From Anaerolineales bacterium (GTDB lineage: Bacteria; Chloroflexota; Anaerolineae; Anaerolineales; DRKV01): a stretch of DNA of 41,308 bases. Within the stretch, counting starts at the first letter, position 1; every line of letters starts with the position of its first letter. Of the stretch, positions 1 to 41,308 are shown one piece after another. The position numbers were made by a program, and so were the translations under genes. The stretch is taken from NCBI GenBank assembly GCA_020061145.1, contig JAGUYX010000113.1, positions 1 through 41,308 on the forward strand. The letters are read 5' to 3'. The notes below the pieces were generated by a model. That model was not told where the DNA came from. It saw only the letters and a list, made by a program, of their open reading frames with translations, and did not search any database.

Positions 1-674
1 GCCGAGACAAATGTGTTTACCCACCAGGCTGGCTCAGGAGCCTGTTTGGCACGTAAGCATTCCCATAGAATCCGGGTAAAAGCCACACAGCAGGCGTTCG
101 ATGCCCGGTCGTTGTGGGTGATCATCCCGGCCAGGGCTGCATCTGCCCACAGCGCCGCAGACGGCTGGCGCAGGTGGGGAATCAGCACCGGCGCAATGCG
201 CATCAGCGCGCCGTTTCCAGCGGATGGCTGACCGGATTGTTCCCAGGGTAGTCCCTGATCTTTGTAACTGCGCAGGAAAGCTCTGACCGTGCTGCCGATG
301 CCGAAAATTTGATTCTGGCTGAACTTGCGCGCCAGATGTTCGGGATTTAACCCCCCGTCTTCCAGGGATTGTTCCAGGGTCCAAAATGCCATTTGGGAGT
401 CGTCTGTCGGCATCCCGACCGGGCGATCGTTGGCGTGCCGGTTGGGCAGGTAATCGCGGATTTCACCATAGGTCTGGCGGCGAACGGGCGGCAGCCGCGA
501 CTCGGTCGTATTCCCCAGGGCGTCGCCAATTGCCACACCAAGCAGCATGCCTTCAACGCGCTCAAAATCCCAATCTACGGGAAGCGGAGCCGGCGCCAGT
601 TTCAGGAAAGGCGCCGGTTCGAGGGCAATCCGCCCTTTATCGAAAAGTTGGTCCAGCAGGGAGGTGTTATCCAT
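1..674 (-). CDS. ADP-ribosylglycohydrolase family protein (partial, runs off the window)
   Basis: Manual minus-strand translation from ATG at 674: MDNTSLLDQLF...GMLLGVAIGDALG...PTDDSQMA...SAGNGALMRIAP...ITHND. These are ARH/DraG family motifs. Absent from the ORF track because there is no stop in the window. Confidence 0.9.
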   Translation of the reverse strand, partial: MDNTSLLDQLFDKGRIALEPAPFLKLAPAPLPVDWDFERVEGMLLGVAIGDALGNTTESRLPPVRRQTYGEIRDYLPNRHANDRPVGMPTDDSQMAFWTLEQSLEDGGLNPEHLARKFSQNQIFGIGSTVRAFLRSYKDQGLPWEQSGQPSAGNGALMRIAPVLIPHLRQPSAALWADAALAGMITHNDRASNACCVAFTRILWECLRAKQAPEPAWWVNTFVS

Positions 675-756
675 GTTCGTTGGGTCCAAATTCTCTAACA
701 ACCGCCCTGTTCAATAGCCGGTCTACAGAGGGAAGGGAACGCAGAGAGGAGGACAT
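667..756 (-). pseudogene. selA: Truncated 5' remnant of selenocysteine synthase SelA (29 aa)
   Basis: GGAG RBS, then MSSSLRSLPSVDRLLNRAVVREFGPNEHG*. LRxLPSVDxLL is the typical SelA N-terminal motif, and the ORF sits at the edge of a sel cluster lacking selA. Confidence 0.6.
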
Positions 757-1017
757 GCCTGGACAACTCCAGGCAAAAATAAGTCGTTCTCAGAACACAA
801 GTGTACCATCACGCGATGTCCCCGCCGTTGAAATAGATAATAAATCGGTCTAATCTAGATTGTTTTACCGATTTTCTACACTGTGCTGGATACATATACT
901 GCGGTTAATTGGTGAGGCGAGGACCCGTGTTTTTCCCCTTTCCTGGGAAAAACGAGATCAAATCCGTGAGGTCTGAAACTACCGCAGCCGACAGTCACGA
1001 GGAATTCAGGACTCTCC

Positions 1018-2769
1018 ATGCATCATTCCAACAAAAAGTGTTCAGCGTTCCTGTTTGCTTTTATTTGCATAACGGTTGTCCTGGCATTTACCACAGGTGT
1101 GCAGCCCATCCAGGCAGAAGAGGATACCTGTCTAAATTGCCACAGCGACCAGGAGTGGTTGAAGGAGTACACCGTGAATTGGTCTAAGGTGTACGTCGAT
1201 CCAACGCAGATGGCTGAGGAGGCTCACGGGGGATTGGATTGTGTCACATGCCACACCGGCGATCCAACGAAAGATACCCCCGAGGAAGCCTGTATCGGGA
1301 TTGCTTACAAAGATCCGGCCGCCCCGGAGACCGTGCGGAAGACTTGCGGAAGTTGCCATCCCGAAATCACCGATCGTCACCTGTCCTCAATTCACTCCAC
1401 ACTCAATGGCATTCGTCTTTCGCTACATGATTTGGTCGGTGAGGAAGAAGGCGAGGCTCGTTTTCAGGCTTCCTGCAATAAGTGCCATACAACCTGTTCA
1501 AGCTGCCACATGGAGCAGCCAGGCGCTCACGGCCTCCTTCAGCCGCAGGTAGAAAGCCATTCTTTCGCCGCCGAATCCTCAACGGATGTATGTGTTGCGT
1601 GCCATGACGGCACCGGGGTATCCTATTTGGGCAACCCTAAAGTTGAAGGGGCTGTGCCCAGCTCCATGGCGGAAGCAGGTATCGAGTGTATGGGGTGTCA
1701 TGTCGAAGAAGACGTACATGGCACTGGTGTACGCACCAATTTCCTTTCAGAAACAGAGAAACCAAAGTGTGAGACATGCCATAAGGATCCAGGTTACCTG
1801 GTAAGCGTCTCCGAAGGGCAGCGGCTCGCTCCCCAATTCGATGAGGAAAATCCGGCCCATGCTGATCACAAGAACTCCCTAAGCTGTGTAGCCTGCCATA
1901 CCCAATGGTATCAGAGCTGCTGGAACTGCCACGCTGGCCGCGAGGAAAGATCGACGACCGATGTTTACCTGGCGGTCAACCCGTTGACGAACCTGGTGCA
2001 CCCCGCAGTGCATTCCCCCGCGACCAGTCCGGACTGGGGTGACATCCCCGCAGAGATCGGCGGAGGCTGGGCGATTAAATCCCGGCACAGTTGGGGAGAG
2101 TCGTTAACTTGCGAGTACTGCCATACCGATGCAGCGGTTTATATCACAGGCAAGGATCGCCAGGCGCCTTTTGTCGGTGTTTGGGGGGAAGGTCGTGCAC
2201 AGGCCGCCTTTGTGGACGAGACCGCGATCCAACAGATCTTGATCGACGCGGAAGCGCTGGCTGCTGGCGTCCATAAAGATACAGGCTGTCTCGACTGCCA
2301 TTCCACGACCGATGATGCCGTTTGCAGTGAATGCCATGCAAACGTAGAAAAATCCGGATTGACACTTCTGGCTGATGAGACCGATTGGTCACGGACTGGC
2401 TACGCCACTACCCGCGACAATCTTCGGGAAATCGAAACCATCCTGATAGAGCTCGAGGCGCGGGGCATCCAAACTGGTGATTGGAGTGAGCAATGGTCAA
2501 GTATTAACGAAGACTATCTGCAGGGTTCGAAAACTTTCCACGACAAACCTGGAGAAACGCAAAAAGCGATGGATGAGATTGCCGGGAGGTCGGAGAACTT
2601 GATCGCAGAAGTCGACCGGGCAATGGAAAAAGATAACGCTCGCAGAGACTGGTTGCTGGCAGGCATTCCCTTTGGGCTCGGAGTCATAGGAGCAGTTGTA
2701 CTTGGTTATGTCGTCGAAAAACCAAATCGGAAGGATGAGGTGAATCACAAATGCGAAGAAACAGAGTGA
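1018..2769 (+). CDS. Membrane-anchored multiheme cytochrome c (13 CXXCH)
   Basis: N-terminal signal peptide, 13 counted CXXCH motifs, a helical region and a C-terminal TM helix. Confidence 0.93.
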   Translation: MHHSNKKCSAFLFAFICITVVLAFTTGVQPIQAEEDTCLNCHSDQEWLKEYTVNWSKVYVDPTQMAEEAHGGLDCVTCHTGDPTKDTPEEACIGIAYKDPAAPETVRKTCGSCHPEITDRHLSSIHSTLNGIRLSLHDLVGEEEGEARFQASCNKCHTTCSSCHMEQPGAHGLLQPQVESHSFAAESSTDVCVACHDGTGVSYLGNPKVEGAVPSSMAEAGIECMGCHVEEDVHGTGVRTNFLSETEKPKCETCHKDPGYLVSVSEGQRLAPQFDEENPAHADHKNSLSCVACHTQWYQSCWNCHAGREERSTTDVYLAVNPLTNLVHPAVHSPATSPDWGDIPAEIGGGWAIKSRHSWGESLTCEYCHTDAAVYITGKDRQAPFVGVWGEGRAQAAFVDETAIQQILIDAEALAAGVHKDTGCLDCHSTTDDAVCSECHANVEKSGLTLLADETDWSRTGYATTRDNLREIETILIELEARGIQTGDWSEQWSSINEDYLQGSKTFHDKPGETQKAMDEIAGRSENLIAEVDRAMEKDNARRDWLLAGIPFGLGVIGAVVLGYVVEKPNRKDEVNHKCEETE

Positions 2770-3395
2770 TTTTTGTGACTGTATTTGTTTTTGGCTTGAT
2801 CGCTGGCCTTGGCATCGGAATGATGATCGGTAGGGGTGGTTCAAACGCAGATCTGGCGCAGGCAAATACTGAACTGGAGGCCCGCCTGGATACAGCCACT
2901 GAAAACTATATGATCTTGATGAGGGAGTATAACAAGCTGTTTTCTTCGAAAACCGCTTTCCTCGCTGGATCTCCTGTTCAGGTGAGCTCTGCCTCTGAGA
3001 ACCAACCAGCCGTGATCGTGACGCAAGAGCCGACAACAACCTCTGAACCACAGGTAATTGCCACGAGCACCCCAACCCCTCTACCGGTTGGAGATACCGG
3101 CAAACCGGTTGCGGATTTTGAGGCGGAATCGATCAACGGAACCGGACCCCTGGAAGGGCCCCCTCCTCAGCCTTTCCAATTTACAGACAAGTCCACCGGA
3201 GTAATCACCAGTTGGTTATGGGACTTCGGCGATGGCACGACCAGCAATGAGCAGCATCCCTTGCATACCTATGAGAAGTGCCCTGGCGATGCCGAGCTGT
3301 GCACCGTGTCTCTGACGGTCTGCGGACCAGATGGCTGCGACACCATGACCAAGGTTGATTACTTGTGGGTCTCTGAGTCCTGCACCGGGTGCTAG
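2751..3395 (+). CDS. Membrane-anchored PKD-domain protein with Cys-rich C-terminus
   Basis: N-terminal TM, coiled-coil, Thr/Pro linker, PKD signature (PVADF...SWLWDFGDG...HTY), ends in CTGC. Confidence 0.85.
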   Translation: MRRNRVIFVTVFVFGLIAGLGIGMMIGRGGSNADLAQANTELEARLDTATENYMILMREYNKLFSSKTAFLAGSPVQVSSASENQPAVIVTQEPTTTSEPQVIATSTPTPLPVGDTGKPVADFEAESINGTGPLEGPPPQPFQFTDKSTGVITSWLWDFGDGTTSNEQHPLHTYEKCPGDAELCTVSLTVCGPDGCDTMTKVDYLWVSESCTGC

Positions 3396-3419
3396 CCGGG
3401 ACTTCCCATAAGATAACGA

Positions 3420-4595
3420 ATGGGAAAAGGTAGCATGCACTTCAAGAAACTCTTTCGTACACTCGCCGTTGCCACGGTCGTAGTTGTGTGGGGAGCCGGG
3501 TTAACCGTTTCCCGCACCGCGCTTGCCCGTGATGCAACCCAGGCAGCCAGCCCAGGGGATGAGTGCGTCACCTGCCACTCCACCCCCGGCCTGGGGATGC
3601 GTTTCACTACGGGTGAGATCGTCTCGGTCTACGTCGATCCGTGGCAGTGGGAGCAGTCCGTTCACGGTTCGACCCTACAATGCACCGCCTGTCACGCTGA
3701 CAGCGCGGTTTATCCTCACCTGGGGCGCGCAATTGCCCATCCGAGTCCCCGGGAGGTGGGGTACCTGACGCGCGGGTATGCTACCTGCGGTGAATGTCAC
3801 CAGCAACAGTATGTGGAATATCTGGGAAGCGTCCATGCGATCGCGCTCCGGGATGGCCAGGCCGAATCCGCGGTGTGCAGCGACTGCCATGGGGATCACG
3901 ACATCGAGCCGGCAGAAGCGAAACGAGATGGTTTGTCCGTCAGGACAGCTGTGATCAACTGTGGAAAATGTCACCAAGAGGAGTTCCAGCAGTATCAGAA
4001 TAGCGTGCATGGTAAAGCACTCTTGAATGGCGGTGATCCGAACGTTCCTGTCTGTGTAGACTGCCACGGTGTGCATGCCATGGGCGATCCAACGATGCCT
4101 GGATTTCGCCGTCAGTCACCCTATCTGTGCGCCTCCTGCCACGCGGATGAGGCGCTGATGAAAGAATATGGATTATCGGCCTCTGTTATGGAAACGTATG
4201 TCGCTGATTTCCATGGGACAACAATGCGGATGATTTCTTCTGATGATGCACCGATATCTGCCGGCGCTGCGCCTGGAGTAGCGATGTGTTACGACTGCCA
4301 CGGGGTCCATGAAATCCGCAGCATGGTCGATGCGCAAAACCCGGCCAGCGGTGATGGTTTGCTGGATATCTGCCAGGAGTGCCACGAGAACGCGCCGCAG
4401 GATTTCCCTGCCGCCTGGTTAGGGCATCGCAAGCCAGATTCCGACCGCTTTCCTCTTGTATTCTGGATCCAGCGCATTTACTCCATTGTAGTTGGTGGGA
4501 TGATTATCGTCTTTGTAGGCCATATCGGCCTCGACTTTGGGAAGATTATCGTTGGCAAGTTACGCGATGAGAGGAAGAGGAGGAGAGCTGAATGA
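3420..4595 (+). CDS. Nonaheme cytochrome c with C-terminal TM (CbcL-like c-type part)
   Basis: Signal peptide, 9 CXXCH, repeated SVH motifs, C-terminal TM with His. ATGA overlap with the cytochrome b gene. Confidence 0.9.
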   Translation: MGKGSMHFKKLFRTLAVATVVVVWGAGLTVSRTALARDATQAASPGDECVTCHSTPGLGMRFTTGEIVSVYVDPWQWEQSVHGSTLQCTACHADSAVYPHLGRAIAHPSPREVGYLTRGYATCGECHQQQYVEYLGSVHAIALRDGQAESAVCSDCHGDHDIEPAEAKRDGLSVRTAVINCGKCHQEEFQQYQNSVHGKALLNGGDPNVPVCVDCHGVHAMGDPTMPGFRRQSPYLCASCHADEALMKEYGLSASVMETYVADFHGTTMRMISSDDAPISAGAAPGVAMCYDCHGVHEIRSMVDAQNPASGDGLLDICQECHENAPQDFPAAWLGHRKPDSDRFPLVFWIQRIYSIVVGGMIIVFVGHIGLDFGKIIVGKLRDERKRRRAE

Positions 4596-5782
4596 GTGAA
4601 ATCAACCTGGAGAGGTTTAGCCGATTCTCTCGAAGTGAGCGCATCCAGCACGCCCTGTTGCTGGTCATGGTAACGTTGCTGGCGCTGACCGGACTGCCAC
4701 AAAAATTCAGTTCAATGGATTGGGCGCCGGTCATGATACGCATGCTCGGTGGTGTGGAGGTTGCCCGCCTTATTCATCGTTTCTGCGCATTCACTCTTAT
4801 CGCCGGGATGACCTATCACGTGTTGTATGGTTTGTATCGGCTGGTCTTAAAGCGCGCCAGGTTTGAAATGCTGCCCAGAATCAGGGATTTTAATGATTTG
4901 AAAGGAAACATCGCCTATTTCGTTGGAATCAAGAAAGAGCGACCGCGTTTCGAGCGCTTCAACTATATTGAAAAGTTTGAATATTGGGCGGTGCTGTGGG
5001 GGATGGTCGTGATGACGCTCACCGGCTTGATCTTATGGTTCCCTGCCAGTGCCGCCAGGATTTTGCCTGGGCTTGCCATTCCCGCTGCCAAAGCTGCTCA
5101 CAGCGGTGAAGCCTTCCTGGCTATAACCGCGGTCGTAATCTGGCACATGTATAACGCTCACATGAGTCCCAGGGTGTTCCCCATCAATAAGTCCATCTTC
5201 AATGGGAAGATCTCAAGGCATGAACTGATGAGCGAGCATGCAAGCGAGTACGAGCGCCTCACCGGCGAGGAAGTGCCGGGAGAAGTTCTTGCGGAACGGC
5301 CGGAGGTTTCTTGGTCCATGCTCCTGACTTCCGGTCTGGTGGGCGTGTTGCTGGTTAGTATGTTCACTATCTTGCTGTACTGGAGCATCACGCCGCCCAA
5401 GCCGGCTCTTCTGCCACCTCTTCACCCTCCTCTGGAGCGGAACTCGATCCTTGTGACGGAAACCCCTTACGGTGCAGACCCAACCGTTTTCTGGGCGGGG
5501 CTTCAGGCACCTCCCGTGGCAGACTTCTCTGTCGCTCAAGAAGAAGTGGGGGAGGGTGGAGCGGCCATCCAGGAACTCCGTTTCCACGACCAATCCACTG
5601 GCCAGGTGACGAGCTGGTTGTGGGATTTTGGCGATGGAGAGACCAGCATGGATCAAAACCCAGTGCACGTTTATAAAGGGACATGCCCGGCAGGCGATCA
5701 CTGTCTTGTTTCCCTGATTGCCTGCGGACCGGGTGGCTGTAACCGTCTTACAAGACCAACCTTGATCCAGCCGCACAGGTAA
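4592..5782 (+). CDS. Di-heme cytochrome b (FdnI/HydC-like) fused to a C-terminal PKD domain
   Basis: RF..ERIQH, LALTGLP, RLIHR, RFNYIEKFEYW, AHSGEA, IWHMY motifs, followed by PKD (SWLWDFGDG). Confidence 0.88.
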   Translation: MSEINLERFSRFSRSERIQHALLLVMVTLLALTGLPQKFSSMDWAPVMIRMLGGVEVARLIHRFCAFTLIAGMTYHVLYGLYRLVLKRARFEMLPRIRDFNDLKGNIAYFVGIKKERPRFERFNYIEKFEYWAVLWGMVVMTLTGLILWFPASAARILPGLAIPAAKAAHSGEAFLAITAVVIWHMYNAHMSPRVFPINKSIFNGKISRHELMSEHASEYERLTGEEVPGEVLAERPEVSWSMLLTSGLVGVLLVSMFTILLYWSITPPKPALLPPLHPPLERNSILVTETPYGADPTVFWAGLQAPPVADFSVAQEEVGEGGAAIQELRFHDQSTGQVTSWLWDFGDGETSMDQNPVHVYKGTCPAGDHCLVSLIACGPGGCNRLTRPTLIQPHR

Positions 5783-5846
5783 TAGCCCCTTGGTTAGTCA
5801 GCTATTCCCGTGAGAAACCGTCCGCCAATATCGTGAGGTAATCGGC

Positions 5847-6404
5847 ATGAGCAAACCTGGTTACACAGAACCGACGATCCTGGAGAGTTCCCTGACCCCT
5901 CTCATCCAACACTTTAATGATCACCTGGGCAAGGTGCGTTTTATCACCCTGCTCTCTCCCACCTGACCGAAGTGAATTGACAAAGGTACCCGTGCGGTAC
6001 GAAATGGTATCCTCGAAGCTTTTCCGGGTGCTGATATTGCGATCATGGTGGTCTGGATCAGTATGATGGAGGGTGATACTTTGGAAGCTGCGCGCAAAGG
6101 TAGCGAGACCTTGCCCGATCCCCGGATCCGATTCTTCTTCGACCCCATCCAGCAATCGGGGCAGGCCATCGCGGCCAGTCTGGGAAACCCCAGGGAAGTC
6201 GCCTGGGACGTTTACCTCTTCTACCCACCAGATTCCGTTTGGGAAGGACGGATCCCCCCCGGACCTGAGATGTACATGCATCAGTTGAGTGATAGCTGGG
6301 CAGACCAGGGACGCTTGTTTCAAGACCTGGAGCTGGGCAAGGAACTCCACCGCGAGATGTCCATACGAATTGACAGATACAAAGTCGGCAAAGTGAAAGA
6401 ATGA
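5847..6404 (+). CDS. Thioredoxin-fold selenoprotein with UxxU motif (TGA 5964, TGA 5973), 185 aa
   Basis: GAGG RBS and ATG 5847, reading ...KVRFITLLSPT-U-PK-U-IDKG... in frame with track ORF 6045..6404. Both TGAs occupy CxxC positions after a beta strand. Confidence 0.85.
5986..6000 (+). promoter_or_regulatory. Candidate SECIS hairpin
   Basis: GTACC-CGTGC-GGTAC starting 10 nt after the second TGA. The stem is short. Confidence 0.5.
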
Positions 6405-6874
6405 AGCGGCAAAGAGAGATTTGTAATACCCTGCTCCTGGCGTTGGCAACAGCCGTGCTTGCCGCTTGTATGTCTGGCACGGAGGCCTCGCCATCTCCCA
6501 TTATCCCCACACGGGCGGGAACACCTGCCCGTGAAACCACCGCTTCGCCTGCCCCCACACCAGTCCCACTCGCGCAGATGGCCGCAGATGAAGACGAACC
6601 CGGGAGTGAAGAGGGGGCGGAGGAGATCGATTGGGGAGAGGAGATCGGTCTCGATACTGTCATCGAGCTGGCGAAACGGGACGATCTGGTCGAAATTCAA
6701 TGGCACGTGATGCCGAACATCATCCGGGTGTTAATTGCAGATGGCAGTATTTATCATTTCAGGAATGAAAATTCAGGGATCGATATCATCAGAACTCTGG
6801 AGAATGCCGGTATCACGGTTGGGAAAGGAGGCGTTACCGTTCGATTCTCCTTTTGCAATTGAGAGGCGCCTTAA
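6401..6874 (+). CDS. Lipoprotein, probably with C-terminal CxU (C-N-U-E-A-P-stop); ends at 6862 if TGA is a stop
   Basis: Lipobox VLAAC and a Pro/Thr linker. TGA 6860 lies two codons after Cys, TAA follows at 6872, and a SECIS-like hairpin is present. Confidence 0.7.
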
Positions 6875-6892
6875 CCCTGGTCAGGGTTAGGG
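6869..6892 (+). promoter_or_regulatory. Candidate SECIS hairpin
   Basis: CCTTAACCCT-GGTC-AGGGTTAGGG: 10-bp stem with one G-U, loop 16 nt after the TGA, no U-tract. Confidence 0.65.
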
Positions 6893-6916
6893 AAGTGTCG
6901 GGTGAGCTTGGGAACG

Positions 6917-7285
6917 ATGCCATACAGCAGCCTCGTACTGCAATATTTTTATGCACGGAAAGGCCTCGGAGATGTGCAGGATCCCGATGGGATCGGTGAA
7001 GCCAGCAGCGAGCGGATCTACATTCGCATCGCAATACGGGTGAGTGAGGACCACATTGTGGAGGTCAAATATCGTTGCCCCACCTGTGTGGTTGCCATCG
7101 CCGCGTGCAGTGCCCTGGCAGATCGGGTTGAGAACCTGACCCTGGAGGAGGCAGCGCATGTTTCTCCGGACGAGCTGAGCGCCATGCTCGGCGGCATCCC
7201 AAAAGAGCGTTACGATCGTTGTATTCTTGCGGTCGATGCCTTGAAGAGAGCAATCAATAACTACAAAGTAAATCGAAAGGATTGA
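6917..7285 (+). CDS. IscU/NifU N-terminal-like scaffold protein (atypical)
   Basis: YSSLVLQYF...GDVQDPDGIGE...KYRCPTCVVAIAACSAL...LGGIP..RC..LAVDALKRAI matches the IscU fold. The first Cys loop is missing. Confidence 0.8.
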   Translation: MPYSSLVLQYFYARKGLGDVQDPDGIGEASSERIYIRIAIRVSEDHIVEVKYRCPTCVVAIAACSALADRVENLTLEEAAHVSPDELSAMLGGIPKERYDRCILAVDALKRAINNYKVNRKD

Positions 7286-7289
7286 GACC

Positions 7290-7622
7290 ATGAAAGTCGC
7301 CTATATCTTTTCTACCACGAATAGCCACAAGATCCTGGACACAATGATTCTGCCGCAATTGGAAGAAAAAAGGCATGGCGTTACCGTCGTTGGGATGTTT
7401 TTCTTTTTCGATAACACCTTCTTTCTCATGAACGGGACGGACATCGGGGCGCGCCTGCAGAAGATCCAGGGAGAAACGGGTATGCTGCTCATGGGCTGCG
7501 ACCAGTGCATTTTCGAGCGCCATCTTGCCGACAAACTCATTCCTGGCGCGCGCATGGGATGTTTCCCCGACCTGTATCAGGCATTGGGCCCTGCTGCACC
7601 TGATCAGGTGATCACGCTTTAG
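7290..7622 (+). CDS. DsrE-family (SaoD-like) sulfur/selenium relay protein
   Basis: MKVAYIF...MILPQLEE..HGV.VVGMFFFFDN...CDQC...GCFPDLY..L..PDQVITL, recognised from memory as the SaoD/DsrE family. Confidence 0.75.
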   Translation: MKVAYIFSTTNSHKILDTMILPQLEEKRHGVTVVGMFFFFDNTFFLMNGTDIGARLQKIQGETGMLLMGCDQCIFERHLADKLIPGARMGCFPDLYQALGPAAPDQVITL

Positions 7623-7709
7623 TTCTTCTTTCCCTTCCCGGCTCGTCCGGGAAAATCCTGATGGCGGAGGGCTGCCCCTCGGGAGACGAACGAGCGTTGA
7701 GGAAAAGCC

Positions 7710-8015
7710 GTGAACAAGATCCTGGTTGAGTTCTTCAGCACCTGCCCGGGTTGAAAAGCTGATGAGCAGTTGGTAACTGCTATCTGCGCCAGCCCTGCTT
7801 GGCGCGACAGGGTCGAGCTCAAGGTATATCGCCTGGACCAGGACCCTTCCGAGGGCAAAAGGTATGGGAATATTCGGGGAGCCACGGTCGTGATTAACCA
7901 GAGGGACATGCTTCGACGGATAAACGCCTATGCCTTGCAGCAAGCCTTAGCACAGGCAGAAACAAACCAGATAAACGAACACCTGGCCGTGAATAATGAG
8001 TGGTTCCATGAATAG
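7710..8015 (+). CDS. Thioredoxin-like selenoprotein, CxxU (SaoT-like); TGA at 7752
   Basis: GAGGA RBS and GTG 7710: MNKILVEFFSTCPG-U-KADEQL...VELKVY...KRYG...TVVIN, in frame with track ORF 7770..8015. Confidence 0.85.
7761..7784 (+). promoter_or_regulatory. Candidate SECIS hairpin
   Basis: GAT-G-AGCAGTT-GGT-AACTGCT-ATC, with the GGT loop 17 nt after the TGA. Confidence 0.75.
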
Positions 8016-8568
8016 CACTATGCTGATCCTCTTGTTCACCCTCCTCTCAACAGTGGCTCTTCTGCTGTTGGCAAACAAGCTCCGCCTTTTCCGCGACCGG
8101 GAAGTGGTTGGATCAATCCTTCATTTGGCGATCACTGACCGGGAAAGCGTGCGGCTTGGCATCGTAGCCGCGGCAATGTATGTGGCGGTTTTTATGATTT
8201 TTGGCGGTCAGGGTGGCCGTATCCATGTTTTTTGGGGACGCTGGATCCTCACCATGACCGCCGGTGATGCCGTTCTTGGCGTGTTCATCGCGTTCCTGAT
8301 CGGACTGGCGGTGGTCCTGATCTCCTACAGTATCAAAGCCATGGGATTGCCCAAGGCTGGAAAGGGCGGAATAGGCGTATTGGGCACGGCGCTTGCCATG
8401 CTTGCTTCTTTCTGTCCCTGATGACTCCCCATGATCACAGCTCTGGTCGGAGCTGCAGGAGCCGTATTCTTAGCCAGCTATTGGAGCCTGCTGGCGCTTT
8501 TGTCGATCGATATGCTCCTGGCCAGCGTTTTGATGTTGGTAGCGAAGTTGAGAGATGAGGCGACTTGA
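7996..8568 (+). CDS. Multi-TM membrane selenoprotein with CPUU motif (tandem TGA 8419, 8422), 190 aa
   Basis: The track ORF ends LASFCP. TGA TGA is followed by 47 further hydrophobic codons (LPMITALVGAAGAVFLASYWSLLALLSIDMLLASVLMLVAKLRDEAT*). Confidence 0.8.
8438..8455 (+). promoter_or_regulatory. Candidate SECIS hairpin
   Basis: CAGCTCT-GGTC-GGAGCTG with the loop 20 nt after the second TGA. CTCC/GGAG can form a lower stem. Confidence 0.72.
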
Positions 8569-8659
8569 ATATGACAGCCAAGCGAGTCCTAGTTAAGGAC
8601 TGGAACAACCAACCCGATAACCCTATGCCGTTGCTGCGTTTGTTCGAGACCGTTTAGAG

Positions 8660-9862
8660 ATGATTTACCTGGATCATGCCGCGACGACCCCCGTCCGTTC
8701 CGAAGTGCTGGATGCCATGATGCCCTTCTTCTCGTTAAATTATGGCAACCCTTCGAGCCTTCATCATAAAGGCCAGGAGGCCTCTCAAGCGCTCGAAGAT
8801 GCCCGCCAGTCAATCGCCAAAGACTTGAATTGTTATCCGGATGAGATCGTTTTTACAAGCGGCGGTACAGAGAGTGATAATCTTGCCATCCGCGGGTATG
8901 CATTTGCCAATCAACGAAACGGCAAGCACATTATCACCTCCTGCGTCGAACACCATGCTGTTCTAAACACCTGCCGCCAGCTTCAACAACACCATGGTTT
9001 TGAAGTCACGTACCTGCCGGTCGATTCGACCGGGATGGTATCCCCAGACGATTTCCAGGGGGCGATCAAACCAGAGACGATCCTGGCGAGCATCATGTAT
9101 GCCAACAACGAGGTGGGCACGATTGAACCCATTCGGGAATTGGCCCGGATTGCGCATGACCACGATGTCGGGTTTCATACGGATGCCGTCCAGGTCTTGG
9201 GACTGATAGATTTGAATTTGAGAGAGCTCGGGGTGGATATGCTCTCGCTCTCAGCCCATAAGTGTTATGGCCCCAAGGGTGTAGGGGTGTTGTTTGTGAA
9301 GCGCGGGGTCCTGCTCATGGAAATCCATGCCGGCGGGGGGCAGGAGAGCACACGCCGCTCTGGGACGGAAAATGTACCGGGGATCGTCGGCATGGCTACG
9401 GCAATCCACCTGGCCTTCTCGGGTTACCGGAAAAACCTGCATCGTTTGGAGAAGTTACGCGACCGCTTGATTGAGTATATCCTGGAGGAAGTACCCGGTG
9501 CCCAGCTCACAGGACATCCTGCTCAGCGCTTACCGAATTCCGCCAGTTTCACCTTCCCGAATATACCTGGCCCGGATGAATTGATTTTATTGCTTGATTT
9601 GAATGGAATTGCGGCCTCCAGCGGGTCAGCCTGCCATGCGAAATCCATCGAACCTTCTCATGTGCTCACCGCAATGGGCGTTTCTCTGGAGCGATCCTCC
9701 GGCAGCCTGAGGCTCAGCCTGGGATATGAGAATACAGAAGAGGAGATCAAACAGGTGCTGCACATCTTGCCAGAGGTGGTGATGGAACTGCAAGGGCTGT
9801 CGGGGGGCTTTCATGCTACGAACAGCAAAGCAAAAAATCCATATCTAGAATCGGGAAAATAG
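8660..9862 (+). CDS. iscS: Group I cysteine desulfurase (IscS/NifS-like)
   Basis: IYLDHAATTP, GNPSS, FTSGGTES, SAHK (PLP Lys), RSGTENV and SSGSACH motifs. Confidence 0.92.
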   Translation: MIYLDHAATTPVRSEVLDAMMPFFSLNYGNPSSLHHKGQEASQALEDARQSIAKDLNCYPDEIVFTSGGTESDNLAIRGYAFANQRNGKHIITSCVEHHAVLNTCRQLQQHHGFEVTYLPVDSTGMVSPDDFQGAIKPETILASIMYANNEVGTIEPIRELARIAHDHDVGFHTDAVQVLGLIDLNLRELGVDMLSLSAHKCYGPKGVGVLFVKRGVLLMEIHAGGGQESTRRSGTENVPGIVGMATAIHLAFSGYRKNLHRLEKLRDRLIEYILEEVPGAQLTGHPAQRLPNSASFTFPNIPGPDELILLLDLNGIAASSGSACHAKSIEPSHVLTAMGVSLERSSGSLRLSLGYENTEEEIKQVLHILPEVVMELQGLSGGFHATNSKAKNPYLESGK

Positions 9863-10029
9863 ATAGTTGTACCTATTACTATCGACCGGACCGTTCCTGT
9901 ATGATGCATCTGAAAACTGTCTTCATCGGATTCGAAGAGAAAGGAGAGGAAAAATACGCCAGATCGCCAAACATTACCGATTTTTCGTAACGTCTATTCC
10001 TATGCAACTCACAGAACATCAAAAGGAGT

Positions 10030-11934
10030 ATGCAACCAATGCGTAAGAAGTTTGCAATAGCTGTCCAATTGATGCTGACGCTGGCAATGATCCTTGCCGC
10101 GTGCGGCGCCCCGGCAGCTCCGCAAGCCACGCCTGAGGTCATCAAAGAGACCGTTGTCGTAACCCAGCAAGTGCCCGTGGAGGTCGTTAAGACCGTCGAG
10201 GTCCCAGTCGCACCCTCCGAGTACTCGATAACGGTGCTGAATCCCCAGGGAGCGATCCCGTTCGCCAGTGATCTGGCGCCGCGCCTCGATACCCTGGAGG
10301 GAAAACGTGTGGCCCTGTGGCTTTCCGCGACGCCTGATCATACGTACGCTGGACAGGGAGCGCCGCTGTATGATGAGTTGGCGAAGATGCTGAAAGAAAA
10401 ATTCGCCACCATCGAGATCATCCCTTACACTGATCTTCCCATGAAGTATTCCCCCGCCGATGAGGTTATCGCGGCAATCACCGCGACGGAACCCGATGCA
10501 GTCGTTGTCGCCTTCGGTGGCTGATGAGGGTGCCTTGGAGCGATGGGTTCCATCGCAGTAGAACTGGAAAAACTGGGTATCCCAACAGTAACTCTTTACA
10601 ACGAACGGCATGAGACACGTTTCATGGGTACCGTGTTGGCAAAAGGTTTTGCCGATTATCCGGCAAAGAATTTCGTTGAAATCGATACGCTGACCGAGGA
10701 GGGCGTTCTCGCCCTGGCTCCCCAGGCGTTCGATTTCCTGGTCGCAGGTCTGACAACCTGGGCTCCTCCGTACCTTGAAAAGCAAGGCGATCTGTGGGTT
10801 CCCACCGAATCGGAATTTATCTTCACGGGAGCAGCCTACGCAGAAGCCCTGGAAAACATGAACGAAGCCTTTCTTGCCGATCTCCGCTGGGGTGATGGAT
10901 TACCTTTGGTGCCAGCGACTCGCGAGCGCGTCGACGCCCTTCTGGCTGGCACGGACCTGGCCCCAGACACAGTTATCGGCACCTGGGGTCCGACAGGCGC
11001 TCAGTTCACGGTTGAAAAGATCGCCATCAATGCCGCCATGGCCGGGGCCCAACCCGAGTATATGCCGGTCATCTTAGCCGCCCTCCAGGCGATTACTTCC
11101 GTCAGATGGGATTCCTATGGACCTGTCATGAAGTCGCCGGTCCCCCTGGTGATCGTGAACGGCCCGGTTGCGAAGCAGATCGGTCTGAACTCCTCTGCGA
11201 ACGCGTTCGGTCCCAACCCGAAATACCCTGCAGGCGCGACAATTGGCCGGGCGATCAGCCTGGCGATGCACAACATTCCAGGTAATGGCCGTGGTTTGCT
11301 GCCCTCCAATCTGGCTGGAAATCCTGCAATGTACGCAGGGATGGTGATTGCGGAAGCTGAGGAAACCGAAGCGCTTGCTGAGGGCTGGGATCCGCTGAAC
11401 GTCCAGTTGGGATATGCCCCCGGCACGAACACTGTGACCGTGTTGGGCGTTGACCAGATGGACATGAGCATCTCGGGCTTTGTCGCTAACGTAGCCGCTT
11501 ACGTTGCCCCCGATAAGAACATCTGGCCAAGCTCGGCCGAAGCCTTCGATCAGCGCGTGGCAGGCGTGGTCGCGGTATCGGAAATGATGTTGATCACCGA
11601 CGGCATGATGAAGGGCATCACCAAAGCCGATATCCAGGAGGAGATGTACGAGAAGGCTCGCATCCCGGTGGATGAGTTCATGACGTTGGTTCTCACCGCG
11701 GAAGACGGTAGCGCTGTGGAACCGAACGCATTTATAAGAGAGCTCATTGGCGGTCTTGCTCCGGGAGAGGGCGTGCCGGTTGCAGCTGCGCCAGACAAGT
11801 TTCTGGTGGTAGCCACCGGCGGCCACTGAACTTGAGCACCGTATTCGTGGCTCGGTTCGAGCCGCTGGATGAGCACCCCTGTAACCGTCGAGATCTCCCT
11901 TCCCGCTAATTGGGAAAGCCTGGTCTCACAGTAG
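10030..11934 (+). CDS. UGSC-family lipoprotein with four selenocysteines (TGA 10522, 10525, 11827, 11833), 634 aa
   Basis: AAGGAG RBS and lipobox LAAC. Track ORFs 10030..10524 and 10543..11829 join in frame via VVVAFGG-U-U-GC-LGAMGSIAVELEKLGIPTV. The core has GDGLPLVPAT and TVEKIAINAAMAG. The end reads VVATGGH-U-T-U-APYSW...VEISLPANWESLVSQ, then TAG TAA. Confidence 0.88.
10540..10556 (+). promoter_or_regulatory. Candidate SECIS hairpin
   Basis: GCGATGG-GTT-CCATCGC starting 12 nt after the second TGA. Confidence 0.78.
11847..11865 (+). promoter_or_regulatory. Candidate SECIS hairpin
   Basis: GTGGCTCG-GTT-CGAGCCGC starting 11 nt after the second TGA. Confidence 0.78.
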
Positions 11935-12016
11935 TAACTTACCAAACGATGATCTTATCACGGTGGGAGCTTCGAAGCTCCCGGGCAGAGAAGCCCCCAT
12001 CGTGATTTCAAAGCCC

Positions 12017-12111
12017 GGGAGTGATTGAGTCCTGGTGGGCTCCTCGGTCTTCAAAACCGCTGTGGGGAGGTGGAAACCTTCCTGGGTGGGTTCGACTCCC
12101 ATTCACTCCCG
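12017..12111 (+). tRNA. selC: tRNA-Sec (anticodon TCA)
   Basis: 8-bp acceptor stem GGGAGTGA/TCACTCCC, anticodon loop CTTCAAA (TCA 12051-12053), long variable arm, 5-bp T stem with TTCGACT loop, G discriminator. CCA is not fully encoded. Confidence 0.96.
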
Positions 12112-12162
12112 CCTTTTACGCAGTATATGACAGGATTGCTTTGATAGAAAGGAGGTATGCCG

Positions 12163-12276
12163 GTGCGAAAATTAATCCTCTGCATATGATTCGATTTCAC
12201 CCAACGCAGTGACTGCGTTATTTCTGTACACAGACCGCGATGCTGCACATCCCCGAACCGGCATCCCTCCACGTAG
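12163..12276 (+). CDS. Putative Sec-containing leader peptide (CxU; TGA 12187), 37 aa
   Basis: Strong SD AAGGAGGT 6 nt before GTG: MRKLILCI-U-FDFTQRSDCVISVHRPRCCTSPNRHPST*. A SECIS-like hairpin AACGCAG-TGA-CTGCGTT lies at 12203-12219. Confidence 0.55.
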
Positions 12277-12300
12277 AGAGCGTGCAACCGAAGCAGTTAC

Positions 12301-12365
12301 ATACTCCCTGGGGGCTGGTTCCGGCGGCTGGCAGCCGGCCCATGTCAACCAAATGGAGGGAGTAT
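12301..12365 (+). promoter_or_regulatory. SD-sequestering structure upstream of yedE
   Basis: ATACTCCCT (12301-12309) is the exact reverse complement of AGGGAGTAT (12357-12365), which covers the yedE SD. Confidence 0.55.
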
Positions 12366-12370
12366 TTTTC

Positions 12371-13516
12371 ATGTCTGCACATAATCGGTTTTTTGCCTCA
12401 CGCTGGGCAATGATATTGACTGGAGGCGCAATCGGTGCCCTTGCGGCGTTGCTGGTCAAATGGGGAAATCCAGGCAATATGGGGCTCTGTATGGCCTGTT
12501 TCATCCGAGATATTTCTGGAGCCTTGGGACTGCACCGCGCTGCAAGCGTACAATATATCCGTCCTGAGGTGATCGGACTTGTTCTGGGGGCGAGTGCTGC
12601 TGCCATAGGCTTTAAAGAATTCAGAGCACGCGGTGGATCCGCCCCCCTCCTCAGGTTTCTATTTGGCAACCTGGCGATCATTGGCGCCCTGGTGTTTCTG
12701 GGTTGCCCCTGGCGGGCGTATCTGCGATTGAGCGGGGGTGATTGGAATGCCATTCCCGGCATTTTGGGATTGGCCGCCGGAGTCTTTTTAGGGGTCCTGC
12801 TCCTGAAGGCAGGTTTTAGTTTGGGGAGGAACCAGCGTGGACCCGCTCCGATTGGATTCGCTTTTCCCGCCCTGGTGATCCTCCTCCTATTCCTATTGGT
12901 CTTCGCGCCCATGTTCGGACGGGATGCCGATGGCAGACTGGTTGGTCCGATCTTCTTCTCCGAGAATGGGCCGGGTGCGCAGCATGCACCGTTGCTAATC
13001 TCACTCTTTATTGGTCTGGTGATCGGCTTCCTGGCGCAACGTAGCCGTTTCTGCACGATTGCCGGGTTGCGCGATCTGATGCTCATGGGGGATACTCACT
13101 TTGCTAGCGGCATTGTAAGCCTTGTGGGGGTCGCGTTTCTCGCCAACCTTGCCCTGGGCCAGTTCAAACCCGGCTTTGCTGATCAGCCCATTGCCCATAC
13201 CGACGCACTTTGGAATTTCGGCGGTATGGTATTGGCAGGGTTGGCATTTACCTTGGCTGGGGGCTGCCCTGGGAGGCAGCTCATTCTGGCTGGCGAAGGC
13301 GATGGAGACGCGGCCATGTTCGTCTTTGGTCTGCTGACCGGAGCAGCCATCTCCCATAACTTTAACCTGGCAAGTACGCCGGCTGGCCCGAGCCCCTACG
13401 GACCTGCGGCAGTTGTGGGCGGTCTGCTGGTTATTTTGGTTGTTGGCCTGGCGATGCGTGAGCGCTTGGTGGTATCGACGGAGAGTATGCAAGTTACGCA
13501 AGAGGTGAAAGCATGA
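12371..13516 (+). CDS. yedE: YedE-family putative selenium transporter
   Basis: GNPGNMGLCMACFIRDISGALGLH, VQYIRPE, FLGCPWR, QRSRFC and GGCPGRQL motifs. ATG 12371 follows GGAGGGAG. Confidence 0.93.
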   Translation: MSAHNRFFASRWAMILTGGAIGALAALLVKWGNPGNMGLCMACFIRDISGALGLHRAASVQYIRPEVIGLVLGASAAAIGFKEFRARGGSAPLLRFLFGNLAIIGALVFLGCPWRAYLRLSGGDWNAIPGILGLAAGVFLGVLLLKAGFSLGRNQRGPAPIGFAFPALVILLLFLLVFAPMFGRDADGRLVGPIFFSENGPGAQHAPLLISLFIGLVIGFLAQRSRFCTIAGLRDLMLMGDTHFASGIVSLVGVAFLANLALGQFKPGFADQPIAHTDALWNFGGMVLAGLAFTLAGGCPGRQLILAGEGDGDAAMFVFGLLTGAAISHNFNLASTPAGPSPYGPAAVVGGLLVILVVGLAMRERLVVSTESMQVTQEVKA

Positions 13517-13743
13517 ACCAGACACCCGAATCACTTCTCGTAGACGCCCGGGGGCTGAGCTGCCCGCAACCGGCAATCCTCACGCGCCAGGCGATCAGCC
13601 AGGCGGCTGGTAGGGTGCTCGAGATTCTCGTGGATGCAATAGCACAGCGCGATAACGTGATCCGCGTGGCGGTGAAAGAAGGCTGGTCGGCAGTCCCAGA
13701 AGAGACAGCCGATGGTCGGATACGCATAAGATTGACGAAGTAG
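13513..13743 (+). CDS. TusA/SirA/YedF-family sulfur/selenium carrier
   Basis: VDARGLSCPQP motif, coupled to yedE. Confidence 0.9.
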   Translation: MNQTPESLLVDARGLSCPQPAILTRQAISQAAGRVLEILVDAIAQRDNVIRVAVKEGWSAVPEETADGRIRIRLTK

Positions 13744-13749
13744 GCAGAT

Positions 13750-14916
13750 TTGGATTCAAGTCTGATTTATCTGGATAACGCCGCCACCTCCTGGCCGAAA
13801 CCGCCGGAGGTTGTTCAGGCAATGGCCAGCTTCATCGCAGAGAGCGGTGGAAATCCGGGGCGTTCTGGTCACCGTCTGTCTCTGGCGGCTGGCAGAGTAG
13901 TGTACCAGGCGAGGGAAGAACTGGCCGACTTCTTCGGGTTAGATGACCCTCTCCGTTTAGTGTTCACCGCCAATGTGACCGAGGCCATCAACCTGGCGCT
14001 CTATGGGCTACTGCGCTCTGGTGATCACGTTATTGCCAGCAGTATGGAACATAACGCCGTCATGCGCCCTCTCAGGCACCTGCAGCGTGAAGGCGTACAT
14101 CTGAGCTTCGCCCCCTGCGGGATGGATGGCCATGTTTCCTTAGCGCATGTTGAAAAACTGCTCAAAACCCAAACCCGCCTGGTTGTGGTCAACCACGCTT
14201 CCAATGTAACCGGAACCATTCAGCCCATTGCAGAAATCGGCGCGCTCTGCCGAGAACACAACACTCTCTTCCTGGTTGACGCGGCTCAGACTGCGGGTGT
14301 ACTGCCGATCAACATCGAAGAGCTTCAAATCGACCTGCTCGCCTTTACCGGTCATAAGGGGTTACTGGGACCAACCGGTACTGGTGGATTGCTCCTGGGT
14401 GAGCGGGTGCCGTTCGAGGAGATGAAGCTGCTGGTGCGGGGTGGAACGGGAAGCCGGTCGGAATACGAGGAGCAGCCTGAGTTCCTGCCTGATCGCTTTG
14501 AAAGTGGCACCCCCAATTCGATCGGACTGGCCGGCCTTTTGGCAGGCCTTCAATTTATCAAGTCACACGCGCTGGATGCCTTACGCGAACAGGAAACTTC
14601 TCAGTTAGCCCGCTTGATCATAGGGCTGAGTAATCTCCCAAACGTCCGGCTGTTTGGCCCGCGCGATCCATCCCGACAGGTACCCGTGGTCTCTTTCACG
14701 CTCGATGGCATGCGGGTATCGGATATCGGTTTTCGACTGGATGAAGAATATGGCATCCTGTGCCGGCCTGGCTTGCAATGTTCCCCTGCTGCTCATCGTA
14801 CCTTAGGGACTTTCCCGCATGGAACGGTCCGGCTCTCTCCAGGTCCATTCACAAAAGATCGTGAAATTGAGAGCGTGCTCGAGGCGGTTGAGAGGTTATC
14901 GGCGGAATTACTATGA
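13750..14916 (+). CDS. Cysteine desulfurase/selenocysteine lyase-like class V aminotransferase
   Basis: IYLDNAATSWPKP, GNPGRSGH, FTGHKGL and RPGLQCSP motifs. Typical of selenium-utilisation operons. Confidence 0.88.
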   Translation: MDSSLIYLDNAATSWPKPPEVVQAMASFIAESGGNPGRSGHRLSLAAGRVVYQAREELADFFGLDDPLRLVFTANVTEAINLALYGLLRSGDHVIASSMEHNAVMRPLRHLQREGVHLSFAPCGMDGHVSLAHVEKLLKTQTRLVVVNHASNVTGTIQPIAEIGALCREHNTLFLVDAAQTAGVLPINIEELQIDLLAFTGHKGLLGPTGTGGLLLGERVPFEEMKLLVRGGTGSRSEYEEQPEFLPDRFESGTPNSIGLAGLLAGLQFIKSHALDALREQETSQLARLIIGLSNLPNVRLFGPRDPSRQVPVVSFTLDGMRVSDIGFRLDEEYGILCRPGLQCSPAAHRTLGTFPHGTVRLSPGPFTKDREIESVLEAVERLSAELL

Positions 14917-15140
14917 GTCAGTACGGAGTTGTATTGTTCTCGGGTACCCAGGCAGCCTTACGAGCTGAAAAACTGCTTGAGAGGGTTGGGCAGGTGGTGA
15001 AGTTGATTCCCACTCCCCGGCACTTGAGCTCCGATTGCGGGGTTGCGCTTCGTTTTTCCTGGGCGGAACAGAACGAAGTGGTCAACACGTTAGATCGGGC
15101 CAGGCTCGCCTATGAGACTATCGCTATTCTTGATGGGTAG
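14913..15140 (+). CDS. DUF3343 putative Se/S carrier-like protein
   Basis: VVLF....ALRAEKLL....KLIPTPRHLSSDCGVALRF. Confidence 0.85.
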   Translation: MSQYGVVLFSGTQAALRAEKLLERVGQVVKLIPTPRHLSSDCGVALRFSWAEQNEVVNTLDRARLAYETIAILDG

Positions 15141-15151
15141 GTGGCATCGAA

Positions 15152-16201
15152 GTGCTAAAAACAACCATTCGTCTCACCGAACTCTCCTCCTGTGCGGGTT
15201 GAGCATCTAAGCTGAGCCCAGAGGCTCTGGCGCAGGTGCTGCGCCCTTTGCGTGCCATGTTCCAGCCCCAGGATTGTCCCGATCTGATGGTCGGCATTGG
15301 TTGTCTGGATGATGCCGCCGTGTATCGCTTGGACAGTGAACGGGCCCTGATCTTCACGACAGATTTTTTCACGCCGGTGGTGGATGATCCGTATGACTAT
15401 GGAGCCATTGCCGCAGCCAATGCCCTTTCTGACGTGTACGCCATGGGCGGAGCGCCGTTGCTGGCGCTAAACCTGGCCGCGTTTCCAGCGCGCCTGCCGG
15501 CTGAGATCCTTGGGCAGGTGTTGATGGGAATGGCGGATATGGTCAAACAGGCTGGGGCTGTGGTGGCTGGAGGCCATACGATCCAGGACGAAGAGCCAAA
15601 AGTCGGCTTGTGCGTGGCTGGGATGGTCCACCCGGACAAGCTGCTCACCAAGGGAGGTGTGCAGCCTGGCGATCAGCTAGTGTTAACCAAGCCTCTTGGG
15701 ACAGGCCTTATTACCACGGCTGCCAAAATGGATCTGGCGGATCGGGAGGATGTCGATGAGGCAATCCAGTGGATGAGACGGCTTAACAGAGCTGCCGGGA
15801 AAACCGCAGCGGACCTGGACTTGCGAGGCGGTACCGATGTCACCGGATTCGGCCTGTTGGGTCATGCCTGGGAAATGGCAGAAGCGTCGCGAGTAACCCT
15901 TAAGGTTTTTTTTGAGGCAGTGCCGTTCATGAACGGTGTTGTCCGTTATGCCGACCAAGGGCTGTTCCCCGGCGGAACGGCATCGAATTATACGGCTTAT
16001 AGCAAACGGATCCATTTTGCAGAATATTTGAATGAGGATCAAAAGATGCTGCTGTTTGATGCGCAAACAAGCGGAGGACTACTCTTGGCCGTGCCACAGG
16101 AGAAGATGGGGGAGTTCTCCAATATGATGGAATTCCATGGCGAAAAGTGTTGGATCATCGGTGAGGCGGTGGGCAGGGAAGCCGGAATTCAGGTCATCTG
16201 A
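15152..16201 (+). CDS. selD: Selenophosphate synthetase, Sec-containing (U17, TGA 15200)
   Basis: GTG 15152: MLKTTIRLTELSSCAG-U-ASKLSP; then DDAAVY, TTDFFTP, ANALSDVYAMGG, GGHT, TDVTGFGLLGH, FDAQTSGGLL. Hairpins at 15214-15227 and 15229-15245. Confidence 0.96.
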
Positions 16202-16227
16202 CCATCAGCCTGGGAAGGAGGGTTGCC

Positions 16228-18141
16228 ATGTATGTAGTCGGTACAGCCGGTCATGTCGATCATGGAAAGTCGACGTTGGTGCGGGCATTGACTGGGATCG
16301 ACCCCGACCGTTTGAAAGAAGAAAAAGAGCGCGAGATGACGATCGATTTGGGGTTTGCCTGGCTGGAACTGCCCAGTGGTCAGGAAGTCTCGATCGTTGA
16401 CGTTCCCGGGCACGAAGACTTCATTAAAAACATGCTGGCCGGGGTAGGGGGGATCGACGCTGTACTGCTGACGGTAGCTGCGGATGAGGCGATCATGCCT
16501 CAGACGCGCGAACATGTGGCGATTCTCGATCTCCTGGAGGTCAAGGCTGGCCTGGTTGTGTTGACAAAAGCCGACATGGTGCCTGACGAGGAATGGTTGG
16601 AGTTGGTCAAAATGGATGTGGCGAGTCTGCTGGAGAAAACCTCACTGGCAGGCGCCCCGATTGTGTTGGTATCCTCCAAGACCGGGAAAGGTCTGATCGA
16701 TCTGGAAGACAACCTCGATGCCCTTCTCAAGAAAACCCCACCACGCCGAGACTTCAACAGGCCGCGCCTATCTATTGATCGAATCTTTACAAAGCCCGGA
16801 TTTGGGACTATCGTCACCGGGACGCTGATTGATGGTCGTTTTTGTGTGGGAGATGAAATCGAGATCCAGCCGAAAGGGTTGAAGGGGCGAATCCGCGGGC
16901 TTCAAACCCACAAAAACAAAGTGGAAGTGGCCACTCCTGGCAGCCGAGTCGCGATCAACCTGACCGGCGTGAATCTGGAAAATCTCAGCCGGGGAGACGT
17001 TGTCACTCATCGCGGTTGGTTGAGCGGTACGGTTTTAGTGGATGCCCGCATCCGGGTTCTGGAGGACTTTGAACTGGCGCTGAGGCATGACATGGAAATC
17101 GAGATCTTCTCCGGGGCCTCACAGGTTTTGGGTCATGCCCGGGTGCTCGGCGCGGATGAAATTCGTCCTGGAGAATTAGGCTGGGTCCAGATCCGCCTGG
17201 TTGATCCAATTGCGTTGGTCAAAGGGGATAGGCTGATCCTTCGCCAGCCCTCTCCAAGCCGGACGATCGGCGGAGGAGTAGTTATCGATCCGCATCCCTA
17301 CCGCAAGCACCGCCGTTACCACGAAGAGGTCATCCGCCATTTAGGGGCAATGGCATCGGATACGCCTGAGGAAATCTTGCTGGCGACGCTGATGAAACAG
17401 GAGCCTATCTCAGCGCGGCTGGCCGTCCAACGCAGCCAGCTTGATTTGGAAGCAGCAGGAAGTGCGTTGTCTAAGCTGCTGGCAGAAGGATTGGTCTATG
17501 TGCTAAATAGCGACACTTCCGATCCTGGCAAGCTTGTTTCTGGCTCTTCCAACCTGATTTCCGCGGAAGGTTTCAATCGATTTGTTGAGCGGATCCGACA
17601 GGTCCTTTCGGAGTATCATACTGCGTTCCCGCTCCGCCTCGGGTTGCCCAGAGAAGAGTTGAACAGCCGCCTGGGTTTGGACCGTCAATTGGTCAATACC
17701 ATCGTAGAGCGTGCCGTGAAGCTGGGCTCGATTAGGGCTGTAGGGGGAAGCCTTTCCTTACCGGGGCACAAAGTGCTATTTTCTCCTGAACAACAGAGGC
17801 AAATTAACCAGGCTTTGGAGGTTTTCCGTCAGGCGCCTTTCACCCCGCCCCCTACAAGAGAGGTAGCATCGCTGATTGGAACAGAGGTCCTCTTTGCGCT
17901 CCTTGAGCAGGGGTGCTTGACCCAGGTGAGTAAGGATGTCGTTTTCATGACTGATACCTACAACCGCATCATCGAACAGGTTGTACAACACCTGAAGGAA
18001 CAAGGTACGATCACGATAGCGGAGGCGCGCGATCTCTTCAATACCAGCCGGAAATATACCCAGGCAATCCTCGAGCACATGGACGAAAAACGGATTACCA
18101 AGCGCCTGGGTGATAACCGGATATTACGACAAATGACTTAG
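16228..18141 (+). CDS. selB: Selenocysteine-specific elongation factor
   Basis: [35 protein letters not shown], and C-terminal winged helices with SRKY. Confidence 0.97.
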
Positions 18142-18224
18142 TAAAAGGTGATTTTAAGTAGTAAGGGTTTATCCGGCTATACTTTAAACTAACATTAATC
18201 TTTCTTAACCAGCGAAGGTTGAGT

Positions 18225-20600
18225 ATGAGACTACAACTGCGATCAAGACTCTTCTGGCAGGTATTTATCATCGTCCTGATCGGTTTGGGTCTGACATCGA
18301 TCGGCATGGCTGCACTCAGCCTGCAGGCAATCGATGATAATACACACCGTGCCCTGGAGGAGCGCCTGGTGTTGAGCCAGGCGATCGCGGGACGGGTGGA
18401 TGACTACCTGCATGAATCTACCCGCCACGTGGAGATCCTCATTGAAAGCGAGGGCATCGCCCAACACATGGAGGACGAAGCTCTTGCCCAGGAGTTTGTG
18501 GAAAAGGTGAAGTACCACCTGGGCAATTTTGCTTACTTCACGGTGTTGCTGGATAACTCGCGCCAGGTTGTCAGCATGGCTCCCTACAACGAAGAAGTGA
18601 TGAAAAATGATTTTACTTCAGCGAAATGCGTCGAGTTCGTCAGCGTTCACCGGACACCGGTTATCACGCGCGCCTTCGTGTTGGGAGCGCCCACCCACAC
18701 GGTCGCCCTGGTTATCCCTATCCTGGACAAGGAACAAACCCAGGTAGGTACGCTATTTACCGCCCTCAACCTGACCGACGAGGTCTTCACGCGTCTATTG
18801 AAACCCTGTTGTCCTGGGACAACCGGCCATTCGGAGATTGTCGATTCCACCGGATTGGTTCTTGCAAGTACGCAGCCTGAAAATTTATGGAAAGAAGATG
18901 GTCATGGCGAGCAATTCGACCAGTTGGTGTCTGATCGTCGATCGGTGGTGGGCACCTGTCACACTTGCCATATCGAGGATTCGCAGGTGATCGCACGTGA
19001 GGACGAGGTGATGGCTTTTGCGCCTCTAGCGTCTGCACAATGGGGTGTAGCCCTTCGGCAATCCAGCCAAGAGGCCTTTACCTTTGCGTCCATATTGAAA
19101 AAGCAACTGGCTGTGTATTTTTCCGTTGCCCTTCTGGCTGGGGTTGGAATCACATGGATGTTTACCAAAAGGATTGTGCGCCCCATCGAAAAGCTGACCT
19201 CGGCCTGCCAGGAAATTACGGAAGGGAACTTGTCAGTGGAGGTCCCGTTGGAAGGACCGGGCGAAATTGGCCGTCTGGGATCCTCGTTCGCTTTGATGCG
19301 CAACCGACTGAAAGAGTCCTTGAACCAAATTCAGAACTGGGCGGACGAGCTTGAAGACCGCATCCGACTGAGGACCACAGAGTTGGAAGAATCACAGGAA
19401 AAGCTTCAGAAGGCAAACCGGGAATTATCGGTTTTGAATACGGTTGGAGACGCATTGCGCCAGTCGCTCAACCTGACCTCGACCATGAACACGGCTCTCG
19501 AGAGGATGATCGAGTTGAGCGAAGCAGGGTTTGGTTGCATATTCCTGAAACAGCAGGAGAACCAGGAGCCGGTTATCGCTGCCCAGTCCTCACGAGATGT
19601 CGACTTTGGCATCACCAGGTTGCTTCCCGCTTTACGATCCCACGTGACGAATATTTTTTCGAAAGAACGGGCGGACGCGTTCAAGATGCCATTGCGTTCC
19701 ATCCCCTTGAACAATCATCGGGAGGTGGATTACTTCATCGCGACATTTATCCCTCTGATCGGAAAAGAAAGCATTCCTGGTGTGATGGTCCTGGTCAAGA
19801 AAAACCACTGCGGTTTTTCTATTCACGAAAAAGAACTGTACCGCTCGATTGGCATACAGATTGGGATTTCTATTGAAAATGCACTTCTTTTTCAAAGATT
19901 GCTTCAAAAGGAAGAATCGCTCAGCCAGTTGGTTCATAAGCTGATTGCAGCTCAAGAGGAAGAACGGCGCCGGATTGCCCGCGAATTGCACGACGAGACC
20001 AGCCAATCCCTAACGGCGTTAAGTGTGGGATTGAGAACGGCGATCATGGCAAAGGCAAGAACACCGGAAGAGGTCAAGAAGCGATTGGGGCCTTTGGATG
20101 GGATGGCCTCGGGTATGCTTGAGGAAATTAGTCGTATGATCCAGGATCTGCGTCCCAGTCTGCTGGACGACATGGGTTTACTGTCCGCCTTAGACTGGTA
20201 TGCAGACGTTCGCCTGCGGTCTAGAGGAATTCAGGTCAGTTGGGAGATTGTGGGCATAGAACGGCGGCTTCCCCTGGAACTGGAAACGACGATTTTCCGT
20301 CTGGGGCAAGAAGCGATCAGCAACGTTGCCAAACACGCCAAAGCCGAGAGCGTTACCATCCTTATTGAATTTCTAGACCACCACATCGTTCTTGAGATCG
20401 ATGATGATGGGAATGGGTTTGATGCAGAGCAAATACTGTCGAACAATCTATCGTCTATGGCGTATGGTCTTTTGGGGATGCGTGAGAGGGTAGACTTGTT
20501 TGGCGGTGTTCTAACAATTGATTCTAGAGTAGGAGTCGGCACCCGCGTTCGGGCTGAACTGCCGGTGATGGTTGCGCCAGTCGCGGATATAACCATATAA
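18225..20600 (+). CDS. Sensor histidine kinase (Cache-like with CXXCH, HAMP, GAF, HisKA_3/HATPase)
   Basis: Two TMs, extracytoplasmic CHTCH, HAMP, EERRRIARELHDE, DDGNGF, GLLGMRER. Confidence 0.92.
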   Translation: MRLQLRSRLFWQVFIIVLIGLGLTSIGMAALSLQAIDDNTHRALEERLVLSQAIAGRVDDYLHESTRHVEILIESEGIAQHMEDEALAQEFVEKVKYHLGNFAYFTVLLDNSRQVVSMAPYNEEVMKNDFTSAKCVEFVSVHRTPVITRAFVLGAPTHTVALVIPILDKEQTQVGTLFTALNLTDEVFTRLLKPCCPGTTGHSEIVDSTGLVLASTQPENLWKEDGHGEQFDQLVSDRRSVVGTCHTCHIEDSQVIAREDEVMAFAPLASAQWGVALRQSSQEAFTFASILKKQLAVYFSVALLAGVGITWMFTKRIVRPIEKLTSACQEITEGNLSVEVPLEGPGEIGRLGSSFALMRNRLKESLNQIQNWADELEDRIRLRTTELEESQEKLQKANRELSVLNTVGDALRQSLNLTSTMNTALERMIELSEAGFGCIFLKQQENQEPVIAAQSSRDVDFGITRLLPALRSHVTNIFSKERADAFKMPLRSIPLNNHREVDYFIATFIPLIGKESIPGVMVLVKKNHCGFSIHEKELYRSIGIQIGISIENALLFQRLLQKEESLSQLVHKLIAAQEEERRRIARELHDETSQSLTALSVGLRTAIMAKARTPEEVKKRLGPLDGMASGMLEEISRMIQDLRPSLLDDMGLLSALDWYADVRLRSRGIQVSWEIVGIERRLPLELETTIFRLGQEAISNVAKHAKAESVTILIEFLDHHIVLEIDDDGNGFDAEQILSNNLSSMAYGLLGMRERVDLFGGVLTIDSRVGVGTRVRAELPVMVAPVADITI

Positions 20601-20609
20601 GGCGGTGCC

Positions 20610-21263
20610 ATGCAGAAAATTCGTGTATTGCTGGTTGATGACCACGCGATCTTGCGGGAAGGCCTGCAAGCCATGCTCAGCTTGTGCGAGGATATCGAAG
20701 TGATAGGCGGCGCGGCGGATGGCTCTCAGGCGTTGGAAATTCTTCAGAGGTATATCGTTGATGTGATTGTGATGGATATGGCAATGCCGGGAATGGGCGG
20801 GTTAGAAGCGACACGAAGGATCGTAAAATCATACCCGCACCTAAAGGTATTAGTTCTAAGCCAACATGATGACGAAAGATACGTACTGTCGGTTTGCCAG
20901 GAAGGAGCTTCTGGTTATGTTTTGAAGCGTTCGGTGGGGAAGGAGTTGATTTCTGCAATCCGGACGGTTTACCAGGGAGGCAGCTATTTGCCTCCCGCGA
21001 TAGCCGATAAGTTGTTGCGCGCTTTTCGCAACCCAAATCATAGTCAGACCGTGGAAGTAGAGGGCAGCCTGACCGACCGCGAACGAGAAATTCTGATCCA
21101 TGTATGTGAGGGGATGACAAGCCAGGAAATTTCAGAACTACTTAGTATCAGCAAGAAAACAGTCATGTGCCACAGGGCAAATATCTATAAAAAGCTTGGC
21201 ACGCACAGAAGGGTGGAGTTGATCAAATATGCCCATCAAGCGGGGCTGATCCAGCTCATCTAG
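20610..21263 (+). CDS. NarL/LuxR-family response regulator
   Basis: LLVDDH receiver domain and LTDREREIL...HRANIYKKL HTH. Confidence 0.95.
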   Translation: MQKIRVLLVDDHAILREGLQAMLSLCEDIEVIGGAADGSQALEILQRYIVDVIVMDMAMPGMGGLEATRRIVKSYPHLKVLVLSQHDDERYVLSVCQEGASGYVLKRSVGKELISAIRTVYQGGSYLPPAIADKLLRAFRNPNHSQTVEVEGSLTDREREILIHVCEGMTSQEISELLSISKKTVMCHRANIYKKLGTHRRVELIKYAHQAGLIQLI

Positions 21264-21580
21264 AGATTCCCCCACTCCCTGGGGGTTGGGCGGCGGGATG
21301 AATTCTCATTGGCCTTTGCCTTGCATCAAAGTCCTAACCGAAATTTGGTTCTTTGGCCTGGACTTGCCTGGAGAGCGATCCTGATCTCGCTCTGGTTTAT
21401 ATCTGGTGGGGAACTTGCATCTTCTATCCCAGGATTATGAGTTCCGCCGATTGGCATTACCTGCAAAAAAGCACCGCTATTTATGTCGGGTATAATTTGG
21501 AGGAAATTCGCTCGTTACTTGCCATTATCCATGCATAGATTCATGGAATCCGCTTATTCCCTGTCTGAACGATCCTGTCT

Positions 21581-22261
21581 TTGAACCACTTCAACGTAAT
21601 CCAACCAGAAGTATCACAAATCCTGCCCGATTTACGTACGCTCAGTCGGGCCACCGGTCGTTTCAGAAAAGGACCGGGTTCATCCATACAATTAGCCCGA
21701 GAAACGACCCTGGTGGAGGCTTCGACATTAATCAAGCCGGTGGCAATTTGGGCGAAAATCGAGATTTCTCAGAATGATTCATCCATATTTCCTGTTTGGC
21801 TGGCAAAAAAAGCCTCCCGGGTTGAGTCGATCGCTGGCATTGTCTGCACGATAGGCGATCAACTGGAGAACATGTCTCGTAAATACTTCTCGATGGGGCA
21901 AAACACCCGTGGTTATATTTTGGACCAGGTCGGGTCCCTCGCCGTTGCGCGCCTCGCCAGCCAGGTTGCTGAACAACTGCGCCGCGAATTGAATGCTCTC
22001 TATTGGGCGCCTGGCGATGACACGACCGACGTCACGCTCTCCGCCCAGCGTTGGCTCTTCGACCTCATTCCCGCCCAGAAGATCGGCGTCCGGCTTACCG
22101 GCCAGAATGTGATGGTGCCGGTCAAGTCATTATCTTTTTTTCTGCTCATCCGGACCGGACAAGCCGGTTTGAAGTGCGCAATTCCCTGCCAGCGCTGCAT
22201 CTGGAATGGCGCGTGCGATCAACGCATGCAGAAAACTTCCTCTGGCAATTCAGCGGCATGA
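21581..22261 (+). CDS. MetH reactivation-domain-like protein with C-terminal Cys cluster
   Basis: VCTIG..LE....F......YILDQVGS, WAPG, IGVRLT...MVPVKSLS, C..PC.RC....C motifs. Start uncertain. Confidence 0.7.
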   Translation: MNHFNVIQPEVSQILPDLRTLSRATGRFRKGPGSSIQLARETTLVEASTLIKPVAIWAKIEISQNDSSIFPVWLAKKASRVESIAGIVCTIGDQLENMSRKYFSMGQNTRGYILDQVGSLAVARLASQVAEQLRRELNALYWAPGDDTTDVTLSAQRWLFDLIPAQKIGVRLTGQNVMVPVKSLSFFLLIRTGQAGLKCAIPCQRCIWNGACDQRMQKTSSGNSAA

Positions 22262-22297
22262 AAGAGGCGGATTGACGGCCTGAAGGTAAGGGTTCAT

Positions 22298-23599
22298 ATG
22301 GAAACCACTGGCGATCATTCTCAAGAGCAAACAGACCTGGGGGCTGATCTCTTAAAGTGGGTCGAACACGAGCGTATCGGCCAGTTGCAAACGTACAGTA
22401 GGGGCCGGATGCTCTTCTGGCAGGGTGAAACGGTAGAGTATGTTTATTTGGTAAAACAAGGTGCAGTTAAAATCTATTCAATCTCCCAGGATGGGAAAAG
22501 CTATGCTTATGGGGTCGTCGGAGCGGGAGGCATAGTCGGTTTAACCTCGTTATTACAATGCATCGCACACGAGTCTTTAGCAGAAGTCATCGAAGACACG
22601 GAAGTCATTGCCATTTCTGCGGCGGAATTTAATCAGTTGCTGTGTACAGAGCGCCAATTTTCTCTGCTTGTCTTGAAGAAATTGGCGCAAGGATTGAGCC
22701 TGCTGGCCAGTAAAGCCAGGGATGCAGGTTTGTTGGATGTGCAGCAACGCCTGAAACACCGCCTGGTTGAGCTGGCCAGGGATCATGGCAGTGCTACAGA
22801 CAAAGGAGTCAAAATCAACCTGGATCTGACCCACGAGGAAATTGCAACCCTTGTGGCTGCCAATCGAAGCACAATTACGGGCCTTTTGAACGAGCTGAAA
22901 GAGCAAGGTTTCCTCTGGAAAGAAGGCCGGCATCTGGTGATTATCCCCCCGGTTCATATAGAGATCCTCGACGAGCTTACCCGATCGGTTGTGAATGGCG
23001 AAGAGGACGAAGCCAAAAAATGGGCCAGCAAAGCCATCGATTCAGGCGTTGAGCCAACAAAAGCGCTCAACGCGTTAACCAGCGGGATGAACCTGATCGA
23101 CAGAATGTTTAACCGGAATGAGATCGACGTATCCGACGTAATTCTCTCCGCCTATGCAATGAAAAGCGCCATTCCTATCATTGAGGACAAGATTGCAAAA
23201 AGCAGGCAGAAGGTTCATTCGATCGGCAGGGTTGTCATTGGAACTGTCCATGGAGACATTCACGATATCGGTCGCACGCTGGTTGCGATGTTGCTGAGAG
23301 CCAGGGGGTTCGAGGTGATCGATCTCGGGATCAACGTGAACTGCGATGATTTTATTCAAGCTACCCTGAAATTCAAACCAGATATATTGGCGATGTCCTC
23401 CCTGATGACGACCAGTGCGCAGGAGCAGTTCAAAGTTATCCATGCATTAAGGGAGGCTGGTTTGCGAGAAGATGTCAAAGTCATCGTCGGGGGAGGCGCG
23501 ATCACGGAGAAATTGAAACAACAAATGGGGGCAGATGGATATGAGCCCACGGCGCATCGTGCCGTAGAGCTGGCCTGGAGATTAACCCACTCGTCGTAG
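22298..23599 (+). CDS. Crp/Fnr transcription regulator fused to a cobalamin-binding (corrinoid) module
   Basis: cNMP-binding fold plus LTHEEIATLVAANRSTIT HTH, then a four-helix cap and GTVHGDIHDIG...SSLMT...GG (DxHxxG). Confidence 0.88.
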   Translation: METTGDHSQEQTDLGADLLKWVEHERIGQLQTYSRGRMLFWQGETVEYVYLVKQGAVKIYSISQDGKSYAYGVVGAGGIVGLTSLLQCIAHESLAEVIEDTEVIAISAAEFNQLLCTERQFSLLVLKKLAQGLSLLASKARDAGLLDVQQRLKHRLVELARDHGSATDKGVKINLDLTHEEIATLVAANRSTITGLLNELKEQGFLWKEGRHLVIIPPVHIEILDELTRSVVNGEEDEAKKWASKAIDSGVEPTKALNALTSGMNLIDRMFNRNEIDVSDVILSAYAMKSAIPIIEDKIAKSRQKVHSIGRVVIGTVHGDIHDIGRTLVAMLLRARGFEVIDLGINVNCDDFIQATLKFKPDILAMSSLMTTSAQEQFKVIHALREAGLREDVKVIVGGGAITEKLKQQMGADGYEPTAHRAVELAWRLTHSS

Positions 23600-23716
23600 A
23601 AGAACGTCTCGAAATTGTTGTTTAGCCAACAGACAGGGGGAGTAATCTTTGCTATCTTTGATCCTGGAATATTCCCAATACCGATCTGGATTTCATAATG
23701 AGATATCTGTACTTCC

Positions 23717-25537
23717 ATGGCCTACATAATCGAATTTGAACCAATCGGCATTCGTCTGATTTGTGATGATCCTTTGACGATCTCTGAAGCAGCTCGCCAG
23801 GCAGGCGTAAGCATTCGTTCGGTCTGTGGCGGCAAGGCTTCCTGTGGCAAGTGTCTGGTTCGGGTCATGGAAGGGCATCTGGATCCGCCTGCCGAGGCGG
23901 AACAGAAACACCTGACTCTGGCGCAGATTTCAGCAGGCTGGCGCCTGGCGTGCCGCACGATCATCGCGGCGAACACCTGTGTTTACATCCCGGCGAATTC
24001 ATTAACGGAAAGCCAGGTTATCCAAATCGAAGGTTTGGAAACCACCGCCGTCCCCGATCCCGCCGTTCGCCTCCTGGCATTGCTTGTTGATCCTCCTTCC
24101 CTCTCCGACCAGACAGGGGACCTGGAACGGGTCGCCAATGCGCTGTGCCAGGCTCATGCTCTTGAAGGTGTCTGGGGCGGGTTGCCGGCGCTGCGCGCCT
24201 TGCGTTCTGTCTTGCGGGAAGCGGACTGGCAGATCGAGGTCGCATTGCGAGGAACAGAGATCATTGCGGCCTATCCATTGGGGCAACACAGACCGGTGGG
24301 GATGGCAGTGGACGTTGGTACAACCAAACTGGCCTGTTACCTGGTGGATCTGGAAAGCGGGCGCACGCTGGCTGCCAAAGGGGTTATGAATCCCCAGATC
24401 GCCTTTGGGGAGGATGTCATGTCCCGTCTGGAAACCGTTCTCGTGGAGCCGGAGAACGCCGATCGGCTCCAGGCTGAAGTCGTGTCGTCAATCAATGAGG
24501 TGGCGGAAGAACTCTGCGCGGCGCAAAGGCTCGCTCCAGATCATATCCTGGATTACTGTTTGGTTGGAAATACGGCCATGCACCATCTGCTGGCAAAGTT
24601 ACCTGCGCGGCCGCTGGCCGTCTCGCCATTCGTCCCCGCGCTCAGTGATGTGCTGTATATCGAGGCGGATCGATTGGGTTTGAACGCTGCACCCGGCGCA
24701 CGTGCATACCTGCCTGCCCCGCTGGCCGGCTTTGTCGGTTCCGATCACCTGGCATTTCTACTGGCCGCCGGTTTCGATGAAGGAGACCGGATTCGGCTCG
24801 GTATTGATATCGGGACGAACACCGAAATCGCTCTCCAGGTCGGGAGCAGAATCATATCCTGTTCAACCGCTTCGGGTCCCGCCTTCGAAGGAGCCCACAT
24901 CCACCACGGCATGCGCGCCGCTCCCGGCGCGATCGAACGCGTGAAGATCGCAGAAGATGGCGAGATTCAGTGTGACGTCATTGGTGGAGTCCCGGCAATA
25001 GGCATCTGTGGCTCTGGTATCCTCGACGCCCTGGCTGAAATGTATCGAGCCAGGATCATCAACGAACGCGGGCGGTTCCAGCTTAATGCGCCTGGCGTGG
25101 AAAGGGCCAACGATGATTCACTGATCTTCTACCTGTCAAAAGGTGTGAATGGCTACAGGGATGTCATGCTCTCCCAACACGATGTTGACCAGGTGATGCT
25201 GGCCAAGGGCGCCATCCGGGCGGGTATCGAGATTCTGCTCAATCAAGCGGGGGTCGCCCCGGCCGATATCGAGGAAATCGTGATAGCCGGAGCCTTTGGG
25301 ACCTATCTGGATCCCTGTAATGCGGTACGCATCGGGCTGATTCCAGGCGTGCCGGTGGAACGAATCCGTGCGGTAGGGAATGCAGCCGGGGCCGGAGCAC
25401 GCCTTTTGCTCTCTTCCCTGGAATATCGCCGCAGGGCGCAGTCACTGGCAAAACGGATCGAGTACGTGGAACTCACCATCGTGCCCGGCTTTAATAAATT
25501 TTTCGCTAAGGGTGTGCGTTTTCCGACCGCAGCTTAA
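23717..25537 (+). CDS. ASKHA-type reductive activator of corrinoid proteins (RACo/DUF4445) with [2Fe-2S] domain
   Basis: CGGKASCGKC...RLAC, VDVGTT, FGEDVMSR, DIGTNTE, GPAFEG, GICGSG, GNAAG. Confidence 0.92.
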   Translation: MAYIIEFEPIGIRLICDDPLTISEAARQAGVSIRSVCGGKASCGKCLVRVMEGHLDPPAEAEQKHLTLAQISAGWRLACRTIIAANTCVYIPANSLTESQVIQIEGLETTAVPDPAVRLLALLVDPPSLSDQTGDLERVANALCQAHALEGVWGGLPALRALRSVLREADWQIEVALRGTEIIAAYPLGQHRPVGMAVDVGTTKLACYLVDLESGRTLAAKGVMNPQIAFGEDVMSRLETVLVEPENADRLQAEVVSSINEVAEELCAAQRLAPDHILDYCLVGNTAMHHLLAKLPARPLAVSPFVPALSDVLYIEADRLGLNAAPGARAYLPAPLAGFVGSDHLAFLLAAGFDEGDRIRLGIDIGTNTEIALQVGSRIISCSTASGPAFEGAHIHHGMRAAPGAIERVKIAEDGEIQCDVIGGVPAIGICGSGILDALAEMYRARIINERGRFQLNAPGVERANDDSLIFYLSKGVNGYRDVMLSQHDVDQVMLAKGAIRAGIEILLNQAGVAPADIEEIVIAGAFGTYLDPCNAVRIGLIPGVPVERIRAVGNAAGAGARLLLSSLEYRRRAQSLAKRIEYVELTIVPGFNKFFAKGVRFPTAA

Positions 25538-25617
25538 GCATTGGATCACTTGCTAAAAAGATTGATCACACCAGCTACAAGGAATCAGGAAAGCATCTTT
25601 CCAAACGGAGGCAAACG

Positions 25618-26262
25618 ATGTCAGAAGCAATTTTCGACGCCATCAGCAAAGCCGTTACCGAAGGCGAGGAGGTCGAGGCTGACCGTCTCGTGGAACAGGC
25701 ACTCGAGGCTGGCCTGGCGCCCCTCGATATACTCCAAAAAGGAGTGGTGCACGGCATCACCCGGGCAGGAGAATTATGGAAAGCCAATGAGTATTTTCTT
25801 CCAGATGTTATCCTGGCCGCGGATGCCTTCAAGACAGCCATGCAACCCCTGGAACCCCGCCTGAAAGAGGGGACCGATGGGCGAAGAGGAGGAAAGTATG
25901 TAATCGGCGTCGTGGAGGGGGATATGCACGATTTGGGCAAGAGTCTGGTAGGTGCCATGCTCACTTCTGCCGGTTTTGAAGTGATCGACCTTGGCATTGA
26001 CGTCCCTGCCAGTCGTTTCATCGATGCCGTTAAAGAGCACCAGCCGGTTATTGTCGGCATGGGCGCTTATATGACCACCACCATGCTGCAGATGAAGACC
26101 ATCATCTCCGAACTGGAAAAGCAGGGATTACGCAGAGGTTTGAAAATCATGGTTGGCGGCGTCCCCACCAGCCAGGAATTTGCCGACGAAGTCGGGGCAG
26201 ACGCCTGGGGCAAAGATGCCCTGGATAGCATGCAAAAAGCGCTTAAACTGATTGGAGCATGA
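25618..26262 (+). CDS. Methyltransferase-cognate corrinoid protein
   Basis: YFLPDV cap and GVVEGDMHDLGK (DxHxxG). Confidence 0.93.
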   Translation: MSEAIFDAISKAVTEGEEVEADRLVEQALEAGLAPLDILQKGVVHGITRAGELWKANEYFLPDVILAADAFKTAMQPLEPRLKEGTDGRRGGKYVIGVVEGDMHDLGKSLVGAMLTSAGFEVIDLGIDVPASRFIDAVKEHQPVIVGMGAYMTTTMLQMKTIISELEKQGLRRGLKIMVGGVPTSQEFADEVGADAWGKDALDSMQKALKLIGA

Positions 26263-26265
26263 ACA

Positions 26266-27576
26266 ATGGCTAATCCAACTTTAGAACTGGTTCATGGTTT
26301 GCTTTATGGCAATGGTTTCCGCATTGGCAAGCTTAGTTCCACCGGGCGGGTGTTTGCCACCATACTCGGCAGTCACGGGGACACCATTCCCTTCATGGGT
26401 CCCCAGATTCACGACCACGCGATGACGGTTGCCAGAGTCCCGGCGCGCAAGTATTACTTCGATGCCCGGTTGTTGGTTGACGTGCAGCTGGCTGTAGAAC
26501 GCTGGTATGGCTTTGACACCTATACCATCATCCCTGACGCCTATAACTTTGAAGTCGAAGCTCTGGGCGCCAAAATGATCTACAGCGACGACGCCATGCC
26601 GACCGTCGATACCAATGTGCCGCTGATTAAAGATCGTGCGGACCTGGAAAAAATCGGTACTCTAGACCCATCGAGAGGACGGATTCCGATGGGCGTGGAA
26701 CTGGCCCGTTTGGTCAGCGAAAAGGCCTCCGGTCCATTTGCGATGGGCTTCTTCTGTTCGCCCTTCAGCCTGATTTGCCAGGCGATGGGGTATCCTAAAG
26801 CAGTCCGCGCGCTGAAGCGCGATCGGGCACTTGCACAGGAGTTATTCGACTTTGCCGAAAACCAGGCGATCTTCCCTTACCTGAAAGCGCAATCGGAACA
26901 GCCTGGGGTGAAGCAATCGGCCGGAGCGGATGCCTGGGCTGCATTTCCAAATCTGACACCAGAATTAGTTCAAGAATGGGTGACCCCTTCGGCAAAACGC
27001 CTGGCTGAGCGGGGCAAGCAAGAGCTGAAAATGACGGTCATGGCGGGCCTGGCTGCGGCGGATTATTGTGAAGAAGATCCGGCCAAGTTTGATAAGGAAA
27101 TCATGTTCAAGTGCTGGTCTGTGGCCCGCAATTCCTTTGTGATGGACGTGGCTTTGTCTGCAATGGGCCGCACTCAGGATTGGGACATGCGCTGGCTGCA
27201 AGAGTTTGCTGTACAGCATAGCAAGCTGGGTCGCAAGCTGCCCATTTACGCCTCTCTGAATGGACGCTTTATGCGAGATAGCTCGCCTCAACAAATCGTA
27301 GAAAAAATCAAGGAGTGGATTGATATCATGGGGCGAGATGGGCGCCTGTTGTTCTTCATCGCCAATGTTCCGGCAGATACGCCGCCATTGAATGTGCATA
27401 CCGCCGTCCAGTCCGTCCACACGCTGGGCAGGTACCCGATCGCGAAAGACCTGGCATCGATCAGGAGCGAGCCGCCAGGTTTTCAACCCTTTGACCAATG
27501 GTTGAAGGACCAGCCGGAAGCGGATACCATCTTCAAAGCGCGCGAATGGCAGCCTGAGAAGAAAGTGTTTGCATGA
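26266..27576 (+). CDS. Uroporphyrinogen-decarboxylase-fold (MtaA/CmuA-like) methyltransferase
   Basis: YNFEVEALGAK, GRIP, SPFSL, PADTPPLNVHTAV, in a corrinoid gene context. Confidence 0.75.
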   Translation: MANPTLELVHGLLYGNGFRIGKLSSTGRVFATILGSHGDTIPFMGPQIHDHAMTVARVPARKYYFDARLLVDVQLAVERWYGFDTYTIIPDAYNFEVEALGAKMIYSDDAMPTVDTNVPLIKDRADLEKIGTLDPSRGRIPMGVELARLVSEKASGPFAMGFFCSPFSLICQAMGYPKAVRALKRDRALAQELFDFAENQAIFPYLKAQSEQPGVKQSAGADAWAAFPNLTPELVQEWVTPSAKRLAERGKQELKMTVMAGLAAADYCEEDPAKFDKEIMFKCWSVARNSFVMDVALSAMGRTQDWDMRWLQEFAVQHSKLGRKLPIYASLNGRFMRDSSPQQIVEKIKEWIDIMGRDGRLLFFIANVPADTPPLNVHTAVQSVHTLGRYPIAKDLASIRSEPPGFQPFDQWLKDQPEADTIFKAREWQPEKKVFA

Positions 27577-28433
27577 CGACCAGCTTGAAAGGAACCGGGG
27601 CTCCAATCGAGATTGATCCGGGCGGTCCTATCCGGATCATCGGAGAGCGGATCAACCCCAGCGGAAGGAGCAAGCTCCGACAGGCGTTATTGGACGAGAA
27701 CTGGGATTACATAGCGGCAGAAGCCCGGAAACAGGTCGAGTCTGGAGCCGATATTATCGACGTAAACGTCGGAGGAAAGGGTGTCGATGAGGTTGTAGCG
27801 CTGCCGCAAGCAGTGCGGATTATCTCTGAAGCGGTGGATGTCCCGCTGGCGATCGATACGCGCATCCCGGCTGCATTGGAGGCAGCCCTCGCAGTTTGCC
27901 CCGGCCGCCCGCTGGTCAACTCGATAGGGGGTGAAAAGAAGATATTGGCCGAGAATCTGCCCATTGTTGCGGATCACAGGCTGCCGGTGATCGTTCTCTG
28001 TATGGGTCAGGAAGGGATCCCGAAGGAAGCGGAAGGCCGGCTGATGGTTGCCGGGCAGATCCTGGAAACGGCGGTTCGGGCGGGAATCCGGGAAGAGGAC
28101 GTCGTCTTCGACCCGCTTGTGCTCACGGTCGGGGCTGACGACCAGGCTGCCCGCGTTGCGCTGGAGACCGTAAAACGCTTACGGAAGGAATTTCCCCGGA
28201 ACAACATCACAGGGGGAACCAGCAACGTCAGTTTTGGCATGCCGGATCGCCCTGTGATTAACGCCAGCTTTCTGAGCGCTGCAACGGTTCTAGGGTTGAA
28301 TTTGCCCATCACAGACCCGACCAACGCGCATTTGCGAACAACATTACTGATCGCAGATATTTTCCTCGGGCATGACCGGTACACCAGACGCTTTATGCAA
28401 TACCTTCGCCGGGAGGCTCATACCGAGCCCTGA
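27573..28433 (+). CDS. Pterin-binding methyl-THF:corrinoid methyltransferase (AcsE/MetH pterin-domain-like)
   Basis: IIGERINPSG, GADIIDVNVG, LVNSI, DPLV, SNVSFGMP.R motifs. Confidence 0.88.
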   Translation: MTTSLKGTGAPIEIDPGGPIRIIGERINPSGRSKLRQALLDENWDYIAAEARKQVESGADIIDVNVGGKGVDEVVALPQAVRIISEAVDVPLAIDTRIPAALEAALAVCPGRPLVNSIGGEKKILAENLPIVADHRLPVIVLCMGQEGIPKEAEGRLMVAGQILETAVRAGIREEDVVFDPLVLTVGADDQAARVALETVKRLRKEFPRNNITGGTSNVSFGMPDRPVINASFLSAATVLGLNLPITDPTNAHLRTTLLIADIFLGHDRYTRRFMQYLRREAHTEP

Positions 28434-28576
28434 GACTGTTTAGGATTCTTCTTGCAGAGGTTTTGCTTCCCAGGGCGCCCGGATAACTTGCTTTGGAAAA
28501 CTGAAGAAGCGGCTCTAAGATCTATCCTGGCCGGCAGCCGCAACGATGATCTCGTTGGGAAGCCGGCTCTGTCAGT

Positions 28577-29599
28577 TCAGGGCCTGCGTACACCTGTCCG
28601 GAAAGCACGCCAGGCAACAAAACTCGCCAATGCCAGGCCAATCAGATAGACCGGCTGTTCCCGGAGCATGAATGGGGGCGATTCAGGCGGAGTGGGACGA
28701 TGACGTGGACGACCTGCAAAGAGCCAATCCCAGTGTGGTTGCAGCGTCTCTTTCAGCGCAGGCAGAACAGGACGGGTGGCTTCTTCTCCTCGCGCGATGA
28801 GTTCGGCAACGCGGTTGTATCCGGTCAAGACGTTAACCTCGGCAGGAATGTCCGGCCTGACCAGGAACTCAGGGGGAGCATTCTGTAATTTGTATGCGCG
28901 TTGCTGGCGGACCAACACGTCGAGCGAATCACCCAGGGTCGCGATCAGACCGCCTATCGTACCGGAGTGGGGCTTCAGGTGGTCGGGAGCCTGCCAGGTT
29001 GAATCGTCTTGCCAATCCACATCAACTCCCAGGATAACATCGGCGCCCATCTGGCGGGCTGCATCGACAGGCAGGTTATTCAACAGGCCGCCATCCACCA
29101 GGCGCATGCCGCCCTGCACGACAGGCGCTAACAAGCCGGGAACGGAAACTGTGGCGCGTAATGCCTGGGCCACCGAACCTTCCCGTAGACAGACTTCCTG
29201 GCCCGTGTTCAAATCCACGGCGATTAGAGTAAGGGGGATTTGCAACTCTGCGAAGGTGCGTCCTTGAAGATACTGCTCAAAGAAAGCCATTAAACGCTCG
29301 CCGCGGAAGATTCCCTGTTGGGGAAGGGAAAGGTCGGCCAGCCGCAGGAGATTACGTGTCCGGGAAGTGTCGGCGGCTATCTGCTCGATCTCGTCTGGCT
29401 TCAGGCCAGCAGCGTACGCGGCAGCAATCACGCCGCCCATGCTGGTGCCGGCCAGATAATCTGGCTGGATACCGGCTTCTTCCAAGGTTTTGAGCACGCC
29501 AATATGCGCCAGGCCGCGAGCGCCTCCGCCGCTCAGCGCCAGGCCAAGACGCGGTTTACGCCGCAGGCTCAGTTTCACTCTGTCGAAAAATCTGTTCAT
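28577..29599 (-). CDS. Patatin-like phospholipase
   Basis: LSGGGARG, GTSMG and DGG motifs. Confidence 0.92.
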   Translation of the reverse strand: MNRFFDRVKLSLRRKPRLGLALSGGGARGLAHIGVLKTLEEAGIQPDYLAGTSMGGVIAAAYAAGLKPDEIEQIAADTSRTRNLLRLADLSLPQQGIFRGERLMAFFEQYLQGRTFAELQIPLTLIAVDLNTGQEVCLREGSVAQALRATVSVPGLLAPVVQGGMRLVDGGLLNNLPVDAARQMGADVILGVDVDWQDDSTWQAPDHLKPHSGTIGGLIATLGDSLDVLVRQQRAYKLQNAPPEFLVRPDIPAEVNVLTGYNRVAELIARGEEATRPVLPALKETLQPHWDWLFAGRPRHRPTPPESPPFMLREQPVYLIGLALASFVAWRAFRTGVRRP

Positions 29600-29780
29600 G
29601 ATACACCTTAATCGCCTCAAGCAAATGTTCACGTTGGAAATCCGGCCATAGCACCGGCGTGTACCAAAAGACAGAGGTCGCGGTGCGCCAGAGAAGAAAG
29701 TTGCTCAACCGCCATTCGCCGCTGGCGCGGATTACCAGGTCGGCGTCGGGCGTTTCGGGCAGGTACAGATAACGGGCGAA
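29556..29780 (-). pseudogene. uppS: 3' fragment of undecaprenyl diphosphate synthase (cis-prenyltransferase)
   Basis: YLYLPETPDADLVIRASGEWRLSNFLLW...VLWPDF..EHLLEAI..Y matches the UppS C-terminal signature. The N-terminal part is missing. Confidence 0.75.
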
Positions 29781-30531
29781 AGTTACGCCGACCCCGGCGG
29801 GGAATCGCAACCGGCGCGTGGTGCCCAAAGCGATATTCGCCGAGATAGCGATCTAACAGAGCTTGATTGAAAGAATTTCCCATCATTTGATTGATCGCCA
29901 GGAAGGAGTAACGCGCCGCCACATTCCAGCGACCGTCGGTTTCCAACCGGCGGATCGATACGGGGATCGGCACGTGCAAAATGCCAAACCGGCATCCTTG
30001 AGCGACCATACGGCGGACGTAGTCGTGGTCTTCAGACAGATACAAAGCTTCGTCAAATCCGCCGATGCCCGCGTGTGCTTGCCTGTGGCTCAAAATACAG
30101 AAGCCTGGGGCATGTGGATTGAACGGGCGTGTTGCTTGAATAAATACGTTGGCTGCCTCATGGAAGATAGCGTCGGCAAGGCTGCCTCCCAGAGGCTGAA
30201 CCGGACTGGTCGCAACATCCAGGCCACGGCGGTCGAATTCCTCCAGAGCACGCGCCAGGAAATCGGGCTCAGGGAGCACGCCGGCGTCGAGGAATAAGAG
30301 AATATCGCCCAGGGCGGCCGCTGCGCCGGCATTGCGCCCACGCGCCGGCCTGCCGCCAGGTACCACCCGGCATCCCGCTTGAAGGGCGATTTCGACCGTC
30401 CGGTCGGAGGATCCGGCGTCGGCGACGATCACCTCCAGCGGAGGGCGGGTCTGTTGGCGAATGGCTTCCAACAAACCCGGAAGATAGGCTTCTTCGTTGA
30501 GCGCAGGGATAATAATTGAGACGGTTTTCAT
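29629..30531 (-). CDS. Glycosyltransferase family 2 (C-terminal tail probably spurious)
   Basis: SIIIPALNEE, VADAGSSDRT, RNAGA, FLDAG (canonical DxD altered), GGFDE, EDHD. Confidence 0.85.
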   Translation of the reverse strand: MKTVSIIIPALNEEAYLPGLLEAIRQQTRPPLEVIVADAGSSDRTVEIALQAGCRVVPGGRPARGRNAGAAAALGDILLFLDAGVLPEPDFLARALEEFDRRGLDVATSPVQPLGGSLADAIFHEAANVFIQATRPFNPHAPGFCILSHRQAHAGIGGFDEALYLSEDHDYVRRMVAQGCRFGILHVPIPVSIRRLETDGRWNVAARYSFLAINQMMGNSFNQALLDRYLGEYRFGHHAPVAIPRRGRRNFRPLSVPARNARRRPGNPRQRRMAVEQLSSLAHRDLCLLVHAGAMAGFPT

Positions 30532-30534
30532 CGT

Positions 30535-31380
30535 TTACTCGACGTACAGGGCCAGGCCGATCGTGCCCGGTCCAACGTGGGTGCCGATCACGGGGCTGAG
30601 TTCAAACGTATAGAGCTGGTCACATTTGAGGCGTTCAGCCAGACGCGATTGAAATTCCGCAGCCTCTTCTGGGGCATTGGCATGCATCACCCCAACGTGG
30701 ACGGAATTGCTGCCTGCTTTTTCTTCCGACAGCTCGACCAGGCGTGCAAGAGCTTTCCGACTGGTGCGAACACGCTCCAGGGCGTCAATTTTGCCTTCTC
30801 CGTCGAAAAACAGGACCGGCTTGATGTTGAGCGCTGAACCAAGGTAGCGAGATGCACCGCCAATGCGCCCCCCTTTGTGCAGGTATTTCAACGTATCCAC
30901 CGCGAAGAAGACGTGCAGTTTCCGGACGACCTCTCGGGCGATTTGGGTGACCTCGGGCAGACTGCGACCCTGCTCGACGGCACGGGCGGCAGCCAGCACG
31001 ACCAATGCCAGCCCGGCTGAGGTGGAATGAGTATCTACGACCTCCACAGGCACCTTTGTAAACTCAGCCGACGCGGCCAGGGCCGAAGCCACCGTGCCGC
31101 TGATCCCGGAAGAGATCAAAGGCACGAGGATACCCTCGTAGCGAGCGGACAGTCGATCGAAGACCTGGAGGAAGTCGTGCATGGAGGGCTGCGAAGTGCT
31201 GGGTAGAGTGGAACTGGTTGCCAGGCGGGCATAAAACTCCACCGGGGTGATATCTACCCCATCCACCAGGGTTTCCTCGCCCCAATGGAGTTTGAGCGGT
31301 ATGACGTGGATATCATGGCGCTCAAGCAGATCTGGAGGCAGGTACGCGGAACTGTCGGTCAAGATAGCAATGCGGGACAT
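30535..31380 (-). CDS. DegV-family fatty-acid-binding protein
   Basis: IAILTDSS, STSQPS, ISSGISGT, YLHKGGRIG, IGTHVGPG. GGAG RBS before ATG 31380. Confidence 0.94.
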   Translation of the reverse strand: MSRIAILTDSSAYLPPDLLERHDIHVIPLKLHWGEETLVDGVDITPVEFYARLATSSTLPSTSQPSMHDFLQVFDRLSARYEGILVPLISSGISGTVASALAASAEFTKVPVEVVDTHSTSAGLALVVLAAARAVEQGRSLPEVTQIAREVVRKLHVFFAVDTLKYLHKGGRIGGASRYLGSALNIKPVLFFDGEGKIDALERVRTSRKALARLVELSEEKAGSNSVHVGVMHANAPEEAAEFQSRLAERLKCDQLYTFELSPVIGTHVGPGTIGLALYVE

Positions 31381-31426
31381 GAGGGTCTCCTTTGTCGAAA
31401 ATAACGAAAAAATTCGATAAAAAAAC

Positions 31427-32134
31427 TTATTCGGCGAGGATGCTCGCCACCTCCCGCGCAAAATCGCTCAGCCGCAGGTGGTTCTCCTCATTGAGTTTCG
31501 CGAGCATCGTCTCGTACCTGCCTACCTGAGCCAGAAGCAGGGTGGAGAGGCGGCGATTGACGCGTTCCAGGAGGGAAAGCGCCATGCTGACGCCGCCCAG
31601 TGCGTTGAGGCCGATTTCGCCGGGGAGGCCAATGCGCCGCAGGCGTTCCATCAGCTTGTATGCTCCTGGGGTTTCCTGGACAGAGGCCAGGGTAAGGATC
31701 ATGGCCGTGATGATTTCGGTCGCATAAATCAACGGGGAATGGCGCTCAGGGAGGCGCGCCAGCAGGTCGGAGAGCAACGCTTCGTAGCCGCCGGCCTTCC
31801 CTTCCCGGAGCTGTTTCAGGATAAATTCTTTGACGGCCCGCCAATCATCGAGTTCGGCTGTTTCCCCGGCCAGCTCGTTGATCAGACGGGAGGCTTCTTG
31901 CGTTGGATAGAACAGGACCATTGAACGGCCCGGCCCGCGTTGATCCGGATCCAGATGGTACTCCGCCCGCACAAGCCCGCGTTCTTCCAGCAGGCGGAGC
32001 ATTTCGTAGGCGGTGACGTTTCCAATACCCAACCGTTCAGCCACTGCGACGTAGTGCACAGGCCGGTCCATATCCCGGTAGACGTCCAGAAACTGGCTCA
32101 GGAACTGTTGTTGGCGGTAAGTGAGTTTCTTCAT
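31427..32134 (-). CDS. Winged-helix transcriptional regulator
   Basis: LTYRQQQFL...VHYVAVAERLGIGNVTAYEMLRLLEERGLV. Confidence 0.75.
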   Translation of the reverse strand: MKKLTYRQQQFLSQFLDVYRDMDRPVHYVAVAERLGIGNVTAYEMLRLLEERGLVRAEYHLDPDQRGPGRSMVLFYPTQEASRLINELAGETAELDDWRAVKEFILKQLREGKAGGYEALLSDLLARLPERHSPLIYATEIITAMILTLASVQETPGAYKLMERLRRIGLPGEIGLNALGGVSMALSLLERVNRRLSTLLLAQVGRYETMLAKLNEENHLRLSDFAREVASILAE

Positions 32135-32158
32135 AAAAACCCGAAAATTCCGAAATAA

Positions 32159-32520
32159 TTATACACGACCCGCGCAGGCGGTGTCAACCCCGGTGCTAGG
32201 CGCATCAGCGCGCCATCGCCGGCGAATGGCGGCCATGGCCAGCTCCGGATAACGGTTAAGCAAATCCAGCGCCACTTCACGCTTGAGCGCCAGTAACTCC
32301 ACCGGCTCCAGGGTCAATACCGTCCCCGGGTAAGGCGCTCCGGCGAAAATCGCCACGCCGCCAAATATTTCACCCGACCGTAGAAATAACATGGCCTCCC
32401 CGCGTCCGGAGGGTGAGATGCGGATGGACTTCACCCGGCCAGAGAAAAAATCAGATAACTTCTCTGCCGGTTCATCTTCCGGGAAGATTACCTGGCCGGC
32501 ATTAAACCGCAGCTCTTGGT
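32159..32520 (-). pseudogene. Frameshifted/truncated Crp/Fnr cNMP-domain remnant
   Basis: FNAGQVIFPEDEPAEKL, a frameshift, then GRVKSIRISPSGR...GEIFGGVAIF...YP. No HTH. Confidence 0.7.
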
Positions 32521-32574
32521 CAGGTTTTCTACTTCAATTGCGGTATGCATAATTGTTATTTCTTTCTGCTGTCC

Positions 32575-33399
32575 TCAGACTCCCAGGCCACGGAGCAAAG
32601 CGCCGACGACATAGGCTACTCCCGCTGCCAGCCCGCCGACCAGCAGCATTTCCAGCCCGCTGCGCCAGGGGTTGAGCTGGGTGACCAGCACCTTGGCTGC
32701 CCCCAACCCGAACAAGGCCAGTCCAGATAAGCCCAGCGCTATGGGGAAGGAATAGTTAGCCGGCAGGGGAATAAACAACCCCACAAGATAGATCAACAGG
32801 GGGATAGCTCCGGCGAAGACAAAGGCTCCCAGGGTTGCCAGGGCGCTCCATAAGGGTTTGCGTTCGTCAGGCAACATGCCCAGCTCGTCGACCATCATGG
32901 CATCCACCCAGCGTTCCGGGTCGCGTGCCTGGATTTCCACCAGTTGGCGGGCGTCTTCCGGGGAGTAGCCGCGCTCGAGGTAAATCTCCTGCAATTCGGC
33001 CCATTCACCCTCCGGAAAGTGCTCCACTTCCCAGGTTTCGCGCTGGCGCTCCCGCTGGTAATATTCCTGATCGCTCCTGGTGGAGAGATACGCCCCGGTT
33101 GCCATGGAAAATCCATCGGCGAACAGGTTAGCCAGGCCCAGGATCAGGATGATATTACTGCCTAACTGGGCGCCCGCCACACCGCTCACCACGGCAAAGG
33201 TGGTCACGATGCCATCCAATCCGCCATAAACCATGTCTCCCAGGTACAGGCTGCTGGCTCCGCCATGCTGTTCCAAGGTGGAATGCCTGGCGGCTGCTTT
33301 GATGATTTCCGGATCGTGCGCCCGGGCAGATGATTGAAGATCTCCCCGCCGGAAGGCTTCACGTGCCTGTTCTAATCGTTTGCTTAAGCTCATTGTCAT
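32575..33399 (-). CDS. VIT1/CCC1 family Fe/Mn transporter
   Basis: VYGGLDGIVTTFAVVSG, ANLFADGFSMATG, and an ERETWE acidic segment. Confidence 0.93.
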   Translation of the reverse strand: MTMSLSKRLEQAREAFRRGDLQSSARAHDPEIIKAAARHSTLEQHGGASSLYLGDMVYGGLDGIVTTFAVVSGVAGAQLGSNIILILGLANLFADGFSMATGAYLSTRSDQEYYQRERQRETWEVEHFPEGEWAELQEIYLERGYSPEDARQLVEIQARDPERWVDAMMVDELGMLPDERKPLWSALATLGAFVFAGAIPLLIYLVGLFIPLPANYSFPIALGLSGLALFGLGAAKVLVTQLNPWRSGLEMLLVGGLAAGVAYVVGALLRGLGV

Positions 33400-33546
33400 C
33401 CCTTTCTTTGCTTTTTTGTGTGCTAAATTTTATCGGAAGAATCCCTTCGCCATGGCGGCCGTTACCACGAAAAACCATAAGCGGCCCAATTGCTGCGTCA
33501 GGCTGGCGGCGCAGGTAACTCAGTAAACGTATGTTAATGCCCGGTT

Positions 33547-34242
33547 TCAGGCAAAAGTATCGATCGGGCCGGGCTTTAACAGCCGGTAAATCAGGCCTAT
33601 TCCAAAACCGGCGGCAAACCCGCCGATATGCGCCCAGTAAGCGACTCCGCCTGTTGCGGCTGTTTCAACACCCAGGGAGCCAAGACCGCTGAAGAATTGC
33701 ATAATAAACCAGAATCCGATGTAAAGCAATGCAGAAATCCGCGTTGTGCGGCTTAATGGACCCAGGAAGAAAAACACTCTGACCCGCCCTTTCGGGAATA
33801 ACAGCAGGTAGGCGCCAAGCATTCCGGCGATGGCTCCACTGGCGCCCACGTTGGGAATCTGGGATCCCGGGTTTACATATACCTGGACAAGACTCGCCAG
33901 CAGACCGGCAGCCAGATAAAACACCAGGTAACGGAAGTGCCCTAACCGGTCTTCGATGTTGTCGCCAAAAGCCAGTAAATACAGCATGTTAAAACCGACG
34001 TGCATCAGGCTGCCATGCACGAACATGGCGGTTAACAGGGTATAAAGCGATTGCCCGTTGCTGATCTGCGCCGGCACAAAACCGAAATTCAGGATGAAGG
34101 CGTCTAACGCCTGCTCGCTCCCGTTGAACAGCAGGCTAAATTCAAACAGGAACACCAGGCTGTTGAGCGCCACCAGCATGGTGGTGACGAACGGGAATTT
34201 CTGGCGGGGTATGGCTTCTTCAGTGCCAACCGGGATAAACAT
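33547..34242 (-). CDS. Rhomboid intramembrane serine protease
   Basis: AMFVHG..HVGFNM, FGDNIED, GASG and AHIGGF motifs. Confidence 0.94.
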   Translation of the reverse strand: MFIPVGTEEAIPRQKFPFVTTMLVALNSLVFLFEFSLLFNGSEQALDAFILNFGFVPAQISNGQSLYTLLTAMFVHGSLMHVGFNMLYLLAFGDNIEDRLGHFRYLVFYLAAGLLASLVQVYVNPGSQIPNVGASGAIAGMLGAYLLLFPKGRVRVFFFLGPLSRTTRISALLYIGFWFIMQFFSGLGSLGVETAATGGVAYWAHIGGFAAGFGIGLIYRLLKPGPIDTFA

Positions 34243-34586
34243 GATTTTCTCTCCGCTTCTGGCTCGGCGCCTGCAAAATTTACATTCACCGTCATCCCCG
34301 GTCTGATCTGTTTGCGGCGTTTTTTGATTACATTTATTCTATCTGCTTCTGCGATAGTTTGCACCTCCACCGGCTCGCAGGAACAGTAACGCCTGCGATC
34401 CGGGAATCTGGTTGGCGAAACCCGGTCGTATTTTCAGCCAACGGCGGAAGGAAGCGCTTCGGTTGTGAATTTGCCGGGGATTATCCGGAAAGCGGAAAAT
34501 GAAAGATTGCCAATGAAATCAAAGAAACAACCCTGCACCGCCAACAGTAACGCAAAGACACCTTCCGTTTGTCCTGACTGGGAAGG

Positions 34587-34928
34587 TCAGCAGGCGGTTG
34601 AAGTCCGGCGTGGCATGGATATTTTTACGCGTGAGGGAACCCCGCCGGCAAACACGCCGATTTCGTTGAATACCTCGCCCGGTCCGGCAAAGCGGATCAC
34701 CTGTTCGCGCCCACTCGGCGAGATTTTGACCGATTTTAGCCAGCCCTGTTCAATAAAATATAAGCCGGCGCAGGGTTCGCCTTCTAAAAAGACGACCTGA
34801 CCGGCTTCGTACTCCCGGCGAATGGCTGAAGTGGCGATTAACCCCAGTGTCTCAGCGTCTAATCCTTCAAAAGCAGGTATGGAACTGAGTTGAAGATGGC
34901 CGGCGTGTTTTAACGCTGGTTTTGGCAT
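34587..34928 (-). pseudogene. C-terminally truncated Crp/Fnr regulator
   Basis: IPAFEGLD...YEAGQVVFLEGEP..LYFIEQG.LK..KISPSGREQ...GPGEVFNE, then abrupt loss of similarity. Confidence 0.72.
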
Positions 34929-35116
34929 GCCCCAACCTGTGCAGTGATTCTGCTACCATCATTATAGCCATGAAAACCGATTCTGCGCCTGCGCGGTTTG
35001 GGCAAATATGCACTCAGATCGCTGATTGGGTTAAGGCTGAATACCGCAACTGCTTCCGCCGCTACCCTGCCCCTGGGGGATAAGCCCGTTAGAAGCCATC
35101 CGGGAGAGCACAGCCC

Positions 35117-35377
35117 TCACCGGCGGCGGATGAGCTTGACAACCGCCAGCAGGATGACGGCGCCCACAAGCGAGACCAGCAGGGCTGGTAAGCTGAAGTC
35201 ATTCTGGTTGATCGTGCCAACCCCCAACAGCGGGGTGAGGAACCACCCTGCGAGGACCGCACCAATGACTCCCACTACGATATCGAGGAGTAAACCTTGC
35301 TGTCCACTGGTGCCCATGATCCGGCTGGCTAGCCAGCCGATTACTGCCCCTGCAATAAGCCATAGTATGATGTTCAT
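35117..35377 (-). CDS. GlsB/YeaQ/YmgE family membrane protein
   Basis: ILWLIAGAVIGWLAS.IM...DIVVGVIGA..GW. Confidence 0.92.
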   Translation of the reverse strand: MNIILWLIAGAVIGWLASRIMGTSGQQGLLLDIVVGVIGAVLAGWFLTPLLGVGTINQNDFSLPALLVSLVGAVILLAVVKLIRRR

Positions 35378-35615
35378 ATATTATTCTCCCGATCTTCCTG
35401 AATTTTTATAGAAAAGCTGCCCCAGATCACGCCGGCGCTCGGGGCAGCGAAGTGCGCCGGTTTTCAAACCACTTCTTCGCCTTGAGACTTTCCCCGGTCT
35501 GGATGAACCGGTGGTGTCATCTCTTGAATTTATTCTACGATAGAGAGCCTTTAGGCGTATCCATCTGCCAGGGGATATTTGTCTCCACCAGTTGGGGGAA
35601 ATTTATTGGGTGGAA

Positions 35616-36905
35616 TTATTGGTTATTTGTTGCTTCAGGGTTTTGTGGAACCAGGTAGCCACCTTCAGCGGTGATTGGTTGGAGCGATTGAATTGGCTCG
35701 GGAAAGTCGGCCGGTTGGGCAGAGGCCGGCAGAGCCGCCTGTAGTATGGGCTCCGCTTTCTCAATCAACTGGGTGAGCCGCTCCATGCTGCTGATCAACA
35801 GGGCAATCGGCGGTTCATCCATATTCTTTATGATCTCCCTTACGCGTTCTTGCCGCTCTTTGAGGTCTGAGACCTGGGCAGCAGCACCAGAAACAGCGCG
35901 GCGGCTGACCAGGCGGCTCCACAGGATCTGGCAAAAAACCGATAACGGCGGCGCTATGATGATGCCGACCAGGCCAAAAGCATCTGCCATGGCAATGATC
36001 AGGACTACGGTCAGAATGGGGTTATTCCATTTGCCCTTGAAAAGCCGCGGCGTGACCCATACGCCCAGGACAACAAAAATGACCAGGGTATAGAGAGCCG
36101 TGATGATGCTGAGCTGCAAACTGGTCAGCAATCCAACCGAAAGCACTAGAAACACCACCAGGGCTGCCCCAACCACGGGTATCAGGCTTGCCAGAGCGCC
36201 TACCAGCGCCAGCAGGGCCGGGTATGGGGATCCGATCAGCCAGTAACCGAGGCCGAATAACACCCCGGCCAGGAGGCTACGAATAACCTGACTGCGGATA
36301 TAAGCGCCGAGGTCAGGTTCGACTGTCCGCCAGATACCGCGCGCTTGTTTGCGCTGCTCTGAAGGGAGCAGCGAGAGCCAGAGGCGTTCAAAATGAATTT
36401 GGTTGATACTCCAATAGAGGCTAAGGAACAGGATGATGAATACGCCGCTCAGGACACCGGTAATACCCTGCGTGAAACCGAGCAAGGCCGGCAGCACGAG
36501 CTGCCCCTGATCGCCGGTAATTGCTTCGAAGAGCATACTCGGTGGTGGCAGCCGCGAGATCAGCGCTTGTTCGAACAAGCTGCCCTGCAGCCATACCGGC
36601 AAACTCCACGCACCCTGCGTGGACAGAGTGCTGGCTAACTGTTGGATCTCATCGATCGCAGCTTTACCCGTTTGGAAGAGCAAGAACCCGAAGCCACCCA
36701 GGACCACCAGGTACACCAGTATCCAGGCCATGCGCATGACAAAGCCTCGGCCAACCAGGCGGCTTGCCAATGGGCGCTGTGCGGCCGTAAGCGTAAGCGA
36801 GATCAACACATAAACGACGACAATCCGGAACTGCCACAGCACCACCAGCGCCAGCAATGTGGTCATGACTGCTGTCCCGAACAATACTATTTGCTTCTTC
36901 GTCAT
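35616..36905 (-). CDS. AI-2E family transporter
   Basis: Multi-TM, with YIRSQ, SLIPVVG, PRL and FGLVGIIIAPP motifs. Confidence 0.88.
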   Translation of the reverse strand: MTKKQIVLFGTAVMTTLLALVVLWQFRIVVVYVLISLTLTAAQRPLASRLVGRGFVMRMAWILVYLVVLGGFGFLLFQTGKAAIDEIQQLASTLSTQGAWSLPVWLQGSLFEQALISRLPPPSMLFEAITGDQGQLVLPALLGFTQGITGVLSGVFIILFLSLYWSINQIHFERLWLSLLPSEQRKQARGIWRTVEPDLGAYIRSQVIRSLLAGVLFGLGYWLIGSPYPALLALVGALASLIPVVGAALVVFLVLSVGLLTSLQLSIITALYTLVIFVVLGVWVTPRLFKGKWNNPILTVVLIIAMADAFGLVGIIIAPPLSVFCQILWSRLVSRRAVSGAAAQVSDLKERQERVREIIKNMDEPPIALLISSMERLTQLIEKAEPILQAALPASAQPADFPEPIQSLQPITAEGGYLVPQNPEATNNQ

Positions 36906-38176
36906 GGGGTTCCTGAAGGATTAACCTGGGCCAGCAGAGAATCAAGGTCGGTAGTCAGGGCTTCGATCTCATCCATCACCTGGTCTGTTTGCTTGACCAT
37001 CAAGTCTGAGCCTCCTTTATCGAGCCGCGCCTGCTTGCGCAGGTCCTGGGCCAGGACCTGTGCTTCATAGCGCAACCGGCTGACATGGTCGCGGCCAGCC
37101 GAGACCTCCGGCTCCATCACTCCTGGATGGAAGACGAAGCGATCGAGTAAGAGTTGAATAATGGCGGCGATGGGAATTGCCATCAGCGCGCCTGCAATGC
37201 CAAACAAAGAGCTGAAGGCAAAAATCGCCAGCAGGGAGACGAAGGGATTGACCCCCACCGCCTTGCGCATGACGCGTGGTACCAGCAGGCTGTTTTCTAC
37301 TTGCTGAATAACGATTGTCGCAACGATCACCCAGATCAGCTTGGAAGGCGCGATGGATAAGGCGATTACCGCGGCAGGGATGGCGCCGAGCAGCGGTCCA
37401 ACCATAGGTACGACCTCCAGTATGCCTGCCACCAGCGCGAGCACCAGGGCATTGGGCAGGCCAATCAGTAGATAGGCTATCAGCGCCATGATGCCGATGA
37501 CCAGGCTAAGGACGCTTTGCCCGGCTATATAAAAACCAACTTTGGATTCCATGGCCGAAATCAGCTCGCTTATGCTCTCGCGCCGGCTTGCTGGAACCAG
37601 TAGCAATAATGACTGGATGGTTCGCGGCCCATCGAGTGTCCAGTGTAGGGCTAAGAGCAGAATAGCTGTAGTAAGAAAGATGCCTTTAGCCGCCAATCCC
37701 ACGTAACCCAACGCCTGACCTGCAGAAGCCAGCACCTGCACCCCCGTCTGCTGTACAGGCTGCAGGTTTGGAAGTGCCGCGGGAAGGAACTCGCTTAACT
37801 GTACAATCAATTGGTTGGGATGATTAACCATCCACTCACGCAGGCTCTGGTAGTAACCCGGCACGGCGGCAGCAATCGTTGTGCTCTGCTCGACTAACAA
37901 TGGGAACAACAACAGCACAAACCCGATGAGCAGGGCAAGCAGCACGAAGTAGACGAGAATGACCCCCGCCAAACGGGGCAGCCCTCGCTTATGCAACCAG
38001 GTTACAACCGGCCGGATCACCGTGCCGATTACAATGGCAATAAACAGAATGAAAACGACCTGGTTAAAGCGATAGAGAAGCCAGAAGCTGAGGGCGACTG
38101 TAATCAGGATGAGAGTCGCCCATACGACCCGCCGGAATGTCCATTCATTTGGTTGTGAAGGAGGATTGAGCGCCAT
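36902..38176 (-). CDS. AI-2E family transporter
   Basis: YIAGQ, EVVPMVGP, QQVENSLLVPRVM and GALMAIP motifs. Confidence 0.92.
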   Translation of the reverse strand: MALNPPSQPNEWTFRRVVWATLILITVALSFWLLYRFNQVVFILFIAIVIGTVIRPVVTWLHKRGLPRLAGVILVYFVLLALLIGFVLLLFPLLVEQSTTIAAAVPGYYQSLREWMVNHPNQLIVQLSEFLPAALPNLQPVQQTGVQVLASAGQALGYVGLAAKGIFLTTAILLLALHWTLDGPRTIQSLLLLVPASRRESISELISAMESKVGFYIAGQSVLSLVIGIMALIAYLLIGLPNALVLALVAGILEVVPMVGPLLGAIPAAVIALSIAPSKLIWVIVATIVIQQVENSLLVPRVMRKAVGVNPFVSLLAIFAFSSLFGIAGALMAIPIAAIIQLLLDRFVFHPGVMEPEVSAGRDHVSRLRYEAQVLAQDLRKQARLDKGGSDLMVKQTDQVMDEIEALTTDLDSLLAQVNPSGTP

Positions 38177-38334
38177 GCTATTCCTAAACTGCTAATCACC
38201 ACGGAGAAGAAAATCATCTCTTCTCCCTGCCACACTGGCCAATTGTTCCTCGCAGCTTTGCGACAGGGTTACGGCAGCGCAACTGGCCGCGTTACCAGGT
38301 TAATCTTTTAATCGCCAAGGGTCGAGCAAAACCA

Positions 38335-38700
38335 TTAAGGAATACTCGCTACCGCGTCTCGCAGGCGTTCAGCCACTCGCATAGACGTTTCGCTTTTGCT
38401 GATAAACGCATCTGCCCCGGCTGAGAGGGCAGCCTGGTGACGAGGATCCAGATGGCTGATCAGGACGATGACCACTGCAGCCGGGCAGGACTCCCGAAGT
38501 TCTGGCAGGGCTGTCCCAGACTCGCCGGCGACCAGGCCCCAATCCACCACCACCAGGTCTGGGCGGGCGGCAGGAGCCAGGGCTAATACCGTTGGCCAGT
38601 CAGCGGCCTCGCCGACCACCAGCATGTTGAGATCTTGCAAGATAAGACGGAAGGCTGAACGTTCATCAGCCTGAGCATCCGCTAAAAAGGCGCGTTTCAT
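38335..38700 (-). CDS. Stand-alone receiver-domain protein
   Basis: VVGEA, PDLVVVDW, AGADAFISK. The acidic pocket is atypical (LADA). Confidence 0.8.
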   Translation of the reverse strand: MKRAFLADAQADERSAFRLILQDLNMLVVGEAADWPTVLALAPAARPDLVVVDWGLVAGESGTALPELRESCPAAVVIVLISHLDPRHQAALSAGADAFISKSETSMRVAERLRDAVASIP

Positions 38701-38803
38701 ACCATCATTCTATAACAATCACCCCCGGTCCGCATCCATCGACCGAGGGGTGTTTGTCTCCGCCAGTTGGGGGAGAATCGGAAGGCAGCAAGCGGGCTGT
38801 CTG

Positions 38804-39445
38804 TCAGGTAATCAGTCCGCTGCGCAAAGCCAGCGCCACCGCTTCTGACCGGCTGGCGACGCCCAACTTGGAGAGAATGTGGCTGACGTGGGTTTTGATG
38901 GTAGATGGGCTGACCACCAGCTTTTCGGCGATCTGGGTGTTGTTTAAACCTTCGACCATCAGAGCCAGCACAACTCGCTCCCGCTCCGTCAGATCCTGGC
39001 CTGGCGCGGGCGGCTGGTTGGCTGCGTTTACGAGCGCCTGGGCAGCATCAGGAGAGAGAGTGGCGCGCCCCATATGCGCCGCACGGATGGCCCGAGCCAG
39101 TTCATTCGCCGACACATCTTTGAGCAAATAGCCGATCGCCCCGGCCTGCAGCGCGTTTTGAACCATATCCTGCTCTTTGAAGCTGGTCAGGGCGACAACC
39201 TGGACCGTGGGAAACTGCTGGCGGATGAGGCGCGTGGCGACGACCCCATCCATACCCGGCATCATCAGGTCCATCAGGATGACATCGGGCAGGATCCGGC
39301 CACACAGTTCGATGGCAGCCTCGCCGCTATCCGCCTCGCCAGCCAGTTCCAGGTCGTCAAAGACCTTCAAGAAGGTCGCCAATCCGCGGCGCACCATCGT
39401 ATGGTCATCGACTAACATCACTCGAATCGGCTGGGTAGGTTTCAT
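38804..39445 (-). CDS. NarL/LuxR-family response regulator
   Basis: MLVDDH receiver domain and LTERERVVL...KTHVSHILSKL. Confidence 0.95.
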   Translation of the reverse strand: MKPTQPIRVMLVDDHTMVRRGLATFLKVFDDLELAGEADSGEAAIELCGRILPDVILMDLMMPGMDGVVATRLIRQQFPTVQVVALTSFKEQDMVQNALQAGAIGYLLKDVSANELARAIRAAHMGRATLSPDAAQALVNAANQPPAPGQDLTERERVVLALMVEGLNNTQIAEKLVVSPSTIKTHVSHILSKLGVASRSEAVALALRSGLIT

Positions 39446-39447
39446 TA

Positions 39448-41178
39448 CTAACCGGCCTTCTGTTCCTGGGTCTCCAGCCAACGAATAACAATTTCGGTGC
39501 CGTGTCCCGGCTGGCTGGTGATGGATAGCGTCGCCCCCATAGCTGCGGCGCGCTCACGCATCATGCTCAGTCCATAGTGCCCGGGGGGCGTCTGTTCAGG
39601 GTCAAAGCCGCGGCCATCATCCCGGATGCGCAGTTCAACCGCACCCGCCTCATATTGCAGCTGGATATCCACCCGGCTGGCTCCGGCATGCCTGGCAATA
39701 TTGTTCAACCCTTCCTGGCACAGGCGGTAGAGCGCCACCTGCACTTCCGCGGGCAATTTCCCTTCTCCTGTTACGGTCACGCTGATCGGGATGTTCGTCC
39801 GGCCTGCCAGCGCATTTCCCAACAGACGCAGCAGGTCACCCAATTCTGCATCCGTCAGGGTTGAAGGCCGGAGCTCGGCCAACAGCAGACGCATATCGGC
39901 CTGCGCCCCGCGGGTCAACCGGCGTAAATCTTCCAGGGACCGGCGCCCCTCATCCGGGTCTCGCTCCCACAGGCGCGGCAAAACCTCGGCAATCAGGCCG
40001 GCGGAGAAAAGCGACTGGTTGACAGCATCGTGCAGGTTTCGCGCCAGGCGCTGGCGTTCCTCAAGTCTGGCAAGCGCTTGGGCATTTTCGTACAGCTCGG
40101 CATTCACCATCGTGATCGCCGCCTGGTTGGCCACGGTCAGGGCCAGGTCGGCGTGGTGGGCAGTGAAATAATTACGTTCAGCGTGAGCCACCCCGATTGC
40201 CCCAATCATGCTGCCCTTGATGGCCAAAGGCACCCACATCCAGGACTGCACTCCCTCCAGTAGAATGCTCGCCTGGTTATTCAGGAGTGAGCGGAGAAAC
40301 CGTGCCTGCGGGTCAGCGCTTAGCACATCAGCGATCCGGGTAGGCTGGGGCTCGTTGACCAACATGGTCAAAGCCTCCAGACTTTGCAGACCGAATTGGA
40401 AAGGCATAGCCCGCTCCAACAGTTGTGGCCCGCGCACAGCCAGGGCGGCCAGAGTTGAGCCCTCCAGCTTGAAAAGGCCAGCGTGCGTATAATCGATAAT
40501 CATCCGTAATTGATCGAGGATCAGACCTGGCCGCAGTTCGAGAGCGGAAGCCAGCGTTTGGGAGATCTCCAACAAGGTGGACTGTTCGCGTGTGCGCGCA
40601 TCCACCCATTGTTGGAGCATCTGCTCCGCATGGACCCGTTGGCTGACGTCACGAACGATACTCAGGAGGCATAACTTACCCTGATCAGGGAAAGCTGTCC
40701 CATGCAGCTCGACAAAGAATGAGCTGCCGTCCCGGTGCAGGTGCACCTCCAGAGCTTCGGACCGGCCCTTTGATTGAATCGCCTGTACATATGCACGGAA
40801 TAACTCACGACTGTCGGGGTGGATGAAGCGAGTCGGGTGCAGGCCGATGAATTCCTCGCGAGTATAACCGTACATCGTGCACGCCGCAGGATTGGCCTCG
40901 ACCACGAGGCTGGTCTCCAAATCATGGATAATCAACCCGTCGCTGGCGGTTTCGAAGATGCTCTGATAACGCCGTTCACTATCTTCAATCTGGAAAGAGC
41001 GATTTTGGCTCACGCTTCGCAGCGCGGCGTGCACCGCTTGAAGATCTTCCAGTAAGCCCCTTTCTTTGGATTCTGCCGGCCATCGATCGAGAGGGATTGC
41101 AGGAGGAGCATCCGGTTTTTGAGCCATTTGCCGGAGCAGGCTGGACATCAGCGCAAAAAAATCGTCCGCAGGAAACAT
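39448..41178 (-). CDS. PAS-GAF-HisKA_3 sensor histidine kinase
   Basis: PAS (ANPAAC.MYGYTREE), GAF, EERQRLARNLHD, DDGRGF, GLSMMRER. Confidence 0.93.
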   Translation of the reverse strand: MFPADDFFALMSSLLRQMAQKPDAPPAIPLDRWPAESKERGLLEDLQAVHAALRSVSQNRSFQIEDSERRYQSIFETASDGLIIHDLETSLVVEANPAACTMYGYTREEFIGLHPTRFIHPDSRELFRAYVQAIQSKGRSEALEVHLHRDGSSFFVELHGTAFPDQGKLCLLSIVRDVSQRVHAEQMLQQWVDARTREQSTLLEISQTLASALELRPGLILDQLRMIIDYTHAGLFKLEGSTLAALAVRGPQLLERAMPFQFGLQSLEALTMLVNEPQPTRIADVLSADPQARFLRSLLNNQASILLEGVQSWMWVPLAIKGSMIGAIGVAHAERNYFTAHHADLALTVANQAAITMVNAELYENAQALARLEERQRLARNLHDAVNQSLFSAGLIAEVLPRLWERDPDEGRRSLEDLRRLTRGAQADMRLLLAELRPSTLTDAELGDLLRLLGNALAGRTNIPISVTVTGEGKLPAEVQVALYRLCQEGLNNIARHAGASRVDIQLQYEAGAVELRIRDDGRGFDPEQTPPGHYGLSMMRERAAAMGATLSITSQPGHGTEIVIRWLETQEQKAG

Positions 41179-41308
41179 AATCTATAGTTTAACCCAGACT
41201 AACGCACCTGTCACCTTGTTACGATTTCAGGTTTAGGACTGTTTTCCGGGATTGTGCAAGGATAATTCTGTAAATTTGGTCTGGCGACCTTCGCCAGCTG
41301 GTAAAGAA

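What the first reader, a model, noticed from the sequence alone, without database searches (positions are those of the whole stretch)
5964..11865. One SECIS apparently serves two UGAs (UU, UxU, UxxU), with a recurring GGU-loop hairpin
Seen: after every TGA group there is a single hairpin with its loop 15-20 nt past the last TGA. Loops are GGTC (6879, 8445), GGT (7772), (G)GTT (10546, 11854) and CGTGC (5991). Four sites have paired TGAs but only one evident hairpin. Known: the E. coli model is one SECIS at fixed spacing per UGA. Inference: this SelB/SECIS pair tolerates variable spacing and reloads for consecutive Sec, which is of interest for genetic-code engineering.
Basis: partly seen in the sequence, partly recalled or inferred. 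Interest (0 to 1): 0.85.

Follow-up and report, generated by a model that had tools for sequence, protein, structure and literature searches.

The report
One SECIS hairpin, two selenocysteine codons
A conserved bacterial gene cluster encodes proteins with pairs of neighbouring or adjacent selenocysteine codons, each pair followed by only one recoding hairpin, so one RNA signal most likely directs two insertions of this rare amino acid.

Summary
Such a hairpin follows 8 of 8 TGA groups, against 58 of 1328 control TGAs and 0 of 7 true TGA stops.

By folding energy alone, 2 of 8 hairpins are no better than shuffles. Orthologues settle the matter. Every TGA pair is kept in every orthologous locus seen: 7/7, 9/9, 12/12, 14/14, 19/19 and 16/16. 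Stems covary, and synonymous sites are frozen only inside the hairpins. Cysteine homologues (CxxC in 32 of 39) and uninterrupted homologues show that both codons are translated.

The hairpin is the ordinary bacterial SECIS type. It sits at the usual distance from the 3' TGA (loop G at +20 to +24). The 5' TGA lies 3-9 nt further away.

UxxU selenoproteins are in print. I found UU, UxU and four-Sec bacterial proteins in no paper or model library I could read.

"Reloading" of SelB remains an inference. No tool here can show Sec at both codons.

The parts
5847..6404 (+). Gene A, thioredoxin-like protein with SPT-U-PK-U; its own stop codon is a TGA (6402-6404) with no hairpin
   Evidence: 1225 homologues at E<=1e-3. 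Cys at both positions in 32 of 39 aligned full-length homologues.
5964..5975 (+). TGA pair A (5964-5966 and 5973-5975), UxxU
   Evidence: Both TGAs kept in 7 of 7 loci.
5986..6000 (+). Hairpin A: GTACC-CGTGC-GGTAC; loop G at +20 from the 3' TGA and +29 from the 5' TGA
   Evidence: -4.4 kcal/mol, the weakest. Pairing kept in 7 of 7, with one TA->CG double change. Energy z-score 0.12.
6401..6874 (+). Gene B, lipoprotein ending FCN-U-EAP*
   Evidence: Orthologues end F-U-x-U-(K/E/D)GP..*, so the window's Cys stands opposite their first Sec.
6860..6862 (+). Single TGA of gene B; TGC (Cys) at 6854 is where orthologues have a first TGA
   Evidence: 9 of 9 orthologues have TGA-nnn-TGA.
6869..6892 (+). 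Hairpin B, 10 bp, loop GGTC, loop G at +20; contains the TAA stop (6872-6874)
   Evidence: z -3.02; -13.8 kcal/mol. Orthologues have a different stem sequence with the same shape, AGTCCTG-GTT-CAGGACT.
7710..8015 (+). Gene E, SaoT-like thioredoxin-fold protein, CPG-U, single TGA at 7752-7754
   Evidence: NF040730, 50.9 bits, below the cut-off of 65.
7765..7781 (+). Hairpin E: AGCAGTT-GGT-AACTGCT, loop G at +21
   Evidence: (z -2.17).
7996..8592 (+). Gene F, membrane protein with FCP-UU-LP and a C-terminal U-I-U-QPSES* (four Sec codons)
   Evidence: Weak MerE-like hit below the cut-off.
8419..8424 (+). TGA pair F1, adjacent (UU)
   Evidence: TGATGA in 12 of 12 loci.
8438..8455 (+). Hairpin F1: CAGCTCT-GGTC-GGAGCTG, loop G at +24/+27
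   Evidence: 100% of 84 cells paired. Pair 21-36 is AU in 6, GC in 5 and GU in 1. Energy z-score -0.15.
8566..8574 (+).
   Evidence: TGA-nnn-TGA in 14 of 14 loci.
8585..8601 (+). Hairpin F2: AGTCCT-AGTTA-AGGACT, loop G at +21/+27; the TAG stop (8590-8592) lies inside it
   Evidence: 97% of 66 cells paired, two pairs with changes on both sides, 0 of 500 shuffles reach the covariation score. No T-tail, so not terminator-like.
10030..11934 (+). Gene H, 634-aa lipoprotein: UGSC-family domain plus an uncharacterised domain, with GG-UU-GC and GGH-U-T-U (four Sec codons)
   Evidence: PF24696 spans residues 69-242, across the UU at 165-166. 96 of the 120 homologues listed were called as exactly 428 aa, the stretch between the two TGA sites.
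10522..10527 (+). TGA pair H1, adjacent (UU)
   Evidence: 19 of 19 loci.
10540..10556 (+). Hairpin H1: GCGATGG-GTT-CCATCGC, loop G at +23/+26
   Evidence: Nearly invariant, with frozen synonymous sites.
11827..11835 (+). TGA pair H2 (11827-11829, 11833-11835), UxU
   Evidence: 16 of 16 loci. Homologues L116 and L118 read straight through here with sense codons and share the tail.
11847..11865 (+). Hairpin H2: GTGGCTCG-GTT-CGAGCCGC, loop G at +23/+29
   Evidence: All 8 pairs invariant in 15 loci, with frozen synonymous sites. Energy z-score -2.00.
12017..12113 (+). tRNA-Sec (selC), anticodon TCA
   Evidence: ARAGORN; Rfam RF01852, 73.5 bits.
15152..16201 (+). SelD with Sec codon at 15200-15202; the downstream structure is ambiguous
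16228..18141 (+). SelB, selenocysteine-specific elongation factor
   Evidence: TIGR00475, 354.7 bits, and SelB winged-helix Pfam domains.

Best explanation
The window carries a selenium island. It holds selC, a yedE-type transporter, sclA-like, selD and selB, NifS, a NifU-like protein and SaoD/SaoT-like genes. Embedded in it is a conserved four-gene cluster, A-B-F-H, whose proteins carry Sec in pairs: UxxU, UxU and UU.

Each pair is followed by one ordinary bacterial SECIS hairpin: a 5-10 bp stem and a 3-5 nt loop that begins (N)G[G/U]. The hairpin sits at the canonical distance from the 3'-most UGA (10-13 nt spacer, loop G at +20 to +24).

Inferred mechanism. SelB-GTP-Sec-tRNASec bound to that hairpin decodes the 5' UGA while the hairpin is still 3-9 nt further from the ribosome than usual; the extra single-stranded spacer gives slack. 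The ribosome then moves one to three codons, which brings the intact hairpin into canonical register. A second SelB ternary complex, or the same SelB recharged, decodes the 3' UGA.

Shown here: the anatomy, its conservation, translation through both codons, and Cys/Sec equivalence at several positions. Inferred: that both residues are Sec, and the order and manner of SelB use.
For: 1. Position- and loop-specific hairpin after 8 of 8 TGA groups, against 4.4% of 1328 control TGAs and 0 of 7 real TGA stops.

2. Both TGAs of every pair are kept in all orthologous loci found, from MAGs labelled Desulfobacterota/Thermodesulfobacteriota and Acidobacteriota and from metagenome contigs at 47-70% protein identity. 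Counts are A 7/7, B 9/9 (window Cys-x-Sec), F1 12/12, F2 14/14, H1 19/19 and H2 16/16.

3. Translation passes through both codons. Pfam UGSC spans the UU. The tail after H2, APFSWLG.SRW..PV..I.LP, is conserved with synonymous changes. Homologues L116 and L118 have an uninterrupted frame with sense codons at the two positions and the same EI.LPANW tail. A transmembrane segment follows F1.

4. Cys/Sec equivalence. Both positions of A align with Cys in 32 of 39 full-length homologues. The window's B has Cys where 9 orthologues have the 5' TGA.

5. RNA-level selection. There are compensatory pairs in A, B, F1 and F2. Of 189 invariant degenerate codon columns in 12 H orthologues, only 9 use one codon throughout. 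Eight of those 9 lie in the ten hairpin columns (Fisher p = 1e-11).

6. Single-UGA genes show the same element at the same distance: FdhA on another contig, GTCGCC-GGTCT-GGCGAC with loop G at +22; B at +20; E at +21; and classical UGSC homologues at +23 in 42 of the 48 sites printed.

7. Relative to the protein alignment, the hairpin lies one codon further 3' in the UU subfamily than in the single-U family, so it keeps +23 to the last UGA.

8. TGA is still a stop in this genome (7 of 14 stop codons checked). The Sec machinery is present.

9. 5 of 5 other genomes with the cluster have a single SelB, so no special factor is needed.
Against: Nothing here shows selenium in the proteins. The identity of the residue at the 5' UGA is inferred.

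By folding energy alone, hairpins A (z 0.12) and F1 (z -0.15) are no better than shuffles. Minimal hairpins A, E and F2 (-4.4, -6.4, -6.4 kcal/mol) are weaker than the -7.5 of the published model.

Covariation rests on few events. In F1 only one pair varies, and 'pairs with a change on both sides' is reached by 250 of 500 shuffles.

H1 and H2 stems hardly vary, so their support is conservation, and part of that is protein-coding constraint.

The tails after B and F2 are only 3-5 residues long and poorly conserved, so read-through there is less certain.

No Rfam SECIS family matched, even at E<=10.

Some of my site counts came from patterns that allowed only TGA or TGY at the sites. I offset this by translating the H loci and by a pattern-free scan.

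From recall, not from a call: E. coli work reports that moving the UGA relative to the hairpin lowers insertion sharply.
Confidence: 0.75

Rival explanations
1. Only the 3' UGA of each pair is decoded by SelB and the SECIS. The 5' UGA, out of register, is read some other way, for example by a near-cognate Trp or Cys tRNA, so the proteins carry one Sec per pair.
For: The hairpin is in canonical register only for the 3' UGA. The E. coli model has the upper stem-loop 11 nt from the UGA (review PMC8659212, passage read).
Against: The 5' codon is TGA in every orthologue of all six pairs and is never TGG; its only replacement is Cys, in the window's B. In A it aligns with a conserved Cys (33 of 39). 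In H1 the protein alignment puts the 5' U opposite the established Sec of the UGSC family. The published bSECIS range of 16-37 nt covers +26 to +33. In B orthologues even the 3' UGA sits at +24 to +27.
Confidence: 0.12
2. At the C-terminal UxU sites with very short tails (B, F2) the first or second TGA is, wholly or partly, the real stop codon. The hairpin then tunes termination or mRNA stability rather than Sec insertion.
For: The tails are 3-5 residues long and poorly conserved. The stop codons lie inside the hairpins.
Against: The TGA-nnn-TGA arrangement and a hairpin with a G[G/U] loop at +21 to +27 are kept in 14 of 14 (F2) and 9 of 9 (B) loci, with compensatory changes. The hairpins have no T-tail. 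The window's B has Cys at the first position. Families with Sec a few residues from the C-terminus ('UXX-star', 'KCU-star') are listed in the 2026 review.
Confidence: 0.08
3. The TGAs are ordinary stops between separate short genes (TGATGA being a tandem stop), or assembly errors, and the hairpins are chance.
For: Gene callers split H into 164-aa and 428-aa pieces. GC-rich DNA folds readily.
Against: One Pfam domain spans the UU. Frame and peptide are conserved across the sites in 16-19 independent assemblies. Homologues have uninterrupted frames. Hairpin statistics and frozen synonymous sites also argue against chance.
Confidence: 0.02

Closest known systems
Bacterial SECIS element (bSECIS consensus of bSECISearch; E. 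coli fdhF type)
   Same: A hairpin directly 3' of the UGA, with a small apical loop beginning (N)G[G/U] and 16-37 nt from UGA to loop (model as described in PMC13188914). The fdhA in this genome has a GGUCU loop with G at +22. The spacer from the last UGA to the stem is 10-13 nt, against 11 nt in E. coli (PMC8659212).
   Different: One hairpin follows two UGAs that are 0, 1 or 2 codons apart, so the 5' UGA is decoded 3-9 nt out of the usual register. Two hairpins (B, F2) enclose the gene's stop codon and run into the 3' UTR.
Bacterial UxxU selenoproteins (Prx-like thiol:disulfide oxidoreductase, metal-binding protein NF041115, FmdB family) and UxxxxU TsoB
   Same: Two Sec codons a few codons apart in one bacterial gene, listed in Table 1 of PMC13188914. 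UxxU forms of Prx-like 2 are noted in PMC2398784. Gene A is the same kind of case, a CxxC fold with UxxU.
   Different: None of A, B, F or H reached the curated cut-off of any NCBIfam release 20 model. A and B matched nothing; F (MerE) and H (UGSC) matched only below cut-off. Adjacent UU and UxU motifs, and four Sec in one protein, are not in that table, whose maximum is 3.
UGSC-containing selenoprotein family (PF24696 / NF041046), including its fusion to an 'Unknown_1' domain
   Same: The N-terminal domain of H matches PF24696 (60.5 bits, cut-off 25). Distant homologues at about 30% identity are the classical fusion with GD-U-GSC and a hairpin at +23. The fusion is mentioned in PMC2398784.
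   Different: H has GG-UU-GC instead of D-U-GSC, and an added C-terminal H-U-x-U site. It scores 35.8 bits against the NF041046 cut-off of 125.
Eukaryotic selenoprotein L (UxxU) and selenoprotein P (many UGAs, two 3'-UTR SECIS)
   Same: One SECIS serves more than one UGA.
   Different: Those SECIS elements act from the 3' UTR at long range through SBP2 and eEFSec. Here the element is local and is unwound by the same ribosome a few codons later.

Membership tests
Bacterial SECIS (bSECIS model) | [quoted passage not shown] | tested here: met
   Loops are CGTGC, GGTC, GGT, GGTC, AGTTA, GTT and GTT at the seven sites of genes A, B, E, F and H. The SelD site is ambiguous.
Bacterial SECIS (bSECIS model) | Upper stem of 4-16 bp | tested here: met
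   5, 10, 7, 7, 6, 7 and 8 bp.
Bacterial SECIS (bSECIS model) | [quoted passage not shown] | tested here: met
   Loop G at +20 to +24 from the 3' TGA and +26 to +29 from the 5' TGA in the window; up to +33 in B orthologues.
Bacterial SECIS (bSECIS model) | Minimum free energy <= -7.5 kcal/mol | tested here: inconclusive
   Minimal hairpins: 4 of 7 pass (-13.8, -8.9, -9.3, -12.1) and A, E and F2 fail (-4.4, -6.4, -6.4). For the 40-nt segments, 6 of 7 pass and A gives -6.9.
Bacterial SECIS (bSECIS model) | Binds SelB and is required for UGA read-through | not testable with these tools
   Needs binding or reporter assays.
Rfam curated SECIS families | Match to a covariance model | tested here: not met
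   No SECIS family matched at gathering score or at E<=10 on 5800-15400.
Selenoprotein gene (Sec/Cys criterion) | The in-frame TGA aligns with Cys, or with an established Sec, in homologues, and homology continues past it | tested here: met
   A: both positions are Cys in 32 of 39 homologues. B: Cys in the window against TGA in 9 orthologues. H1: aligns with the U of UGSC and the Pfam domain spans it. H2: uninterrupted homologues have His/Thr there, not Cys, so that pair rests on read-through homology, not on a Cys pair. No Cys form of F was found (one search returned only the window's own fragment).
Selenoprotein gene (Sec/Cys criterion) | Sec machinery in the genome | tested here: met
   selC x2, selB x2, selD x2 and selA x1.
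UGSC family (seleno)protein | Score over the curated cut-off | tested here: inconclusive
   Pfam PF24696: 60.5 bits against 25, met. NCBIfam NF041046 equivalog: 35.8 bits against 125, not met. H is a divergent subfamily, not an equivalog.
SaoT / SaoD (NCBIfam) | Score over the curated cut-off | tested here: inconclusive
   SaoD NF040732: 171.5 bits against 169, met. SaoT NF040730: 50.9 bits against 65, not met.

The most novel reading that the evidence does not exclude
Natural bacterial SelB/SECIS systems routinely insert two selenocysteines in a row, even at adjacent UGA-UGA, from one hairpin that tracks the 3' codon. A widespread four-gene cluster exploits this to build proteins with four Sec each, 12 Sec codons per cluster. 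These are probably membrane and lipoprotein components that bind or relay selenium or a soft metal(loid) through diselenol sites (H-U-x-U, CP-UU). They would be the most Sec-dense bacterial proteins described, and a ready-made template for inserting multiple Sec residues.
Probability: 0.6. Interest if true: 0.78.

Novelty: new variant of a known kind. Interest (0 to 1): 0.68.

Why it matters
Bacterial Sec insertion is taught as one UGA with one hairpin at fixed spacing. That rule is the main obstacle to making proteins with several Sec residues.

Here evolution has kept adjacent and near-adjacent UGA pairs behind a single hairpin, across at least two phyla and in hundreds of metagenomic homologues. 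This gives concrete natural sequences, and a cognate selB/selC, with which three questions can be tested directly:

- How far the spacing can stretch.
- Whether SelB recharges on the mRNA.
- How termination by RF2 is avoided twice in a row.

The finding also flags four selenoprotein families that gene callers split or truncate. 96 of the 120 homologues of H listed were called as 428-aa fragments.

Tried and rejected
Genome-wide hunt for further selenoprotein genes, using hairpin plus open frame plus a nearby Cys/Sec. It gave 696 candidates, mostly noise, so I dropped it. Instead I searched the genome with known families. FdhA gave one clean extra single-UGA site. UGSC returned only gene H itself.

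The elements are 15-24 nt long with variable stems, so a model would carry too little information for a 3-Mb genome. The position-specific motif test and the per-site pair counts took its place.

Relatives of the window's genome (41 genomes): no orthologue of H. There were only weak or C-terminal-domain matches, so the cluster is not a lineage trait. Orthologues came from the genome contigs and metagenome-contig scans.

A special SelB for pairs. The assembly has two SelB, two tRNA-Sec and two SelD. However, 5 of 5 other genomes with the cluster have one SelB, and no tRNA-Sec lies within 3 kb of their clusters. I rejected this as a requirement. I did not resolve whether the duplication is an acquired island or a binning chimera.

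Fold of H. The AlphaFold2 model has pLDDT 82.3 and pTM 0.78. The Foldseek search of PDB gave no match at E<=0.001, only generic flavodoxin-like hits to the N-domain. A sequence search of PDB gave nothing. I could not measure distances between the Sec sites because model coordinates are not exposed.

Homologues of F: the word-based search found only the window's own fragment.

Terminator reading of the 3'-UTR hairpins: none was called terminator-like.

Literature. Searches found no paper on adjacent or four-fold Sec in bacteria. Haft & Gwadz 2023, Haft & Tolstoy 2025 and Heider et al. 1992 are not held. Supplements were closed, so Figure S1A of PMC2398784 (the UGSC fusion) was not seen. These unseen sources could describe the families and bear on the novelty claim.

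What I read:
- PMC13188914: passages, and parts 1-2 of section 7.
- PMC1976440, PMC2398784, PMC8659212, PMC3834832: passages only. PMC10945757: term search only, no matching passage.
- All other papers: search listings only.

Full report
WHAT IS THERE

The window is a selenium island. On the + strand it holds:
- multihaem cytochromes and a cytochrome b/PKD protein (1018-5782);
- gene A (5847-6404) and gene B (6401-6874);
- a NifU-like protein, SaoD, and a SaoT-like protein E (7710-8015);
- membrane protein F (7996-8592);
- NifS;
- the 634-aa lipoprotein H (10030-11934);
- tRNA-Sec (12017-12113);
- a YedE-type selenium transporter, an SclA-like lyase, SelD (with its own TGA at 15200) and SelB.

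In-frame TGAs give these motifs:
- A: SPT-U-PK-U
- B: FCN-U-EAP*
- E: CPG-U
- F: FCP-UU-LP
- H: GG-UU-GC and GGH-U-T-U

I found one more pair, U-I-U at the C-terminus of F (8566/8572), with its own hairpin at 8585-8601.

IS IT MORE THAN CHANCE?

I tested for a hairpin that fits the published bacterial SECIS model: a perfect stem of at least 5 bp, a loop of 3-6 nt starting (N)G[G/T], and that G at +18 to +30.
- It follows 8 of 8 TGA groups.
- It follows 58 of 1328 other TGA trinucleotides in the window (4.4%).
- It follows 0 of 7 genuine TGA stop codons.
- 0.044^8 is 1.4e-11.

I set these criteria after seeing the sites, but they follow the model described in PMC13188914. With that paper's full range (+16 to +37) the background is 7.0%.

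Folding energy alone is a poor test in this 55% G+C DNA. The z-scores are 0.12, -3.02, -2.17, -0.15, -1.96, -1.29, -2.00 and -2.08, so sites A and F1 are no better than shuffles. It is not met by position and loop, nor by evolution.

ORTHOLOGUES

Homologues of H are abundant. 353 scored E<=1e-3, and 96 of the 120 listed were called as exactly 428 aa, which is the piece between the two TGA sites.

The scans of genome and metagenome contigs gave 20 orthologous loci at 47-70% identity. They come from MAGs labelled Desulfobacterota/Thermodesulfobacteriota and Acidobacteriota, and from unnamed contigs. In them A, B, F and H form a conserved cluster.

Every pair is kept wherever the region is present:
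- A: 7/7
- B: 9/9 as U-x-U (the window has Cys-x-U)
- F1: 12/12
- F2: 14/14
- H1: 19/19
- H2: 16/16

Before counting I dropped seven false pattern hits: L116:3175, L014:1419, L013:4610, L015:3240, L020:4206, L110:2457 and L111:778. I also dropped L023's frame-broken B gene.

L013 carries all six pairs, which is 12 Sec codons in four genes.

BOTH CODONS ARE TRANSLATED
- The Pfam UGSC domain spans the UU of H.
- The peptide after H2 is conserved with synonymous variation.
- More distant homologues (L116, L118; 34-36% identity) have an uninterrupted frame reading GGRHPTHAY or GGEQSGHAY where the window has GGH-U-T-U-APY. They share the tail EI.LPANW.
- For A, 1225 homologues exist. In 39 aligned full-length ones, both positions are Cys in 32.
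- For B, the window's Cys replaces the orthologues' 5' Sec codon.

THE HAIRPINS ARE SELECTED AS RNA
- Compensatory changes occur in A (TA->CG), B (GC->AT, TA->CG), F1 (AU 6, GC 5, GU 1) and F2 (two pairs).
- Only 3 of the 459 stem cells counted are unpaired.
- The window's B hairpin has a wholly different stem sequence from its orthologues but the same shape.
- In H the stems barely vary, but the reason is visible. Among 189 codon columns with an invariant degenerate residue in 12 orthologues, only 9 use a single codon. Eight of those 9 are in the ten hairpin columns (Fisher p = 1e-11).

GEOMETRY

Counting the T of each TGA as +1, the first G of the loop motif lies at:
- single sites: +20 (B), +21 (E), +22 (FdhA on contig C316, loop GGUCU);
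- classical single-Sec UGSC homologues: +23 in 42 of the 48 sites printed;
- the 3' TGA of pairs: +20 (A), +24 (F1), +21 (F2), +23 (H1), +23 (H2);
- the 5' TGA of pairs: +29, +27, +27, +26, +29.

In B orthologues the values are +24 to +27 for the 3' TGA and +30 to +33 for the 5' TGA.

The spacer from the 3' TGA to the stem is 10-13 nt, against 11 nt in the E. coli model (PMC8659212).

So the hairpin is set for the last UGA, and the first UGA is decoded from 3-9 nt further away. The protein alignment places the Sec of the classical UGSC motif opposite the first U of UU. Yet the hairpin keeps +23 to the second U. The element therefore lies one codon further 3' than in the single-Sec family. This reading rests on one ungapped alignment. 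Anchoring on the Gly-Ser codons of the loop would instead equate the second U with the ancestral Sec.

MECHANISM (INFERRED)

While the 5' UGA is in the A site the hairpin is intact and a little further from the mRNA entrance than usual. Extra single-stranded spacer can be taken up as slack, whereas too short a spacer could not be. After one to three translocations the same intact hairpin is in canonical register for the 3' UGA. A second SelB-GTP-Sec-tRNASec is then needed. Whether the first SelB stays on the RNA and recharges, or a new complex binds, cannot be told from sequence.

TGA codons without a nearby hairpin remain stops, even in the same operon and mRNA: A's own stop at 6402, the NifU-like stop at 7283, and the stop of H in L020.

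The genome also has a second selB (49% identical), a second selC and a second selD on other contigs. Five of five other genomes with the cluster have one SelB, so no dedicated factor is required.

COMPARISON WITH WHAT IS KNOWN

The hairpin type and its range of spacing are the published bSECIS consensus. Bacterial UxxU proteins and one UxxxxU protein are listed in the May 2026 inventory of 119 families, which states that a small subset has 2-3 Sec. Serving two nearby UGAs from one element is therefore implicit in known families.

I could not find in print, or in Pfam or NCBIfam release 20, any of the following:
- adjacent UU;
- UxU;
- bacterial proteins with four Sec;
- these four families.

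Function is open. The proteins are lipoproteins and a membrane protein with diselenol-type sites. A His-containing equivalent occurs in Sec-free homologues. They sit next to selenium-trafficking genes, cytochromes with a weak ExtM hit, and corrinoid methyltransferases. This points to handling of selenium or a soft metal(loid).

VERDICT

This is a new variant of a known mechanism, carried by apparently undescribed multi-Sec families.

Noticed in passing
window 8566-8601: A fifth TGA pair (U-I-U, then QPSES and a TAG stop) at the C-terminus of gene F, with its own hairpin enclosing the stop codon. It is conserved in 14 of 14 loci.
   Followed up: yes
window 5847-11934; L013:800-4362: A, B, F and H form a conserved four-gene cluster in Desulfobacterota and Acidobacteriota MAGs, with 12 Sec codons in L013. 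In the window, NifU-like, SaoD and SaoT-like genes are inserted between B and F, and NifS between F and H. No curated family model covers A, B, F or the C-terminal domain of H.
   Followed up: partly
genome contigs C295:2172-2267, C41:8559-10448, C233:8796-9728, versus window 12017-18141: The assembly holds two tRNA-Sec genes, two SelB (49% identical, both 637 aa) and two Sec-containing SelD, but one SelA. I did not resolve whether this is an acquired island with its own decoding genes or a binning chimera (contamination 3.5%).
   Followed up: partly
window 15200-15250; C233:8826-8880: The SelD Sec codon is followed by two hairpins in both gene copies. The first has a CAGA or UGAA loop (no G[G/U] start) at about +21, with different stem sequences. 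The second is GGCGCAG-GTG-CTGCGCC at +37. Which one is the SECIS is unclear.
   Followed up: partly
L116:2532-4304, L118:1587-3407: Homologues of H at 34-36% identity have a single Sec (AA-U-GAC). At the place of H-U-x-U they have His-containing sense codons (RHPTHAY, EQSGHAY). This suggests the C-terminal site is a metal(loid)-binding site.
   Followed up: no
L020:2187-2189: In this orthologue the real stop of H is a TGA directly after ..ELP, 24 codons past the UxU and without a hairpin. One mRNA thus uses TGA both as Sec and as stop.
   Followed up: partly
L023:2974-3015: This orthologue has a 6-nt insertion between UU and the hairpin, putting the loop at +29/+32. The record has several frame breaks, so it may be an assembly error.
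   Followed up: no
window 22298-28433 and 29629-30531: A corrinoid methyl-transfer set lies beside a glycosyltransferase of the arsenosugar-biosynthesis type. The set has two MtgC/MtbC-like corrinoid proteins (one fused to a Crp/Fnr-type domain), an AcsV/RamA-type reductive activase, an MtaA/CmuA-type methyltransferase and a methyl-THF methyltransferase. There may be a link to metalloid methylation.
   Followed up: no
window 1018-5782: Two multihaem c-type cytochromes (a weak match to the selenite/tellurite-reduction cytochrome ExtM, far below cut-off), a PKD-domain protein and a cytochrome b/PKD fusion lie directly upstream of the selenoprotein cluster.
   Followed up: no

Follow-up and report, generated by a model that had tools for sequence, protein, structure and literature searches.

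The closest described counterparts of the protein considered here are the Mer mercury carriers, in which cysteines lie within the membrane, as a CPC motif in a helix (MerE) or as a vicinal CC (MerT, MerF, and MerC), and a second, cytoplasmic Cys pair passes Hg(II) inward from periplasmic MerP. A gene resembling these carriers in layout, most probably with selenocysteine (Sec, U) in the place of Cys, was found at positions 8008 to 8592 of the plus strand of contig JAGUYX010000113.1 from an Anaerolineales bacterium, of which the whole stretch of 41,308 nucleotides (the window) was analyzed. The predicted product combines an intramembrane C-P-U-U motif with a U-x-U tail that looks cytoplasmic, and its exported partner ends in a Sec pair; in addition, MerE models weakly match the last two helices of the product, and a Cys-containing homolog is fused to a MerP-like HMA domain. 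However, it carries Sec rather than Cys, has five hydrophobic segments, and at 194 aa is longer than the Mer carriers (about 78 to 140 aa). It also scores below all cutoffs and does not match MerT, no mer-family model matched the neighbors scanned in the window or in five other loci, and its partners are an uncharacterized lipoprotein family and a UGSC-like protein. A 194-aa protein of five segments likewise does not fit the description of MerE, which is about 78 aa long with two helices and is encoded in a mer operon.

Selenoprotein literature was compared using the available portions of five sources (10.1101/2022.07.06.499078, PMC13188914, PMC2398784, PMC13326102, and PMC1976440). Membrane transport selenoproteins in which Sec replaces a metal-ligand Cys appear in a review table and in the preprint of Haft and Gwadz (10.1101/2022.07.06.499078), as far as their available text extends. 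These proteins, including a MerT-like one, carry one Sec, whereas the target carries four, two of them adjacent, and matches neither PF02411 nor NF033936. The available text of the same preprint describes SAO (selenocysteine-assisted organometallic), a multigene, selenoprotein-rich system whose CC and CU motifs are read as metal ligands and in which the commonest motif of SaoT is CPCC, the Cys form of C-P-U-U. A SaoD above its cutoff and a SaoT-like C-P-G-U protein stand beside the target in the window; however, none of the nine SAO family models is matched by the target or by either of its partners. Neither a SaoP above its cutoff nor SaoB was found in the window's own genome (92% complete), which places the locus outside SAO systems with a SaoABPX transporter, and neither SaoD nor SaoT-like genes were recovered from the 46 further loci identified (8 in genomes and 38 in metagenomes). 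In the accessible portion of a 2026 review table of prokaryotic selenoprotein families, none has more than three Sec, and the strings UxU, CUU, PUU, and UUG do not occur. Nor is a C-P-U-U membrane protein or its gene cassette described in the available parts of the literature on SAO, UGSC, Tso, and tandem, adjacent, or multiple Sec. The target and its cassette appear to be undescribed, and the literature searched, to the extent available, holds no described precedent for a vicinal diselenol within a membrane helix.

The open reading frame at 7996 to 8421 ends in A-S-F-C-P, its last codon being the first of a tandem TGA TGA (8419 to 8421 and 8422 to 8424, plus strand) followed by CTC CCC (L-P) and 45 more, strongly hydrophobic sense codons. 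A reading of the sequence made before any homolog search (the sequence-only reading) had taken this pair, after S-F-C-P, as adjacent Sec in an integral membrane protein, and the comparative data strongly support it. The pattern F-C-P-TGA-TGA-x-P, with L, V, M, I, or A at x, is kept in all 8 genome loci and in all 34 metagenome loci covering the site. With the window added, 43 sequences were readable across the tandem site, and the frame is conserved past the UGA, as in selenoproteins generally, in 43 of 43 there and in 39 of 39 at a second site described below. Past the tandem stops, every locus keeps the frame, the length (46 to 47 codons), and the sequence, and the codons show coding periodicity: over the 47 that separate the two Sec sites, entropy is 0.78 at the first, 0.38 at the second, and 1.21 at the third codon position (30 distinct sequences). 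The downstream 47 codons, whose lack of conservation would have counted against the Sec-Sec assignment according to the sequence-only reading, are thus conserved.

The SECIS-like hairpin that had been pointed out downstream of the tandem site was likewise borne out. This element (hairpin 1, CAGCUCU-GGUC-GGAGCUG; 8438 to 8455, plus strand) has 7 bp and a GGUC loop and begins 16 nt past the first UGA and 13 nt past the second. Across 36 distinct sequences its pairing holds in 252 of 252 cells, compared with 35 to 57% in slid controls. Compensatory change is seen at two pairs, one being AU in 21, GC in 13, and GU in 2 sequences and the other exchanging UA and CG, and none of 500 shuffles reached the covariation score.

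These observations bear on the alternative that the gene is not a selenoprotein gene, TGA TGA being a true double stop behind a complete 141-aa product and the downstream frame either a small ORF of its own or a degraded remnant. In line with a double stop, 10 of 19 database homologs end exactly at F-C-P, the 45-aa ORF past the tandem TGA of the window is recorded as a separate protein, and the RNAfold z-score of the 60 nt past the site is unremarkable (+0.40). However, the database records end at F-C-P because gene callers stop at TGA, and the DNA continues in frame; homologs terminating at C-P, which the sequence-only reading would have accepted as a refutation, are therefore misleading. Start codons past the pair are scarce, with ATG within 14 codons in 9 of 36 distinct sequences and any of ATG, GTG, or TTG in 17 of 36. 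Together with the conserved downstream frame, the covariation of hairpin 1, Cys homologs that read through with CC, and the presence of Sec machinery, this contradicts a double stop, which is extremely improbable.

The assignment of Sec in the sequence-only reading held for the adjacent pair and fell short in the total, which is four. TGA at 8566 to 8568, with which that reading ended the gene, is the third Sec codon, and the U-x-U tail had been missed; TGA ATA TGA (8566 to 8574, plus strand) encodes U-I-U, the third and fourth Sec, and the true stop is TAG at 8590 to 8592. Among loci extending to the tail, all 7 in genomes and all 31 in metagenomes keep U-x-U, the residue between the two U varying (G, 14; H, 6; R, 5; and nine others), and the tail also aligns to that of the Cys homologs. 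In all tail-reaching relatives five residues follow and then a TAG, the terminal codon in 37 of 37 full-pattern matches, which lies inside a second covarying SECIS-like hairpin. In the window this hairpin 2 (AGUCCU-AGUUA-AGGACU; 8585 to 8601, plus strand) holds the TAG and runs past the coding region. Its pairing holds in 93.9% of 198 cells, pairs 20-36 and 22-34 exchange CG, UA, and AU, and no covariation score as high was obtained in 500 shuffles. Both hairpins begin 16 nt past the first UGA of their own pair and have G/U in the apical loop as in SECIS elements (GGUC or GGGC in hairpin 1 and AGUUA or AGUUC in hairpin 2). Neither matches an Rfam family at its gathering score, the sole match in the window being tRNA-Sec. 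Judged by this arrangement, hairpin 1 most probably serves the tandem UGA and hairpin 2 the U-x-U. A U-x-U near the C terminus also occurs in vertebrate selenoprotein P, a soluble, Sec-rich protein with a 3'-UTR SECIS that carries selenium and binds heavy metals. Selenoprotein P is eukaryotic, however, and no homology is claimed.

The start at 7996 favored by the sequence-only reading gives 198 aa; ATG 8008 is the likely start instead, because M5 of the longer reading falls in the invariant start column of the homologs. The adjacent Sec are thus U138 and U139 from 8008 (U142 and U143 from 7996). A profile search of the window's own genome matched the target over profile positions 1 to 194 with four TGA inside. 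The machinery expected of a genome with selenoproteins is present: tRNA-Sec with anticodon TCA (12017 to 12113, plus strand; 73.5 bits against a gathering score of 47), SelB, and SelD, which has an in-frame TGA of its own and contains Sec, are encoded in the window, and SelA is encoded elsewhere in the genome (533.8 bits). Of the 8 further genomes with the cassette, 6 have SelA above its cutoff, and 2, which may be incomplete, have no SelA match. Global recoding of TGA was ruled out, as 15 of 28 other window genes use it as an ordinary stop. Overall, the four in-frame UGA of the 8008 to 8592 gene are most probably read as Sec, and from the comparative sequence evidence we regard the product, with high confidence, as a true multi-Sec selenoprotein belonging to a three-gene cassette.

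The cassette, which the sequence-only reading had overlooked, consists of a lipoprotein gene, the target, and a UGSC-like gene. These are adjacent, in this order, and on the same strand in all 8 genome and all 38 metagenome loci as far as the contigs reach, and paired Sec occur in all three proteins. Gene 1 (6401 to 6874, plus strand; TGA at 6860 to 6862 and stop TAA at 6872 to 6874) encodes a small, exported lipoprotein ending F-C-N-U-E-A-P; its homologs end F-U-x-U, the window version being C-x-U, and a comparison of 26 lipoprotein domains with Pfam returned nothing below an E value of 0.025. Gene 3 (10030 to 11934, plus strand) encodes an exported UGSC-like lipoprotein of approximately 634 aa with the motifs G-G-U-U-G-C (TGA at 10522 to 10527) and G-G-H-U-T-U (TGA at 11827 to 11829 and 11833 to 11835) and a conserved tail. 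Its UGSC-type domain was recognized by PF24696 (25.7 bits on the first piece) and NF041046 (E value of 7e-9; 35.8 against a cutoff of 125). In the available text of the GOS survey, UGSC is described as a likely Trx-fold redox family, and a UGSC/Unknown_1 fusion is noted. In gene 3, similarly, a UGSC-type domain is joined to a long domain with no assigned function, a likeness drawn by description only; however, its motif is U-U-G-C rather than U-G-S-C, it has an extra C-terminal U-x-U, and it falls below the NCBIfam cutoff.

The three cassette proteins do not match the models of the Tso three-selenoprotein operon (NF045695, NF045694, and NF045708), from which their motifs also differ, and the read-through proteins of the window and of one other locus (L016) gave nothing near a cutoff in NCBIfam. 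All three genes are split or truncated in databases, where the UGSC-like protein is a 428-aa fragment in clusters of 501, 66, 82, and 67 members. A word-indexed search with the read-through target returned the window's own record only, and one with a 48-row profile returned five proteins, none informatively named. Searches of 60 relatives, up to the order level, did not recover the target (best E value of 0.03, at chance level), nor did searches of a further 400 genomes drawn from its phylum. A conserved wider context was ruled out, since the flanks in five other loci are unrelated (radical SAM, ABC ATPase, DUF169, SDR, C92 peptidase, Ser/Thr kinase, and LysR). No mer-family model matched among the neighbors scanned in the window and these five loci, and no mer, SAO, or selenium uptake context was seen in the other 46 loci. 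A link to mercury methylation was also ruled out, as HgcA is above its cutoff in 0 of 9 cassette genomes and matches of 28 to 80 bits cover part of the model only.

The sequence-only reading had put forward a Sec-based metal(loid) or selenium transporter or a transmembrane electron shuttle as candidate functions and had likened the motif to intramembrane CC motifs of metal carriers, an analogy that is supported by distant Cys homologs. In these, an invariant CC aligns to UU, as expected of the Cys forms of a selenoprotein, and an invariant tail Cys aligns to the first tail U; Cys clusters occur in the tail of four of the five homologs aligned. The two families align by hhalign at 99.5% (E value of 3.5e-22). 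One Cys homolog (P0014) has a signal peptide and an HMA domain (E value of 4.9e-10) ahead of the same membrane domain. The target itself reaches the cutoff of no Pfam or NCBIfam model. MerE PF05052 scores 18.5 bits (cutoff, 22.8) and matches residues 127 to 178, in the C-terminal half, in 5 of 8 members at an E value of ≤0.1 (best, 1e-5), and MerE NF010310 gives 19 to 22 bits against a cutoff of 80. There is also a weak match to MerC (14.7 against a cutoff of 140), and the CPC-helix end of E1-E2_ATPase matches 5 of 8 members. It is possible that the scores of the Mer proteins are driven by hydrophobic composition and a CPC-like motif. MerT PF02411 was not matched at an E value of ≤0.05 in 17 members or at ≤0.1 in 8 members.

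Of the five hydrophobic segments, the fourth contains the two adjacent Sec at a helix break (F-C-P-U-U-L-P). An AF2 model from 48 rows, of moderate confidence (pLDDT of 73.1), places C-P-U-U at the break between helices 121 to 135 and 140 to 146; with 8 rows the model was poor (pLDDT of 64.1), and AF2 was used for statements on secondary structure only. K and R residues number approximately 7.6 around loop 1, 2.8 in loop 2, and 2.6 in loop 3, compared with 1.6 in the tail and 0.2 in the turn that precedes the last helix. The positive-inside rule, together with the two-helix match to MerE, would put the short N terminus outside, the strongly basic loop 1 inside, C-P-U-U in the membrane, and the U-x-U tail on the cytoplasmic side; this topology is not secure because loop 2 is also positively charged. 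Using Foldseek against the PDB, no solved structure was found at an E value of ≤0.001, and nothing meaningful came from searching PDB sequences with a profile.

Taken as a whole, the evidence is best read, with moderate confidence, as a multi-Sec membrane protein working as a Mer-like relay built from Sec pairs; the relay mechanism itself, proposed from these comparisons, is more tentative, at somewhat under an even chance. In such a relay, Sec would stand in for the vicinal cysteines of MerT/MerF/MerE-type carriers, and a soft, selenophilic cargo would move by ligand exchange, leaving the Sec pair of the exported lipoprotein for the Cys/Sec/Sec site inside the membrane and then reaching the cytoplasmic Sec pair. 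The cargo would most likely be a metal(loid) ion such as Hg(II), Cu(I), Cd, or As(III) and, less likely, selenium itself. A fuller form, in which three proteins with up to ten Sec, all paired, move selenium or an ultrasoft metal from the lipoprotein U-x-U through C-P-U-U to the cytoplasmic U-x-U, is unlikely.

The same motifs fit a transmembrane redox relay of DsbD/CcdA-like logic equally well. Here a thioredoxin-like protein would reduce the cytoplasmic U-x-U, and electrons passing through C-x-x-U/U-U would keep the exported Sec pairs reduced or drive the UGSC-like enzyme. C-P-U-U, set at a helix break in the AF2 model, is a redox-type CxxU motif, the U-U-G-C of the partner is the UxxC motif of the UGSC family, and exported diselenides would, by established chemistry, need a strong reductant. 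In the window, moreover, a SaoT-like thioredoxin-fold selenoprotein with C-P-G-U (7710 to 8015, plus strand; TGA at 7752 to 7754; NF040730, 50.9 bits against a cutoff of 65) lies directly upstream, its stop overlapping the target start. However, this gene is an insertion specific to the window, a Trx-like gene being present in 1 of 47 loci only, and the fusion partner of the Cys homolog is a metal-binding HMA domain rather than a Trx domain. The DsbD and CcdA Pfam families were not matched at an E value of ≤0.1 in 8 members, and CcdA (5vkv) appears only at rank 33 of the Foldseek results (E value of 3.9; TM score of 0.23). A redox relay is considered unlikely.

Other window-specific insertions in the cassette are a divergent NifU/IscU-like protein (6902 to 7285, plus strand), the DsrE-related SaoD (7290 to 7622, plus strand; NF040732, 171.5 bits against a cutoff of 169), and, between the target and the UGSC-like gene, a NifS-type cysteine desulfurase (8660 to 9862, plus strand). 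The cassette is preceded by multiheme cytochromes with a weak match to the selenite/tellurite-reduction cytochrome ExtM and lies in a selenium island with tRNA-Sec, a YedE-family putative selenium transporter (469 bits), an SclA-like lyase, SelD, and SelB. The interleaved NifS, NifU-like, DsrE-like, and Trx-like genes and the adjacent YedE, SclA-like, and SelD genes point to sulfur or selenium trafficking rather than metals. They favor an uptake relay for selenium (or tellurium or sulfur), in which Se would travel on the Sec pairs as Se-Se-Se bridges, starting at an exported enzyme that captures or reduces it and proceeding via the membrane site and the tail to SelD. This is quite unlikely, however, as the selenium context occurs in 1 of 47 loci only; tblastn with seven neighbor queries (YedE, SclA-like, SelD, NifS, NifU-like, SaoD, and SaoT) found none of them in the 8 genome and 38 metagenome loci. 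Selenoprotein genes also often adjoin Sec machinery for other reasons, and the HMA fusion in the Cys homolog suggests metals.

Because database records break up or cut short every gene of the cassette, three protein families are systematically misread in annotation. In the usual view, bacterial SelB works at a set distance from a single UGA, whereas at four sites of this operon one hairpin apparently serves two UGA that are side by side or separated by one codon, making the cassette a natural test bed for the SelB spacing rule and for processive Sec insertion. If the fuller, three-protein form of the relay is true, the target would also provide the first natural instance in which a single bacterial SECIS hairpin directs Sec insertion at two adjacent UGA. 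Were the cargo selenium, the cassette would represent the specific prokaryotic selenium uptake system that, according to the available text of reviews, is still missing. With either selenium or a toxic soft metal as cargo, it would constitute a new route of uptake or handling in anaerobic sediment and wetland bacteria.

In the window, a forward-strand ORF (7996 to 8421) ends in A-S-F-C-P, followed by TGA (8419 to 8421) and a second, adjacent TGA (8422 to 8424). Beyond the pair the frame continues as L-P-M-I-T-A-L-V-G-A-A-G-A-V-F-L and includes two further hydrophobic stretches. The tandem codons, the hydrophobic stretches, and a SECIS-like hairpin (CAGCUCU-GGUC-GGAGCUG, 8438 to 8455) are all present as the sequence-only reading had described them. 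That reading closed the protein at 8568, which is too early: the frame of the relatives goes on to a U-x-U motif, and the window tail reads D-E-A-T-U-I-U-Q-P-S-E-S before a TAG stop at 8590 to 8592. The start codon of the homologues aligns with the window ATG at 8008, which overlaps the TAG stop (8013 to 8015) of an upstream SaoT-like gene.

A word-indexed homologue search with the target returned only the window's own record. With HMMER, 1.84 billion representatives were scanned in full, and 19 matched at E <= 0.001. Ten stop exactly at query residue 141, at F-C-P (F-S-P in one), and an eleventh is the 45-aa downstream ORF of the window itself. Six cross the Sec site with cysteines (four as x-x-C-C-G/A-P, one as C-P-F-C, and one as C-V-A-C), and the other two, P0017 and P0018, match only in part. 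In P0018 (294 aa), UGSC-like sequence is joined to approximately the first 100 residues of a target homologue, probably through a deletion or as a gene-call artefact; this too is a sign that the target and UGSC-like genes travel together. In a profile-profile comparison, the Sec-type group matched five Cys homologues with 99.5% probability (E = 3.5e-22), UU falling on an invariant CC and the first tail U on an invariant Cys.

The sequence-only reading had named termination of homologues at C-P as evidence against itself. This holds for the ten database proteins, but in the DNA of relatives the frame continues at all eight genome loci and all 34 metagenome loci that cover the site. The genome loci, from a pattern scan with one genome per species, belong to Desulfatiglandales, Desulfobacteraceae, a delta proteobacterium, and Acidobacteria MAGs; a metagenome scan yielded 38 more. 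Both scans were limited by their patterns, and the counts hold for what such patterns can retrieve; close homologues are mutually related. F-C-P-TGA-TGA-L-P occurs in 8/8 genome loci, with a conserved continuation, and F-C-P-TGA-TGA-[L/V/M/I/A]-P in 34/34 metagenome loci. The tail reads G-U-x-U in every locus reaching the end (7/7 genome and 31/31 metagenome), with 12 different residues in the middle position, and U-x-U is followed by five residues and TAG in 36 of these 38 loci, L026 and L047 running past that point. With the window included, 37 sequences fit F-C-P-TGA-TGA-(46-47 codons)-TGA-NNN-TGA-(5 codons)-stop, and the stop is TAG in all 37, never TAA or TGA.

Lack of conservation in the downstream 47 codons would likewise have counted against the earlier reading; the opposite was found. 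Across 30 distinct 47-codon sequences, entropy was 0.78, 0.38, and 1.21 at codon positions 1, 2, and 3, respectively, a coding signature between the two Sec sites. An ATG lies within 14 codons after the TGA pair in only 9 of 36 distinct sequences, which speaks against a downstream ORF with a start of its own. TGA ends 15 of the window's 28 ordinary long ORFs (7 end in TAG and 6 in TAA) and is thus a normal stop, so that any read-through must be site specific. That TGA TGA is a real double stop, as the truncated database proteins would have it, is highly improbable given the continuing DNA.

Conserved hairpins follow both pairs of Sec codons in the target. They were scored in ungapped alignments starting at the first TGA of each pair; the sequences are related, and the counts are to be read with that in mind. 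In hairpin 1 (columns 20 to 26 with 31 to 37), all 252 cells from 36 distinct sequences are paired, with exchanges at pair 21-36 (AU 21, GC 13, GU 2) and pair 24-33 (UA 35, CG 1) that fall on synonymous third codon positions in both arms. Its covariation score was reached by none of 500 shuffles, and slid controls were 35 to 57% paired. Hairpin 2 (columns 20 to 25 with 31 to 36) is paired in 93.9% of 198 cells, with exchanges at pair 22-34 (CG 21, UA 5, UG 5) and pair 20-36 (CG 19, UA 4, AU 1, UG 1, unpaired 8), and again 0/500 shuffles reached its score. It holds the TAG stop (CCUAGUU), and its 3' arm is noncoding. Both stems start 16 nt downstream of the first UGA in the pair; in the SaoT-like gene, with its single UGA, a stem (GCAGUU-GGU-AACUGC) begins 11 nt after the codon.

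The window encodes tRNA-Sec (12017 to 12113; Rfam, 73.5 bits; ARAGORN anticodon TCA), SelB (16228 to 18141), SelD (15150 to 16201), a YedE-family putative Se transporter, and an SclA-like lyase. SelA (533.8 bits) lies on another contig of the genome and is above cut-off in six of the eight other cassette genomes. SelD is itself a selenoprotein, its upstream frame reading L-S-S-C-A-G-U-A-S-K-L-S-P through an in-frame TGA (15200 to 15202); the listed ORF begins at GTG 15236, and its match to the NCBIfam SelD model does not begin until position 32.

The target is the middle gene of a cassette. A small lipoprotein, the target, and a UGSC-like protein (approximately 600 aa) follow in that order on one strand in 8/8 genome and 38/38 metagenome loci, as far as contigs reach (tblastn with the window's neighbors). 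The lipoprotein, which has no Pfam or NCBIfam match, ends in F-U-x-U plus 4 to 6 residues in 25 distinct homologues; the window copy (6401 to 6874) ends F-C-N-U-E-A-P (TGA 6860 to 6862), with Cys in place of the first Sec. The UGSC-like protein carries a signal or lipoprotein peptide. It contains G-G-U-U-G-C in 8/8 sequences and G-G-H-U-x-U-A-P-[F/Y]-S-W-L-G in the 7/7 reaching its end, with approximately 25 conserved residues after the pair. In the window (10030 to 11934), these sites are a second tandem TGA TGA (10522 to 10527) and U-T-U (11827 to 11835). A conserved hairpin accompanies each Sec site of the UGSC-like protein. In databases this protein appears cut to 428 aa; its Atlas clusters have 501, 66, 82, and 67 members. 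The cassette thus holds up to ten Sec residues, all in pairs, and nine in the window. One metagenome copy, at L061:1355-2618, looks broken, the target lying in two pieces in different frames with the usual motif region unreadable.

NifU-like, SaoD, SaoT-like, and NifS genes (6902 to 9862) are interleaved with the cassette in only one of 47 loci, the window; in five other loci its flanks are unrelated genes. The SaoT-like thioredoxin-fold selenoprotein (7710 to 8015; C-P-G-U, TGA 7752 to 7754) scores 50.9 bits against NF040730, below the cut-off of 65. The window's genome has no SaoP over cut-off and no SaoB, which places these Sao-type genes outside a canonical SAO locus. These S/Se-trafficking genes and the window's selenium island speak for a relay in which selenium itself is the cargo, a reading we regard as unlikely. 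A redox relay, to which the motifs, CxxU/UxxC in form, and the thioredoxin-like gene adjoining the target in the window would point, is somewhat less doubtful. The upstream region (1018 to 5782) encodes several multihaem c-type cytochromes in a row, along with a protein that resembles cytochrome b561 and has PKD domains; one of the multihaem cytochromes has a weak match to ExtM, a selenite/tellurite-reduction cytochrome (E = 1.8e-10, far below its cut-off).

An AF2 model of the target (48 rows; pLDDT 73.1, pTM 0.65), of moderate confidence, has helices at residues 3-24, 31-43, 45-65, 85-111, 121-135, 140-146, 148-157, and 159-188 and a beta hairpin at 72-81 (numbered from ATG 8008), and C136-P137-U138-U139 occupies the break that separates helix 121-135 from helix 140-146. 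Among 34 Sec-type members, Lys plus Arg peaks around the first loop (3.8, with another 1.9 at either helix end beside it); the count is 2.8 in the second loop, 2.6 in the third loop, and 1.6 in the tail, and it is as low as 0.2 in the segment that precedes the last helix. In the Cys homologue P0014, an exported HMA domain is placed ahead of helix 1. From this charge distribution and the HMA domain, we infer that the N terminus is outside and that loops 1 and 3 and the tail are inside.

Pfam MerE matched residues 127-178 (numbered from ATG 7996) at E = 0.0019 and 18.5 bits (cut-off, 22.8), recurring in five of eight full-length members (best E = 1e-5); E1-E2_ATPase matched with its CPC-helix end, likewise in five of eight (best E = 0.0025). 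NCBIfam MerE gave 19 to 22 bits against a cut-off of 80, and NCBIfam MerC gave 14.7 bits against 140 on the relative at L016. No MerT, DsbD, SAO, Tso, or other selenoprotein model matched in the family scans, and Foldseek and a PDB sequence-profile search found nothing significant; the target thus lies outside every modeled family, and it is the logic of its motifs that resembles the Mer carriers. None of the three cassette proteins is covered by a model in NCBIfam release 20. In the main-text literature searched, no description was found of a C-P-U-U membrane protein, of adjacent bacterial Sec codons, or of the three-gene cassette; an earlier account of any of the three is conceivable. A May 2026 review has none of the strings UxU, CUU, PUU, and UUG in its table, and its Tso and SAO operons differ from the cassette in motifs and models.

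The case for a membrane protein with four Sec residues is comparative throughout. The Cys homologue with the fused HMA domain, together with the similarity to MerE and MerC, favors a soft metal(loid) as cargo, and a metal relay is, tentatively, the best-supported reading; a mechanism of some other kind is about as unlikely as selenium cargo. Such a relay would be a Mer-type hand-off with Sec pairs replacing Cys pairs, in which the cargo may pass from the exported U-x-U lipoprotein to the intramembrane C-P-U-U and on to the cytoplasmic U-x-U.

What the first reader, a model, noticed from the sequence alone, without database searches (positions are those of the whole stretch)
10030..11934. Four-Sec UGSC-family lipoprotein with UUGC and UxU motifs
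Seen: three in-frame segments separated only by TGAs and ending at TAG TAA. The first site aligns to the UGSC (UxxC) motif but has a second Sec adjacent. The second site (GGH-U-T-U) precedes a family-like LPANW tail. Each site has a matching GGTT-loop hairpin. The gene has its own promoter region and lies directly before selC. Inference: the probable catalytic terminal enzyme of the system, with an unusually Se-rich site.
Basis: partly seen in the sequence, partly recalled or inferred. Interest (0 to 1): 0.9.

Follow-up and report, generated by a model that had tools for sequence, protein, structure and literature searches.

The report
Four-selenocysteine UGSC-fusion lipoprotein gene
This is a real, widely conserved bacterial gene for an exported protein that carries four selenocysteines (two of them side by side), more than any prokaryotic selenoprotein listed in a 2026 catalogue, and it travels with two further selenium-rich partner genes.

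Summary
Window 10030-11934 (+) is one 634-codon frame with four in-frame TGAs (U165, U166, U600, U602), ending TAG TAA, 82 nt before tRNA-Sec. It encodes a signal/lipobox peptide, a UGSC domain (Pfam PF24696) and an unnamed ~390-aa domain with no solved relative.

In 82 related public loci:
- All 25 subfamily loci covering site 1 keep TGA-TGA.
- All 24 covering site 2 keep GGH-TGA-x-TGA.
- More distant relatives carry Cys-x-Cys at site 2.
- Non-Sec relatives carry CxxC at site 1.

Each TGA pair is followed by one hairpin (7-8 bp, GUU loop). These hairpins are the two stretches of strongest synonymous-site conservation in the gene.

The gene belongs to a conserved three-gene module. A 198-aa membrane protein (7996-8592; CP-UU and UxU) lies directly upstream in 14 of 16 loci. 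A small lipoprotein (6401-6874; C-terminal CxU/UxU) lies upstream of that.

Function is inferred only. I favour a selenolate/diselenide relay across the membrane, carrying electrons or a thiophilic cargo.

A 2026 review table lists at most 3 Sec per prokaryotic protein and gives UGSC one. I rate this a new variant of a known kind, of high interest.

The parts
10030..11934 (+). Whole gene: 634 codons plus TAG stop, with four in-frame TGA read as Sec
   Evidence: own-genome match reports '4 TGA'
10030..10104 (+). Signal peptide ending in the lipobox-like L-A-A-C (Cys25)
   Evidence: Read from the translation. The lipobox consensus is recalled; no signal-peptide tool was run.
10234..10755 (+). 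UGSC domain (residues 69-242). It spans the first TGA pair.
   Evidence: Pfam PF24696, E 2.9e-16, 60.5 bits against cut-off 25. Fold is generic Rossmann/flavodoxin-like.
10522..10527 (+). TGA TGA = U165 U166, within the motif GG-U-U-G-C
   Evidence: TGA TGA in 25 of 25 subfamily loci covering the site.
10540..10556 (+). SECIS-like hairpin 1: 7 bp, loop GUU. The loop G is 23 nt after the first TGA and 20 nt after the second.
   Evidence: 98.9% of cells paired, one compensatory pair; lowest synonymous variation
10771..11931 (+). Unnamed C-terminal domain ('domain X', residues 248-634)
   Evidence: No Pfam or NCBIfam hit. AF2 pLDDT 90.6. No solved relative.
11827..11835 (+). TGA ACT TGA = U600 T601 U602, within the motif GGH-U-x-U
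   Evidence: UxU in 24 loci and CxC in 2.
11847..11865 (+). SECIS-like hairpin 2: 8 bp, loop GUU. The loop G is 26 nt after the first TGA and 20 nt after the second.
   Evidence: (99.5% paired, compensatory G-C to U-A in 2 sequences). Absent in the Cys forms L045 and L051.
12017..12113 (+). tRNA-Sec (selC)
   Evidence: RF01852, 73.5 bits
7996..8592 (+). Partner gene: 198-aa membrane protein with FCP-U-U-LP (TGA 8419-8424) and T-U-I-U (TGA 8566-8568 and 8572-8574). Hairpins at about 8438-8455 and 8585-8601.
6401..6874 (+). Second partner: small lipoprotein-like protein ending FSF-C-N-U-EAP (TGA 6860-6862). Hairpin at about 6869-6892 spans the TAA stop.

Best explanation
SHOWN BY COMPARISON
Window 10030-11934 is a single functional gene for an exported, probably lipid-anchored selenoprotein with four selenocysteines. 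The architecture is signal/lipobox, then a UGSC domain whose family UxxC motif has become U-U-G-C, then an unnamed ~390-aa domain whose conserved Gly-rich loop has become GG-H-U-x-U.

INFERRED FROM ANATOMY
Each pair of UGA codons is decoded with one SECIS hairpin. Its apical G lies 20 nt after the second UGA and 23 or 26 nt after the first. SelB must therefore act twice on the same hairpin, with the ribosome 3 or 6 nt apart.

INFERRED, UNTESTED
The protein works with the two conserved neighbours as a chain of closely spaced selenolate sites running from outside the cell through the membrane. The neighbours are a small lipoprotein ending UxU and a five-helix membrane protein with C-P-U-U in a helix and UxU at its tail.

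MY COMMITMENT ON MECHANISM
- Diselenide-exchange (electron) relay that serves the unnamed domain as an extracytoplasmic reductase, with U-U-G-C and U-x-U as its two redox centres: about 0.4.
- The same chain handing over a thiophilic cargo, Mer-style: about 0.35.
- Something else: about 0.25.
For: One gene, Sec-decoded:
- The Pfam UGSC match (residues 69-242) spans the first TGA pair.
- By my count of the listing, 96 of the 120 best database homologues are exactly 428 aa, the piece between the TGAs. None is longer than 442 aa.
- In 82 fetched loci, site 1 is TGA-TGA in 25 and a single TGA in 41 of the 67 that cover it. One, L038, is unreadable.
- Site 2 is TGA-x-TGA in 24, Cys-x-Cys in 2 and neither in 42 of the 68 that cover it.
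- Among loci covering both sites, the combinations are UU+UxU 16, Ux+CxC 1 and Ux+none 36. There are no discordant cases.
- Cys counterparts exist: CGSC, CGTC or CGAC at site 1 in P0139, P0146, P0171, P0198 and P0229; GGW-C-x-C at site 2 in P0127, P0128 and P0130.

Sec machinery:
- selC, SelB and SelD are in the window. SelD is itself Sec-containing.
- SelA is on contig C146.

Hairpins:
- 98.9% and 99.5% of cells are paired, against 20-63% when the partner is slid. There is one compensatory pair each.
- The 17 lowest of 305 six-codon windows of synonymous-codon entropy all lie on the two hairpins.
- Hairpin 2 is missing where Cys replaces Sec (L045, L051).
- The geometry fits the description in passages of PMC4605307: a 6-8 bp stem with a conserved loop G about 20 nt after UGA, and a SelB hinge that tolerates differences in spacing.

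Module:
- The membrane protein lies directly upstream in 14 of 16 loci with enough DNA.
- The small lipoprotein lies upstream of that in 7 loci.
- Both have their own TGA sites and hairpins.

Redox lean:
- Relatives of the unnamed domain are fused to a thioredoxin-like CxxC domain and sit beside a stand-alone UGSC selenoprotein.
- Neighbours of single-Sec members include a pyridine-nucleotide disulphide oxidoreductase, a rhodanese and a DoxX/MauE protein.
Against: - There is no protein-level or RNA evidence. No RNA run holds the stretch.
- Single-sequence folding energies of the hairpins are not unusual (z -0.8 to -1.4).
- Covariation is thin, with one compensatory pair per hairpin; the rest is invariance.
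- No Cys counterpart was seen for U166. Aligned residues are G, V or T.
- Four successive recoding events should be costly. The abstract of PMC4513850, seen in the listing, gives 30-40% per UGA in E. coli.
- The function is pure inference. The unnamed domain matches no solved structure, and I could not measure whether the two Sec sites are close in the model.
- The weak MerE-like hit of the partner and the CPx-type motif point to metal handling rather than electrons.
- Two loci lack the partner upstream (L032; L028, which looks chimeric).
- In the window itself the three genes are separated by inserted genes.
Confidence: 0.72

Rival explanations
1. Mer-like hand-off of a thiophilic cargo: Hg(II), another soft metal, a metalloid, or selenium itself as Se-Se-Se. 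The small lipoprotein and the UGSC-fusion lipoprotein would capture the cargo outside with UxU and UUGC. They would pass it to C-P-U-U in the membrane helix, and from there to the cytoplasmic UxU tail.
For: - The partner membrane protein gives its only family hits to MerE. Pfam PF05052: E 2e-3 and 4e-4. NCBIfam NF010310: E 8e-4 and 3e-5.
- Those hits fall over the helix that carries C-P-U-U.
- From recall, CPx in a helix is the metal site of P1B ATPases and MerE, and vicinal Cys pairs mark MerT, MerF and MerA.
- Like-with-like motifs recur in all three proteins.
- Passages of the Haft preprint link CU/CC motifs and MerT-family selenoproteins to mercury and organometallic chemistry.
- In the window the module lies among selenium-handling genes: YedE-type transporter, SclA-like lyase, NifS-like desulfurase, SelD.
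Against: - All MerE scores are below the curated cut-offs (18-24 bits against 22.8 and 80).
- No other mer gene is in the window or in the loci examined.
- The selenium-gene neighbourhood is not seen in the other loci, though flanks are short.
- The large conserved unnamed domain, with invariant Asp, Thr, Arg, Asn and Glu, looks like an enzyme rather than a chaperone.
Confidence: 0.3
2. The TGAs are true stops. The locus is then three separate small genes or a decayed gene, and the apparent read-through frame is a relic.
For: - Gene callers in every public source cut the frame at the TGAs (428-aa entries).
- TGA is also used as an ordinary stop in this family. Five loci appear to end the gene with TGA after ...ELP (L016, L021, L027, L036, L049).
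- Folding energies alone are unremarkable.
Against: - The UGSC domain would be cut in half.
- Frame, TGA positions and the 32-residue tail are conserved across loci of 46-65% identity.
- Cys stands at the aligned positions in relatives.
- The hairpins are the most constrained synonymous sites in the gene.
- A complete Sec machinery is present.
Confidence: 0.04
3. TGA is reassigned in this organism to Trp or Gly, as in NCBI tables 4 and 25, so the four positions are not Sec.
For: The frame is open under any code that reads TGA as a residue.
Against: - Reading TGA as sense across the window produces long junk extensions of ordinary genes.
- Relatives have Cys, not Trp or Gly, at U165, U600 and U602.
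- The same four TGAs occur in contigs whose source records name them as Acidobacteria, Deltaproteobacteria and Thermodesulfobacteriota.
- tRNA-Sec with SelB, SelD and SelA are present.
Confidence: 0.01

Closest known systems
UGSC-containing selenoprotein family (Pfam PF24696, NCBIfam NF041046; Zhang and Gladyshev 2008, PMC2398784, passages read), including their 'UGSC/Unknown_1 fusion'
   Same: - The N-terminal domain scores above Pfam's cut-off.
- U165...C168 align with the family UxxC.
- A fusion of UGSC with a conserved unknown domain was already noted in 2008.
- Single-Sec fusions of the same architecture are common in my loci: 41 of 67 covering site 1.
   Different: - The motif is U-U-G-C, not U-G-S-C.
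- There is a second Sec pair 435 residues downstream.
- The protein has four Sec, against one listed for UGSC in the 2026 review table (PMC13188914).
- It scores far below the NCBIfam equivalog cut-off (35.8 against 125 bits).
- The model fold is Rossmann/flavodoxin-like, not the thioredoxin-like fold guessed in 2008.
- I could not see Figure S1A because supplements are closed. Whether 'Unknown_1' is this same domain is therefore not verified.
Multi-Sec prokaryotic selenoproteins in Table 1 of PMC13188914 (for example Prx-like UxxU, TsoB UxxxxU, MbdU, arsenite methyltransferase/AhpD with 3 Sec)
   Same: More than one Sec in one chain, and occurrence in selenoprotein-rich operons (SAO, Tso).
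   Different: The table, read in full, lists at most 3 Sec per protein. It has no U-U dipeptide and no U-x-U motif. Here there are 4 Sec in each of two proteins, in two tight pairs each.
MerP / MerT-MerE-MerF / MerA mercury relay (features recalled, not from a call)
   Same: An outside binder, a small membrane protein with a vicinal chalcogen pair in a helix and a second pair on a tail, and a larger protein with paired sites. The partner gives a weak MerE hit.
   Different: The scores are below cut-off. Sec stands in place of Cys throughout. The large protein is exported rather than cytoplasmic and is not a flavoprotein.
DsbD/CcdA-type transmembrane thiol-disulphide relays, and the C-terminal GCUG of animal thioredoxin reductase (recalled)
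   Same: A proline-flanked chalcogen in a membrane helix (P-U-U-L-P against PCxxP), stepwise exchange between paired sites, and a vicinal Cys-Sec or Sec-Sec pair as a redox centre.
   Different: No sequence or profile match to DsbD or CcdA was obtained. Only one such helix motif is present, and every centre is a diselenide.
Eukaryotic selenoprotein P (recalled)
   Same: An extracellular protein with an N-terminal UxxC domain plus further clustered Sec.
   Different: There is no homology. The SECIS type and position are bacterial (in-frame hairpins), and there are four Sec rather than ten or more.

Membership tests
UGSC family (Pfam PF24696) | Profile match above the gathering score | tested here: met
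   60.5 bits against cut-off 25, E 2.9e-16, residues 69-242, profile positions 2-171 of 172
UGSC family (seleno)protein, NCBIfam NF041046 equivalog | Whole-protein score above the curated cut-off | tested here: not met
   35.8 bits against cut-off 125. It is not an equivalog of the stand-alone ~147-aa protein.
UGSC family | Sec or Cys at the first position and Cys at the fourth position of the U-G-S-C motif | tested here: met
   U165 and C168 align with U/C...C of relatives. The inner letters differ: U-G instead of G-S.
UGSC family | Thioredoxin-like fold, as suggested in PMC2398784 | tested here: inconclusive
   The 50 best VIA rows for model residues 26-190 are Rossmann-type, periplasmic-binding-type or flavodoxin-like chains (Z up to 11.3). 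No thioredoxin is listed, but absence from the list does not exclude it.
Bacterial selenoprotein (SelB/SECIS-decoded) | In-frame TGA conserved in homologues | tested here: met
   25 of 25 loci (site 1 pair) and 24 of 24 loci (site 2 pair) in the subfamily. All 66 readable loci have TGA at the U165 column.
Bacterial selenoprotein | Cys in place of Sec in some homologues | tested here: met
   U165: CxxC in 5 of 9 full-length representatives. U600 and U602: CxC in P0127, P0128, P0130, L045 and L051. For U166 no Cys counterpart was seen.
Bacterial selenoprotein | Stem-loop just downstream of UGA with a loop G about 20 nt after the codon | tested here: met
   Hairpins at 10540-10556 and 11847-11865, with the loop G 20 nt after the second TGA of each pair. 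The criterion comes from passages of PMC4605307. No Rfam SECIS family matched.
Bacterial selenoprotein | selA, selB, selC and selD in the genome | tested here: met
Bacterial selenoprotein | Selenium in the full-length protein | not testable with these tools
   Needs 75Se labelling, ICP-MS or peptide mass spectrometry
Bacterial lipoprotein | Signal peptide ending in a lipobox with an invariant Cys | tested here: inconclusive
   MRKKFAIAVQLMLTLAMILAAC-G was read by eye. The consensus is recalled and no predictor was run.
MerE/MerT mercury transporters (for the partner gene 7996-8592) | Profile match above the curated cut-off | tested here: not met
   PF05052: 18.4 and 20.6 bits against 22.8. NF010310: 19.3 and 23.9 bits against 80.

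The most novel reading that the evidence does not exclude
The three genes encode an all-selenium transmembrane chain: UxU on a small lipoprotein, U-U-G-C plus U-x-U on the UGSC-fusion lipoprotein, and C-P-U-U plus U-x-U on the membrane protein. That makes nine Sec in the window and ten in most loci. The chain would move a cargo or electrons by Se-Se exchange alone, possibly selenium itself as a polyselenide bridge. Its synthesis would depend on a mode of bacterial recoding not described in the papers I searched: one SECIS hairpin directing SelB to two UGA codons that are adjacent or one codon apart.
Probability: 0.3. Interest if true: 0.95.

Novelty: new variant of a known kind. Interest (0 to 1): 0.82.

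Why it matters
**Count of Sec.** The 2026 inventory I read (PMC13188914, Table 1) lists 119 prokaryotic selenoprotein families with at most three Sec, and none with U-U or U-x-U. This family would raise the ceiling to four Sec in each of two neighbouring proteins.

**Recoding mechanism.** It gives a natural test case for an open mechanistic question. Can bacterial SelB/SECIS decode two UGA codons 0 or 1 codon apart from one hairpin, and how efficiently?

**Annotation.** Public annotation systematically truncates these genes. By my count of the listings, 96 of the 120 best hits are the 428-aa middle piece, and 85 of 120 partner hits are the 138-aa front piece. A whole module is therefore invisible in current databases.

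**Chemistry.** Vicinal diselenides and His-Sec-x-Sec loops on an exported protein, matched by the same motifs in a membrane partner, suggest chemistry (very low-potential redox or very tight soft-metal capture) for which no bacterial system is characterised.

**Structure.** The ~390-aa domain is a large family: 3508 representatives at E <= 1e-3 for the whole protein. It has no name and no solved relative.

Tried and rejected
- **Rfam.** No SECIS family matched in 9500-12500, only tRNA-Sec.
- **Single-sequence folding.** z-scores of -0.8 to -1.4 are not evidence by themselves. At site 1 the minimum-energy fold prefers a competing hairpin. The locus L035 compensatory change favours the GCGATGG/CCATCGC stem.
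- **Fold searches.** The whole model matched only generic alpha/beta folds over the N-terminal domain. For the C-terminal domain alone, no chain of 48,161 reached Z 5 (best 4.5). Foldseek's best was E 1.6e-3 at TM 0.23, a class I fumarate hydratase. I do not read a relationship into that.
- **PDB sequence profile.** Best E was 0.02.
- **Close relatives.** None of 40 other genomes of the same order has the four-TGA gene. Three have a 35-38% identical domain without the Sec pairs. The remaining weak hits fall on the signal/linker region.
- **Genome contigs with one protein.** Only 2 loci were returned.
- **Partner protein as single query.** It found only itself. The profile search found 130.
- **Neighbour clustering.** A short-chain dehydrogenase and a 290-aa unknown recur loosely near both subfamilies. 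Their distance and strand vary, so I did not count them as part of the system.
- **Promoter scan.** Nothing was found upstream of 10030.
- **Sequencing runs.** No RNA holder is listed, and there are two small-share DNA rows only. I did not lay reads.
- **Literature.** Searches for UGSC, consecutive UGA, adjacent/tandem/vicinal selenocysteine, four Sec and SECIS spacing found no description of this family or of tandem UGA decoding in bacteria. The library lacks most subscription journals, and supplements are closed. Figure S1A of PMC2398784 (the UGSC/Unknown_1 fusion) could not be seen.
- **Convergence of the two Sec sites.** Not tested, because no tool returned coordinates.
Full report
**The observation**

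The frame 10030-11934 (+) translates without any TAA or TAG into 634 residues if TGA is read through. The four TGAs are at 10522-10527 (U165, U166) and at 11827-11829 and 11833-11835 (U600, U602). The frame ends TAG TAA at 11932-11937. ARAGORN and Rfam place tRNA-Sec at 12017-12113. The search of the window's own genome reports the same match with '4 TGA' inside. Every descriptive item of the finding is therefore in the sequence. The exception is the 'own promoter': a consensus scan did not find one in the 167-nt spacer, which is a weak test.

**What the protein is made of**

- Residues 1-25 look like a lipoprotein signal (…LAMILAAC). This was read by eye; the consensus is recalled.
- Residues 69-242 match Pfam UGSC (PF24696, 60.5 bits against cut-off 25). 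The match spans the first TGA pair.
- The NCBIfam equivalog for the stand-alone UGSC protein is far from met (35.8 against 125 bits).
- Residues about 248-634 hit nothing in Pfam or NCBIfam.
- An AlphaFold2 model of the mature protein from an 86-row alignment is confident (pLDDT 92.4, pTM 0.94).
- The N-terminal domain resembles generic Rossmann, flavodoxin-like and periplasmic-binding folds (Z up to 11.3).
- The C-terminal domain folded alone (pLDDT 90.6) has no chain at Z 5 or more among 48,161. Foldseek's best is E 1.6e-3 at TM 0.23.
- A sequence profile finds nothing in the PDB.
- No tool gave coordinates, so I could not test whether the two Sec sites meet.

**Relatives**

The word-indexed search returned 337 hits. 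By my count, 96 of the 120 listed are exactly 428 aa, the stretch between the TGAs, and none is longer than 442 aa. The exhaustive representative search gave 3508 proteins at E <= 1e-3.

Those include 560-585-aa full-length forms without Sec. Five of the nine I aligned have CGSC, CGTC or CGAC at site 1. They also include ~455-aa forms that start just after site 1 and carry GGW-C-x-C at site 2.

I fetched 82 loci and read their frames through TGA.

| Site | Loci covering it | Result |
|---|---|---|
| Site 1 | 67 | 25 TGA-TGA (UUGC; once UUAC, once UUSC); 41 one TGA (mostly D-U-G-S-C); 1 unreadable (L038) |
| Site 2 | 68 | 24 GGH-U-x-U; 2 GGW-C-x-C; 42 neither |
| Both | 53 | 16 UU+UxU; 1 Ux+CxC; 36 Ux+none; 0 mixed |

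These loci are related to each other, so the counts are not independent events.

**The hairpins**

After each TGA pair there is one stem-loop: GCGATGG-GTT-CCATCGC (10540-10556) and GTGGCTCG-GTT-CGAGCCGC (11847-11865).

- On 28 and 24 aligned sequences, 98.9% and 99.5% of cells pair, against 20-63% and 25-49% with slid partners. Each hairpin has one pair with changes on both sides.
- That covariation is thin. The stronger signal is synonymous conservation. Among 305 six-codon windows in 32 sequences of at least 56% identity, the 17 with the lowest codon entropy all lie on the two hairpins.
- Hairpin 2 is absent in the two loci where Cys replaces Sec.
- Hairpin 1 is present in L044 and L045, which have only the first TGA.
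- Counting from the sequence, the loop G is 20 nt after the second TGA at both sites, and 23 or 26 nt after the first.
- Passages of PMC4605307 describe bacterial SECIS as a 6-8 bp stem with a conserved loop G about 20 nt after UGA, and a SelB hinge that absorbs differences in spacing.
- Passages of the Haft preprint describe a 7-bp stem with a GGU loop as a typical SECIS.

I infer, but have not shown, that one hairpin serves both codons of a pair. Single-sequence folding energies are not significant.

**Sec machinery**

SelB (16228-18141), SelD (with its own Sec, CAG-U-ASK) and selC are in the window. SelA is on another contig. A YedE-type putative selenium transporter, an SclA-like lyase and a NifS-like desulfurase are also adjacent.

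**A module, not a lone gene**

Window 7996-8592 encodes a 198-aa membrane protein that also has four in-frame TGAs: FCP-U-U-LP and T-U-I-U.

- The same protein lies directly upstream of the UGSC-fusion gene in 14 of the 16 loci with enough upstream DNA.
- The exceptions are L032, which has other neighbours, and L028, which looks chimeric with an ilvC-like gene.
- Its database relatives are again truncated. Lengths run 134-179 aa and, by my count, 85 of the 120 listed are 138 aa.
- Its only family hits are sub-threshold matches to MerE.
- Both of its TGA pairs are followed by conserved hairpins.

Upstream of it, in 7 loci, is a small lipoprotein-like protein ending F-U-x-U-xGPG. The window's homologue (6401-6874, 35% identity, E 3e-33) ends C-N-U-EAP, with a hairpin across its stop codon.

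In the window the three genes keep their order but are separated. Two minus-strand ORFs and the NifS-like gene lie between them.

**Function**

Nothing here is measured.

The unnamed domain has invariant or near-invariant Asp, Thr, Arg, Asn and Glu residues across 16-86 sequences. In related genomes it is fused to a thioredoxin-like CxxC domain, next to a stand-alone UGSC selenoprotein. Single-Sec members have neighbours such as a disulphide oxidoreductase, a rhodanese and a DoxX/MauE protein.

This makes me favour a reductase-type enzyme fed by a fused redox domain, and, for the four-Sec subfamily, a diselenide-exchange relay through the membrane partner (about 0.4). The CPx-type helix motif, the MerE echo and the vicinal pairs support the rival reading, a Mer-like hand-off of a thiophilic cargo (about 0.35).

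**Novelty**

I read Table 1 of the 2026 review PMC13188914 in full. It lists 119 families with at most 3 Sec, gives UGSC one Sec, and has no U-U or U-x-U motif. PMC2398784 (passages) already mentions a UGSC/Unknown_1 fusion, but I could not see its figure. My searches found no description of this subfamily, of its partners, or of tandem UGA decoding in bacteria. The library is incomplete. I therefore file it as a new variant of a known kind, with two apparently undescribed partner families.

**Limits**

- No RNA run holds the stretch.

Noticed in passing
window 7996-8592 (+): A 198-aa, roughly five-helix membrane protein with four in-frame TGAs (FCP-U-U-LP and T-U-I-U). It is conserved directly upstream of the UGSC-fusion gene in 14 of 16 loci. 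It gives only weak, sub-threshold MerE hits, and database entries are truncated at 134-179 aa.
   Followed up: yes
window 6401-6874 (+): A small lipoprotein-like protein ending FSF-C-N-U-EAP, with a 10-bp GGUC-loop hairpin across its stop codon. Homologues in 7 loci end F-U-x-U-xGPG and lie upstream of the membrane protein.
   Followed up: partly
window about 15134-16201 (+): SelD is itself a selenoprotein here (…SSCAG-U-ASK, TGA at 15200-15202). The table-11 ORF starting at 15236 is therefore too short.
   Followed up: partly
window 8660-9862, 12209-13516, 13750-14916: A NifS-like cysteine desulfurase, a YedE-family putative selenium transporter (TIGR04112, 469 bits) and an SclA-like or EF2568-type desulfurase/Sec lyase flank the gene and selC. 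Together with SelD and SelB they form a selenium-handling island.
   Followed up: partly
L003 590-2398 and 3055-3807; L004 1099-2946 (-): In two genomes of the same order, the unnamed domain is fused to a thioredoxin-like CxxC domain instead of UGSC. In L003 it is followed by a stand-alone UGSC selenoprotein (ALAD-U-GSCTTC).
   Followed up: partly
L016, L021, L027, L036, L049 (end of the homologous gene): Most 60-65% identical homologues stop right after ...ELP and lack the ANWxxL tail. In these five loci the stop appears to be TGA, so the same mRNA would use TGA both as Sec and as stop about 30 codons apart.
   Followed up: no
L028 110-1084: The 5' part of the homologous gene is replaced in frame by an ilvC-like (ketol-acid reductoisomerase) sequence. 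This is probably a chimeric contig.
   Followed up: no
window 21581-27576 (+): A corrinoid methyltransferase-type cluster: a Crp-like regulator fused to B12-binding domains, a RACo-type activase, a B12-binding protein and a URO-D-like methyltransferase.
   Followed up: no
window 1018-5782 (+): Multiheme c-type cytochromes with PKD domains and a cytochrome b561-like membrane subunit.
   Followed up: no
L074 1-1623, L060 4141-4773 and similar: Single-Sec UGSC-fusion genes often sit next to a second UGSC-fusion paralogue (16 loci) and a stand-alone 210-aa UGSC protein (15 loci).
   Followed up: partly

What the first reader, a model, noticed from the sequence alone, without database searches (positions are those of the whole stretch)
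12149..12373. Candidate selenium-sensing translational attenuator: Sec leader peptide controlling yedE-selD-selB
Seen: a perfect SD precedes a short ORF with C-I-TGA and a SECIS-like hairpin (12203-12219), and read-through ends at TAG 12274. The yedE SD can be sequestered by ATACTCCCT (12301-12309) or TCCCTCCA (12264-12271). GAACCGGC (12255-12262, inside the read-through part) can pair with GCTGGTTC (12314-12321) as a competing helix. Inference: with plentiful Sec-tRNA the ribosome reads through, masks the competing strand and leaves the SD-sequestering stem, switching Se uptake/activation genes off. Termination at UGA would allow expression. This would be an amino-acid-attenuator analogue for selenocysteine.
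Basis: partly seen in the sequence, partly recalled or inferred. Interest (0 to 1): 0.88.

Follow-up and report, generated by a model that had tools for sequence, protein, structure and literature searches.

The report
Selenocysteine-codon leader upstream of selenium operon
A short, conserved upstream reading frame that contains a selenocysteine (UGA) codon and its insertion hairpin sits in a folded leader RNA before a selenium uptake and activation operon, and probably lets the cell set that operon by how well it can currently insert selenocysteine.

Summary
Between tRNA-Sec (12017-12113) and yedE (12371) lies SD AGGAGG, an 8-codon uORF (family-consistent start GTG 12163), UGA 12187, a 7-bp hairpin 13 nt later (12203-12219) and a read-through stop TAG 12274. 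All 19 Chloroflexota-labelled yedE loci from the genome collection, and 46 of 161 yedE upstream regions overall, carry the same layout. The codon is always UGA. A covariance model built without the window finds the window leader as its top hit (E 9e-5). Paired cells are 89% against 28-54% for slid controls. New here: the uORF's own SD pairs with 12257-12270. That strand can instead pair with 12310-12324, which frees the yedE SD from its sequestering stem (12301-12309:12357-12365). The frame after UGA stays open across this strand in 24 of 26 leaders. Compact relatives whose read-through stop overlaps the yedE ATG argue the other way, so polarity is unsettled. A second, unrelated Sec-uORF family occurs in Desulfobacterota before yedE, selC-selB and other genes. 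No description was found in Rfam, NCBIfam or eight literature searches. Nothing has been tested experimentally.

The parts
12017..12113 (+). tRNA-Sec gene (selC), anticodon TCA, directly upstream of the leader
   Evidence: ARAGORN; Rfam RF01852 at 73.5 bits. No sigma-70-like promoter was found between it and the leader, so co-transcription is possible. That is inference.
12150..12155 (+). SD1, AGGAGG, Shine-Dalgarno of the uORF
   Evidence: Sequence. It aligns with the nearly invariant GGRGG of 25 relatives.
12163..12186 (+). uORF, 8 sense codons (V/M-RKLILCI). GTG 12163 is the family-consistent start; the in-frame ATG 12157 is 1 nt after the SD.
   Evidence: Seven or eight codons precede the UGA in all 26 main-family leaders.
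12187..12189 (+). In-frame UGA, candidate Sec codon
   Evidence: Invariant column in alignments A1 and A2.
12169..12197 (+). Helix P2: uORF codons 3-5 (12169-12177) pair with 12188-12197, placing the UGA at the stem edge
   Evidence: Minimum-energy fold. Analogous pairings appear in relatives' folds. Not tested for covariation.
12203..12219 (+). SECIS-like hairpin P3: 7-bp stem, loop UGA, starting 13 nt after the UGA codon
   Evidence: The aligned hairpin in relatives is 90.7% paired, with both-side changes at 4 of 7 pairs. FdhA and SelD SECIS candidates of the same genome start 12 and 11-12 nt after their UGA.
12190..12276 (+). Read-through part of the leader ORF (28 codons) and its stop TAG 12274-12276
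   Evidence: The stop begins 3 nt after the last paired base of the P1 3' strand (12270).
12257..12270 (+). Segment 2: 3' strand of P1 (ACCGGCAU.CCUCC). It pairs with SD1 and the start region 12151-12164. With 12253-12256 it can instead pair with 12310-12324.
12301..12309 (+). Anti-SD2 strand AUACUCCCU, which sequesters the yedE SD
12310..12341 (+). Inner hairpin of the 3' domain (12312-12324:12328-12341). Its 5' strand 12310-12324 is the alternative partner of segment 2.
   Evidence: states A and B.
12355..12365 (+). SD2 region GGAGGGAGUAU of yedE. 12357-12365 is paired with 12301-12309 in the free fold.
12371..13516 (+). yedE (Sulf_transp family), first gene of the operon
   Evidence: Pfam PF04143, E 1.5e-11.
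13513..18141 (+). Rest of the operon: TusA/yedF 13513-13743, class-V aminotransferase 13750-14916, Se/S carrier (DUF3343) 14913-15140, selD 15152-16201 with Sec UGA 15200-15202, selB 16228-18141
   Evidence: Pfam; SelD N-terminus SCAG-U-ASK.

Best explanation
The 225 nt between selC and yedE form a cis-acting leader. It reads out the cell's capacity to decode UGA as selenocysteine and sets translation of the yedE-yedF-(NifS-like)-DUF3343-selD-selB operon accordingly. A ribosome loads at SD1, translates 8 codons and meets UGA 12187. The hairpin 12203-12219, 13 nt downstream, is placed like a bacterial SECIS. Four RNA segments can pair in mutually exclusive ways: segment 1 (SD1 and start, 12151-12164), segment 2 (12253-12270), segment 3 (12301-12324) and segment 4 (SD2, 12355-12365). 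Without translation, 1:2 and 3:4 form and both SDs are closed. When ribosomes occupy the uORF but terminate at UGA (little Sec-tRNASec/SelB), segment 2 is free. It pairs with segment 3 and releases the yedE SD, so the operon is on. When UGA is read as Sec, the ribosome runs over segment 2 to TAG 12274. That stop sits directly after segment 2 and well before segment 3. Segment 2 is masked, 3:4 re-forms, and the operon is off. This is negative feedback, formally like trp-type leader peptides but with a recoded stop codon as the sensing codon and SD sequestration as the output. Shown here: the anatomy, its conservation, covariation, the open read-through frame, and the alternative helices. Inferred: Sec insertion, SelB binding and the direction of the response.
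For: Conservation. Of 161 yedE upstream regions, an SD-start-(3 to 15 codons)-stop uORF ends in TGA in 71, TAA in 11 and TAG in 23. My tally from the listings gives 46 loci, window included, with the Chloroflexota-type leader. These include all 19 loci whose titles name Anaerolineae, Chloroflexi, Chloroflexota or Dehalococcoidia. UGA and the TG of the start codon are invariant in 26 aligned leaders. Structure: P1 and the hairpin form standard pairs in 89.1% of cells, against 28-54% when partners are slid. The covariation score is 0.299 against 0.06-0.12, and 0 of 500 shuffles reach it. Window membership without circularity: R2 gives E 8.8e-5 as top hit. The main-family 5' motif occurs once per genome in 9 of 401 genomes of the class, with 0 hits for the reversed control pattern. 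SECIS plausibility: the genome holds tRNA-Sec, selB and a Sec-containing SelD in the window, plus selA and an FdhA-like protein with CARLU. The FdhA hairpin starts 12 nt after its UGA; the leader hairpin starts 13 nt after. Translation past UGA: frame 0 stays open to the end of the P1 3' strand in 24 of 26 leaders (10 of 12 clusters). Frame +1 does so in 8 of 26 and frame +2 in 11 of 26. Switch: masking SD1 to UGA+12 raises the unpaired probability of SD2 from a median of 0.14 to 0.45. Seven of 26 leaders rise by more than 0.2; the window goes from 0.12 to 0.32. Masking a ribosome at the read-through stop gives a median of 0.21. Segment 2 is complementary to the 5' part of the 3' domain, with median cluster z -1.74. 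Two control windows of equal length give -0.09 and +0.23. In 15 distinct leaders the 2:3 core helix is paired in 123 of 134 cells, against 34-50% when slid. One column pair shows AU, GU, UG and CG. Physiological precedent: the yedE transcript rises 5.3 log2 units on selenium starvation in Methanococcus maripaludis (PMC11097638, passages read).
Against: No experiment exists, and no RNA data were found. With segment 1 masked, the window's SD2 is still predicted to be mostly paired (0.32 unpaired). Nineteen of 26 leaders change by less than 0.2, including all five terminator-type leaders. Earlier masks that left SD1 free gave no opening at all. At UGA, release factor 2 terminates rather than stalls, so segment 1 stays occupied only if initiation is frequent. 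Several relatives point to the opposite polarity. In L031, L051/L156 and L060 the read-through stop overlaps the yedE ATG as ATGA. In L005/L084 the read-through stop lies inside the anti-SD2 strand. In L102/L109 read-through crosses the anti-SD2 strand. In L011-type leaders 86-185 nt separate segment 2 from the read-through stop, so a terminating ribosome cannot mask it. The window hairpin loop (UGA) and the loops of the genome's FdhA (GGUCU) and SelD candidates differ, so no common SelB recognition motif was shown. Ten leaders carry UGA-NNN-UGA with one hairpin, which fits a single SECIS poorly. The 2:3 helix was derived from one reference sequence, which inflates the contrast with slid controls.
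Confidence: 0.45

Rival explanations
1. Same Sec-sensing leader, opposite polarity. Only ribosomes that insert Sec reach the distal stop next to the SD-sequestering stem. There they open it, or re-initiate at yedE by translational coupling. The operon is then switched on when selenium and Sec-tRNASec are available.
For: In L031, L051/L156 and L060 the read-through stop overlaps the yedE start as ATGA. In L005/L084 the read-through stop lies within the anti-SD2 strand. In L102/L109 the read-through frame crosses the anti-SD2 strand. In the main family the stop sits 8-13 nt before the GGGYUCC stem that pairs with the yedE SD. SelD is itself a selenoprotein, so the operon already contains a positive loop.
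Against: In the window the stop is 24 nt before the anti-SD2 strand. Masking a ribosome at the read-through stop barely opens SD2 (median 0.21; 1 of 26 leaders rises by more than 0.2). This reading does not explain the conserved 2:3 complementarity. It also does not explain why the stop consistently falls short of the stem. Induction of an uptake system by its product is less usual than repression.
Confidence: 0.22
2. The hairpin is a SelB-binding operator like the SECIS-like element in the E. coli selAB 5' UTR. UGA is simply the stop codon of a tiny uORF and is never read as Sec. Bound SelB (with Sec-tRNASec) alters leader folding or uORF termination and so alters yedE expression.
For: The E. 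coli precedent, in which SelB-GTP-Sec-tRNASec binding to a SECIS-like structure represses selAB, is described in PMC13449736 (passage read). The hairpin is the best conserved paired element. The tandem UGA-NNN-UGA in 10 leaders would act as a safe double stop.
Against: The hairpin lies about 135 nt from the yedE SD, not adjacent to it as in E. coli. The stop is always UGA and sits at SECIS-like spacing. The frame after UGA is open through segment 2 in 24 of 26 leaders, against 8 and 11 of 26 in the other frames. A long insertion in L011-type leaders keeps the frame open.
Confidence: 0.12
3. A structured leader that responds to something other than selenocysteine, for example release factor 2 activity at UGA, a metabolite or a protein. 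The Sec-like features would be incidental.
For: The leader is highly structured (z -3.2) with several conserved helices. Thermodynamic masking effects are modest.
Against: The element is tied to selenium genes. It lies upstream of yedE in every case found. It occurs once per genome. It sits next to selC in the window. An unrelated UGA-uORF family precedes selC-selB and yedE in Desulfobacterota. No Rfam family matches at E up to 10.
Confidence: 0.08
4. The ORF encodes a small functional selenoprotein of about 37 aa, for example a selenium carrier with a CxU motif, and not a regulatory leader.
For: The window peptide has C-I-U. L051 and L060 have C-U, and L103 has CC..U.
Against: The peptide is not conserved across subfamilies (RRT-U, QLL-U, HLR-U, LCI-U). 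The recurring post-UGA residues (M-H/R-V-x-H) are the translation of the conserved hairpin. There are no NCBIfam hits at E up to 10 for 4 peptides. Nucleotide pairing explains the conservation.
Confidence: 0.05
5. In the window the hairpin 12203-12219 with its T-rich tail is just the intrinsic terminator of selC, and the uORF is a chance ORF.
For: The terminator scan flags it: 7 bp, 4 GC pairs, tail ATTTCTGT.
Against: One such site is found against 0.7 expected in shuffles. Homologous hairpins in relatives lack both an upstream tRNA (0 of 80 loci within 600 nt) and a T tail. The leave-one-out model recognises the whole 145-nt leader. No promoter-like site for yedE lies downstream.
Confidence: 0.03

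Closest known systems
Leader-peptide attenuators of amino-acid operons (trpL, hisL, pheL type)
   Same: A short SD-driven ORF sits in the 5' leader of the pathway's own operon and contains the codon for the pathway's product. Four RNA segments have mutually exclusive pairings (1:2, 2:3, 3:4). The leader stop codon is positioned so that a fully translating ribosome masks segment 2.
   Different: The sensing codon is a stop codon recoded by SECIS, SelB and Sec-tRNASec, so the alternative to decoding is termination, not stalling. The output in the window is SD sequestration, not a terminator. Segment 1 is the uORF's own SD, so the untranslated leader is also closed. The description of the trp-type systems comes from general knowledge, not from a call.
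SECIS-like operator in the E. coli selAB 5' UTR (SelB autoregulation)
   Same: A SECIS-type hairpin in the leader of a selenocysteine-pathway operon reports Sec-tRNASec/SelB status in cis (PMC13449736, passage read).
   Different: In E. coli the element lies 3 nt from the selA SD, needs no ORF or UGA and acts by occupancy. Here the hairpin follows an invariant in-frame UGA of a translated uORF and lies about 135 nt from the regulated SD.
Bacterial SECIS elements of selenoprotein genes (e.g. fdhA and selD of this genome)
   Same: In-frame UGA followed after 11-13 nt by a short GC-rich hairpin with a small loop.
   Different: The host ORF is a non-conserved peptide of 30-45 codons with no family. 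The loop sequence differs from the FdhA GGUCU loop.
Stop-codon-based leader sensors (tnaC/UGA with Rho; prfB frameshift at UGA)
   Same: The fate of a ribosome at a UGA in a short leader or early ORF decides downstream expression.
   Different: Those systems sense tryptophan or RF2, not a recoding event, and have no SECIS. This comparison is recalled from general knowledge and was not checked in a call.

Membership tests
Bacterial SECIS element | In-frame UGA inside a translated ORF | tested here: met
   SD, a start codon 7 nt downstream, and 8 codons before UGA. UGA is invariant in 26 aligned leaders.
Bacterial SECIS element | Stem-loop beginning about 11-15 nt after the UGA and supported by covariation | tested here: met
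   The window hairpin starts 13 nt after the UGA. The family hairpin is 90.7% paired, with 4 of 7 pairs changing on both sides. FdhA of the same genome: 12 nt.
Bacterial SECIS element | Apical loop or bulge nucleotides recognised by SelB (G/U in the loop; criterion recalled, not from a call) | tested here: inconclusive
   Leader loops are UGA, GUU, GUG, GGG, CGUGA and CGGGC. FdhA has GGUCU. All contain G, but no shared motif was shown.
Bacterial SECIS element | Host genome has the selA, selB, selC and selD machinery | tested here: met
Bacterial SECIS element | SelB binding and Sec insertion | not testable with these tools
   Needs a binding assay, 75Se labelling or mass spectrometry.
Leader-peptide attenuator | Short ORF with its own SD in the 5' leader of the cognate pathway operon | tested here: met
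Leader-peptide attenuator | Regulatory codon(s) for the cognate amino acid | tested here: met
   One UGA in the window. Tandem UGA-NNN-UGA in 10 leaders of two clusters.
Leader-peptide attenuator | Mutually exclusive 1:2, 2:3 and 3:4 pairings | tested here: met
   In 15 distinct leaders P1 is paired in 149 of 165 cells, the 2:3 core in 123 of 134 and the 3:4 core in 92 of 104. Complementarity z is -1.74 against about 0 for controls. Predicted energies only.
Leader-peptide attenuator | Intrinsic terminator as the 3:4 element (transcription attenuation) | tested here: not met
   In the window 3:4 sequesters the SD and has no U tract. Only L008, L009, L016, L020 and L105 show a hairpin followed by a U run.
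Leader-peptide attenuator | Ribosome stalls at the hungry codon | not testable with these tools
   At UGA, RF2 competes. The kinetics are unknown.
selAB-type SECIS-like operator | Hairpin immediately adjacent to the SD of the regulated gene, no ORF needed | tested here: not met
   The hairpin ends at 12219 and the yedE SD starts at 12355. An invariant uORF and UGA precede it.
Any Rfam family | Match to a curated covariance model | tested here: not met
   No match at E up to 10 in 12114-12400. Only chance-level matches in L004 and L039.

The most novel reading that the evidence does not exclude
Selenocysteine-codon leader peptides are an undescribed class of bacterial cis-regulators. They use programmed recoding of a stop codon (UGA plus SECIS plus SelB-Sec-tRNASec) as the sensory input of a ribosome-mediated RNA switch. 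They have arisen at least twice: a Chloroflexota family with P1, SECIS and an SD-sequestering domain, and a Desulfobacterota 'FGFT-U' family. Together they define a selenium regulon that includes yedE, selD, selB, selC and further genes.
Probability: 0.6. Interest if true: 0.9.

Novelty: new variant of a known kind. Interest (0 to 1): 0.82.

Why it matters
How bacteria sense selenium status is largely open. [quoted passage not shown] A leader that measures the actual output of the pathway, successful Sec insertion at a UGA, would be a direct and testable sensor. It would extend leader-peptide attenuation to the 21st amino acid. It would also be a natural case where stop-codon recoding serves as a regulatory signal and not as a way to make a protein. 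It offers a compact part (about 220 nt) for selenium- or SelB-responsive expression. Its presence could help annotate selenium regulons, since the Desulfobacterota family sits before a porin, an HdrD-like gene and a BcrAD/HGD-D gene. It also warns that short UGA-containing ORFs next to sel genes are not necessarily selenoprotein genes.

Tried and rejected
Close relatives. Neither the leader DNA (1 weak 34-nt hit in 40 relatives) nor YedE (0 of 40 at E 1e-20) was found in same-genus to same-order genomes. Comparison therefore had to use YedE-anchored loci from the genome and metagenome collections (best identity 69%).

tRNA-Sec next to the leader is specific to the window. It was found in 0 of 80 loci within 600 nt upstream of yedE.

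The first masking simulation had the ribosome at UGA but left SD1 free. It showed no consistent opening of SD2 and was replaced by the masks.

The own-genome search with model R2 returned nothing, not even the window copy, so it is uninformative.

Weak model hits inside yedE were checked. Those YedE frames have no in-frame stop, so they were dropped as chance.

SelD hairpins. Two candidate hairpins follow the SelD UGA, and I could not decide which is the SECIS. The resemblance of GGCGCAG-GUG-CUGCGCC (15229-15245; third-best R2 hit at 9.1 bits, E 0.25) to the leader hairpin is a lead only.

No leader was found upstream of selA on contig C146.

A search for further uORF families in the 100 remaining upstream regions found only near-identical duplicates.

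The hairpin criterion (at least 5 bp within 6-45 nt) is not specific: it is met after 64 of 71 TGA, 7 of 11 TAA and 12 of 23 TAG uORFs. It was not used as evidence.

Sequencing runs: no RNA holder was listed, and one DNA run holds a small share of the words.

Literature. Eight full-text searches and passages of six papers gave no description of such a leader. Supplementary files were not consulted and could hold relevant tables. Subscription-journal papers are outside the library.

Full report
WHAT IS THERE. The window is a contig of a 3.15 Mb, 92% complete genome assembly. By the titles of its nearest YedE relatives it belongs to the Anaerolineae/Chloroflexota. A tRNA-Sec gene lies at 12017-12113. 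Downstream are the following genes.
- yedE, 12371-13516.
- A TusA/yedF gene.
- A class-V aminotransferase.
- A DUF3343 Se/S carrier.
- selD.
- selB.
SelD starts at GTG 15152 and has an in-frame UGA at 15200-15202 in the motif SCAG-U-ASK, so it is itself a selenoprotein. The genome also has selA on another contig and an FdhA-like protein with CARLU-HS. The Sec-decoding trait is therefore complete.

THE OBSERVATION.
- AGGAGG at 12150-12155.
- A short frame with C-I-UGA, with the UGA at 12187-12189.
- A 7-bp hairpin AACGCAG/UGA/CUGCGUU at 12203-12219.
- A read-through stop TAG at 12274-12276.
- An anti-SD strand 12301-12309 that pairs with the yedE SD region 12357-12365.
Two details need correction. 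First, ATG 12157 follows the SD by a single base. The start that aligns with the start codons of all relatives is the in-frame GTG 12163, 7 nt after the SD. Second, TCCCTCC 12264-12270 is the partner of the uORF's own SD. Together with ACCGGCAU 12257-12264, which pairs with AUGCCGGU 12157-12164, it forms a long-range helix (P1). P1 encloses the uORF and the hairpin.

CONSERVATION. The leader DNA and YedE itself were not found in 40 genomes from the same genus to the same order. I therefore anchored on YedE in the genome collection (80 loci) and the metagenome collection (80 loci).

I scanned 161 upstream regions of 450 nt for an SD-like site, a start, 3-15 codons and a stop. This found TGA-terminated uORFs in 71 loci, against 11 for TAA and 23 for TAG.

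Inspection shows one coherent family. It consists of GAAAGGRGGUGACGCN, ATG/GTG/TTG, seven or eight codons, UGA, and a hairpin such as GAUGCAC-GUU-GUGCAUC. My tally is 46 loci including the window. These include all 19 loci whose titles name Chloroflexota lineages.

Variants are as follows.
- An 11-codon type (MGKLQTxFSLR-U; L093, L099, L102, L108, L115, L117).
- Compact types with 5 or 12 codons (L031, L051/L156, L060, L055).
- Ten leaders with a tandem UGA-NNN-UGA.
The 5' motif of the main family occurs once per genome in 9 of 401 genomes sampled from the class. The reversed control pattern gave 0 hits.

IS THE WINDOW A MEMBER? A covariance model built from 25 relatives without the window (A2 and R2) was run over the whole window with filters off. 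It places its best hit at 12145-12289 (20.9 bits, E 8.8e-5). The next hit scores 9.2 bits. The window is a divergent but recognisable member. Its P1 is compensatory relative to the family: GGUAUGCCGGU:ACCGGCAUCC instead of GGUGACGCN:NGCGUYGCC.

STRUCTURE. RNAalifold predicts P1 and the hairpin on an unfitted MAFFT alignment of 26 leaders. For 18 specified pairs the counts are as follows.
- 89.1% of cells are standard pairs, against 28-54% when the 3' partners are slid by 1-3 columns.
- 8 pairs show changes on both sides.
- The covariation score is 0.299, against 0.06-0.12 for slid partners.
- 0 of 500 shuffles reach the observed score.
In single-sequence tests the window's P1 duplex (-27.8 kcal/mol) has z -4.0 and its yedE-SD stem z -2.2.

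The 3' domain differs in sequence between subfamilies but keeps the pairing. Examples are GGGYUCC...GGARCCC, CCAGCCUCC...GGAGGUUGG, and the window's AUACUCCCU...AGGGAGUAU.

IS THE HAIRPIN A SECIS AND IS UGA READ THROUGH? Four lines of evidence bear on this.
- The codon is UGA in every leader.
- In the window the stem starts 13 nt after UGA. The FdhA hairpin of the same genome (GUCGCC-GGUCU-GGCGAC) starts 12 nt after its UGA. A SelD hairpin starts 11-12 nt after its UGA.
- The frame after UGA (after the second UGA in tandem leaders) stays open to the end of the P1 3' strand in 24 of 26 leaders, or 10 of 12 sequence clusters. The other two frames do so in 8 and 11 of 26. The position of the strand was found without reference to the stop. 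A first version of this test was circular and is not used.
- In L011-type leaders an insertion of roughly 70-190 nt keeps the frame open up to a stop just before the 3' domain.
Against this, the loops share no clear motif with the FdhA loop. The tandem UGA is also awkward for one SECIS. The peptide is not conserved, and its recurring residues are the translation of the hairpin. No NCBIfam family matches. A functional selenopeptide is therefore unlikely.

HOW IT MAY WORK. Call the four segments 1 (SD1 and start), 2 (P1 3' strand), 3 (anti-SD2 strand plus the 5' strand of the inner hairpin) and 4 (yedE SD).
- Free RNA forms 1:2 and 3:4 (state A).
- I masked SD1 to UGA+12, representing ribosomes on the uORF that do not read through. 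SD2 is released (state B).
- I masked a ribosome at TAG 12274. The 3:4 stem returns (state C).
Over 26 leaders the median unpaired probability of SD2 is 0.14 free, 0.45 in state B and 0.21 in state C. The effect is modest: 7 of 26 leaders rise by more than 0.2, and the five terminator-type leaders show none.

Independent support comes from three results.
- Segment 2 is specifically complementary to the 5' part of the 3' domain. The median cluster z is -1.74, while two control windows of equal length give -0.09 and +0.23.
- On an unfitted alignment of 15 distinct leaders of three clusters, the core of the 2:3 helix is paired in 123 of 134 cells, against 34-50% when slid. One position shows AU, GU, UG and CG.
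- The same segment-2 columns serve P1, and the same segment-3 columns serve the SD stem.
The read-through stop begins 3 nt after the end of segment 2 in the window and immediately after it in L008-type leaders. In the main family it sits 8-13 nt before the SD stem. That is where a terminating ribosome would mask segment 2 without melting 3:4.

This is the logic of trp-type attenuators and gives negative feedback: poor Sec decoding means on. It agrees with the rise of yedE mRNA on selenium starvation in an archaeon (PMC11097638). It also agrees with the repressing SECIS-like operator of E. coli selAB (PMC13449736).

WHY THE POLARITY IS NOT SETTLED. Several relatives suggest that read-through activates yedE by translational coupling.
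- In L031, L051/L156 and L060 the read-through stop overlaps the yedE ATG as ATGA.
- In L005/L084 the stop lies inside the anti-SD2 strand.
- In L102/L109 read-through crosses the anti-SD2 strand.
Release factor 2 should also clear the ribosome from UGA, so state B depends on frequent initiation. I put the negative-feedback reading at about 0.45 and the coupling reading at about 0.22. That the element is a Sec-dependent regulator of either polarity I put at about 0.6.

A SECOND FAMILY. In Desulfobacterota-labelled loci and related metagenome loci a different uORF recurs: M-x-x-[F/C]-F-G-F-T-UGA-x6-[S/T]-x-R-V-R-stop. It again has 8 codons before UGA. There are 13 copies in 11 loci. Its nucleotides pair with a strand behind an apical hairpin UACCCGGGUUCGGUA. 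It lies about 260-530 nt upstream of yedE in 9 loci. It also lies before tRNA-Sec plus selB (L059), before tRNA-Sec plus a porin plus yedE (L081), before an HdrD-like gene and before a BcrAD/HGD-D gene. Its position before a tRNA gene implies a transcriptional output there.

KNOWN OR NEW. No Rfam family matches the window leader at E up to 10, and two relatives give only chance-level matches. Eight full-text searches and passages from six papers, including a 2026 review of prokaryotic selenoproteomes with no occurrence of 'leader', 'uORF' or 'attenuat', gave no description. Supplements and subscription journals were not covered. I file it as a new variant of ribosome-mediated leader control, not as a member of any named family.

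VERDICT. The element is conserved, structured and tied to selenium genes. Its mechanism is inferred from sequence alone, and a handful of reporter mutants can test it.

Noticed in passing
L039:4706-4790, L059:2775-2860 and 8211-8300, L081:3230-3320 and 7846-7930, and 7 further loci: An unrelated Sec-uORF family in Desulfobacterota-type loci: MxxFFGFT-UGA-10 codons-stop inside a long stem with apical UACCCGGGUUCGGUA. It lies upstream of yedE, of tRNA-Sec plus selB, of a porin, of an HdrD-like gene and of a BcrAD/HGD-D gene.
   Followed up: partly
window 15152-16201: SelD is a selenoprotein: start GTG 15152, Sec UGA 15200-15202. The 321-aa ORF listed from 15236 is only its C-terminal part. Two hairpins follow the UGA: GAGCC-CAGA-GGCUC and GGCGCAG-GUG-CUGCGCC.
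   Followed up: partly
L174 (own genome contig C316, minus strand): FdhA-like selenoprotein with CARL-U-HS. Its SECIS candidate GUCGCC-GGUCU-GGCGAC starts 12 nt after the UGA.
   Followed up: yes
L007, L011, L013, L014, L019, L086, L088, L089, L096, L100 leaders: Tandem UGA-UUA/UUG/UCA-UGA. The stretch also contains an overlapping AUG or GUG that opens a 4-5-codon mini-frame ending just before the hairpin. Its meaning is unknown.
   Followed up: no
L008, L009, L016, L020, L105, 3' domain: The inner hairpin is followed by a U run (for example GGGUCUCCGG...CGGAGCCCAUUUUUAUUU). This is terminator-like and suggests a transcriptional expression platform in this subfamily.
   Followed up: no
L011, L086, L096, L100, L014 leaders: An insertion of roughly 70-190 nt with GACGAA/GTCGTT-rich repeats forms a long hairpin between the P1 3' strand and the read-through stop. 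The frame stays open through it.
   Followed up: no
window 12017-12156: No sigma-70-like promoter was found between selC and the leader. The leader may be the 3' extension of the tRNA-Sec transcript. None of the 80 genome-collection loci has tRNA-Sec within 600 nt upstream of yedE.
   Followed up: partly
window 8660-9862 and 13750-14916: Two class-V aminotransferase (NifS/selenocysteine-lyase-like) genes within 6 kb, one of them inside the selenium operon.
   Followed up: no
window 18219-20600: A large sensor histidine kinase (dCache, HAMP, GAF, HisKA_3) lies directly after selB. Any link to selenium is unknown.
   Followed up: no
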